Positions 1 to 32,000 of a stretch of DNA of 32,000 nucleotides are shown here, piece after piece; position 1 is the stretch's first letter, and every line of letters begins with the position of its first letter. The translations under genes were made by a program, and so were the position numbers. The notes under the pieces are model-generated. The model did not search any database and had not been told where the DNA came from. It saw only the letters and a list, made by a program, of their open reading frames with translations. The DNA is taken from contig OW818668.1 of NCBI GenBank assembly GCA_942493105.1, positions 1,710,001 through 1,742,000 on the forward strand, read 5' to 3'. This DNA is from an uncultured Erysipelotrichaceae bacterium (GTDB lineage: Bacteria; Bacillota_I; Bacilli_A; Erysipelotrichales; Erysipelotrichaceae).

Positions 1-578
1 TTATGGATGACTTCAATGTTGGATAACGCTGTTTTCGCTAGAGGATCCCAATTGATGATACGTTCACCTTGATAGATCAACCCCTCATGATATAAATCAA
101 CAAAAACCTTATTGACGGCTTTATTGAGGCCTTCATCTAAGGTAAAACGTTCTCTGGTATAATCCAAAGAAAGTCCCAAAGTTGCCCACTGTTGACGAAT
201 AAATGAAGCATATTCTTCTTTCCAAGCCCAGGCTTGTTCCAAGAATTTCTCTCTGCCAAGTTCATATCGATTGGTGCCTTGAGCTCTTAAGCGTGCATCT
301 ACTTTGGCTTGGGTTGCGATCCCCGCATGATCCATTCCTGGTAACCAAAGCATATCAAAGCCTTGCATACGTTTAAAACGGGCAATGATGTCTTGAAGTG
401 AAGTGTCCCAAGCATGTCCTAAATGTAGTTTGCCTGTAACGTTTGGAGGTGGGATCACAATCGTAAATGGTTTTTTACTCAGATCTCCTGCTGTAAAATA
501 TCCATTATGGATCCATGTCTGATACTGATTGGATTCGACCGCCTTATGGTCGTATTTTGGGTCTAATTGTTTTCTCAT
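1..578 (-). CDS. valS: valyl-tRNA synthetase, N-terminal ~192 codons (rest of the gene lies beyond the left window edge)
   Basis: Absent from the ORF track because it is truncated. Minus-strand translation from the ATG at 576-578 gives [94 protein letters not shown]... This shows the class-I HIGH signature (KLHLGHA) and the ValRS-typical PPPNVTG and [14 protein letters not shown] blocks. AAGGAG lies 4 nt upstream of the ATG. Confidence 0.9.
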
Positions 579-1158
579 AGTGCTCCTTTGAATACCTTTC
601 TGATACGATATGATCATCACTGTTTAGCCCACAGAAGTGATAGTCGCTTCTATGGCCTAATTCAGGCTCATATTTACGTTTTCTATACGTCCCTTCATAA
701 ATGAATCCTGCTTTTTCAATGACCCTAAATGATGCGATATTTTCAGCATTATGCTGTATCTCAATGCGTTGGAATCCGCAATGATGAAACATTACAGAGA
801 TCAAGATTTGAACTGCTTCTGAGGTGATACCTTTATTCCAATACCGTTTATTTAGGATATAACCGATCTCACCGACATCGCCAAATCTTACTGTATGCAC
901 ATCTACGGTTCCGATCATCTTCATTTGTGGTTTGATCACCACACAATAGGCTTCAGGAATGCCTCTTTCCACTCGAGTTAAGAAGTGATCTTCAATGGCT
1001 TTCACACTTGATGCGACATCTGTATGACGAGGAAACCAAACAAACTGTAGATTTTGGGCATCTCCAGCATATTCAAACATGTCTTTGGCATCTTCAACCC
1101 GTATTGGTCTTAAGATAAAACGATCTGTTTCTATGGTCGGTAATCTTAGATTTAGCAT
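544..1158 (-). CDS. GNAT-family N-acetyltransferase (RimJ/RimL-like)
   Basis: 204-aa ORF. N-terminus [20 protein letters not shown], an acetyl-CoA pocket-like WNKGITSEA, and C-terminal [22 protein letters not shown] are typical of RimJ/RimL-type GNATs. AGGAGG RBS is present. The 3' end overlaps the valS start by 35 nt. Confidence 0.8.
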
Positions 1159-1174
1159 ATTTCCTCCTTGAAAT

Positions 1175-1380
1175 AAAAAAACGCCATCTAAGGACGTTTA
1201 ACGTGGTACCACCTTGGTTTCACTGCTGTGCTCGTTGGAAGATAACGGGTTCACCGGATTTTCTTACTTTGGTTCAGAGAATCGACTAGCGAAGGACTTA
1301 TACGTACATCTTGGTTTTGTTTCATCGGCCCAAAACTTTCTGAATGTCCACTGCACGTTTTAACTTCGGTCTTTGTCGTT
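1175..1380 (-). promoter_or_regulatory. T-box riboswitch leader (tRNA-sensing transcription attenuator) ahead of GNAT-valS
   Basis: Read on the minus strand: ...GAAACCAAGGTGGTACCACGTTAAACGTCCTTAGATGGCGTTTTTTTATTTCAAGGAGGAAATATG. The conserved T-box core GGTGGTACCACG (1202-1213) is followed directly by a 7-bp terminator hairpin (AAACGTC/GGCGTTT, 1179-1199) and a U7 run (1175-1181). The leader is about 200 nt, between a consensus promoter and the RBS. Stem I and the specifier were folded by eye only. Confidence 0.8.
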
Positions 1381-1386
1381 GAAGAT

Positions 1387-1415
1387 ATTATAGACAAAAG
1401 CCCCTTAAGAGTCAA
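1387..1415 (-). promoter_or_regulatory. sigma-A promoter of the T-box/GNAT/valS unit
   Basis: On the minus strand: TTGACT (1410-1415), 17-nt spacer, TATAAT (1387-1392). The -35 abuts the queH stop codon. Confidence 0.75.
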
Positions 1416-2051
1416 TCATTCATCATGCAGATTATGTACAGAATACTCACACCCACAGTACTCTTGACGATAGATCCCTAGCCCTTTTGATACGTTGACA
1501 CTAAAATCAATGCCTTTGTTTTTCTTGAAGTTGGAATAAAAGTATTGGACTTTAGGATAACCACTGGCCAATCGTCTTGCGATCTCATTTATTTTGTTCG
1601 CACTTTTTTGTCTAGAGATCGTCATCACTGTCGTGACATAATCAAAACCATTCGCCGAAGCATAATTGAGGGCTTCTGTGATTCGTAATGCATAACACAT
1701 TCCACAGCGTTGTGAGCCTTCTTTATCTTGGGCTCGTTTTAACAGATAGGTCGTATGATAATTTTCATAGTCATAAGGCTGAGCTATGATTGAAATCTCT
1801 GTGTCATGTTTTTCATTGAAAAGCGTTACATATTTTTCGAGTTCACTTAAGCGATGATCATATTCGGACTGAGGATAAATATTGGAATTATTGTAGTAAA
1901 GGGTAATATTAAAATAAGGAGCCAAATATTCAAGCGGCCAACTATTACATACAGCACAGCAAGAATGCATCAAAAGACTTGGTTTCTTTTCAAGCAATTT
2001 TATCTCATTCAATTTTTCGATTTCCCAATGATGATCTGTTCTTTTGTTCAT
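1416..2051 (-). CDS. queH: epoxyqueuosine reductase QueH (DUF208 type, B12-independent)
   Basis: 211 aa. [18 protein letters not shown] near the N-terminus and a C-terminal EYCGCEYS cysteine cluster are characteristic of QueH. The start overlaps the queA stop (ATGA). Confidence 0.85.
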
Positions 2052-3069
2052 TCGATAAACATGGCATCTCCAAAGGAGAAGAACCTGTATTTTAATTGTA
2101 CTGCTTTTTCATAGGCTTGTAAGATAAATTCACGATCTGCTAAAGCACTGACCAACATCACCAGAGTGCTTTTAGGTAGATGAAAGTTGGTAATTAAAGC
2201 ATCAACGGCTTTAAACTCATATCCTGGTGTGATAAAAATCTCAGTAGAGGATGTTTCTGCAATAAATCGACCATGTCGATTCGTCTGTGTTTCTAAAGTG
2301 CGGACACTGGTCGTTCCTACCGCAACGATCCTTCTGTGTTCAGATCGAGCTTGATTCAAAAGAGTGGCTGCTTCACTTGATACTTCATAGAATTCTTCAT
2401 GCATCTTGTGATGACTGACATCGTCTGCATCGACAGGTCTAAATGTTCCTAAACCTACATGTAAGGTTATCTTTATCAGTTCAATGCCTTTGTCTTCAAT
2501 TTGCTTCAATAATTCTGGGGTAAAATGAAGTCCTGCTGTTGGTGCTGCTGCAGAACCCAAATTTCTCGCATAAACAGTCTGATACCGTTCAGGATCTTCT
2601 AATCTTTCTTTGATGTAGGGTGGTAAAGGCATGGTGCCTAATTTTGATAATAGTTCTAAAAAGATGCCTTGAGTGATGATTTTGAATCGACGCAAACCAC
2701 TTTCCCCTAATTCAATACATTCGAATTTAAGAATGCCTTCGCCAAAGTCAATGATCGTTCCTACTTTAACAGCCTTTGCTTTCTTTACGAGACACTCCAC
2801 TTCATTGTGTTCAATTTTCAAAATCAAACATTCGATATGGGCAAGGGTATCTTCTTTGATCCCAAATAAACGGGCAGGCATGACTCTGGATTCATTGACG
2901 ATCAATACATCACCTTTGTTTAAATGATCGATGATGTTGGTAAAGACTTCATGTTTAATGGTTCTATTTTTGCGATTTAAAACCATTAGGCGAGAAGCTG
3001 AACGATCGGCTAATGGATGTTGGGCAATGAGTTCTTCAGGAAGCTCAAAGTTAAAATCAGATGTTTTCA

Positions 3070-3070
<1 letters not shown>
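2048..3070 (-). CDS. queA: S-adenosylmethionine:tRNA ribosyltransferase-isomerase
   Basis: 340 aa. [20 protein letters not shown]...[19 protein letters not shown] and [12 protein letters not shown] match QueA signature blocks. Confidence 0.95.
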
Positions 3071-6028
<2,958 letters not shown>

Positions 6029-6053
6029 AAAGACCTGCTTTCAAAATACACTT

Positions 6054-6062
6054 TATTATACC
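6054..6062 (-). promoter_or_regulatory. candidate extended -10 promoter element for typA operon
   Basis: The minus strand reads TGgTATAAT about 25 nt upstream of the typA ATG. The -35 is poor (TGCCAT). Confidence 0.4.
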
Positions 6063-6222
6063 ATCTAATTACACATTATGGCATATGAATGAGTGCTACC
6101 TTCGCCAGAAGAACGAGCAGTTTGAATTTATCAGTGAAGGAATTGCATTGCAATCTTGATTCAACCACATTCGTTCACTCAAAAATTGCTAAGAAAACCA
6201 TAATTATAATTGTTTATAATGG

Positions 6223-6251
6223 TTGACACACGAGCATCAAGCCACTATAAT
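6223..6251 (+). promoter_or_regulatory. sigma-A promoter of the his operon
   Basis: TTGACA (6223-6228), 17-nt spacer, TATAAT (6246-6251). It lies about 80 nt upstream of the hisZ ATG. Confidence 0.75.
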
Positions 6252-6330
6252 AAACTTAATTTACATCAATTTCGGTTTAGCACTGTAAATTGCTAAAGTA
6301 AAAGTGATCGTTTTGTGAGGTGAACAAGGT

Positions 6331-7593
6331 ATGAATAATCGCTTACTGCATACGGTTGAAGGATTAAGAGATTTACATCCCAAGGACACGGCTCAAAAAA
6401 ACGATCTTGGTAATGAAATACTAAAACAATTTTTTTCTTTTGGTTATGAACAAGTAGAAACTCCAACTTTTGAATATTTTGATATTTATCGGAATGAACG
6501 CGGAACTTCAGATGGAAAAAATCTATATAAGTTCTTTAATCGGGAGGGAGACATATTGGCACTTAGGCCAGACGTGACCCCCTCTATTGCGCGCTACATG
6601 GCCACTTTTTATTCAAATTCAAATTCTCCTCGACGCTTTTGTTACTTAGGAAATGTCTTTTACAATAATGAAAACTACCAAGGTAAATTGCGTGAATTTA
6701 CCCAAGCTGGGGTTGAGTGTATTGGATTTGCTGGTGCAGATGCTGATGCTGAATGTATAGCACTCTCTATTCAAAGTCTCTTGGCTACTGGATTAATCGA
6801 TTTTCAAATCGATATTGGACATGCAGGATTTTTTAATGGTTTAGCAGAAGAAGCAGGCTTTGATAATGAAACGCAAGAAATCGTAAGACGATTGATCGAT
6901 GAAAAAAATCATGTTGCCTTAGAACAATATCTCAATCAACTACAAATCAACGAATCAACAAGAAATGGATTATTGATCCTACCTACCCTTTTTGGTCAAG
7001 AAGAAATTCTTGAACGAGCAACCGCATTAACTCATAACGAAGTTGCCAATCTAGCCATCCTTCGACTAAAAGAAGTGGTATCAATCTTAAAAGAATATTC
7101 ATTGGATCAATATATATCTTTTGATTTAGGAATGGTCAGTAAACTTCAGTATTATACAGGGCTTATTTTTAAGGGATACACCTATGATGCGGGAGATAGT
7201 ATTGTTGATGGTGGTCGTTATGATAATTTACTAGGTACTTTTTCACATCAAGCCCCTGCTGTTGGATTTGCTGTAAAAGTAGATGAAGTCTTGAGTGCTT
7301 TGGCTCGTCAGAATTTTGACATTGAGGTGGCAAAAGTCAACCTATTAATAATCTATGATGAATTAAAGCGAAAAACTGCTATACAACTCGCCCAAAATCT
7401 TAGGAAACGCAAGATGAGCGTAGAGCTTGCTAAGAAAGAATTACAGGATGAAGACTTCATACTTTACGGAAAAGAAAAAGAGATTGAGAAAATGATGTTT
7501 ATTGAAGATGAGGATACAGCTGTGATGATCAACCTATTGTCTGATGAACGTACCCTTGTAAAACTTTCAGACATCCTAGAAAGAGGCCTATAA
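6331..7593 (+). CDS. hisZ: ATP phosphoribosyltransferase regulatory subunit (HisRS paralogue)
   Basis: 420 aa. GLRDLHP, the LRPDVTPSIARY block (HisZ-type rather than the HisS RPEGTA) and GGRYDNL are present. It sits directly before a short-form hisG (TAA then ATG, no gap). Confidence 0.85.
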   Translation: MNNRLLHTVEGLRDLHPKDTAQKNDLGNEILKQFFSFGYEQVETPTFEYFDIYRNERGTSDGKNLYKFFNREGDILALRPDVTPSIARYMATFYSNSNSPRRFCYLGNVFYNNENYQGKLREFTQAGVECIGFAGADADAECIALSIQSLLATGLIDFQIDIGHAGFFNGLAEEAGFDNETQEIVRRLIDEKNHVALEQYLNQLQINESTRNGLLILPTLFGQEEILERATALTHNEVANLAILRLKEVVSILKEYSLDQYISFDLGMVSKLQYYTGLIFKGYTYDAGDSIVDGGRYDNLLGTFSHQAPAVGFAVKVDEVLSALARQNFDIEVAKVNLLIIYDELKRKTAIQLAQNLRKRKMSVELAKKELQDEDFILYGKEKEIEKMMFIEDEDTAVMINLLSDERTLVKLSDILERGL

Positions 7594-8232
7594 ATGCGCT
7601 ATTTAACGTTTGCCTTAGCGAAAGGTCGCTTGGCCACACAAGCTTTAAAATTACTAGAAAAACAAGGTATCACTTGTGAAGAGATGTATACAGAATCTCG
7701 CAAATTGATTTTTGTTAATGAAGAATTGAAATTGAAATTCTTCCTTGCTAAAGCCAATGATGTCCCCACTTATGTTGAATATGGGGCTGCGGATATCGGG
7801 ATCGTTGGTAAAGATACCTTGCTTGAAGAACGTCGTAACTTATTTGAGGTCGTTGATTTAGGTTTTGGTAAATGCAATATGGTTGTTGCTGGACTTGCCA
7901 GTATGCAAGAAACACTAAAAAACAATAACCATATCCGTGTTGCGACCAAGTATCCCAATATTGCTAAAGATTACTTTTACAACAAGAAAAATCAAAAAGT
8001 TGAAATCATTAAGTTAAATGGCTCAATTGAATTAGCTCCATTAGTCGGTCTTTCAGACGTCATTGTCGATATCGTAGAAACCGGATCGACATTAAAGGAA
8101 AATGGCTTGGTTGTTTTAGAAACAATTTGTCCTCTATCTGCAAGAATGGTAGTCAACCGAGTCAGCATGAAAATGGAAAGTGAACGGATCAACAACATTA
8201 TCCAAGGACTTAGAGAAAGGATCTCTCAATGA
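7594..8232 (+). CDS. hisG: ATP phosphoribosyltransferase, short (HisZ-dependent) form
   Basis: 212 aa. [29 protein letters not shown] and [14 protein letters not shown] are present. Confidence 0.95.
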
Positions 8233-9539
8233 AATTTTATGACTTGCGGAATTCAATGGATCTTTCCATTGGTGATTTCCTAAAAAACAGAGAACAAACA
8301 TCTTATGAATCTTATGAGAAAATCGTTGATTCTATTCTTTTGTCTATAAAAGAAAAAGGTAATGAAGCACTTATTGCTTTGACAGCCAAATATGACCAGG
8401 TGACTTTAACGCCTGAAACTCTTTGTGTAAGCGAAGATGAAATACGAGAAGCTTATACTTTAGTAGATGAAAATCTGATTCGAGTGATTCGTCGCGCCTA
8501 TGCTCAAATCTATCAATATCATGTTAAGCAAAAAACTTATTCATGGTTTGATACAGATACTTACGGTATCATGCAAGGTCAAAAAGTAACACCACTGGAT
8601 CGAATTGGAGTCTATGTTCCAGGAGGAACTGCTGTATATCCTTCGAGTGTGTTGATGAATGTTATTCCGGCGCAAGTGGCTGGTGTAGTTGAAATCATCA
8701 TGACAACCCCTATGCAAAAAAACGGAAAAGTTAATCCAGCGACCTTGGTCGCTGCCGATATTTGTGGAATCAAAGAAATCTATAAAGTAGGTGGAGCCCA
8801 AGCAATCGGTGCTCTGGCTTATGGAACTCAAACACTTCGTAAGGTAGATAAGATAGTTGGACCAGGCAACATTTATGTGGCTCTAGCGAAGAAGAAAGTC
8901 TATGGCTTGGTTAGCATTGATTCTATTGCGGGACCTTCAGAAATCTTGGTGATTGCCGATGATTCTGCACGACTTGATTATGTTGCGGCAGATCTATTAT
9001 CACAAGCTGAGCATGATGTACTTGCAAGTGCAGTCCTTATTACTACTGATGAAACCTTGGCTTTCTCGATTGAAGCAGAGCTTATCCGCCAAACCAAATT
9101 GCTTAGTCGATCTTCAATCATAAAACAATCTCTTGAAAACTATGGAGCCATCATTCTAGTCAAGACGCTTGAAGATGCTATTGATTTAACCAATCAAATA
9201 GCCCCAGAACATTTAGAAATCTGTACAAAAGAACCTGTTATGGTGATGAATAAAATCAAACATGCAGGTGCCATCTTTTTAGGAAATTATTCTCCTGAAC
9301 CATTGGGAGATTATATGGCAGGTCCAAATCACATTTTACCCACCAATGGTACTGCTAAGTTTTTCTCACCGTTGAGCGTCGAAGATTTCGTTAAAAAAAG
9401 CAGCATCATCTATTATAACGATCAAGCTTTATATGCCTTAAAAGATGACATTATTACCTTTGCGAATGCTGAAGAATTGACAGCTCATGCATCAGCCATT
9501 CAAATACGCTTTCCTAAAGAAAGTGAGGAAGTGATATGA
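8229..9539 (+). CDS. hisD: histidinol dehydrogenase
   Basis: 436 aa. [34 protein letters not shown] and APEHLE blocks are present. ATGA overlap with hisG. Confidence 0.95.
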
Positions 9540-10597
9540 ATCGATATGCTCGGATCGATCTTCAAAATTTCAAGCCTTATCATGCATCACCCAAGCCTTA
9601 TGAAATCAAGTGTGATGCCAATGAAATGCCCTTTGAGCATCAAAAGGAGTTCGTTGAACATATGGCAAAATGGATGTCTGAAAAAGATAATCTCACAAGG
9701 TATCCAGATACAGATTGCATCCAGCTTCGCGAAAAAATTGCGGAGGTCATAAATGTCACAAAAGAAAATATTCTTTGCGGAGTAGGCTCTGATCAAATCA
9801 TTGAGTTGATTATAAAAGTATTTCTTGAACCTGGCGACTCTGTGGTAATGCCGACCCCCTCCTTCAGTATGTATCCATTATCTACAATATTAAATCGCGG
9901 AAAAGCCATTGAAGTACCACTAGATCAAGACTTCAATTATGACATCGACAAAATGATCCAGATCATTCAAGATGTTAAACCAAAACTAGTCTTCTTGTGT
10001 ACACCAAACAATCCAACCGGCTGTCTGCTGTCCTCTGAAGACATCAAACGTATTCTGAAGATCGCTGATTGTCCCGTTGTTGTGGATGAAGCCTATGCTG
10101 AATTTACACAAGAATCGATGATTGAGGATCTTATGGACTACCCAGATTTAATTATTTTAAGAACCTTCTCTAAATCATATGGGTTGGCTGGATTAAGATC
10201 AGGTTATGCCATTGCACATCCTGATATGATTGAGACCATTAATCTGGTCAAGCCTCCTTACAATGTGTCGAGCTATGCTCAAGAAGCATCCTTCTTTGTA
10301 CTAGAACATAAAGCTTATTACGATGACATGGTAAAAAAGAGTATTCAACAACGTGATTGGCTCAAGAATGAGTTACAAGCCTTTGATGTTGTAGAAAGAG
10401 TATATGAAAGTCATGCGAATTTCATTCTTGTACGATTAAAACAAGATTCGATTGCTGAAGCACTTTATCAGCAAAAGATTCTTGTAAGAGATTATCCCCC
10501 TACTGGACCACTTGCTCATTGCATTAGGATTACCGTAGGAACCGAAACAGAAAACAAAAGAATCATAAACGCACTAAAGGAGGCAACCCATGAATAA
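9536..10597 (+). CDS. hisC: histidinol-phosphate aminotransferase
   Basis: 353 aa. NPTG, the VVDEAYAEF motif and the PLP-lysine motif TFSKSYGLAGLRSGY are present. ATGA overlap with hisD. Confidence 0.9.
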   Translation: MNRYARIDLQNFKPYHASPKPYEIKCDANEMPFEHQKEFVEHMAKWMSEKDNLTRYPDTDCIQLREKIAEVINVTKENILCGVGSDQIIELIIKVFLEPGDSVVMPTPSFSMYPLSTILNRGKAIEVPLDQDFNYDIDKMIQIIQDVKPKLVFLCTPNNPTGCLLSSEDIKRILKIADCPVVVDEAYAEFTQESMIEDLMDYPDLIILRTFSKSYGLAGLRSGYAIAHPDMIETINLVKPPYNVSSYAQEASFFVLEHKAYYDDMVKKSIQQRDWLKNELQAFDVVERVYESHANFILVRLKQDSIAEALYQQKILVRDYPPTGPLAHCIRITVGTETENKRIINALKEATHE

Positions 10598-11186
10598 GGT
10601 TCGTCAAGCAACAAAAGAACGTAAATCAAAAGAAACATCCATTCGTATATCCGTCAATCTAGATGGAACTGGTGTTTCAACAATCTCAACAGGCATAGGA
10701 TTTTTCGATCATATGCTCACCCTTTTATCAAAATACAGCTTTATTGATATGAGCATAGAGGCTCAAGGCGATCTGCAGATTGATTCACATCACACTGTTG
10801 AAGATGTTGCGATCGTGTTGGGTGATTGTCTTGATGAAGCTTTTAAAGATAAAGCAGGTATTAAAAGATATGGTTTCTTTGGGGTTCCAATGGATGAGAC
10901 TCTCGTTATCAGTACCATTGATTTATCCGGAAGACCTTATCTAAATTTCAATGCATCATTCACGACAGATCGACTAGGAACGATGGAATCAGAAATGATT
11001 GAAGAATTCTTTAGGACCCTTAGTGTTCGACTTAAAATGAATTGTCATATTGAAGTTCGCCAAGGTAAAAATAACCATCATATCGCAGAAGGAATATTTA
11101 AAGCCTTTGGGAAATCGTTAGATGAGGCAAAAACCATTGATCCAAGAATCAAAGAAGTGCTTTCCACAAAAGGGTTGTTAGACTAA
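10590..11186 (+). CDS. hisB: imidazoleglycerol-phosphate dehydratase (monofunctional; no phosphatase domain)
   Basis: 198 aa. GIGFFDHMLT, DSHHTVEDVAI and NNHHIAEGIFKAFG are present. 8-nt overlap with hisC. Confidence 0.95.
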   Translation: MNKVRQATKERKSKETSIRISVNLDGTGVSTISTGIGFFDHMLTLLSKYSFIDMSIEAQGDLQIDSHHTVEDVAIVLGDCLDEAFKDKAGIKRYGFFGVPMDETLVISTIDLSGRPYLNFNASFTTDRLGTMESEMIEEFFRTLSVRLKMNCHIEVRQGKNNHHIAEGIFKAFGKSLDEAKTIDPRIKEVLSTKGLLD

Positions 11187-11204
11187 AACAAAGGAGCTAC
11201 GAAG

Positions 11205-11804
11205 ATGATCGGTATTATTGACTATGGGATGGGGAATCTGAAAAGCGTATCCAATGCCCTAAATTTTCTAGGTGCACAACATTTTATAAGTGATGATTAT
11301 GATCTCCTCTTAACGGCTGACAAGCTCATATTGCCAGGCGTTGGTGCTTTTAAAGATGCCATCGATCTCATACGCAAAAAGAAATTCGATCAATTATTGA
11401 TAGAATCAAAGGCCCAAGGAAAACCGATATTGGGTATCTGTTTGGGTATGCAATTGCTTTTTGATACATCTACTGAATTCGGATTTCATCAAGGCCTTAG
11501 AATGCTGAAGGGACAGATTGTATTTATGGATGTGTCGTTGAAGGTTCCTCATATGGGATGGAATCGTTTAGATATTCATAAAGAATCCCCATTATTTGTT
11601 GGGTTACCTGAAAATAGCTATGTTTACTTCGTACATTCTTATCATTTAGAAACAACTGAAGATATTGTTTCAGCAACTACGAATTATGAAAAGGATATCC
11701 AAGTGGCGGTTCAGCAAGGAAATATATACGGCTTACAATTTCATCCTGAAAAGAGCGGTGATGTGGGTTTGAAGATCCTTAGAAATTTCATTGAATTGAG
11801 TTAG
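11205..11804 (+). CDS. hisH: imidazole glycerol phosphate synthase, glutaminase subunit
   Basis: 199 aa. IIDYGMGNL, LPGVGAF, the catalytic GICLGMQLL and FHPEKS are present. Confidence 0.95.
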   Translation: MIGIIDYGMGNLKSVSNALNFLGAQHFISDDYDLLLTADKLILPGVGAFKDAIDLIRKKKFDQLLIESKAQGKPILGICLGMQLLFDTSTEFGFHQGLRMLKGQIVFMDVSLKVPHMGWNRLDIHKESPLFVGLPENSYVYFVHSYHLETTEDIVSATTNYEKDIQVAVQQGNIYGLQFHPEKSGDVGLKILRNFIELS

Positions 11805-11813
11805 GAGACAAGT

Positions 11814-12539
11814 ATGCAACTATACCCTGCAATTGATATCAAGAATGGTAAATGTGTACGACTTTACAAGGGCTTGTTTAATCAAGAAACCATCTTTAGT
11901 GAGAGCCCTTTAGAGGTTGCAAAACAATGGGAACTAGATGGAGCGACTTATCTTCATATCATAGATTTAGATGGCGCACTCAACGGTGAATGGGTCAACA
12001 AAGCAGTATTTAGTGATATCTTAAAATCAGTAAAGATTCCTATACAAACAGGGGGTGGGATCAGAACCCTTGAAGATATTAAACAACGCCTAGAAATGGG
12101 CATAGATCGCGTCATAATAGGTACAATGGCCGTCAAGGATCCTGAATTTGTAAAAGAGGCCATCCAACACTTTGGTTCCGAACATATTGTGGTAGGTATC
12201 GATGCAAAAAACGGATGTGTTGCCACTCATGGTTGGGAGCAAGTTAGTACCCTTGAGGCAGCAGAATTTGCATTAGCCATGAAGCAGTTGGGCGTCAAGT
12301 ATATTATCTACACAGACATAAGCAAAGATGGAACGATGGAAGGTCCTAATATTGAGCAAACACAAAATCTGATAATTAAAACCGGAATGAACATCATTGC
12401 CTCGGGTGGTATTTCAAGCATAGACGATCTGTATGAAACTCAGAGAATTGGGGCAACAGGAACCATCATTGGTAAAGCTTTATATTTAAATGCGATCCAT
12501 CTTAAAGAAGCGATTAAGCTGTTTGAAAGAGGTGAATAA
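11814..12539 (+). CDS. hisA: ProFAR isomerase
   Basis: 241 aa. LYPAIDIKNGKCVRL, LHIIDLDGA and GGGIRT are present. Confidence 0.95.
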   Translation: MQLYPAIDIKNGKCVRLYKGLFNQETIFSESPLEVAKQWELDGATYLHIIDLDGALNGEWVNKAVFSDILKSVKIPIQTGGGIRTLEDIKQRLEMGIDRVIIGTMAVKDPEFVKEAIQHFGSEHIVVGIDAKNGCVATHGWEQVSTLEAAEFALAMKQLGVKYIIYTDISKDGTMEGPNIEQTQNLIIKTGMNIIASGGISSIDDLYETQRIGATGTIIGKALYLNAIHLKEAIKLFERGE

Positions 12540-13304
12540 ATGTTATCTAAACGAATTATTCCATGTTTGGATGTAGATAAAGGTCGTGTTGTAAAGGGTG
12601 TCCAATTTGTAGATCTGATCGATGCTGGTGATCCGGTAGAAGTTGCTAAAGCCTACAATAAAAGTCTGGCTGATGAGATCATCTTTCTGGATATTACTGC
12701 TTCTCATGAGCAACGTGGAACGATCCTTGATATCGTTAGAAAAACTGCTGCAGAAGTATTTATTCCCTTGACTGTAGGTGGTGGTATCAGAACCATTGAA
12801 GACATTCGAAATATACTGTTAGCAGGTGCAGATAAGGTATCAATCAATTCTGCTGCAATTGCACGACCAGCATTGATCAATGAAGCATCTCAACGATTTG
12901 GTTCACAATGTATCGTTGTTGCGATTGATGCCAAGTTCAATAAGGAACGTAAAAGTTGGGATGTATATTCTCATGGGGGAAGAAACAATCAAGCACTAGA
13001 TGCCATAGAATGGGCTATTGAAGCAGAAAAACGAGGTGCTGGAGAAATTCTTTTGACCAGTATGGATAAGGATGGGACAAAGTCTGGTTATGATAATGAA
13101 TTGATACGATGCGTAAGTGAAGCTGTAAGAATTCCTGTGATCGCAAGTGGTGGTGCTGGGACACTTGAACACTTCAAAGATGCAATAATCAAAGGTAAAG
13201 CAGATGCTGTTCTTGCTGCCTCCCTATTTCATTTCAAAGAGATCGACATAAAAGATCTAAAAAATTATTTGAATGATGAAAACATACCTGTTAGGTTGAA
13301 ATAA
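12540..13304 (+). CDS. hisF: imidazole glycerol phosphate synthase, cyclase subunit
   Basis: 254 aa. [16 protein letters not shown] and IASGGAG are present. The ATG abuts the hisA TAA. Confidence 0.95.
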
Positions 13305-13326
13305 CTTCACTAGAAAGGAGATGAAT

Positions 13327-14013
13327 ATGAAATTTAGCGATTTAGTACAGAATCAAGCAGGATTAATTCCTGTCATTACACAAGATTTTAAAACCAATGA
13401 AGTACTTATGTTGGCCTATATGAATGAGGAAGCATTTAATCAGACTCTAAGGACAAAGAAAGCAACCTACTTTAGTCGTTCCAGAAATACACTTTGGATT
13501 AAAGGTGAAGAATCAGGTCATTATCAACATGTGAAGTCAGTTTTCGTAGATTGTGATAATGACACATTATTATTAAAAGTTAAACAAGAAGGTGTTGCCT
13601 GTCATACAGGTGAAATGTCATGTTTCTTCAATGAAATTGAGTTGGCAGAACCTCTTTTAGAATCACAAGGTAATGAATCCATCGACTCATCCAAATCAAG
13701 CAATGAAAAAGACTATACATTAACAAGCTCAGTCACATCTAAAGTACTCGATGAAGTGTATCAAGTTGTATTGGATCGCAGAAAGAACCCTAAAGAAGGC
13801 TCCTACACCAATTATCTCTTTGACAAAGGAATTGATAAGATCCTTAAAAAAGTAGGTGAAGAAACAGCTGAAGTCATTATTGGGGCTAAAAATGAAGGCA
13901 GTGATGAGATTATCTATGAGATATCTGATTTATTGTATCATTTGACTGTTCTTTTGGTCGAAAAAGAAAGCACATGGGAATCTGTATATAAAGAACTGGC
14001 TAAACGTAGATAG
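13327..14013 (+). CDS. hisI: bifunctional phosphoribosyl-AMP cyclohydrolase / phosphoribosyl-ATP pyrophosphatase
   Basis: HisI half: LIPVITQD...WIKGEESGH...[11 protein letters not shown]...[10 protein letters not shown]. HisE half: [31 protein letters not shown]...[10 protein letters not shown] Ser-rich linker of about 35 aa separates the two halves. The track start at 13321 has GGAG directly abutting it; the ATG at 13327 has 6-nt spacing and is preferred. Confidence 0.9.
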
Positions 14014-14162
14014 TTTTATTGAAAAAGTTACCGTGCTCACCTTTCACTTTATTTTCATATAAGTTTTCATTAGTTCACTTATAATATAGGTGAAGCCGAA
14101 ATGCTTCAAATGTAAATCTGTTCTTCATTCCCTCCAATTTTATGAAGCAGGAATCTATTTAA

Positions 14163-14188
14163 TTAAAAGCGATGAAAATCGCTTTTAA
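14163..14188 (+). terminator. hairpin terminator candidate after the his operon
   Basis: ttAAAAGCGATgaaaATCGCTTTTaatt. The stem is perfect, with a GAAA loop and a T-rich 3' flank. It lies about 150 nt after the hisIE stop. Confidence 0.55.
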
Positions 14189-14206
14189 TTATCCTATAAT
14201 GAATCC

Positions 14207-15199
14207 ATGACCATCCCAAAGCTTCTAGAGACCTGGTTTATTGAACATCAGCGTCCTTTATCTTTTAGAGCCAATAAAGATCCTTATCGAGTATGGATCT
14301 CCGAAATTATGGCCCAACAGACTCAGATTGACACCATGCTTCCTTTTTATGAGCGTTGGATGAATATGTATCCTACTTTAGAAAAGCTTTCAGAAGCATC
14401 TGAAGATGATCTGTTAAGACTATGGGAAGGTTTGGGTTATTATTCTAGAGTAAGAAATATCTATAAAGCGATTCAAATGATAAAAGCAAATCATTATATC
14501 TTTCCCAATGAACTAGAAGACATCAAAGCGTTGCCAGGTATTGGTCCCTATACGGCAGCTGCTATCGCATCCATCTGTTTTGAAACAAAAAGTGTTGCTA
14601 TCGATGGAAATGTGAACCGTGTTGTAGCACGCTTATTTACACTTCAAGATGAACAAGGATCCAAAAACTTTCAAAATTTTGTCACTAAGGAAATGGAAGC
14701 TTGGATGAAAGATGCCACGCCTTCACTATTTACTCAAGCCATGATGGAATTAGGGGCATTGATATGCACCCCAAAAAATCCAAAGTGTGAAGACTGTCCT
14801 ATAAAAAAACACTGTCTTGCTTATCAGACAGGTTCGATGCTTGATTATCCAATCAAGAAAGCCTCAAAGTCTAAACCCGTTGTTTATAAGAATATTTACT
14901 TCATACGATCAAATGATCAAAAACTGGCACTGACCAAGGATCATTCAGATGAGCTCATGAAAGGATATTGGCGCTTTATCGAAAGTCCTGATGTTATAAA
15001 AGATGCCCTTTACCTAGGCCATCATCATCATGTCTTTACCCATTTGATATGGGAACTTGATTTTTATCTTATCGATCATCAAAATAATTCTGAGTTAACG
15101 TGGTTTAGTCCTAATGAAATAGATGCCTTACCTTTGATTACAGCGCATCGTGTTTCATATGAGAAATTTAAAGCCAGAATTTACGCTTCTGGATCTTGA
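14207..15199 (+). CDS. mutY: A/G-specific adenine DNA glycosylase
   Basis: 330 aa. PYRVWISEIMAQQTQ, the HhH motif LPGIGPYTAAAI followed by DGNV, and the 4Fe-4S cluster CTPKNPKCEDCPIKKHC are present, plus a NUDIX-like C-terminal domain. Confidence 0.9.
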   Translation: MTIPKLLETWFIEHQRPLSFRANKDPYRVWISEIMAQQTQIDTMLPFYERWMNMYPTLEKLSEASEDDLLRLWEGLGYYSRVRNIYKAIQMIKANHYIFPNELEDIKALPGIGPYTAAAIASICFETKSVAIDGNVNRVVARLFTLQDEQGSKNFQNFVTKEMEAWMKDATPSLFTQAMMELGALICTPKNPKCEDCPIKKHCLAYQTGSMLDYPIKKASKSKPVVYKNIYFIRSNDQKLALTKDHSDELMKGYWRFIESPDVIKDALYLGHHHHVFTHLIWELDFYLIDHQNNSELTWFSPNEIDALPLITAHRVSYEKFKARIYASGS

Positions 15200-16049
15200 T
15201 TTTATTGATCTGATCAAACATCTTGATGGCTGTCTTATATCCCTTCTCAATCATCACAGATCCTTTTCCCATAGAAAATATACCAATGTTTTTTGATTTG
15301 ATATTGATGTTGAGATCTGATGCAGAAATCATCCAGTTTTCAGTTTCATGTATACCGATATCGATGATCCTTGAAGCAATTTCCCGCATAGAAGTCGATT
15401 CTTTGAACTCAGTCATATCTTGCATAGAGATTGAGATCACTTTTTCAAATCCCATAACTTTGAGTGGGGCAACAGGAATGTTCATCAAAACTCCCCCATC
15501 AACAAGTTGCAGATCCATAATCTTTGTGGTGTTAAATACCAACGGAAATGAACAAGATGCCGTTAAGGCTCTTACGATTTCAATATCACTGATCACAATA
15601 TACTCTTTACTTTTCGCAAATGATTTTGGATCATTGGTAAAGATCACAGGTTTACCGCTGATAAGATCTGCCGCAACACATACAAATAATTCAGGAATTT
15701 GACTAAGAAATTGATAACCCAAGGCATCAAAATGAGATTTAAGCAATGCTTCAAACTCATCACTTTTAATGAAACCGTCTATTTGTTTAAGTACCAGAGG
15801 TAATAATTCAAAATTACTAGGTTTAAACAGTTTATTTTTTATGATGACCTTTTCAAGATCGAGCATATGTTCTTTGACTTCAGCAACACTGAGTTGACAG
15901 GCCAAAAAGCAAGCAATGATGGAACCCATGCTGGTTCCAGCAAAGCCATCAAAAGAAATCTCATTCTCTTCAAAAACTTGGACGACGCCTATTTCACCAT
16001 ATGCCTTGATACCACCACCCGATAATGCTAAACCTAGTTTTCTTTTCAT
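15168..16049 (-). CDS. patatin-like phospholipase
   Basis: 293 aa. The oxyanion motif LSGGGIKAYG, the nucleophile elbow GTSMGS (GxSxG) and the catalytic Asp in VDGGV are present. Confidence 0.85.
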   Translation of the reverse strand: MKRKLGLALSGGGIKAYGEIGVVQVFEENEISFDGFAGTSMGSIIACFLACQLSVAEVKEHMLDLEKVIIKNKLFKPSNFELLPLVLKQIDGFIKSDEFEALLKSHFDALGYQFLSQIPELFVCVAADLISGKPVIFTNDPKSFAKSKEYIVISDIEIVRALTASCSFPLVFNTTKIMDLQLVDGGVLMNIPVAPLKVMGFEKVISISMQDMTEFKESTSMREIASRIIDIGIHETENWMISASDLNINIKSKNIGIFSMGKGSVMIEKGYKTAIKMFDQINKIKIQKRKFWL

Positions 16050-16063
16050 AATCTTATTTTAGC

Positions 16064-16101
16064 AAAAATAAAAGCCTCTGCTCATGATTATGAGGAGGCT
16101 T
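16064..16101 (-). terminator. rho-independent terminator of gnd-zwf, overlapping the zwf stop codon
   Basis: Minus strand: AAGCCTC-CTCAT-aatc-ATGAG-ca-GAGGCTT followed by TTTATTTTT. The zwf TAA (16088-16090) lies at the hairpin tip: its first T closes the inner stem and its AA starts the loop. Confidence 0.65.
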
Positions 16102-17524
16102 CTTCGGTAATATCAGCAGGTATCCACTGAGAATCATACATATTAAGCATAGCGTTGGATAAGAGTGGACCTTGAGTTTCAGCAGGATAGTATTGAAGAC
16201 TTACCTTATGCTCGTTCTTGAAACGTTCTAAGGCACTAGCAAAGGACCATGTCAAATCAACCATTTCCCAACTGGTAAACAAGGTTTTATCTTGATTAAA
16301 CGCATCATTGAGTAATCTTTCATAAGCTTCAGGCGTATTGATTCGGTTCTCATAAATACAGCTTTGACAGAAATTCATCATTACTTGCGAAATTTGATGA
16401 GATATCCCAGGTTTCTTAGCATTGAATCGGAAATAGATACCTTCATCAGGCTGGATCTTTATAATTAACATTTCTTGCTGAGGGGAAAGTTCTTTAAATA
16501 ACGTTCCTTCGACAGGTTTAAATTTAACTGTGATATAAGTTGCTCTTTGATCCAAACGTTTACCGGTTCTTAAGAAAATCGGAACCCCTTTAAAGCGTTC
16601 ATCATCGACACTTAATGTCAATGCAACATAAGTTTCAGTAGTTGAATCACGAGCAACTTTTACTTCATCTCTATAAGCAACTAAGGCACCGTTTTGATCA
16701 TATTGGCCTAAAACAAGTTTTTCAGTTTTAATCCGACTTAAGATTTCACCTTGCTTGGCATGAATAGACTTAGGTGAAAAATCACTGGGTTTATCCATCA
16801 ACACATAAGACAAAAGTTGAAGCAAATGATTCTGAACCATATCTTGAATGGCACCAGTGGTTTCATAATAAGCACCTCTGTTTTCAATCCCAATGGTTTC
16901 AGCTGCTGTAATCTGTATTTCCTGAATATAGTCTTTGTTCCATATCCCTTCAAACATTCTGTTTGCGAAACGAATCGTCAATATGTTTTGAATCATTTCT
17001 TTCCCAAGATAATGATCAATACGATAAATGTTCTCCTCACCAAAAATAGTATCAAGCAATGTATTTAATTTACGTGCATGATCTTCATTGATCCCAAAGG
17101 GTTTTTCCAATATGATCCGATGTTTACCTTGATCAAGAATCCCACTTGTTTTTAAATGATTGGCAATTGGTTCGAAAAATTCAGGGGCGACAGCGAAATA
17201 ATACAAATAATCACCATTTTTATCACTTTGACCTAAACGTTCATAGTCAACTTGATCTGTCAAAGATAACTCAATGTATTGAAGATGTTTTGTGAATCGC
17301 GCATAAACTTCTTCACTAAATGGAAAACGAGATCCTTTGATCAACCATGGTTTTGCGACTTCCAGATAACTTTCTTGGGTATAAGGTTTTCTGCCAATGC
17401 ACCTTATTGTGATATTCTCAGGTAAAAGGTTTCGTGTTTCCAGTTGATACAATGCAGGTAATAATTTTCGATAAGTCAAATCTCCGGTAGAACCAAAGAT
17501 CGTAAATGTCAGAGCTTTACTCAT
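16088..17524 (-). CDS. zwf: glucose-6-phosphate 1-dehydrogenase
   Basis: The conserved N-terminus starts at MSKALTFTIFGSTGDLTYRKLLPALY (ATG 17522-17524), not at the track start 17590. EKPFG and RIDHYLGKE are present. The ATG overlaps the gnd stop (ATGAGTAA). Confidence 0.95.
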   Translation of the reverse strand: MSKALTFTIFGSTGDLTYRKLLPALYQLETRNLLPENITIRCIGRKPYTQESYLEVAKPWLIKGSRFPFSEEVYARFTKHLQYIELSLTDQVDYERLGQSDKNGDYLYYFAVAPEFFEPIANHLKTSGILDQGKHRIILEKPFGINEDHARKLNTLLDTIFGEENIYRIDHYLGKEMIQNILTIRFANRMFEGIWNKDYIQEIQITAAETIGIENRGAYYETTGAIQDMVQNHLLQLLSYVLMDKPSDFSPKSIHAKQGEILSRIKTEKLVLGQYDQNGALVAYRDEVKVARDSTTETYVALTLSVDDERFKGVPIFLRTGKRLDQRATYITVKFKPVEGTLFKELSPQQEMLIIKIQPDEGIYFRFNAKKPGISHQISQVMMNFCQSCIYENRINTPEAYERLLNDAFNQDKTLFTSWEMVDLTWSFASALERFKNEHKVSLQYYPAETQGPLLSNAMLNMYDSQWIPADITEEASS

Positions 17525-18920
17525 GATCTCCCCAATTTTCAAAATGATAGAAACCTTCTCTGTCCGTCCTTTGATAGGTGTGTGCTCCAAAGTAATCTCT
17601 TTGTGCTTGAATCATATTGGTTGATAAAGAAGTGCTTCTGATAGCATCATAATAGCTCAGAGCAGCGGTATATGAAGGGGTTGGGATGCCATAATAAATC
17701 GATAATGCAACAACTTCTCTTAATGCCATTAATGAATCACTCATGATCTTTGTAAAGTAGGGATCCAATAACAAGTTGGTCAATTTTGGATCTTTAAAAG
17801 CATTGGCAATCTCATTTAGGAATTTAGCCCGAATAATGCATCCCCCTCTAAACAATTTCGCTATTGCTTCATAATCAAGATTCCAATTGTAAGTTTGGGC
17901 AGCTTTTTTAAGTAAATCAAAACCTTGTGCATAGGATATAACCTTTGCAGCATAAAGTGCCTTCTCAACCAATGCATCAAGCTGAGCTGGAATAGGTGCT
18001 TTTATAGAAGAAGCAGGCAAAATCTTTTCAGCACTTAATCTGATTTTTCGATCAGTAGAGATGAGTCGCGCAAATACCGCAGAAGTGATCACCGAGATAT
18101 CAACACCTAAATCGAGAGCTTCCTTTGAAGTCCAAAGACCAGTGCCTTTTTGACCAGCCGTATCAAGGATCATATCAATCAGATCAGCATCACTTAAGTC
18201 ATCTTTGGTCTTTAAAATATTCGTTGTAATTTCGATGAGATATGAATCCAAGGCTCGCTTATTGTAGCCACTGAAAATATTAGAAAGTTCTTTGTTATTA
18301 TGATGACCCAGATCTCTTAAGATTTGATAAGACTCTGCGATGAGTTCCATATCTCCATATTCAATCCCGTTGTGAACCATTTTGACATAGTGTCCAGAAC
18401 CATTTTCACCGATATAAGTACTACAAGCTTCTCCATTAACTTTAGCTGATATCGCTGTTAAGATAGGTTCAATGGCCAAGTAAGCTTCAATATGTCCTGA
18501 AGGCATGATGGCGGGACCTTTGCGAGCCCCTTCTTCACCACCAGACACACCCATTCCCATAAAGTAAAAACCTTTTTCAGCATATTCTTTTTCTCTTCGA
18601 ATCGTATCCAGATAATAAGAATTACCAGCATCGATCACGATATCATTTTGATCCAATAAAGGAACCAATTGATTAAGAACCGCATCAACTGGAGATCCAG
18701 CCTTAACCATAATGATGATTTTACGTGGTTTAGCAAGTTTATCGATCAATTCTTCTAGACTTAATGCAAGACCAAGACCAGGATTTTCCTTTACGACATT
18801 GAGTGCAACTTCTGTGGTTCGATTATAAATCAACACTGAAAATCCATGGTCCAGTATATTCAAGGCCAGATTCTTACCCATAACTGCCATACCTATCACA
18901 GCAACATCAAATTTCTGCAT
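17517..18920 (-). CDS. gnd: 6-phosphogluconate dehydrogenase (decarboxylating)
   Basis: 467 aa. VIGMAVMGKNLALN (Rossmann motif), GMGVSGGEEGAR and HNGIEYGDMELI are present. AGGAGG RBS lies 8 nt upstream. Confidence 0.95.
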   Translation of the reverse strand: MQKFDVAVIGMAVMGKNLALNILDHGFSVLIYNRTTEVALNVVKENPGLGLALSLEELIDKLAKPRKIIIMVKAGSPVDAVLNQLVPLLDQNDIVIDAGNSYYLDTIRREKEYAEKGFYFMGMGVSGGEEGARKGPAIMPSGHIEAYLAIEPILTAISAKVNGEACSTYIGENGSGHYVKMVHNGIEYGDMELIAESYQILRDLGHHNNKELSNIFSGYNKRALDSYLIEITTNILKTKDDLSDADLIDMILDTAGQKGTGLWTSKEALDLGVDISVITSAVFARLISTDRKIRLSAEKILPASSIKAPIPAQLDALVEKALYAAKVISYAQGFDLLKKAAQTYNWNLDYEAIAKLFRGGCIIRAKFLNEIANAFKDPKLTNLLLDPYFTKIMSDSLMALREVVALSIYYGIPTPSYTAALSYYDAIRSTSLSTNMIQAQRDYFGAHTYQRTDREGFYHFENWGDHE

Positions 18921-18950
18921 CTTTACATCCTCCTAAGGGTTAATGATCAA

Positions 18951-19328
18951 TCAAGGAATTAGTCCAAGCTCGGAATCTTTATCTTTTCTTATTGATGAAA
19001 CTTGTTGAATAAATGAGATAAGATTAAGCAATATACAAGGAATCATAAGCAAACCAAAGAGTAATCCTATCATGGCACCTAGCAGATATAAAATCAAGGA
19101 TATCAGAGTCAACGAGCGATCATTGCGCTGATATGCAAACCATCCAAAGATCACCCCAACCCCTACGATGATACTACTGGGGATTAAGAAAATTGAAAAG
19201 ATCGCAGCGAATAATCCACCCATATCTTCACTGTTTTGAGTCCCTAATGCAATCAATACATAAAGTGCAAAACCGATATATAGTAGGGCTAAACAGGTGC
19301 TTATCACTAAAATTTTGTTTCTCTTCAT
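18951..19328 (-). CDS. small integral membrane protein, function unknown
   Basis: 125 aa. It is almost entirely hydrophobic, with 3-4 predicted TM segments by eye. GGAG RBS is present. It ends 30 nt upstream of the gnd start with no terminator between them. I recognise no family. Confidence 0.55.
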   Translation of the reverse strand: MKRNKILVISTCLALLYIGFALYVLIALGTQNSEDMGGLFAAIFSIFLIPSSIIVGVGVIFGWFAYQRNDRSLTLISLILYLLGAMIGLLFGLLMIPCILLNLISFIQQVSSIRKDKDSELGLIP

Positions 19329-19460
19329 ATTTTCTCCGTTATTATTATATCGGTTAATCTCACTTGAAACAAATGTGATGCCTTTTAACCATTGCTTTGA
19401 TCCTGGTCTATTCGAATTACCATCGAATCTAGAATCATTAATTCAGATTATGTCTCTATG

Positions 19461-19492
19461 ATTTAAAATGAGCACCGATTAAGGTGCTCATT
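19461..19492 (-). terminator. rho-independent terminator of the surface-protein gene
   Basis: Minus strand: AATGAGCACC-ttaatc-GGTGCTCATT followed by TTAAAT. The stem is a perfect 10 bp, 8 nt after the stop codon. Confidence 0.8.
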
Positions 19493-19500
19493 GTATAGAA

Positions 19501-20634
19501 TTAAGGTGCGACGTAAGGTTTGATGTCAGCGTATAAGGTAGGTTGAATCAAAACATAATTTCCAGCCTTCGTGCCTTTGAGTGTATACCCTTTAACGATG
19601 ATTTTTAGGTTTGTACCTGCTGTTTTCTGAACAAAGTTAAATGATGGTGATCCTCCCAAATAAACATCATCACCAACGAATACGCCTGATAATCTGGCTT
19701 TTCCAGAAATACTGGCTTTGGTTGTCCCATCATAGATTTTATCTCTGCCAGTGATCCCAACTACTGTCAATGTTTTCTTTGCGATCATGATCTCACCAAA
19801 AATAAATGTAAAGTCATAATTCTCTGCAGTTAAGGATCCAATTTCACCGATGATTTGAACAGGATTATAACTGACAGATAATCCTGCTGAATAAACACTG
19901 GTGATGCTTGGTGTTCCACTGACGACACTTAGGGTGTCGTTCATAAGGAAACCGGTGATCTCATAATCATAGGTACTGATGAAGTCTCCATAGGTCACAG
20001 ATTTATTGGCAATTTTAATGGTTAATAAGGCTTTGTTGACTGTGACATTGATTGAGGTCGTGATTGGTTTATAAGTTACTAGGTCATTTGGAGTAAATAT
20101 AACATTGGCTTTGGTGATCCCAGCTTTTGTAGGAACTAGGCTACTGTTTTCAAAAGCAAATGTTCCTGGAACATAGACACCATTAATCAATGCAATTCCT
20201 TCACCCAAAGTTGAGGATGATATTGACTGACCATATGTAATGGGTGTCGTGGTTGGCCACGTTACACTGATTCCCTTAATGGGACCAAATGCTGTGGTTT
20301 CACTTGTTCCGGCATAATCCTCTATCCCTTTAACAATGACTTTAAAATATTTACCGACATCCTCATTGGTCAGCATTAATGTTCTGGAAGTAGCCCCAGC
20401 AATTTCGACAAAGGTCCCATCAGGCAAAGTTGAAATGGTCCATTGATAACTGACAGTTGACTCTAAAGGTAATACACTGACTGCTAACTCTGTGCCTGTA
20501 TAGCCACTTCCGACAACTTGAACCAAACCGATTTTAGGTTTCTGAAGCAATATAAATGCAGCAACAGCTGAAACACAGATTAAAACCAAAATAGAAATCA
20601 CTATGTTGCGTTTTCTCGCCTTACTTAGATACAT
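19501..20634 (-). CDS. membrane-anchored surface protein with MBG (YGX-type) and YDG repeat domains
   Basis: 377 aa. N-terminal basic segment plus one TM (KARKRNIVISILVLICVSAVAAFILL). Repeated xTYG modules (ITYGQSISSSTL; VTYGDFISTYDYEITGFLMNDTLSVVSGTP) and a terminal KIYDGTTKASISG...GVFVGDDVYL module are present. These are typical of MBG/YDG adhesin-associated Ig-like repeats. Confidence 0.7.
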   Translation of the reverse strand: MYLSKARKRNIVISILVLICVSAVAAFILLQKPKIGLVQVVGSGYTGTELAVSVLPLESTVSYQWTISTLPDGTFVEIAGATSRTLMLTNEDVGKYFKVIVKGIEDYAGTSETTAFGPIKGISVTWPTTTPITYGQSISSSTLGEGIALINGVYVPGTFAFENSSLVPTKAGITKANVIFTPNDLVTYKPITTSINVTVNKALLTIKIANKSVTYGDFISTYDYEITGFLMNDTLSVVSGTPSITSVYSAGLSVSYNPVQIIGEIGSLTAENYDFTFIFGEIMIAKKTLTVVGITGRDKIYDGTTKASISGKARLSGVFVGDDVYLGGSPSFNFVQKTAGTNLKIIVKGYTLKGTKAGNYVLIQPTLYADIKPYVAP

Positions 20635-20808
20635 AGAAATACGCCTCCTCTATTTAAGTTGACTGAGTAATATCCTTCTTATCATGATTCTTTGATAACT
20701 TCATTTTATATTAAAAAAACGTCAATATACATAAATCGACACACAAGATGATTAAATATCTTAAAATTCTCTCAATAAATTACTTATATGGAACACTTGT
20801 TCACAAAC

Positions 20809-21663
20809 CTAGTGGTTTTCGATAAACTGAATCCCTAAACAATCAAGACCTGTATGAGAGGCAATGACAGCTGCTATATCATTGATATAGATCCTGGATG
20901 GCTCATAGCCCCTAGAAATCAGCATCGCTTTGGTTATTTCTGTACGAGGTGCTGCATGCGAATGTATGATATATATCGAACAAGATTTCCCATTAAAGGT
21001 TGAATGCAAGGTATCAATTGCTTCTTCCAAAGCTTTTCTTTCAGTTCTGACTTTCGCAAAAACATCTATTTTACCTTTAGTGGATGCATTAAGTTGTAAG
21101 ATTGGACGTATTTTAAACATCTCAGCTAAAGATGCAGCCAAAGGTGTTAAACGGCCCCCAACTTTCAAATGATCCAAGTCATTAGGCAGAATCAAAGTAT
21201 TGGCCCCTTTTATAACACGATTCAAAGTGTCTATGATTTCGACTTTTGGCTTGCCTTCGTTGATCAAAGTCTGAGTTAAAAGCGTCACATGCTTTTGAAT
21301 CATGCATGTAGAATAAACATCCACAAAAATAACTTCAAGCCCTACTTCTTCACCAGCCAAGAAGATTGATTGATGGGTACTGGAAAGACCTGCCGACAAT
21401 GGGGTCGCAATGACCGTATCAAAACCATCAGCTTTGATTTCTCGCATTAAATCTTCGATACTCATATACAGTGGTGTCGATGTTTTAGGATATTTTTTGT
21501 CGCTTAGCGCTTGATAAACATCTTGAGTGCTGATATCGAGTCCATCATGATAGGATTTCCCATCAATCAAAACAAGCAATGGTACCAAATAGATCCCCTT
21601 CTCTTTGGCTTCTTGTTGACTCAGTCCACTTCCTGAATCTGTCATAACAGCTATTTTACTCAT
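20809..21663 (-). CDS. DegV-family fatty-acid-binding protein
   Basis: 284 aa. The N-terminus KIAVMTDSGSGLS, YLVPLLVLIDGKSYHDGLDIS and TSTP are hallmarks of the DegV family. Confidence 0.85.
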   Translation of the reverse strand: MSKIAVMTDSGSGLSQQEAKEKGIYLVPLLVLIDGKSYHDGLDISTQDVYQALSDKKYPKTSTPLYMSIEDLMREIKADGFDTVIATPLSAGLSSTHQSIFLAGEEVGLEVIFVDVYSTCMIQKHVTLLTQTLINEGKPKVEIIDTLNRVIKGANTLILPNDLDHLKVGGRLTPLAASLAEMFKIRPILQLNASTKGKIDVFAKVRTERKALEEAIDTLHSTFNGKSCSIYIIHSHAAPRTEITKAMLISRGYEPSRIYINDIAAVIASHTGLDCLGIQFIENH

Positions 21664-21737
21664 ATATTCCCCTTTTTCTTACTAGTTCATTATACAACAT
21701 TGCCTTACTTTAAAATCTTGTAAAGCAACTATGATCA

Positions 21738-22580
21738 TTAAACACAACGATATGTACAACCATAAACCCATCCATCGATCGTGGGTTGAAGATCCAATTG
21801 TTGCCACGATCCTTTGATCCCACTTTCTTGCAGCATCAATTCAAAGTGACATTTCGCAATACCCAAATCATTGAGTTGCAGATCATAGCGTATCATTTCA
21901 CCATATCCTGGCGTTCTTTGAATATAGAAGTGAAAATCATCGCCAGCTTTCAATAATCGCCAAGGTTGTTTATTGCTGGCTGAAGGTCCCAATCGAACCA
22001 TCTCCAAAGCTGTTTCATATTTACCTAAATTTTCTTTTGATAATGGTGTCTTTGAATCATTCTCAAAAAACAACTCATCCCATGACTTCCTGTTGTTAGA
22101 TCCTGCTCCAAATCGCATGGCTGAATCCAATAAACTTCTTTTATCTTTAGCGAAGCCAATCGGTGAAACAATGGGTATGGTTTCATCTGTAGTCAGGGTT
22201 AAACTTTTTTCAAAATCACCTCGATTAAAAGTACCACCCAACCAACATGTGCTCAGTCCAAGTTCAGTCGCAAACAATACCAGTTTTTCAAACAAATAGC
22301 CCAACTCTAAGGGATCACCCTTTTGAATATCCTGAATTGCCACAATAAAGGTATGGGCACCAGACATAACTCCATAGGTTCCAAGCTTTACTTTAGAATT
22401 TCTGTCAGAATTCAAACTTGAAACCAAGGCAAATCTAATTTTTGATTTGGCTTCTTGGTTGAGTGTCTCTATTTTTTCTTCCACTTTTAAGATGGACTGA
22501 GCAGAAATAGGCAGTGAGTCGTAAGTCCTACACGATATTCTAGTTCTTATCAGATTTTCAATTTTGCTTGCTTTAGTCAT
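21738..22580 (-). CDS. nitroreductase-family protein
   Basis: 280 aa. The N-terminus IRTRISCRTYD and the later GPSASNKQPWR are nitroreductase-fold FMN-binding motifs. Substrate is unknown. Confidence 0.65.
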   Translation of the reverse strand: MTKASKIENLIRTRISCRTYDSLPISAQSILKVEEKIETLNQEAKSKIRFALVSSLNSDRNSKVKLGTYGVMSGAHTFIVAIQDIQKGDPLELGYLFEKLVLFATELGLSTCWLGGTFNRGDFEKSLTLTTDETIPIVSPIGFAKDKRSLLDSAMRFGAGSNNRKSWDELFFENDSKTPLSKENLGKYETALEMVRLGPSASNKQPWRLLKAGDDFHFYIQRTPGYGEMIRYDLQLNDLGIAKCHFELMLQESGIKGSWQQLDLQPTIDGWVYGCTYRCV

Positions 22581-22610
22581 AAATTCTCCTTGTTGATCCT
22601 ACTTATTTAT

Positions 22611-22638
22611 AAAAAGCAGACTAGTTGTAATCTGCTTT
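22611..22638 (-). terminator. rho-independent terminator after the DUF853 ATPase gene
   Basis: Minus strand: AAAGCAGA-ttacaactag-TCTGCTTT followed by TT. The 3' arm plus tail reads TCTGCTTTTT, a run of five Ts. It lies 6 nt after the stop. Confidence 0.7.
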
Positions 22639-22644
22639 AGGATG

Positions 22645-24171
22645 CTATTTTCTTAACAATGATCCAAAGATACCACGAGCAATTTCACGTCCTATAGACG
22701 AACTCATCGTTCCAACGAAAGACTTGGCCATTTTTTCAACCACAGTTACATTTTTCTTAGCGGTTCTTGCCTTTTCTTTATCAAGTTTCTCTTGTTCTTT
22801 ACGTAAACGTTCAGCTTCTTTATTTTGTTCTTTGACTTGTTTTTCATGAAGCTTAGCTTCTTCTACTAAACTTTTTTGCTCTTGTTGGGCATTCATTTTA
22901 GCTTTCAACAACTCATATGCCGATTCTTTATCAACGATTTGATTGTACTTGTAATAGAAAGGAGAATTTGTGATCAGTTCTTGACGTTTTTCAGGTGTAA
23001 TGGTTCCAATGATGCTGTGTGGGGGCAAAATCATAGCTCTCTCAACAACACCTGGTCTGCCTTCAGAATCCAGCATAGAAACCAAAGCTTCACCGGTTTT
23101 AAGTTCAGTGATGACACTAGGGATATCGATACTTGGGTTTTGTCTAAACGTTTCTGCCATCGCATTGATGGCTTTATTTTCTCGCGGTGTAAATGAACGC
23201 AGAGCGTGTTGGACACGATTACCCAATTGATTCAAAACTTTGTCTGGTATATCTATTGGATTTTGTGTTACAAAGTAAACACCTACGCCTTTAGATCTAA
23301 TCAATCTAACCACGAGTTCTATCTTATCTAGTAATGCTTTAGGAGCATCTGTGAAAAGCAAATGTGCTTCATCAAAGAAGAAGACCATTTTAGGTTTATC
23401 AAGATCTCCGACTTCTGGTAATTCTTCAAACAATTCAGAAAGCAACCACAATAGGAAGGTTGAATATAAAGCGGGTGCCATCATGAGTTTTTCTGAAGCC
23501 AAGACATTGATGATACCTTTACCATAAGGATCTACTTTCATTAAATCGTTGATGTCGAAAGCAGGTTCCGCAAAGAACTGATCTCCACCTTGATCTTCTA
23601 AGGTCAATAAAGCACGTTGAATTGAACCTACAGAAGGTTTAGCTAAATTTCCATATTCAGTTGTAAAATTATTCGCATTGTCTCCAACATACTGAACTAG
23701 ACTGCGAATATCTTTCAAATCGATTAAAAGCAAACCCATATCATCCGCAATCCTAAATATTATGGTCAATACCCCTGCCTGAACCTCATTAAGACCTAAG
23801 ATACGACTTAAAAGCAAAGGTCCGATCTCTGAGATGCTGGTCCGTAAAGGATGTCCCAACTCTCCAAAAACGTCCCATAAACGAACAGGATAGCTTCCGA
23901 ATTCAAAGGGTGCAAGATTTAATTTATCAATTCTTTCTTGAAGTTTAGGATTAATAATGCCTGGTTGAGCTAAAGAGGCAAGATCACCTTTTACATCAGA
24001 TAAGAAAACAGGAACACCTTGAGTGCTGAAATGTTCAGCCAACACTTTTAAGGTTATTGTTTTACCTGTCCCTGTAGCCCCAGCGATCAAACCATGTCGA
24101 TTGGCCATTTTTAAGTTAAAAAGTATATCCTTTTCGCCTCTTCCAACTAGAAATTGTGTTGATTGATCCAT
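22645..24171 (-). CDS. DUF853 / YjgR-type HerA-like P-loop ATPase
   Basis: The preferred start is MDQSTQFLVGRG (ATG 24169-24171, AGGAGGA RBS 5 nt upstream) rather than the track start 24198. Walker A is GATGTGKT and Walker B is VFFFDEAH. A Lys/Glu-rich coiled-coil tail ends in GIFGSLLRK, as in YjgR homologues. Confidence 0.8.
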   Translation of the reverse strand: MDQSTQFLVGRGEKDILFNLKMANRHGLIAGATGTGKTITLKVLAEHFSTQGVPVFLSDVKGDLASLAQPGIINPKLQERIDKLNLAPFEFGSYPVRLWDVFGELGHPLRTSISEIGPLLLSRILGLNEVQAGVLTIIFRIADDMGLLLIDLKDIRSLVQYVGDNANNFTTEYGNLAKPSVGSIQRALLTLEDQGGDQFFAEPAFDINDLMKVDPYGKGIINVLASEKLMMAPALYSTFLLWLLSELFEELPEVGDLDKPKMVFFFDEAHLLFTDAPKALLDKIELVVRLIRSKGVGVYFVTQNPIDIPDKVLNQLGNRVQHALRSFTPRENKAINAMAETFRQNPSIDIPSVITELKTGEALVSMLDSEGRPGVVERAMILPPHSIIGTITPEKRQELITNSPFYYKYNQIVDKESAYELLKAKMNAQQEQKSLVEEAKLHEKQVKEQNKEAERLRKEQEKLDKEKARTAKKNVTVVEKMAKSFVGTMSSSIGREIARGIFGSLLRK

Positions 24172-24307
24172 AAACTTCCTCCTGATCTCATTTCTCATAT
24201 TATAGTTCAGTGGTGCTTATAATACAAGAAACCACACTTTAATATTTGGACTTATGCTTAGTCAAGATGATACAATTAAACAAGATTTGAAGGGGTAAAG
24301 AATAAAC

Positions 24308-24829
24308 ATGAAAAAACAGTGGGCTTTTATTATAGCAATCATATTCTTAAGTGGCTGTCAATTCTCTAAGAAACCAAGTTTTAGTGCAGAATCCATCAAA
24401 ATCAATTCTTCCATTGAACAAATATCAGTCACTTTGAGCCGTTGTACAGATGGTGATACAGCTCATTTTATGATGGATGGAGATGATGTGAAAGTACGAT
24501 TCTTGTCGATAGATGCCCCTGAAATCGCCAATGATGATCATCCTAACCCTGAACCCTATGGAAACCAGGCACGTGATTATACCTGTAACCTACTGACCAA
24601 CGCAAAAACCATTACCATTCAAATGGATCCCTATGAAGATGATCACGATCAATATGATCGCCTATTGGCATGGATCTGGGTCGATGGACAACTTCTGCAA
24701 GCCAAATTGATTCAACAAGGCTATGCAGAAGTAAAGTATGTCAAACAGCCCAATCTTTATTCTAGTCAACTTTATCAGCTTCAAGATCTAATGAAAAATG
24801 AAAAAATAGGCATCTGGAAAAATAACTAG
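24308..24829 (+). CDS. lipoprotein thermonuclease (staphylococcal-nuclease fold)
   Basis: 173 aa. The signal peptide has the lipobox LSGC. SNase motifs CTDGDTAHF, VRFLSIDAPE and YDRLLAWIWVDG are present. Confidence 0.85.
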   Translation: MKKQWAFIIAIIFLSGCQFSKKPSFSAESIKINSSIEQISVTLSRCTDGDTAHFMMDGDDVKVRFLSIDAPEIANDDHPNPEPYGNQARDYTCNLLTNAKTITIQMDPYEDDHDQYDRLLAWIWVDGQLLQAKLIQQGYAEVKYVKQPNLYSSQLYQLQDLMKNEKIGIWKNN

Positions 24830-24834
24830 TTATA

Positions 24835-24864
24835 AAAAGCACTTTTGATAAAGTGCTTTTTTGT
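24835..24864. terminator. bidirectional rho-independent terminator between the nuclease gene and the glutamate mutase operon
   Basis: AAAAGCACTTT-tgat-AAAGTGCTTTT, with a T-run on the plus side (TTTTTTGTTT) and on the minus side (TTTTTATAAC). Confidence 0.8.
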
Positions 24865-25182
24865 TTAATAATCAAATTCGAGATCTAATAAAGGGGCGTG
24901 TTGTTGAGCACCATAAACATCGGTTTCACGGATATCTCCACTGCACATCGGTCTGATGATGGTGGCTTTTATGGCATTAGCAGGAACAAATTCAACGATG
25001 GTAATAACATCTTCAACTTTGATTTTATACAAAGATGCTATGAGTTCAGCGTTGATGCATTTGTGTTTGACTAAGGCATCAAAGGTTGCTTTGTCTTTTA
25101 GGATAATGTCAAAGGTGATCTCGTATGGTCCTGAATTCTTAGAACGGATGACTTTGGCGATATCGATCAGTTTATGTTTCAT
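24865..25182 (-). CDS. DUF4387-like small protein (C-terminal module of AtuA-type proteins)
   Basis: The preferred start is MKHKLIDIAKVIRSKNSGPYEITFDIIL (ATG 25180-25182, AAGGAG 6 nt upstream), giving 105 aa. The track start 25245 would overlap the upstream gene by 53 nt. Family assignment is from memory of the DUF1446/DUF4387 gene pairing and is not verified. Confidence 0.6.
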   Translation of the reverse strand: MKHKLIDIAKVIRSKNSGPYEITFDIILKDKATFDALVKHKCINAELIASLYKIKVEDVITIVEFVPANAIKATIIRPMCSGDIRETDVYGAQQHAPLLDLEFDY

Positions 25183-25192
25183 GAGTGGCTCC

Positions 25193-26545
25193 TTACACAT
25201 TGACCATGGTTTGTTTGAATATACCCACTGGATCTGTGATTTCAATCAAATGATACAGACTAAAATTATAAACAGCTCCTACTTTAAAATCGCTTGGTGA
25301 ATATGGAAAGGCAAGATTGCCTGCTGTTGCGATACGTCCTTCATAGCCATAATGAAGCATCGTACTTCTGGCAAAACTACAAATTGTGTTTGCCACATCT
25401 TGTGTTTTCGCGACCGCATCGATCACCACACAGAGCTCATGAGATTTGATGTCTTTGACAGGTTCAAGATCTCCCATGACCCCATTCTTCCCATAGATTT
25501 TGAAGTTGAGGTGATAGTTATCGAGATTCTTGAAGTTATCTTTGACTCTTTTTGTGACCCCATCTAGAATCGAATCAATTTCTTTGATGAAGATCGGATC
25601 ACGAACCCCAGCGATACTCACAGTTCTAAATCCAACGCATTTGGCAGCTTCTAGTTTGATCGTATAAGGATTTGCCGGAATGAATTTGCTTCCTCTTACT
25701 TCAACTTGATTTTCGTTGAGTTGAGTAAAAGTAGTTTGATGAAGATCGATGGTTCCGCCTGGTCCTGGCAAGATATAAGGATTTGTCTTTTCGTATAAAG
25801 TATGGGCACTGACACTCAAAGTCGTACATTTGCGAGCTGGATTTAAGGTTTCTAAGACAAAACGATCTTCATAGATGGTTCCAAACATACAATCACTTCC
25901 ACTGCCTGGTGCTGAAGCAATGGCTGCACATTCAAGTATTTTACCCATATGCAGTGCCAGACCTTGATCAAAACCACGAATGATCGGTAAAGCTGCAAAC
26001 ATATTGGGATCATAAGAGCGTCCCGCAATAATGACCTGAGCACCATCATTCAGAGCCTTTATGAAAGGCTCAACTCCCATTTGACCCACAATATGAGTCG
26101 ATTCTAAAATGTCTTCTCTGGTACATTCTGGGGCTGGATGAAGGGGTTTGACTTTGCCTTCTTCAAAAGCTTTTAAGACATATTCTTTATCGAAATCAGC
26201 CTCGATCACAGCCATTTTAAAGTGCAGATGATGTTCCTTAGCGATTTCATATACGATCTGAAGTTGCCAATCCAGATGAGGTTTGGCTCCGCTTCCTCCG
26301 GCACTGCCTACTAATACTGGAATATTATGTTCGATCCCGGCTTCAATCATGATGGCCAAGTCGCGTTTCACGGCGAAATAATCGGTAAAAGAAACACCTG
26401 CTCCTAAATAATAAGGCCCTGGATCCGTAGAACCAGCATCTACTGCGATACAGTCCGGTTTCAGTTTCATCCCTTCTTCAAAACTGGACATTGGGAAACC
26501 ATAACCTAAGATCGCTGTCGTAGAAAGAACTTTAACGCATTTCAT
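25193..26545 (-). CDS. DUF1446 / AtuA-family protein (acyclic-terpene-utilisation AtuA N-terminal module), function unknown
   Basis: 450 aa. VLSTTAILGYGFP...AVDAGSTDPGPYYLG...VGSAGGSG resembles DUF1446 as I recall it. The start overlaps the mal stop by 14 nt. Confidence 0.65.
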   Translation of the reverse strand: MKCVKVLSTTAILGYGFPMSSFEEGMKLKPDCIAVDAGSTDPGPYYLGAGVSFTDYFAVKRDLAIMIEAGIEHNIPVLVGSAGGSGAKPHLDWQLQIVYEIAKEHHLHFKMAVIEADFDKEYVLKAFEEGKVKPLHPAPECTREDILESTHIVGQMGVEPFIKALNDGAQVIIAGRSYDPNMFAALPIIRGFDQGLALHMGKILECAAIASAPGSGSDCMFGTIYEDRFVLETLNPARKCTTLSVSAHTLYEKTNPYILPGPGGTIDLHQTTFTQLNENQVEVRGSKFIPANPYTIKLEAAKCVGFRTVSIAGVRDPIFIKEIDSILDGVTKRVKDNFKNLDNYHLNFKIYGKNGVMGDLEPVKDIKSHELCVVIDAVAKTQDVANTICSFARSTMLHYGYEGRIATAGNLAFPYSPSDFKVGAVYNFSLYHLIEITDPVGIFKQTMVNV

Positions 26546-27797
26546 GAGTTGTCTTGCCTTTCATCGCTTGATTAAGCGCGATTATTCTTTGCATTTCATT
26601 GTAGACGATCATATACCCTTCATCGACTCCCATGCCTGGTTTTGCCAAGATCTGTACGGGATGTGTAGCCATTGCGATATGGACGCAGGTCTTGGCGCTG
26701 ATGTCTGTTTCATTACAGGTACCGCCTTGATATGCTCCAATACCTTTCTGATTACAATAAAGCACTGCTTCGATCGTATTTTGAATTCCGCCTAAATCAG
26801 GCGTCTTGATTTGAACCATATGACCTGCTTTGTTGTCAGCGAAATAGATGATGTCTTCCAACGTATTGCACCATTCATCAGCTACGATTTCTACATCGAT
26901 GTGACGTCGATCAAGCACTTCAGTGATGGCTTTAAGACCCAGCATGGTCAACTCACGATCGTCAAAATCGACAGGTCCTTCAATTCGCAAATGATAAGGA
27001 CCACTGGCTTCACGCAACAACTTCATATAATCAGCCATGGCTTCATAATCGGTTTTAAAGATGATCCCAAAAGTACCATAAACATCGATATGAAATACAG
27101 GCATATAGTCCTCTTGGCTCTTAAAAGTATCGACTCGATGACGCAACCATTTGACATATTCTAAGAGTTTTTCACCTTGATAACCTAATTTAGCAGCCAC
27201 ATTATTGATGAGTGCATGCGGCATGACAGCTGATCCTTTGATGATCATTTTATCGACATTGTCATAACGATTATCACCACTTTGACTAAAGATCGGAATC
27301 AGTTTGTCACTAACTTGAGTACCGTATTCTAAGGCAACGATATTGGCCATTTGGGTATGGTGTGCTTTTGCGACCGCATCTAGTAAAGCTTGGGTGATCC
27401 CATAACGTAAGGCTGTATGAATTCTTTTGCCTTCATGATGATAGTTATCAAATTCATGTGCTAATGTTTTAAAAGATTTAAGCTCTCTGCCTAAGAGTAA
27501 AGGTTTAAGCTCTTGTTGAACGATGAGTTCAAATTCTTGAGCTAAGAAGAGAGGATCTCTTCCTCCGCAGCCGCTGTATTGAACGGCACAGCAATCTCCA
27601 TAAGCAACTTGACCATCCTCAAGAACCAACATGATGGTTAAAGATTCCCCTGCTTGACGGATGCGGGTGAAGCCTGGCGTGATGGGGTCTCCCACATAGA
27701 AATTGCCTTCTGATTTAGCGCCTTGTTTAATCGCTTTTTGATCATCAAAGAAGAAACCGGTTCTGCCTTGACTTGTGACTACATCGATTATTTTCAT
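26532..27797 (-). CDS. mal: 3-methylaspartate ammonia-lyase (methylaspartase)
   Basis: The conserved N-terminus is MKIIDVVTSQGRTGFFFDDQKAI (ATG 27795-27797). VLEDGQVAYGDCCAVQYSGCGGRDPLF, RYDNVDKMIIK, HLRIEGP, VQIKTPDLGG and GGTCNET are near-identical blocks to Clostridium tetanomorphum MAL as I remember it. Confidence 0.95.
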   Translation of the reverse strand: MKIIDVVTSQGRTGFFFDDQKAIKQGAKSEGNFYVGDPITPGFTRIRQAGESLTIMLVLEDGQVAYGDCCAVQYSGCGGRDPLFLAQEFELIVQQELKPLLLGRELKSFKTLAHEFDNYHHEGKRIHTALRYGITQALLDAVAKAHHTQMANIVALEYGTQVSDKLIPIFSQSGDNRYDNVDKMIIKGSAVMPHALINNVAAKLGYQGEKLLEYVKWLRHRVDTFKSQEDYMPVFHIDVYGTFGIIFKTDYEAMADYMKLLREASGPYHLRIEGPVDFDDRELTMLGLKAITEVLDRRHIDVEIVADEWCNTLEDIIYFADNKAGHMVQIKTPDLGGIQNTIEAVLYCNQKGIGAYQGGTCNETDISAKTCVHIAMATHPVQILAKPGMGVDEGYMIVYNEMQRIIALNQAMKGKTTHEMR

Positions 27798-27804
27798 AGT
27801 GTCC

Positions 27805-29250
27805 CTATCTTGGTCGTCCGACCAATTGTCCTTTACTGACCGCATAAATATCATCAATTACCATTTGGAAACTGACATCACGGCGTTCTGTTTCTGCCCG
27901 TTCTTTTAGTTTCTGACGATGAAATGCTTTTAGTGTTTCATCAAAAGGTAAGTTCCCAAAGTCAAGGAATCTTACAGCCCCATGATTGTCTCTGGCCGGT
28001 AATGCCTTGTTGGCATTACATTGTGCCGGAGCAAACGGAACATCGATCAGACCAGCCTCAAATCCACGCAAAGCACTTAATCCAAAATCATTGTTTCCAA
28101 GTTTCAAGACAGCTTCCATGATACAACGGGTTTCAGCTTCAATGATTTTCATTTCTTCTAAAATCATCGGACTTTCAATAGCCACTTGATCTTTAAGCAT
28201 GGCCGTCAATTGTTTGGTGGCTTTTAAACCATTAGAATTGGCTTCTGCGGTAGGTACTCCAAAGGCTTCATGAGGAGATTTAACGATGACTTTTGTGGCA
28301 CCAGCCAGAACGGCTGTTGCGGCACCCCAAGCAATAACGGCATAAGCCTTAGCTTCATCTTGAGGAAAGCCTCCCATCCATTGATGAAAGACCGTTGTAA
28401 TACGGACATCTGTATATCCAAAACGATCTAGATAGGCTTTGGTTAGCTTTTCGAGGGTCTTTATGGCTGCGATATCCTGAATTTGATTCCCACATTGGCC
28501 ATACCCAACTGTAATGCATTTACAGCCCTGTTGAGCTGCCAACAATGCTTCTAAGATCGCAACTGAATGAGAAATACATGGGGGAACTAACGTTCCTGTC
28601 AAAGGCCCAAAGGGTTCACGATTGATTCTGATGCCTTGTTCTTCGTAATAACCGACCAAGCGATCAACATATTGCCAATCTGTGATGGTCTTTTCAAGTG
28701 AATTGTTTTTACCATAAGGAATATTATAAGAAATCCCTCCACCTTCAAAGGATGTAAACCCACCAGCCAAAGTGATTTCAGCTAAAAGTCTGGCATCGGG
28801 TGTTCCATGACGAACCTGAACCGGAACATCCAAATATTCTACGACATCTCTACAAACAGAAACGCCATGATTGACAGCCGGAAAGCCATTGAGTAAGGAC
28901 TTTCCGATTCGGATACTTTCATCAATACCTGTTTGAGCTTCAACATAACGATTATGCCGCGTATAACTATCGATGGTCGTCGGCAAAAGATCAGCCCCAC
29001 CTTCATCTTGAAGCGTTTTCAGAAGTTTCTTGAGTTCATTAGGTAAGGCAACTCCAGCTCTTGGTTGAACCAAAGTAACCTTATCTTCAACTGCTTGACT
29101 TAAACGAGCACTAAACCTTTTTTCAGCTTTGATTGTTTTTTGATAAGCAACCGCTTCTTCAAGATTCACTTCTTTGCCTGTGATCCATTGATTGAGTACT
29201 TCTTGACGCAAAGCCAAGAAGGTTTCTAATGGCATCTTTTGATTGATCAT
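27805..29250 (-). CDS. glmE: glutamate mutase epsilon (catalytic) subunit
   Basis: 481 aa. [62 protein letters not shown] and [23 protein letters not shown] match clostridial GlmE/MutE. ATGA overlap with glmL. Confidence 0.95.
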
Positions 29251-30602
29251 ACGATTTTCTCCATGTTTCTTTTAAGTAAGCGAACCACAGTATCAGGATG
29301 GCGCGATGCCAACAAACCTAAACAACTGACCACATAGTGAGCATCAAGAACATATTCCAGTTTATTTGGACATAAAATCTCGGGATGTTCCGTTTTAGAT
29401 AAGGCATTCTTTAAGATTGACAAAGGATCCTGTGAATGTATTAATGGACCACCGATCCCAATCATGATTAGCACATCACGCAAGTCTTTTCCGGATTGAT
29501 AATAACTGACTCCCATTGGAGAATACGACGTCTCTAACCGTCCTGCATGTCTTTGTGTGGCAATATCCGTACACCAACTGGCTAAAATGGTATCTTTATC
29601 AGGATCAATGTCACAGTGGATATTGTCTTGAATCTGTTGAAGATAATCTCTCATTTCTTGATCACATTCAGGTTCATCTTTTTTTAAATCAGCAACATTA
29701 TGCGCACTGAATCGAACGCCTAGATCCCCTTCTACACTGCGTTTATCCAAAGGTTCCCTAAGACCTTTATATCCGACATTGTCTTTCAAAACAAAATGAG
29801 CATTCATACTATAGACATCCGTGGTTGCTCCACCAATATCAATGGCCATTAAATCGCCTATTCCAGGTTCATTAACTGTCCCTTTTGAAAGTAACTTTAG
29901 GGCTTCCATAACACTCATAGGGGTAGGCAAGACGATGTCATCGATGACAGAACTTAATTCAGATAAACCTTTTGCCTTAACGATGGTTTTAAGGAATAAT
30001 TCACGGATCAATTCACGACATTGATCCACCTGTAAGATCCCATACGTCGGCATCACATTTTCACACATGAGATAATCAATTTTAGCATTCTTAAAGATGG
30101 CAGCTATTTCATCTTGACACGACTTGTTTCCGGCATAAATCACTGGAAAGTTTGGAGATAAGGTCGCAATCATTTTAGCGTTATGAATCACCACATCAGA
30201 ATTGCCGCCATCTGTACCACCGCAAAGTAATAATATGTCACACTGAGCATTTTCAAGTTCTTTGAGTTCACGTTGATTCAGTTCAAATGAATATGAACCG
30301 ATAACTTTAGCACCAGCACTATAACACGCCAAAGTCGCAGCTTTTAGGGTCAAATCAGGCACCAAACCAATCGCAATCATCTTCAATCCACCTTTAGCTG
30401 AACTGCAAACTAAGGTTTGATCAATAGAAACATTATCTAAGATGTTCGCCATTTTATGTTTGACCCGTTCAAGTCCTATGGCGATATCTGTTGTTGCCGT
30501 TGTCAGATCACTGGCACTGGCTAATATTTCGTCACTTTGGGTATCAACAATACAACCTTTGGTATATGTCGATCCCACATCAAATAAAAGATAGGTCGGC
30601 AT
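29247..30602 (-). CDS. glmL: glutamate mutase accessory protein GlmL/MutL (ASKHA-fold putative reactivase/chaperone)
   Basis: 451 aa. The N-terminus [12 protein letters not shown] (phosphate-1 motif) and [11 protein letters not shown] (phosphate-2 motif) are present. Its position between glmS and glmE matches clostridia. Confidence 0.85.
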
Positions 30603-31019
30603 TTAGGCAGTGATCCCCAAATCATGTTTCAGATCTTCAATACCCTGATTGATGTCACTTCCAGGTGGATATACCCGATTAAATCCCATTGCAATATATT
30701 TCTCTTCTACAGGTTTAAAATCAGATTTGCCTATGACTAAATTACCGCCAACATACAATAAAACATCAGATAACCCAGCTTCTTTACAATAGTCACCAAA
30801 ACCTCGACAATCCAATTCTCCTTGTCCATATAAACTGGATACAAAAATAGCTCTCGCATTGGTTTCGATTGCAGCATCTACAAACTCCTTTTGTGAAACC
30901 ATGACACCTAAATTGACCACATTGAATCCAGCATGATCAAGTGCAAATTCAATGATACGATTTCCTACAGCATGGACATCGGCTCCAATGACCCCGATTA
31001 CAACCGTTACTTTTTCCAT
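30603..31019 (-). CDS. glmS: glutamate mutase sigma (B12-binding) subunit
   Basis: 138 aa. The base-off/His-on cobalamin motif DxHxxG (ADVHAVGN) is present, along with [15 protein letters not shown] and GFNRVYPPG. The match to C. tetanomorphum MutS is close. Confidence 0.95.
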
Positions 31020-31028
31020 GAACGCTCC

Positions 31029-31949
31029 TTAATCACCAAAGTGATTGATTTTATGAATATCTTGAATTGCATCTGATGAAACCATGCCTACCAACTCAAA
31101 ACATTGCTTCTGTGGATCAAAAACAAAATCATCCAAGAGATGGAAATTTTCAATTTGTTTGGTGGAATTCACATGAGTTCGAGGGCCAGTACAGTATTGG
31201 ATGATTTCACTTCCAATTTTGATATGTGTTGGATCCAAATAGCTGATGATCAAGTCTTGCTGAATAAGTGATTTGACTTTCTTTTCCAGGACACCTAAAG
31301 AAACTCTCGGTTTTTTATTGAAAGATAAGATGAATCCATGTTTAACATCCCCATGTCCATCACATAAAACTTGATACTCACTCTCTAAGATATGAACCAA
31401 TAAATCCTCAGCACTGTGAGCCATCCTCCGATATAACAACGATTTATACACCGTATTTTTGATGTCTGAAGGTTCAGGTCCAAATAAATTGGGTCGGGCT
31501 ACGATCACTTCTTCTCCTATCCCAATTAAAATATCTCCATTAATTCCCAGTTGTTCATAAACAGAATCAAAATGTTCGACGATCACACGTCTTTTTTCAC
31601 TCAATGCAGCCTTGATTGCATCGATCAACTCATAAGCTTGAGAGAAAGCCAATTCAAATCTCAAATCGATATGATAAGTATGCGCAATGAATTTGTGTTT
31701 TGAATGATCACGCATCAAAGGTGCAGGTCGTGTATTGATTCCATCATCATCGTTGGTCAATTCAAGACCGGGAAACATCCCTTTGATTAAAAGTGACTTG
31801 CCGCTTCCTGCATCGCCGATGATGCCGATCAATTTATCGGTCGGCAACAGATACATCTGTGAGATTTGATTCCCTAGATTTTGCATACGCTGACTTCCTC
31901 TAGGGGCAAAAAAGGTGGCATATCTTAATTGTTCAATACTTGGGCTCAT
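31029..31949 (-). CDS. uncharacterised P-loop NTPase with tRNA_SAD-like C-terminal half
   Basis: 306 aa. AAGGAG RBS (31958-31963) lies 8 nt upstream. Walker A is GIIGDAGSGKS (31794-31817) and a candidate Walker B is RRVIVEHFD. The C-terminal half contains AHSAEDLL and YCTGPRTHV (31170-31196), reminiscent of the HxxxH and CxGxH zinc motifs of the ThrRS/AlaRS second additional domain. It ends 9 nt upstream of glmS. Confidence 0.6.
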   Translation of the reverse strand: MSPSIEQLRYATFFAPRGSQRMQNLGNQISQMYLLPTDKLIGIIGDAGSGKSLLIKGMFPGLELTNDDDGINTRPAPLMRDHSKHKFIAHTYHIDLRFELAFSQAYELIDAIKAALSEKRRVIVEHFDSVYEQLGINGDILIGIGEEVIVARPNLFGPEPSDIKNTVYKSLLYRRMAHSAEDLLVHILESEYQVLCDGHGDVKHGFILSFNKKPRVSLGVLEKKVKSLIQQDLIISYLDPTHIKIGSEIIQYCTGPRTHVNSTKQIENFHLLDDFVFDPQKQCFELVGMVSSDAIQDIHKINHFGD

Positions 31950-32000
31950 GGATTAAACTCCTTAAGTTGATTTAGATAACGAAAAAACAAGAATGTTCTT

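Follow-up and report, generated by a model that had tools for sequence, protein, structure and literature searches.

The window analysed here, a stretch of 32,000 nucleotides of bacterial DNA, contains genes for glutamate mutase and methylaspartase, and raises the question of how glutamate fermentation through methylaspartate could be completed by an operon that seems to encode neither a mesaconase nor a citramalate lyase. The original prediction answered with a variant pathway, in which outer genes of unassigned function supply the missing chemistry or maintain a cofactor or enzyme. The locus is much better read as the principal operon of a complete methylaspartate glutamate fermentation of the CmlAB type, with the leading P-loop gene as an accessory; this is held with high confidence, the enzyme activities in this organism being predicted from the observed gene identities, CmlAB homology and conserved neighbourhood. 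All seven minus-strand ORFs described earlier, spanning 24865-31949, were found at their predicted positions:

31029-31949, minus strand: P-loop gene, an ORF with a 306-aa product
30603-31019, minus strand: glmS (NF002612, TIGR01501)
29247-30602, minus strand: glmL (NF040745, Pfam MutL)
27805-29250, minus strand: glmE (TIGR01503)
26532-27797, minus strand: mal, with an ATG start (TIGR01502)
25193-26545, minus strand: predicted cmlA, AtuA/DUF1446 family (phmmer against PDB 9ERQ/9EVF chain A)
24865-25182, minus strand: predicted cmlB, DUF4387, with an ATG start (9ERQ/9EVF chain B)

The spacings were recomputed and agree exactly: the P-loop gene is followed by a 9-nt gap to glmS, a 0-nt gap to glmL, a 4-nt ATGA overlap with glmE, a 7-nt gap to mal, a 14-nt overlap with the DUF1446 gene and a 10-nt gap to the DUF4387 gene. 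Alignment to the family models and to the PDB chain begins at residue 1-2, which supports the internal ATG starts of mal and the DUF4387 gene. The seven genes are probably co-transcribed.

The identities proposed for the four central genes stand, as all of their products score above the NCBIfam equivalog cut-offs. GlmS (mutS), the small subunit through which glutamate mutase binds cobalamin, matches NF002612 with 210 bits (cut-off 110) and TIGR01501 with 186 bits (cut-off 136), and its translation carries the expected DxHxxG cobalamin motif in the form DVHAVG (D14-V-H16-A-V-G19). GlmL (mutL), the accessory or reactivating protein of the mutase, reaches 541.6 bits with NF040745 (cut-off 475) and 477.6 bits with Pfam MutL, and GlmE (mutE), the catalytic subunit, 732 bits with TIGR01503 (cut-off 390). 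The methylaspartate ammonia-lyase, Mal, scores 572 bits with TIGR01502 (cut-off 286), its residues 2-410 aligning from model position 1, and both MAAL_N and MAAL_C of Pfam are matched. GlmS and GlmE, dependent on adenosylcobalamin and kept active by GlmL, would convert L-glutamate to (2S,3S)-3-methylaspartate, from which Mal would then produce mesaconate and ammonia.

The last two genes, which lie side by side immediately after mal and specify proteins of ~450 aa and ~105 aa, account for the far end of the pathway. CmlA matches chain A of PDB 9ERQ/9EVF, which carries the molecule name 'Citramalate lyase, subunit A (cmlA)', over residues 3-440 to 4-440 (phmmer E = 9.6e-170), and CmlB matches chain B, named 'Citramalate lyase, subunit B (cmlB)', over residues 1-105 to 1-105 (E = 2.3e-27). 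Pfam places CmlB in DUF4387 with 132.9 bits, and the match of CmlA to AtuA (PF07287) is modest, at 79.8 bits in two separate stretches. The window pair resembles the solved enzyme in its two-gene architecture, full-length alignment and position after mal; the host here, an Erysipelotrichaceae-like member of the Firmicutes, belongs to a different lineage. A preprint (bioRxiv 10.64898/2026.01.16.699985) makes use of Cml (cmlAB) from Raoultella planticola to split citramalate directly into pyruvate and acetate. Judged by homology, with the PDB molecule names and this one preprint as the basis of the functional assignment, DUF1446 and DUF4387 are the putative subunits of a two-subunit, CoA/ACP-independent citramalate lyase, CmlAB, which was solved only recently, and the window proteins are predicted to split (S)-citramalate into pyruvate and acetate in one direct step. 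CmlA shares its Pfam family, PF07287, with AtuA, a protein of acyclic terpene utilisation in Pseudomonas, but the context is entirely different: the window has no atu genes, and the partner of CmlA is the DUF4387 subunit.

The distribution of the two types of lyase is consistent with this assignment. CmlAB and CitDEF did not co-occur in any of 160 loci, 80 of them seeded with the P-loop protein and 80 with Mal. Within the P-loop-seeded set, Cml was found at 28 glm loci, Cit at 16 and both at none, and among the Mal-seeded loci the two were again mutually exclusive. The supposition that outer genes provide missing chemistry or maintenance was correct, the last two being CmlAB by homology, and the description of the outer genes as lacking an assigned function now holds for the first gene only. 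As for the claim that neither a mesaconase nor a citramalate lyase is encoded, there is indeed no class I fumarase gene and no CitDEF gene anywhere in the 32-kb window, but a citramalate lyase is predicted to be present in the form of CmlAB. Annotation has lagged behind: NCBIfam has no model for the DUF1446 or the DUF4387 protein, and RefSeq annotation likewise trails the CmlAB assignment. The presence of DUF1446 downstream of mal in E. coli had already been remarked upon in 2015 (Kronen & Berg, PMC4682846), when the fate of citramalate in that species was still unclear.

The E. coli O157:H7-type cluster had been brought in as a contrast to the window, yet it has the same mal-DUF1446-DUF4387 order, and this together with FumD. 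Its full order, glmS-glmL-glmE-mal-AtuA(DUF1446)-DUF4387 (PMC4682846), is that of the window, its CmlA and CmlB orthologues are 59% and 45% identical to the window proteins, and it is likewise associated with a class I fumarase-type mesaconase. The differences lie in the surroundings. In E. coli, cmlB is followed by gltP-fumD-cobO, whereas the window operon has a terminator at this point; fumD encodes the E. coli mesaconase as one fused class I fumarase, whereas the relatives of the window have a two-subunit MesAB, encoded upstream with malic enzyme; and the P-loop/AlaX-like gene that precedes glmS in the window is absent from the E. coli cluster. The 314-aa hypothetical product encoded upstream of glmS in E. 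coli, next to a 140-aa one, was compared with the P-loop protein and shows no similarity to it. The classical clostridial cluster (Clostridium tetanomorphum / C. tetani type) shares glmS/glmL/glmE (mutS/L/E) and mal with the window, and MesAB with its relatives, but uses the ACP-dependent lyase CitDEF with CitC and CitXG in place of CmlAB. The locus is, in short, an ordinary methylaspartate operon with an already known mal-DUF1446-DUF4387 arrangement, and not a new variant. Where a DUF1446/AtuA-family and DUF4387 pair follows mal, it should be annotated as citramalate lyase CmlAB, a reading that completes seemingly incomplete methylaspartate reconstructions in Erysipelotrichaceae, many Clostridia and Enterobacteriaceae.

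The mesaconase is a matter of where the window ends, its edge lying only 51 nt before the start of the P-loop gene. Among GTDB representatives, the P-loop protein has its best match (93% aa identity) in locus L004, the nearest relative, which is collinear with the window to its last base at 84% nucleotide identity over 10,978 nt, with operon proteins that are 86-97% identical. Directly upstream of the P-loop gene in L004, and on the same strand, are mesA (class I fumarase alpha; NF004885, 395 bits), mesB (class I fumarase beta; NF005310, 273 bits) and a gene for malic enzyme. This mesA-mesB-malic enzyme order recurs at the same place in at least 8 further Erysipelotrichaceae loci (L003, L005, L006, L008, L011-L014 and L087 have the L004-like order), and in L010, with 72% P-loop identity, ndk and a surface-protein gene are found upstream instead, mesAB being absent from the 3.1 kb upstream. 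By comparison with the relatives, mesAB and the malic-enzyme gene very probably lie just past position 32000, and MesAB, a class I fumarase-type enzyme, would convert mesaconate to (S)-citramalate. The caveat that operon members might extend beyond 32000 is borne out by these relatives. A mesaconase upstream in the same transcription unit had been set against the variant reading from the start, and this is largely what the relatives show: mesAB lies directly upstream on the same strand, with a promoter-like box and a leader hairpin in the spacer that separates it from the P-loop gene. To infer a 'missing enzyme' at the edge of a window is, as this case shows, unsafe.

The locus offers one real lead, its first gene. 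In the product of this gene an N-terminal TsaE/YjeE-like P-loop ATPase domain, with the Walker A motif GDAGSGKS at residues 45-52, is joined to a C-terminal AlaX/tRNA_SAD-like domain in which H178, E181, H199, D201, H242, C253, R257 and H259 are invariant. The AlphaFold model (pLDDT 84.7) was matched by Foldseek to TsaE (1fl9, 1htw, 6n9a) and to AlaX/AlaRS editing domains (3kew, 2zzg, 1v7o), with E-values of 6e-6 to 7e-4. Folds, Walker A and an H...C...H pattern in the tRNA_SAD-matched region are thus shared with TsaE/YjeE (the t6A ATPase) and with AlaX and the AlaRS editing domain, but the scores fall below the family cut-offs (PF02367, 20.3 bits against 26.6; TIGR00150, 20.2 against 60.1; PF07973 for AlaX/tRNA_SAD, 15.3 against 24) and the context is metabolic rather than one of tRNA modification. 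The canonical AlaX/tRNA_SAD zinc motif is HxxxH...CxxxH; the motifs of the P-loop protein, H178-T-A-E-D182 and C253-x5-H259, differ from it in spacing, and the domain is probably metal-binding. A MeaB/ArgK-type G-protein chaperone of B12 mutases was considered and rejected, nothing of that kind being present among the Pfam, NCBIfam and PDB matches or the 50 Foldseek matches listed. No function for this family, or for a TsaE-AlaX domain fusion, is described in the literature and libraries searched, and a connection of any TsaE/AlaX-like protein with glutamate mutase is likewise absent from the papers searched. The family is very strongly conserved (identity above 50% across the family). When 1.84 billion representatives were searched with its profile, only 328 matches resulted, mostly fragments. 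Two fusions among the matches listed carry unrelated domains, CotH and Mob_Pre, beside a C-terminal part of the P-loop family; they look like chimeric gene calls and are uninformative.

As predicted, the flanking genes co-occur with glm and mal in both the P-loop-seeded and the Mal-seeded comparisons. Of the 39 P-loop-seeded loci that are well flanked, 37 have glm, mal, cml or mes genes no more than 10 kb from the P-loop gene, and the gene is present in 19 of the 22 well-flanked Mal-seeded loci that also have Mes, Cit or Cml. Its immediate neighbours in the 80 P-loop-seeded loci include cmlB (20), glmS (12), mal (12), cobO (9), citXG (9), citD (8) and glmL (2), and many CitDEF-type Firmicutes clusters carry it as well. 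By this neighbourhood it is a conserved, putatively accessory gene of Firmicutes methylaspartate clusters, found in most complete ones whichever lyase type they use. It could still be a housekeeping gene, tRNA-related or coding for a UbK-like kinase, that stands beside the pathway by chance and has no dedicated role in fermentation. Each of its two domains is similar to a protein associated with tRNA (TsaE and AlaX), and relatives of TsaE are also described as UbK kinases (PMC13241743). In 18 loci the gene stands ahead of rph (RNase PH) and rdgB; in 14 of these, mostly from Desulfosporosinus and unclassified Bacillota genomes, the surrounding 10 kb contain no glm genes, so that the gene is not strictly confined to the pathway. 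Such an explanation is nevertheless unlikely. The gene is embedded at varied positions in many lineages, between the malic-enzyme gene and glmS, mal and citD, citC and citXG, cmlB and cobO, or cmlB and glmL, which makes chance adjacency hard to defend; to this can be added its frequency among the complete Mal-seeded clusters and its distance of only 9 nt from glmS in the window.

A dedicated role is worth considering, if only tentatively, given that glmS, glmL and cobO are neighbours of the gene in different lineages, which may point to an involvement with the mutase or the cobalamin cycle. It can be proposed, with low confidence, that the P-loop protein uses ATP to maintain or regulate glutamate mutase or the cycling of its cofactor. 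In a broader form, the P-loop/AlaX-like fusion may be an unrecognised, dedicated component of Firmicutes methylaspartate fermentation, acting either in mutase or cobalamin-cycle maintenance or as a UbK-like kinase on a pathway enzyme, a suggestion with a chance approaching even. Knowing what it does could bring to light an unrecognised step in the upkeep or regulation of fermentation based on glutamate mutase and, if such a role is true, the protein would be a new player in a textbook B12 pathway that has been studied since the 1960s.

The direction of the pathway can also be questioned. All of its steps are reversible in principle, the part of the operon inside the window contains no transporter or regulator gene, and glutamate mutase and methylaspartate also feature, by title and term counts, in papers on beta-amino-acid macrolactam biosynthesis, so the cluster might serve mainly in mesaconate or citramalate assimilation, or in methylaspartate synthesis for a natural product. 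This is very improbable: glmSLE, mal, mesAB and cmlAB are kept as a catabolic block in anaerobic Firmicutes, and no NRPS/PKS genes occur nearby, the other large window ORFs that were scanned having housekeeping domains only or no Pfam match. Slightly less probable still, and largely refuted, is the variant pathway truly devoid of mesaconase and citramalate lyase, with DUF1446/DUF4387 and the P-loop protein performing new chemistry on mesaconate, which could appeal to the genes absent from the window and the models absent from NCBIfam but is contradicted by the match to solved CmlAB, by a gene order shared with E. coli, by coexistence of the pair with FumD there and with MesAB in the relatives, and by the position of MesAB directly upstream in the nearest of these.

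Expression of what is most probably a complete, CmlAB-type fermentation operon would be framed by the following elements:

31982..32000, minus strand: 3' arm and T-tail of a leader hairpin (terminator/attenuator-like), its 5' arm beyond the window
31958..31963, minus strand: ribosome-binding site AAGGAG, read from the sequence, 8 nt before the P-loop ATG
24834..24861, no strand assigned: intrinsic terminator hairpin acting in both directions, located between cmlB and the SNase-like gene
24308-24829, plus strand: SNase-like gene, convergent with cmlB

The spacer between the malic-enzyme and P-loop genes looks regulatory. In relatives it contains a promoter-like box and the leader hairpin, which is kept in 9 relatives in an alignment of the spacers, and the position of AAGGAG upstream of the P-loop ATG is also conserved in the alignment. 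The minus strand at 31982..32000 reads AAGAACATTCTTGTTTTTT and is identical to positions 9951-9969 of L004, where the complete hairpin is AAAACAAGAAgaacaTTCTTGTTTTTT. The A-run at 31982-31987, suspected of being a terminator tail, is real, and represents the minus-strand T-tail of this hairpin, the 5' half of which lies beyond the window. Transcription would probably start at a promoter in the spacer and then pass through the leader hairpin, perhaps an attenuator. Leader-peptide attenuation was considered, as short ORFs follow AAGGAG in several relatives, and was rejected, their peptides not being conserved. Neither the window nor the L004 locus, which was searched as far as 10 kb upstream of its P-loop gene, has a cobalamin riboswitch or a match to any other Rfam family at or above the gathering score. 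At the other end of the operon the proposed terminator is also genuine, with a 12-bp stem, AAAAAGCACTTT-tgat-AAAGTGCTTTTT, a folding energy of -12.8 kcal/mol (z = -3.7 against shuffles), and an A/T-rich composition in which only 3 pairs are G-C, the stem being flanked by an A-run and a T-run.

The locus can be placed among the methylaspartate pathway clusters already known, specifically the type that carries CmlAB, a two-subunit citramalate lyase. Its seven minus-strand genes, which encode in order a P-loop protein, GlmS, GlmL, GlmE, Mal, CmlA (AtuA/DUF1446) and CmlB (DUF4387), are all present where they had been predicted, and the coordinates return exactly the predicted spacings: gaps of 9 and 0 nt, an overlap of 4 nt (ATGA), a gap of 7 nt, an overlap of 14 nt and finally a gap of 10 nt. 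A longer, TTG-initiated ORF can be read from upstream for both mal and cmlB; with starts at the ATG codons 27797 (mal) and 25182 (cmlB), the alignments to the family models and the PDB chain begin at position 1. The cut-offs of NCBIfam equivalog models were exceeded by GlmS (NF002612, 210 bits, cut-off 110), GlmL (NF040745, 542 bits, cut-off 475), GlmE (TIGR01503, 732 bits, cut-off 390) and Mal (TIGR01502, 572 bits, cut-off 286), and the cobalamin motif DxHxxG is found in the GlmS translation as DVHAVG. The features at the downstream end of the operon are:

24865-31949, minus strand: seven-gene operon
24834-24861: terminator hairpin, 12-bp stem, with an A-run on one side and a T-run on the other
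24308-24829: SNase-like gene, convergent with cmlB, the hairpin lying between the two

The hairpin folds at -12.8 kcal/mol (z = -3.7), in agreement with the terminator that had been placed at the operon end. It is the sole notable terminator-like site of the region, since the overall count of such sites (6, compared with 5.1 in shuffles) is no higher than in shuffled sequence.

The original prediction held that the last two genes were unassigned and that the operon lacked a citramalate lyase, and both views must be revised. The AtuA/DUF1446 protein (450 aa) matches chain A of PDB 9ERQ/9EVF over its full length (E = 9.6e-170) and the DUF4387 protein (105 aa) matches chain B (E = 2.3e-27), chains that the depositors named "Citramalate lyase, subunit A (cmlA)" and "subunit B (cmlB)", so that by homology the pair encodes a known enzyme. 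The citramalate lyase of Raoultella planticola was expressed as cmlAB, a gift of the Berg laboratory, in a recent preprint that describes it as splitting citramalate directly into pyruvate and acetate (bioRxiv 10.64898/2026.01.16.699985), and earlier work described a DUF1446 gene downstream of mal in Enterobacteriaceae and Dictyoglomus, and reported that citramalate is not cleaved by the citrate lyase of E. coli (Kronen & Berg 2015, PMC4682846). The two proteins had been taken as unassigned because NCBIfam has no model for either CmlA or CmlB, and the RefSeq names lag behind, still reading "AtuA family" and "DUF4387". Independent support for CmlAB as citramalate lyase comes from its mutual exclusivity with the other lyase type, CitDEF: in a census of 80 P-loop-seeded loci, with CitD/E/F/C/XG identities verified using NCBIfam, 28 glm/mal loci carried CmlAB, 16 carried CitDEF and 0 carried both, and the same exclusivity was seen in 80 Mal-seeded loci. 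The proposed variant pathway is supported only in part: the idea that outer genes supply "missing chemistry" can be retained, but the chemistry of the last two genes would be citramalate cleavage, a function that has already been assigned.

Ahead of the operon's first gene the window shows 51 nt, and what lies beyond can be judged from relatives. The closest of the loci fetched from other genomes and metagenomes, L004 (an Erysipelotrichaceae MAG), is collinear with window positions 21036-32000 at 84% nucleotide identity, the match reaching the window's final base, and its operon proteins are 86–97% identical. Directly upstream of its P-loop gene are three genes on the same strand, for the class I fumarase alpha subunit (mesA; NF004885, 395 bits), the beta subunit (mesB; NF005310, 273 bits) and malic enzyme (ME). 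The order mesA-mesB-ME-Ploop-glmS-glmL-glmE-mal-cmlA-cmlB, read as far as each contig extends, recurs in L003, L005, L006, L008, L011, L012, L013, L014 and L087, a contig from a metagenome. L010, a more distant relative, is an exception and has other genes upstream of the P-loop gene. Judging from L004 and these relatives, the source genome is very likely to carry mesAB just past position 32000, and the predicted absence of a mesaconase is very probably an edge effect. Malic enzyme (SfcA) is among the genes of the cluster figure in Kronen & Berg (PMC4682846, Fig 4 legend). Upstream of mesA in L004, and divergent from it, is a gene for a flavocytochrome c/fumarate reductase-like flavoprotein (5434-6858, minus strand; TIGR01813, 408 bits). 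In a set of near-identical human-gut metagenome contigs (L095-L098, L102-L110), only glm genes and mal were detected by tblastn; MesAB, CitDEF, CmlAB and the P-loop gene were all missing from the fetched flanks of the seven human-gut loci in which mal has 6 kb or more on either side, and their downstream steps are therefore encoded elsewhere or are different.

The chromosomal cluster of E. coli has the order glmS-glmL-glmE-mal-AtuA-DUF4387-gltP-fumD-cobO, where fumD specifies a class I fumarate hydratase, and its AtuA and DUF4387 proteins share 59% and 45% identity with those of the window. Since the pair stands in one cluster with fumD in E. coli, it is found together with a mesaconase and is no substitute for one. 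The CmlAB type is known from Enterobacteriaceae, whereas the host of the window is an Erysipelotrichaceae-like Firmicute, whose relatives have the two-subunit MesAB and malic enzyme upstream of the operon. The P-loop gene, present in the window, is absent from E. coli-type clusters. Upstream of glmS in E. coli NZ_CP169399.1 (L001, 15734-17180) are genes for two hypothetical proteins of 140 and 314 aa; the 314-aa product was considered as a counterpart and rejected, as it shows no resemblance to the P-loop protein of Firmicutes. What makes the locus of interest is only the strongly conserved P-loop/AlaX-like gene and the possible leader attenuator that precedes it.

The P-loop product (306 aa) matches no Pfam or NCBIfam family above threshold. 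Sub-threshold matches to TsaE were found in 30/30 aligned homologues, and to tRNA_SAD, at residues ~243-272, in 26/30. Foldseek searches with its AlphaFold model (pLDDT 84.7) returned both TsaE/YjeE structures (1fl9, 1htw, 6n9a) and AlaX and AlaRS/ThrRS editing domains (3kew, 2zzg, 1v7o, 1qf6), with E-values of 6e-6 to 7e-4, and on these structural matches the protein is predicted to be a TsaE-like P-loop domain fused to an AlaX-like domain. Invariant residues of the family include the Walker A motif GDAGSGKS, EHF125-127, H178/E181, H199/D201, H242 and C253-TGPR-x-H259. The family is tight: it has 3726 matches in a 90%-clustered collection, and only 328 representatives, mostly fragments, at 50% clustering, with no distant annotated relatives among the latter. 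Two of the representatives, in which a C-terminal family fragment is joined to CotH or Mob_Pre domains (P0215, 577 aa; P0147, 289 aa), most likely reflect chimeric assembly or gene calling and not true fusions. No paper tying a TsaE/AlaX-like protein to glutamate mutase was found in the literature searched.

The predicted association of the P-loop gene with glm/mal neighbourhoods is borne out by its genomic contexts. Genes of the glm, mal, cml or mes type lie within 10 kb in 37/39 P-loop-seeded loci (those with at least 8 kb on each side), and among the 30 Mal-seeded loci flanked by 6 kb or more on each side the gene occurs in 20, including 19 of the 22 in which Mes, Cit or Cml is present as well, although metagenome loci in these counts are partly redundant and the figures are indicative only. 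Its position varies. In Erysipelotrichaceae loci it is between ME and glmS; in others, mostly of the class Clostridia, it is between cmlB and (cobO), mal and citD, or citC and citXG; and in two loci it is between cmlB and glmL. It accompanies either lyase type, CmlAB or CitDEF, which points to a connection with what the two pathway types have in common: glutamate mutase with its cofactor, Mal or MesAB. A gene for a CobO-like cob(I)yrinic acid a,c-diamide adenosyltransferase directly follows it in L027, L030, L032, L036, L043, L047-L049, L057, L099, L139 and L159, several of which are annotated as Oscillospiraceae or other Clostridia, and this adjacency hints that the P-loop gene may be connected to the cobalamin cofactor cycle. 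Our best guess, held with low confidence, is that the protein may serve as an accessory or regulatory factor that depends on ATP. A role as bystander or in tRNA-related processes is a serious competing view: the order Ploop-rph-rdgB occurs in 18 loci, 14 of them without glm genes within 10 kb and mostly from Desulfosporosinus and unclassified Bacillota genomes.

This second conserved context consists of an O-methyltransferase, a HGSNAT-like acyltransferase, the P-loop gene (at about 10001 in full-length loci), RNase PH and RdgB, mostly in Desulfosporosinus and unclassified Bacillota genomes and with no glm/mal within 10 kb (L029, L033, L038-L041, L044, L045, L050, L054, L059, L064, L069, L075, L083). 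Genes of the glm/cml type abut the rph-rdgB neighbourhood in L021, L060, L077 and L079. In two of these, a lone GlmE-like gene is directly upstream of P-loop-rph-rdgB (L077, 8363-9799, 57% identity; L079, 7409-8758, 51%), and glmS, glmL and mal were not detected within 10 kb of it.

The spacer between ME and the P-loop gene is 143–208 nt long and has a common layout in nine relatives:

31950-32000, minus strand: part of the spacer within the window
9826-10000 of L004: corresponding spacer, with equivalents in L003, L005, L006, L008 and L011-L014

It comprises a promoter-like box (AAATTGTGTnTT ... TGnTAnACT), then AAGGAG followed by a short, non-conserved ORF whose peptides show no conservation among relatives, and a hairpin (AAACAAGA-loop-TCTTGTTTTTT) situated 30–60 nt ahead of the P-loop gene's ribosome-binding site. 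The window's final 19 bases form the 3' arm of this hairpin with its T-tail, and match L004 exactly. The A-run noted in the original prediction as a possible tail of an upstream terminator is indeed the tail of a terminator-like hairpin, but one that looks like an operon leader and not simply the end of an upstream unit, because it is downstream of the promoter-like box and too little room is left after it for another promoter. Its position suggests a terminator or attenuator in the leader of the seven-gene operon; transcription would start from the promoter-like box and pass through the leader hairpin into the operon, and the spacer may act as a leader attenuator. No Rfam family, including the cobalamin riboswitch, reached threshold in the window or L004.

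The remaining large ORFs scanned in the window have housekeeping domains or no Pfam match. Genes outside the operon include queH/queA/tgt, bipA, a his operon, mutY, a patatin gene, zwf and gnd, and DegV, a nitroreductase and a HerA-like ATPase are also encoded. Further features are:

6331-14013, plus strand: histidine biosynthesis operon of nine genes, the first HisRS-like (hisZ-type); ordinary housekeeping
18951-19328, minus strand: 125-aa ORF with no Pfam match
19501-20634, minus strand: beside the 125-aa ORF, a surface-protein-like 377-aa protein with MBG and YDG domains

Follow-up and report, generated by a model that had tools for sequence, protein, structure and literature searches.

An AtuA/DUF4387 Gene Pair in the Glutamate Mutase Operon of an Uncultured Erysipelotrichaceae Bacterium Probably Encodes a CmlAB-Type Citramalate Lyase

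Organisation of the Operon

The DNA analysed here (hereafter, the window) is a stretch of 32,000 nucleotides from an uncultured Erysipelotrichaceae bacterium. Its minus strand carries an operon whose first gene visible in the window encodes P306, a conserved uncharacterised P-loop protein of 306 aa (31029..31949). This gene is followed by glmS, encoding the B12-binding subunit S of glutamate mutase (30603..31019; NF002612, 210 bits), glmL, encoding the glutamate mutase accessory protein (29247..30602; NF040745, 541.6 bits), glmE, encoding subunit E of glutamate (methylaspartate) mutase (27805..29250; TIGR01503, 732 bits), and mal, encoding methylaspartate ammonia-lyase (26532..27797; TIGR01502 equivalog, 572 bits). 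The NCBIfam assignments of these four genes, all of which lie upstream of cmlA, are at the equivalog level. The start codon of mal is probably the ATG at 27797 rather than the TTG at 27857; MAAL_N matches the ATG form of the protein from its first residue.

The operon ends with a pair of genes on the same strand, designated here cmlA and cmlB after the enzyme to which we assign them below. The gene cmlA (25193..26545) encodes a protein of 450 aa from the AtuA/DUF1446 family, the putative large subunit of citramalate lyase, and cmlB (24865..25182) encodes a DUF4387 protein of 105 aa, the putative small subunit. The raw sequence places the TAA stop codon of mal at 26534-26532 and the ATG of cmlA at 26545, so that the last 14 nt of mal are also the first 14 nt of cmlA (26532..26545, minus strand). 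An AAAGG motif is located 11 nt upstream of this ATG, and the overlap may plausibly serve translational coupling. The stop codon of cmlA (TAA at 25195-25193) is part of the junction TAAGGAG, in which the Shine-Dalgarno sequence AAGGAG for cmlB (25189..25194, minus strand) overlaps the stop; a 10-nt spacer, GGAGCCACTC, then leads to the ATG of cmlB at 25182. Pfam DUF4387 spans residues 5-102 of this ATG form. The ORF call also gives a longer 126-aa form of cmlB that starts with TTG at 25245.

Directly after cmlB, a bidirectional intrinsic terminator hairpin (24834..24861) ends both the operon and the convergent SNase gene (24308-24829). It has a 12-bp stem with A- and T-runs at either side and a predicted energy of -12.7 kcal/mol. 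Its fold has a z value of -5.1, and 0 of 200 shuffled sequences were as stable. The preliminary description of this locus had reported the overlap, the ribosome-binding motif over the cmlA stop and the terminator, and all three were read in the sequence as described. The overlap and the TAAGGAG junction would couple the translation of mal, cmlA and cmlB, and such tight packing of the genes may ensure coupled and balanced expression of both CmlAB subunits.

Identity of the Gene Pair

The Pfam analysis assigned CmlA to the AtuA family (PF07287, 79.8 bits against a cut-off of 22.8; a partial match with its best stretch at residues 240-396) and CmlB to DUF4387 (PF14330, 132.9 bits). These were the only Pfam families found in the two proteins, and neither of them contains a Fumerase or Fumerase_C domain.

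The sequences of the PDB were searched with both proteins, and each of them gave a single strong match, namely to chains A and B of entries 9ERQ and 9EVF. Residues 3-440 of CmlA aligned with residues 4-440 of 9ERQ_A (phmmer, E 9.6e-170; 59.5% identity), while CmlB aligned with 9ERQ_B over all its residues, 1-105 (E 2.3e-27; 45.7% identity). The identity to the solved proteins is thus moderate, but the alignments are full-length and free of large gaps, and the solved complex has the same composition as the window pair, i.e., an AtuA-like subunit of ~450 aa and a DUF4387 subunit of 105 aa. The depositors named chain A "Citramalate lyase, subunit A (cmlA)" and chain B "subunit B (cmlB)". The entry 9EVF, released on 2025-10-08, is entitled "Citramalate lyase - ADP - pyruvate complex".

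The preliminary description had suggested Foldseek for finding fold relatives, and this comparison, run with the large subunit, led to the same protein. The AF2 model of CmlA (pLDDT 86.8) was superimposed on 9EVF_A with a TM score of 0.93 (E 3.6e-63), and there was no other match in the PDB at E < 1e-3. In the model, an N-terminal alpha/beta domain (residues ~1-210) is followed by a middle part rich in beta structure and by beta-alpha-beta modules at the C-terminus. As the remaining matches were weak (E > 5e-3; the ferredoxin-like C-terminal part against the dimerisation domains of M20 peptidases and against PII-like proteins), the fold of CmlA yields no mechanistic analogy.

A conserved stretch of 191 nt, found by blastn against E. 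coli genomes, led us to the corresponding E. coli cluster. The protein encoded there between mal and the gene for the FumD mesaconase is 91.5% identical to 9ERQ_A, which indicates that the solved CmlAB is an enterobacterial enzyme. The motifs DAGSxDPGP, GGSG, GKILEC, HTLYEK, GPGG and AGNLAFP are conserved in the window CmlA, 9ERQ_A and the E. coli protein.

The reaction of citramalate lyase is taken here from the PDB depositors and from a preprint (2026) that uses the enzyme, the only report returned by our literature search for the primary biochemistry of CmlAB. In this preprint, the citramalate lyase of Raoultella planticola, from the Berg laboratory, was expressed as cmlAB; it is reported to cleave (S)-citramalate directly to pyruvate and acetate without CoA or ACP, and for its mesaconate-dependent growth an engineered E. 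coli strain required both FumA and Cml. Taken together, we consider it highly probable (about 0.85) that the window pair encodes both subunits of a citramalate lyase of the CmlAB type, and we infer that the enzyme of this Erysipelotrichaceae bacterium shares the activity of the solved one. Since the proteins are orthologs of those in 9ERQ and 9EVF, crystallised with pyruvate, the expected substrate is (S)-citramalate rather than mesaconate or methylaspartate.

Gene Neighbourhoods of CmlA Relatives

The conservation of the gene order was examined by scanning one genome per species, which gave 80 loci encoding relatives of CmlA with 63-97% identity. These belong to Erysipelotrichaceae, many Clostridia, Bacteroidota, Spirochaetes and Flexilinea. 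When only loci with sufficient flanking sequence were counted, mal was located directly upstream of cmlA on the same strand in 69 of 73 loci, cmlB directly downstream of it in 76 of 77, and the complete glmS-glmL-glmE-mal set was present in 57 of 61. The association of the pair with mal expected in the preliminary description is therefore borne out. A class I fumarase was encoded within 10 kb in 28 of the 80 loci. The clustering of neighbouring ORFs showed the fumarase alpha part (Pfam Fumerase) in 25 loci and the beta part (Fumerase_C) in 24; other frequent neighbours of cmlAB were P306 (52 loci), a GntR regulator and a corrinoid adenosyltransferase. Meanwhile, tblastn searches with the E. 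coli proteins (E <= 1e-3) detected no homologs of CitC, CitD, CitE, CitF, CitX or CitG in the window and 81 loci. CmlAB fills exactly the step that the absent classical citramalate lyase leaves missing.

In the closest relative (L001), CmlA is 97% identical to that of the window, and the locus is colinear with the window (83.9% nucleotide identity) up to position 32000. The operon of L001 reads fumA-fumB-malic enzyme-P306-glmS-glmL-glmE-mal-cmlA-cmlB. As the window ends 51 nt upstream of P306 and the colinearity reaches this edge, the canonical mesaconase seen in the relative is most probably encoded just outside the window. Genes for both fumarase alpha and beta are present in the same operon in L001, L003, L006, L008-L010, L014 and L015, while L011, L013 and L026 have no mesaconase at the position where L001 carries it.

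These data bear on the function proposed in the preliminary description, namely that the pair is a mesaconase non-orthologous to the canonical one, an isomerase or another enzyme acting directly on mesaconate or methylaspartate. The gene order speaks for such a role, as cmlAB follows mal immediately, with the 14-nt overlap, and the window itself has no mesaconase gene. However, the depositors of the solved ortholog call it citramalate lyase, and it binds pyruvate. A canonical mesaconase located elsewhere, which the preliminary description had itself listed as a refutation of its proposal, was found in the relatives as fumarase alpha and beta genes in their operons (L001 among them), and in the E. 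coli cluster as FumD, a proven mesaconase according to the literature. In addition, the use of mesaconate in the preprint depended on FumA as well as on Cml. A direct action of the pair on mesaconate or methylaspartate is thus largely refuted and very improbable. The preliminary description had placed the pair in the right pathway, that of methylaspartate, but at the wrong step, since citramalate cleavage comes one step after mesaconate.

The loci in which mal is missing upstream of cmlA in spite of an adequate flank are L040, L047, L057 and L063. In L040, cmlAB follows genes assigned by eye as a DctP/DctQ/DctM-like TRAP transporter, and fumarase and SdhABC-like genes are located nearby in L040, L047 and L049; in the latter, no mal was seen in an upstream sequence too short to judge. 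The context of L040, L047 and L049 is what would be expected if the enzyme used a C5-dicarboxylate that is imported and then hydrated, and it does not suit an enzyme acting on methylaspartate.

Relation to AtuA and the Conserved Core

As the preliminary description had stated, the AtuA and DUF4387 modules also occur fused. In the fused proteins, of 608-735 aa, the AtuA module is N-terminal and DUF4387 is C-terminal, and AtuA of Thauera (615 aa) is one of this size. No fusion occurred among the best 120 homologs of CmlB, all of them separate small proteins, and the fusions surfaced only in a library clustered at 50%. The fused proteins are 33-51% identical to CmlA and have about 59 invariant positions in common with it. 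The motifs that are invariant in CmlA, 9ERQ_A, the E. coli protein and the fused proteins are D36-x-G-S-x-D-x-G-P, G83-G-x-G, Q155-M-G-x-E-P, G175-R-x2-D-P, G201-K-x2-E-C, H248-x-L-Y-E, G261-P-G, K297-x-E299, R393, H398 and G409-N. This sharing suggests that the members of the family have one catalytic core in common.

The reaction of AtuA had been called undefined, which is roughly fair. In the literature AtuA was tentatively regarded as releasing acetate from a tertiary beta-hydroxy acid, and a review from 2014 gave this acetate-releasing step to LiuE instead. It is this tentative assignment, together with the Pfam family name, that would suggest a role of the window pair in acyclic terpene utilisation. 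Yet the window has no atu, liu, carboxylase or acyl-CoA genes, the match to the AtuA profile is weak and covers the protein partially, and the pair is split rather than fused. As the synteny with glm and mal is kept across several phyla, we regard a role of this type as refuted and hardly conceivable. AtuA belongs to the same Pfam families as CmlAB, and the acetate-release chemistry proposed for it is analogous; however, it is a single polypeptide of ~600 aa, its gene is part of an atu operon and its substrate would be a CoA ester, whereas the window pair is divided into 450 and 105 aa, is encoded in an operon for glutamate fermentation and would have a free dicarboxylate as its substrate.

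The ADP found in 9EVF together with pyruvate hints at a role of the nucleotide beyond the simple lyase description. One could imagine that CmlAB is nucleotide-dependent, with ATP activating a carboxylate of citramalate or a related C5-dicarboxylate, for example as an acyl phosphate, and that the net cleavage releasing free acetate is one part of the chemistry or needs a partner such as P306. The invariance of GGxG (83-86) and GPG (261-263) in both split and fused members, the wider motifs PGSGSD (213-218) and GPGG (261-264) within close CmlA homologs and the presence of the P-loop ATPase gene in 52 of 80 clusters are in line with this scheme. On the other hand, according to the preprint citramalate is cleaved directly, giving pyruvate and acetate, and heterologous expression of cmlAB by itself was enough in E. 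coli. P306 has no homolog in the E. coli cluster, and ADP may be no more than a structural or allosteric ligand. We consider such a nucleotide-dependent scheme quite unlikely.

The P306 Protein

In the 52 related clusters that contain it, the P306 gene is located before glmS or right after cmlB. The protein has about 3,700 homologs, all with placeholder names, and a search of the PDB gave no sequence relative. In its AF2 model (pLDDT 86.3), a TsaE/YjeE-like P-loop ATPase domain occurs together with the fold of the AlaX/AlaRS/ThrRS editing domain. P306 is missing from the E. coli cluster and from the cmlAB loci that show no mal (L040, L047, L049, L057 and L063). Its role in the pathway, if any, is accessory. 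Such a role is more likely to be tied to the glm/mal part of the pathway than to cmlAB. A 314-aa hypothetical protein encoded upstream of E. coli glmS was compared with P306 and is not its homolog.

A broader proposal would be that CmlAB uses its bound adenine nucleotide in catalysis or regulation and that P306 serves as a dedicated accessory or maintenance factor for CmlAB or for the B12-dependent mutase. We regard it as unlikely. If it were true, this would be a new system of an enzyme with its helper, and the role of AtuA in terpene catabolism would be clarified.

Discussion

According to the pathway that we propose, GlmS and GlmE, with the help of GlmL, would convert glutamate to 3-methylaspartate, from which Mal would release ammonia to give mesaconate. 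A mesaconase of the class I fumarase type, whose genes probably lie just past the upstream edge of the window, would then hydrate mesaconate to (S)-citramalate. In the last step of this glutamate fermentation, CmlAB would cleave (S)-citramalate to pyruvate and acetate, and this cleavage would not involve the acyl-carrier-protein thioester machinery of the classical CitDEF-type citramalate lyase.

The classical enzyme, known from glutamate fermentation clusters of the Clostridium tetanomorphum type, catalyses the same reaction at the same position of the pathway. It is composed of the acyl carrier protein CitD, CitE and CitF, and is accompanied by CitC, CitX and CitG. CmlAB has no sequence relationship to any of them, and unlike the clusters of the classical complex, the CmlAB loci contain no genes for an acyl carrier protein or for prosthetic-group biosynthesis. 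CmlAB is a non-orthologous replacement of the CitDEF-type complex. The mesaconases (FumD, MesAB), which belong to the same pathway and are encoded by neighbouring genes, are Fe-S hydro-lyases (Pfam Fumerase and Fumerase_C) unrelated to CmlAB in fold and family, and in the relatives of the window they are encoded separately.

The enterobacterial cmlAB genes, like those of the window, directly follow mal in a glmS-glmL-glmE-mal cluster. The two systems differ in their hosts, a Firmicute (Erysipelotrichaceae) in the case of the window and an enterobacterium in that of the solved CmlAB. The window genes also overlap or abut more tightly than those of the enterobacterial cluster, and their operon includes P306, which the E. 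coli cluster does not. In the relatives of the window the mesaconase is of the split alpha/beta type, whereas that of E. coli is the fused FumD.

The neighbourhood of mal and a DUF1446 gene was described by Kronen and Berg in 2015 (PMC4682846), who observed that it comes after mal in both E. coli O157:H7 and Dictyoglomus. In their study, E. coli cells were grown under conditions inducing citrate lyase, isocitrate lyase or the methylcitrate pathway, and the extracts showed no citramalate lyase activity; the authors described the fate of citramalate as "still unclear". CmlAB answers this question. The enzyme type itself is already known, as it was named in the PDB (9EVF, October 2025) and used in the 2026 preprint. 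The window adds one more ortholog and nothing new beyond it. The databases keep the DUF names, so the case is one of annotation lag, not of discovery. NCBIfam release 20 (June 2026) offers a model for neither subunit, and Pfam as well as the RefSeq records of E. coli still label the pair as AtuA family and DUF4387. Some records even name the large subunit "3-methylaspartate ammonia-lyase", a mislabel already remarked on by Kronen and Berg.

The assignment has several consequences. CmlAB closes the citramalate-cleavage gap of the methylaspartate pathway in many bacteria that have no CitDEF-type complex, and it is common among anaerobes of the gut and of sediments, namely Erysipelotrichaceae, Clostridia, Bacteroidota and Spirochaetes. 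In addition, the relationship within the family lends support to the earlier, tentative view of AtuA as a lyase that releases acetate. New annotations can be given to thousands of genes that now bear the names "AtuA family", "DUF4387" or, erroneously, "3-methylaspartate ammonia-lyase", and the fermentation of glutamate to acetate plus pyruvate becomes predictable from genomes.

The extent of the methylaspartate operon

In its visible part, the minus-strand operon of the window comprises P306, glmS, glmL, glmE, mal, cmlA and cmlB, the last two very probably encoding a CmlAB-type citramalate lyase. The longest open reading frame of mal opens at a TTG codon at position 27857 (minus strand), within glmE. 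As the shorter form starting from the ATG codon at 27797 on the same strand matches the Pfam domain MAAL_N from its first residue and lies 7 nt past the glmE stop codon, this ATG, not the TTG, is likely to be the start of mal.

At the 5' end of the operon, the closest related locus, L001, carries genes for a two-subunit class I fumarase (alpha, 295 aa; beta, 185 aa) and for a malic enzyme (392 aa) at its positions 1769-4421, 5' of P306 and in the same orientation, and this segment corresponds to the region just past window position 32000. The same co-oriented set precedes P306 in L003, L006, L008-L010, L014 and L015 as well, while different genes take its place in L011, L013 and L026. The operon is probably cut by the window edge at position 32000.

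P306 itself, the first visible gene of the operon (31029-31949, minus strand), encodes a protein of 306 aa with the Walker A motif GDAGSGKS and is kept adjacent to the glm-mal-cmlAB cluster in 52 of the 80 related loci. The homolog search returned about 3,700 homologs, all under placeholder names only; no passing match was obtained in Pfam and no sequence match in PDB. The AF2 model predicts a TsaE/YjeE-like ATPase domain joined to an AlaX/ThrRS editing-domain fold. The invariant residues include H93, D95, R97, E99, E125, H126, H178, E181, H199, D201, C253 and H259.

Elsewhere in the window, translations inspected by eye showed a complete histidine biosynthesis operon (hisZ-G-D-C-B-H-A-F-IE-like frames, 6331-14013, plus strand) and, at 1416-6028, queuosine genes (tgt- and queA-like) with a typA/bipA-like gene. 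These genes are unrelated to the cmlAB finding.

CmlAB homologs and related proteins in other genomes

The E. coli orthologs (8547-10231 of locus L081, from NZ_CP169399.1) still carry the RefSeq names 'acyclic terpene utilization AtuA family protein' and 'DUF4387 domain-containing protein'. In several database records (P0053 and P0072 among them), CmlA homologs are labelled '3-methylaspartate ammonia-lyase', which is a propagated mis-annotation.

Three records (P0329, P0253 and P0257) show unusual DUF4387 fusions of three architectures: AtuA-DUF4387 with a family III CoA-transferase (1096 aa), DUF4387 with an isochorismatase (336 aa) and DUF4387 with an alpha/beta hydrolase (367 aa). These fusion partners hint that other family members act on CoA esters or on different substrates.

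The Desulforamulus/Desulfotomaculum-type loci L040 (7069-21162), L047 and L049 contain cmlAB and lack glm and mal. All three have class I fumarase alpha/beta genes and, as assigned by eye, SdhCAB-like genes; in L040, cmlAB is directly preceded by genes for a DctP/DctQ/DctM-like TRAP transporter and followed by a PckA-like gene (both also assigned by eye). Such gene sets suggest that mesaconate, citramalate or methylsuccinate, as a C5-dicarboxylate of external origin, is used via CmlAB.

Follow-up and report, generated by a model that had tools for sequence, protein, structure and literature searches.

A TsaE-type P-loop ATPase joined to a predicted AlaX/ThrRS-editing-like fold, encoded with glutamate mutase genes in Bacillota

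In the window (the whole 32,000-nt stretch of DNA from an uncultured Erysipelotrichaceae bacterium that was analysed), the gene preceding glmS, here called gene X, encodes a protein that, as judged from its AlphaFold2 model, is a TsaE-type P-loop ATPase fused to a minimal AlaX/ThrRS-editing fold. By alignment, the predicted pocket of the second domain keeps an invariant His/Asp(Glu)/Cys/His set and has gained two invariant arginines, R174 and R257. Both this domain combination and its genomic context are new; our literature searches found no paper on the X family, and a gene-cluster survey does not name X (PMC4682846). We tentatively suggest that X works as a switch ATPase, gated by a ligand or a metal, by which the glutamate mutase/methylaspartase module is maintained or controlled; we do not think that it is a canonical tRNA-editing enzyme.

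Gene X and the methylaspartate operon of the window

Gene X, its leader, and the genes that follow it were located as listed here.

31982..32000, minus strand: terminator-like hairpin of the X leader, 3' arm and T-run only, its 5' arm cut by the window end
31958..31963, minus strand: RBS of X (AAGGAG), 8 nt 5' of the ATG
31029..31949, minus strand: gene X, a two-domain protein of 306 aa (ORF list; 3726 homologues; AlphaFold2 model with pLDDT 81 and pTM 0.73)
30603..31019, minus strand: glmS, B12-binding subunit of glutamate mutase (NF002612, E 9e-63), its RBS overlapping the X stop codon
29247..30602, minus strand: glmL (mutL), ASKHA-type accessory protein (NF040745, E 1.4e-162)
27805..29250, minus strand: glmE, catalytic subunit of glutamate mutase (TIGR01503, E 2e-220)
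26532..27857, minus strand: mal, methylaspartate ammonia-lyase (TIGR01502, E 8e-172)
25193-26545, minus strand: DUF1446 (AtuA-like) gene, near the operon end (Pfam PF07287)
24865-25245, minus strand: DUF4387 gene (Pfam PF14330)

The sequence confirmed the ORF described in an earlier, sequence-only reading of this DNA, i.e., 306 aa, an RBS, and an end 9 nt before glmS. Translation of X begins at an ATG, and its stop codon is followed by those 9 nt and then by the glmS ATG at 31019. Since the X/glmS junction reads TAAGGAGCGTTCATG, the TAA stop codon of X overlaps the AAGGAG of the glmS RBS; the two genes share one reading frame. The DUF1446 and DUF4387 genes are the operon's final genes and together occupy 24865..26545 on the minus strand.

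Only 51 nt of the window lie upstream of the X start codon. The stem of the leader hairpin covaries among seven Erysipelotrichaceae sequences, and at one locus (L001) the hairpin lies 3' of a promoter-like TTGACC-17-CATAAT. Searches of the window and five loci with Rfam found no riboswitch, T-box or cobalamin element near X. The description of X as operon-leading holds in part, since its closest relatives carry mesA-mesB-malic enzyme upstream on the same strand, with a gap of ~175 nt, including a terminator-like hairpin, in between.

Domains and conserved residues of the X protein

The following features were placed within X.

31479..31949, minus strand: TsaE/YjeE-like P-loop ATPase domain, residues 1-157 (Foldseek, Pfam, hhalign)
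31794..31817, minus strand: Walker A motif GDAGSGKS, residues 45-52, with G45, G48, G50, K51 and S52 invariant in 81/81 members
31689..31778, minus strand: family-specific stretch GMFPGLELTNDDDGINxRPxPL, approximately residues 57-87, partly invariant and predicted to be disordered
31653..31676, minus strand: YHIDLRFE, residues 92-99, resembling by eye TsaE YHFDLYRL, with H93, D95, R97 and E99 invariant
31569..31586, minus strand: VIVEHF, residues 122-127, resembling by eye TsaE CLVEWP, with E125 and H126 invariant; previously proposed as the Walker B motif
31032..31478, minus strand: AlaX/ThrRS-editing-like domain (tRNA_SAD superfamily), residues 158-306 (Foldseek, Pfam, hhalign)
31404..31421, minus strand: AHSAED, residues 177-182, the HxxxH equivalent, here H178-x-x-E181-D182 (aligned to ThrRS H73 and AlaRS H564)
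31173..31193, minus strand: CTGPRTH, residues 253-259, the CxxxH equivalent (Cx5H), in which a 2-residue insertion brings in R257

The AlphaFold2 model of X was compared with the PDB using Foldseek, which gave 22 matches at E <= 1e-3. The N-terminal half of the model matched the TsaE/YjeE structures 1htw, 1fl9, 6n9a_E and 5mvr (E 1e-5 to 3e-4). The C-terminal half matched 2zze, 9iuw, 2e1b, 3kew, 1wnu, 1v7o and 1tje at a probability of 1.00, with E values of 1e-5 to 8e-4 for the AlaX, AlaRS-editing and ThrRS-editing matches (2zze, 9iuw, 2e1b, 1wnu, 1v7o and 1tje). Pfam profiles placed TsaE (PF02367) at residues 20-133 (E 5.5e-4), below threshold at 20.3 bits against a cut-off of 26.6, and tRNA_SAD (PF07973) at residues 243-272 (E 0.02), likewise sub-threshold at 15.3 bits against a gathering threshold of 24. 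The products of E. coli thrS, alaS and tsaE served as comparison proteins for alignments. With hhalign, X aligned to TsaE at an E of 1.2e-4, covering the Walker A region only, and collinearly to the N2 domain of ThrRS over 125 columns (E 0.0044). HMMER searches of PDB sequences with the family and C-terminal profiles returned P-loop noise and chance matches, AlaX 1v4p appearing only at an E of 1.1; the link to editing domains is therefore unproven by sequence alone, and the fold comparison is needed. The fusion of a P-loop NTPase to a tRNA_SAD-like fold, as first proposed by eye, is nonetheless supported by the Foldseek matches of both halves, the weak Pfam matches to TsaE and tRNA_SAD, and the collinear ThrRS alignment.

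The P-loop of X (within GIIGDAGSGKS, residues 42-52) had been likened to that of uridine kinase and phosphoribulokinase, but the fold is TsaE/YjeE-like by Foldseek, and neither family occurs among the Pfam/NCBIfam matches at E <= 1 or the 22 Foldseek matches. A G3E GTPase of the MeaB/MMAA type had been dismissed for want of an NKxD motif; indeed, the sequence of X contains none, and no G3E/ArgK family matched at E <= 1. In TsaE, YHFDLYRL contains the Walker-B-like Asp. The corresponding YHIDLRFE of X was matched by eye and by spacing, within the range of the Pfam TsaE match and outside that of hhalign, and it lies 42 residues from the P-loop Lys, compared with 37 in E. coli TsaE. Similarly, D95 is separated from E125 (within RRVIVEHFD, residues 120-128) by 30 residues, compared with 28 between D80 and E108 of E. 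coli TsaE. The model gave pLDDT < 50 at residues 65-75 and 80-87, and we infer that the GMFPGLEL...RPxPL stretch is a partner- or substrate-binding loop.

In the C-terminal domain, hhalign paired H178, D182, C253 and H259 of X with H73, H77, C182 and H186 of E. coli ThrRS, respectively. D182 thus stands opposite the second His of the ThrRS/AlaRS HxxxH motif, which bears out the His-to-Asp change noted in the sequence-only reading, whose motifs and positions were also exact (AHSAEDLL at residues 177-184 and YCTGPRTHV at 252-260). The Cys-His spacing, put at one residue longer than in the known enzymes, is in fact two longer, CTGPRTH aligning to CRGPH of ThrRS and CGGTH of AlaRS. A 23-residue segment of ThrRS that contains K156 and contacts the tRNA 3' end had no counterpart in X by hhalign; residues 627-656 of AlaRS (~30 residues) were also unmatched in a weaker HMMER alignment.

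Conservation was counted over 81 family members. K51, S52, E125, H126, H178, E181, D182, C253 and R257 were identical in 81/81, as was R174, one helical turn before H178, while H259 was present in 80/81; approximately 30 charged or polar residues are invariant in the family. With this degree of identity, the motifs are not due to chance, a possibility that had been left open when they were first noted. Nor are they decaying, as the word "degenerate" had implied, since they are altered yet fixed, being invariant or nearly so. The same counts bear on whether X is simply a housekeeping TsaE, or a decaying paralogue whose editing-like motifs are coincidental. Although JGI pipelines label many members "TsaE", this explanation is effectively refuted: X scores 20.2 bits against a cut-off of 60.1 for the TsaE equivalog (TIGR00150), it carries an extra domain of 150 residues with a confidently predicted AlaX-like fold, nearly all checked sites are invariant in 81/81 members, and the gene sits in glm clusters, with neither tsaB nor tsaD noticed among the neighbouring genes identified.

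Genomic linkage and competing explanations

The X family is compact and essentially confined to Bacillota. When 1.84 billion representative proteins were searched exhaustively with a profile, 329 matches were obtained, nearly all of them fragments of the X family, and neither distant relatives nor informative fusions were seen. The window protein has the invariant GMFPGLEL, AHxAED and CTGPRxH motifs, full-length similarity, and a place in a methylaspartate-pathway cluster, and it is 93% identical to its nearest family member. It is 51-57% identical to members from Clostridia and Negativicutes; between Erysipelotrichia and other Bacillota lineages, X (51-57%) is more conserved than GlmL (35-45%). 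Relatives of X carry the NCBI name [quoted passage not shown], and the present assignment corrects this and other misleading automatic names ("TsaE", "lantibiotic ABC transporter", "alanine-tRNA synthetase domain protein"). One match of the exhaustive search, the 577-aa P0215, is apparently a chimeric gene call. The named hits among the matches listed (120 of ~3700) in a Clostridium-seeded search did not include C. tetani, C. tetanomorphum or C. cochlearium.

Genomic context was surveyed at 80 loci, where the genes identified around X were glm, mal, mes, cit, DUF1446 or rph. At least one methylaspartate-pathway gene lay within 10 kb of X at 66 of the 80. The sequence-only reading had counted a lack of linkage to glutamate mutase genes in other genomes against its proposal; this linkage proved to be strong. 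All fully covered X clusters have glmS, glmE and mal in common, and all except one (L058, in which X is present) have glmL. The position of X varies: it may precede glmS, follow mal or DUF4387, or lie between citC and citXG. X is immediately 5' of glmS in Erysipelotrichales and at L023, and immediately 5' of a glmL homologue at L024. tRNA genes were seen near X at one locus (L043). No gene for AlaRS, ThrRS or AlaX was found in the 80 loci by a regex search.

Since the context was methylaspartate-pathway or rph-type at 80/80 loci, X is probably not a general partner of the GlmL family, and it does not appear to accompany the GlmL-like proteins of other B12 aminomutase clusters. With respect to the downstream branch, 26 X loci have citramalate-lyase genes, while 30 have DUF1446/DUF4387 instead and no cit gene. 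X is therefore not lyase-specific.

A role for X as a regulator or partner of CitC/CitXG in citramalate-lyase activation was suggested by the citC-X-citXG operons of Oscillospiraceae and Lachnospiraceae, where X runs opposite to the glm genes and overlaps citXG by 10-38 nt; this idea is weakened by the 30 clusters without cit. Alternatively, X would be an amino-acid-sensing regulator or protein kinase, its pocket sensing glutamate or 3-methylaspartate and its TsaE-like domain phosphorylating or allosterically switching one of the pathway's enzymes, for instance GlmS/E, MAL or the lyase ligase CitC. Protein kinase activity has been reported for the TsaE homologues YdiB/UbK, and the structure of B. 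subtilis YdiB (5mvr) was among the Foldseek matches. AlaX binds free serine, as in 1wnu ("AlaX in complex with L-serine"), which was likewise matched. In Clostridium sphenoides, phosphorylation and L-glutamate both regulate the citrate lyase ligase, and X lies between citC and citXG at about a dozen loci; its lineage-restricted spread is also typical of regulators. However, CitC cannot be a universal target, since 30 X clusters lack a cit gene, and it is disputed whether TsaE-family proteins are kinases at all. In addition, identities of 51-57% across Bacillota lineages and the invariant charged or polar residues are more enzyme-like than sensor-like. We consider such a regulator unlikely, if not implausible.

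The enzyme-like conservation would suit a new ATP-dependent small-molecule enzyme, in which the P-loop and the His/Asp/Cys/His/Arg pocket form one composite active site that phosphorylates, ligates or epimerises a pathway metabolite, for example to repair erythro-3-methylaspartate or a wrongly made 3-methylaspartyl derivative. With a pTM of 0.73, the model suggests that the two domains are fixed relative to each other, the predicted pocket is flanked by invariant arginines, and X occurs in clusters whichever downstream branch is present. The textbook methylaspartate pathway, however, has no missing ATP-dependent step, and we know of no TsaE-type P-loop that acts as a small-molecule kinase. This explanation therefore seems improbable.

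At the remaining 14 of the 80 loci, X has rph-rdgB next to it and lacks a glm gene within 10 kb; those with names belong to Desulfosporosinus or Desulfotomaculum. X might thus have been considered orphaned from glm, and independent of the pathway, in Desulfosporosinus. This was rejected because rph-rdgB also flanks complete glm clusters (L021, L054 and L066) and a Desulfosporosinus genome has been reported to encode glutamate mutase (PMC10378866).

The rph loci also bear on whether X is a pathway-linked trans-editing factor, whose AlaX-like domain would hydrolyse a 3-methylaspartyl ester on tRNA-Asp or tRNA-Thr. 3-Methylaspartate is similar to aspartate and also to threonine, a carboxylate standing in place of the hydroxyl, so that at millimolar concentrations it risks mischarging. 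Both domains of X descend from families of tRNA metabolism (TsaE and AlaX), and, to our knowledge, all characterised members of the fold superfamily (AlaX, AlaRS editing, ThrRS N2) are aminoacyl-tRNA deacylases. Moreover, X is encoded, and we take it to be co-expressed, with the enzymes that make this non-proteinogenic amino acid, R174 and R257 could bind the extra carboxylate, and X lies beside RNase PH at the 14 loci and near tRNA genes at L043. However, the adjacency to rph looks like a relic of synteny, given the complete glm clusters that rph-rdgB also flanks. The ThrRS K156 segment and the matching AlaRS region are deleted, HxxxH and CxxxH are both altered, and the family is mildly acidic (pI 5.5-6.8). 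Such a factor would also leave the strictly conserved ATPase without a role, and the legend to the published methylaspartate gene cluster of E. coli O157:H7 lists no X-like gene, which, as far as that legend goes, suggests that the role of X is dispensable. Taken together, we regard trans-editing as quite unlikely.

Proposed role of X and comparison with known systems

As a gated ATPase, X would be a dedicated accessory factor for the front half of the methylaspartate pathway, i.e., GlmS/GlmE/GlmL and methylaspartate ammonia-lyase. Its editing-like domain would no longer handle tRNA and would bind a small anionic ligand or a metal. The identity of the ligand is a guess: 3-methylaspartate and glutamate are candidates because AlaX, which has this fold, binds an amino acid in free form (1wnu); alternatively, the Cys/His site could hold a metal or corrinoid. 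Whether the pocket is occupied may be linked to the TsaE-like domain's nucleotide state; by analogy with TsaE, this domain would use ATP to switch a protein partner. TsaE binds the ASKHA pair TsaB-TsaD and, by ATP hydrolysis, resets the ASKHA-fold TsaD in the TsaBD complex; the likeliest partners of X would be the ASKHA-type GlmL or the glutamate mutase subunits. AdoCbl mutases are commonly accompanied by P-loop NTPase chaperones (MeaB/MMAA) and ASKHA reactivases. X would either keep the mutase loaded or active, or set its activity by metabolite level. In vitro, recombinant GlmS and GlmE need no other protein for activity, and X is probably dispensable for catalysis itself, serving as a Bacillota-specific helper. 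Several observations speak against this role: the citC-X-citXG operons, the L058 cluster with X but not glmL, the 14 rph-type loci, and the E. coli O157:H7 cluster, whose legend names nothing like X.

It is conceivable, though on balance doubtful, that X represents a new class of B12-mutase helper or metabolite proofreader built from two modules of the tRNA machinery, namely a TsaE-type ATPase gated by an AlaX-derived pocket (for 3-methylaspartate, glutamate, a corrinoid or a metal), with ATP used to keep the mutase active in vivo or to clear mis-activated 3-methylaspartyl species. If so, this would be the first function assigned to a TsaE paralogue outside t6A synthesis and the first for an editing-fold domain outside aminoacyl-tRNA hydrolysis, and X would exemplify the redeployment of tRNA-machinery folds (TsaE, AlaX) in catabolism. 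B12 radical enzymology has textbook examples in glutamate mutase and the methylaspartate pathway, and what GlmL does has itself only been inferred. As the second accessory gene in many Bacillota clusters, and one more conserved than glmL, X is a candidate for the missing helper, and it would be worth co-expressing in synthetic pathways with glutamate mutase if it improves activity in vivo.

Among known systems, X resembles TsaE/YjeE (HI0065, E. coli b4168, B. subtilis YdiB), which provides the ATPase of the TsaBDE complex in t6A synthesis, in its P-loop fold (Foldseek E 1e-5) and Walker A GxxGxGK[ST], and, by eye and by similar spacing, in YHIDLRFE (YHxDLYR) and VEHF (VEWP). It differs in falling below the Pfam and NCBIfam cut-offs, in its extra C-terminal domain, and in what lies between Walker A and YHxDL, where an invariant GMFPGLELTNDDDG...RPxP stretch, predicted to be disordered, takes the place of the TsaE region. 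The genomic partners identified for X also differ, being glm, mal and cit in place of tsaB, tsaD and rimI.

With AlaX, AlaRS and the ThrRS N2 domain, the model of X shares the core fold (Foldseek E 1e-5 to 8e-4) and the order of elements, i.e., first-motif helix, GF strand, helix, and Cys-Gly-x-His-Val strand, and X keeps the first His, the Cys and the last His. However, Asp, with an invariant Glu before it, replaces the second His, the CxxxH motif is widened to Cx5H by an insertion that includes an invariant Arg, and ~23-30 residues, including the ThrRS K156 segment, are missing. X is also fused to an ATPase and encoded in a catabolic operon.

The likeness to the G-domains of MeaB, MMAA and IcmF is at most a functional analogy, in that a P-loop NTPase gene lies beside that of an AdoCbl-dependent mutase; it is not one of homology, X being of another P-loop lineage, with no NKxD and no G3E match at E <= 1. 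Among the ASKHA reactivases (GlmL/MutL, DdrA and EutA), GlmL, presumed to be ATP-dependent, is the other accessory gene of the X operon. The ASKHA fold is unrelated to that of X, and, going by what the published cluster legend lists, GlmL occurs in enterobacterial methylaspartate clusters whereas X is essentially restricted to Bacillota.

Junction of X with glmS and the operon leader

The ORF of X, the 306-aa protein encoded immediately before glmS, and the elements around its start codon are as follows; L numbers denote genome loci of X relatives.

31029..31949, minus strand: X ORF, 306 aa, ATG start (ORF listing of the window)
8 nt before the ATG, minus strand: X ribosome-binding site AAGGAG (raw sequence)
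31982-32000 (cut by the window end), 9946-9975 in L001 and the equivalent place in L002, L010, L011, L012 and L014: leader hairpin (sequence comparison)

The ORF listing and raw sequence bore out the sequence-only reading, which had described a 306-aa ORF with a strong ribosome-binding site ending 9 nt before glmS. In the junction (TAAGGAGCGTTCATG, window 31017-31031), 9 nt separate the X stop codon from the glmS start, and this sequence places the TAA of X over the glmS Shine-Dalgarno sequence. The two genes share a reading frame, 930 nt apart. The arrangement is typical of translational coupling and, from sequence, suggests that X and GlmS are so coupled. Farther 3' on the same strand are glmS, glmL, glmE and methylaspartate ammonia-lyase (mal), all far above curated cut-offs of their Pfam/NCBIfam profiles, together with DUF1446 (AtuA-like) and DUF4387 genes (window 24865-26545), and the operon is bounded by a convergent staphylococcal-nuclease-like (SNase-like) gene. 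A HerA-like helicase/ATPase gene (517 aa; PF05872, E 5e-215) lies beyond the operon with the SNase-like gene (window 22645-24829); both are unrelated to the findings on X.

The window holds only 51 nt of upstream sequence, and the X promoter region was read in relatives. A hairpin with a T-run is found 20-40 nt 5' of the X start codon in 7/7 Erysipelotrichaceae sequences; its stems vary in sequence yet stay complementary (ACAAGAA/TTCTTGT, AACAAGAT/ATCTTGTT, AAATGATGC/GCATCATTT), and in L001 a promoter-like TTGACC-17-CATAAT precedes it. The hairpin matched no Rfam family. Judged by sequence, it may serve either as an attenuator in the leader of the glm operon or, behind the malic-enzyme gene, as a leaky terminator.

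Fold and conservation of X

TsaE profiles (Pfam, E 5.5e-4, residues 20-133; TIGR00150, E 4e-4) and the tRNA_SAD profile (E 0.02, residues 243-272) all scored below threshold against X. An AlphaFold2 model built from a 30-sequence alignment was confident (pLDDT 81, pTM 0.73), being poorly predicted only at residues 1-7, 65-75, 80-87 and 300-306. When this model was compared with the PDB by Foldseek, a check proposed in the sequence-only reading, the 22 matches at E <= 1e-3 fell into two groups, with none outside them: TsaE/YjeE proteins (1htw, 1fl9, 6n9a_E, 6nak, 6s84_E and 5mvr, i.e., YdiB) and editing domains (AlaRS 2zze/2zzg; AlaX-M 9iuw/2e1b; 3kew; AlaX-S 1wnu/1v7o/1v4p; ThrRS 1qf6/1tje; and 3rfn and 3rhu, two designed proteins of the same fold).

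E. coli thrS, alaS and tsaE sequences were aligned to the X family profile with HMMER and hhalign. The ThrRS and AlaRS alignments were weak and fully collinear, matching H178 to ThrRS H73 and AlaRS H564, D182 to the second His of HxxxH, GF205-206 to the GF of ThrRS GFYYD, C253 to C182 and H259 to H186. The TsaE alignment (hhalign) covered the Walker A region alone (E 1.2e-4); by eye, TsaE YHFDLYRL and CLVEWP have their counterparts in YHIDLRFE (92-99) and VIVEHF (122-127) of X at nearly equal spacings (42 vs. 37 and 30 vs. 28 residues), both X motifs lying within the Pfam-aligned range, and the TsaE-type nucleotide site is apparently intact. Together, the Foldseek groups and these alignments show that the earlier assignment, a P-loop NTPase joined to a diverged editing-like fold, was right; its four named motifs lie at exactly the residues given, and NKxD is indeed absent. 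Its details need amending, since the P-loop is of the TsaE rather than the uridine-kinase type and the Cys-His motif (CTGPRTH vs. ThrRS CRGPH) carries an insertion of two residues, not one. Nor are the editing motifs degenerate; they are remodelled and fixed, the pocket keeping His/Asp(Glu)/Cys/His and gaining two invariant Arg.

The 23-residue ThrRS segment containing K156, a residue in contact with the tRNA 3' end and required for editing, has no counterpart in X (hhalign), and AlaRS residues 627-656 are unmatched in the weaker, HMMER alignment. A trans-editing role for X on 3-methylaspartyl-tRNA, which both the ancestry of its fold and the chemistry of the intermediate favour, is nevertheless quite improbable: the tRNA-end segment is missing, the editing motifs are altered and the ATPase domain would be left unexplained. 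Residues 57-87 form an acidic loop, partly invariant yet predicted disordered, at the place where TsaE carries its partner-contacting switch region. The protein is mildly acidic (pI 5.5-6.8).

A word-indexed search recovered 3726 proteins related to X, whereas a profile search run exhaustively over 1.84 billion representatives gave only 329 matches, nearly all fragments of the X family; the family is therefore compact, very conserved and without detectable distant relatives. Mean column identity is 59% (30-sequence sample from several Bacillota lineages), and in 81/81 sequences ~30 charged or polar positions do not vary, including R17, R21, D38, K51, S52, E63, D67, D68, R74, H93, D95, R97, E99, R121, E125, H126, R174, H178, E181, D182, H199, D201, H242, C253 and R257; H259 is conserved in 80/81. 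Named sources are all Bacillota except three MAG contigs labelled Bacteroides or Patescibacteria, which we suspect to be binning errors. The most divergent members, P0126 and P0138, are second copies directly downstream of a canonical X (L084 3-1144; L085 and L086 2-1600). The P0138 copy has lost the equivalents of H178, E181, C253 and H259 and kept GKS, a sequence pattern hinting that X works as a dimer which, in genomes carrying a second copy, includes a degenerate partner.

Genomic settings of the X family

With one genome scanned per species, >521 X relatives were recovered, and the best 80 of these loci were examined over up to 10 kb on each side. The linkage survey that the sequence-only reading had suggested found at least one methylaspartate-pathway gene at 66/80 loci, in four recurrent layouts; the other 14 have X beside rph and rdgB.

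Gene order at X loci (mes, mesaconase; cit, citramalate lyase)
Layout i, Erysipelotrichales (the window's type) and L023: mesA-mesB-malic enzyme, gap, X-glmS-glmL-glmE-mal-DUF1446-DUF4387
Layout ii, many Clostridia: glmS-L-E-mal-DUF1446-DUF4387-X
Layout iii, Negativicutes and others: glmS-L-E-mal-X-citC-(malic enzyme)-mesA-mesB
Layout iv, Oscillospiraceae and Lachnospiraceae: citD-E-F-mesA-mesB-gntR-glmS-L-E-mal on one strand; divergent citC-X-citXG operon
L043 9983-12897, L070 9980-11718 and 12 similar loci: X directly 5' of RNase PH (rph) and RdgB/Ham1

Fully covered clusters have glmS, glmE and mal in common, with glmL in all except L058; in L024 a glmL homologue directly follows X. The 14 (OMT-HGSNAT-)X-rph-rdgB loci, of which the named ones are Desulfosporosinus or Desulfotomaculum, have no glm genes within 10 kb of X, and in L043 three tRNA genes follow. 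Since rph-rdgB also flanks the complete glm clusters of L021, L054 and L066, this layout looks like a synteny remnant. Its X copies keep all invariant residues but D239 (Asn in 6/14), and a Desulfosporosinus genome has been reported to encode glutamate mutase (PMC10378866). Together with sub-threshold TsaE scores, the Foldseek folds and residues invariant in 81/81, the glm-cluster context of the family effectively excludes a housekeeping TsaE or a fortuitous resemblance.

X accompanies citramalate-lyase genes (citC, citXG or citDEF) at 26 of the 80 loci and DUF1446/DUF4387 instead at 30; no locus has both (0/80). Nineteen of the 30 DUF-type loci, mostly of the Clostridia type, lack a mesaconase gene within 10 kb as well, and in these organisms citramalate lyase, or the entire downstream branch, may have given way to the DUF pair. 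In layout iv the ORFs of X and citXG share 10-38 nt. Such citC-X-citXG operons, and the kinase activity reported for YdiB/UbK, favour X as a sensor kinase or regulator, which we nonetheless consider unlikely; X-containing clusters without cit genes argue against CitC as its target.

Regulation of the pathway seems to differ among lineages. In Petroclostridium, 1.5 kb downstream of X, there is a sigma-54 activator that carries PrpR_N as its sensor domain (L016 12372-14285); a GntR regulator lies within the cluster at L029 (Oscillospiraceae-type) and a GntR-like ORF upstream of glmS at L058. A malic-enzyme-like gene (392 aa), named SfcA in PMC4682846, recurs (L001 8647-9825; L002, L010-L014, L062, L072, L079); in Erysipelotrichaceae it stands between mesB and X, in Negativicutes between citC and mesA.

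Proposed role and known systems

The nucleotide site, the remodelled pocket, the 57-87 loop, the acidic pI and the association with the Glm-MAL module (66/80 loci) are offered as the basis for a tentative proposal, drawn by analogy and the likeliest of the readings weighed though possible rather than probable, that X combines a repurposed pocket with an ATP switch. The editing-like domain would be a putative small-ligand or metal site; the AlaX fold binds free L-serine (PDB 1wnu, among the Foldseek matches), and a dicarboxylic amino acid would be well matched by the two extra Arg. Just as TsaE acts on the ASKHA pair TsaB-TsaD, the TsaE-like domain would use ATP to switch a protein partner; GlmL would be the most obvious candidate, since it is itself of the ASKHA type and comes from the operon of X. 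That the two domains instead make up a new ATP-dependent small-molecule enzyme we regard as very unlikely. The pathway is among the oldest B12 models, and X is a conserved, unstudied gene within it; X bears on the in vivo maintenance of glutamate mutase, a question directly testable through this gene.

Literature searches found no paper on the family and none on its function or on a previously noted tie to glutamate fermentation; X also goes unnamed in a published survey of methylaspartate gene clusters (PMC4682846). Automatic database names are inconsistent ('alanine-tRNA synthetase second additional domain-containing protein', 'TsaE', 'lantibiotic ABC transporter', 'GTPase SAR1'), and X forms its own family, already in databases under a domain-derived name. 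It is not a G3E chaperone, having no NKxD. TsaE and AlaX/ThrRS-N2 resemble X in fold, but X falls below the curated thresholds of both families; it lacks the HxxxH, CxxxH and K156 segment of the latter, and a TsaB/TsaD context like that of TsaE was not seen, the neighbours identified at the 80 loci being glm, mal, mes, cit, DUF1446 and rph. The parts of X are of known kinds.
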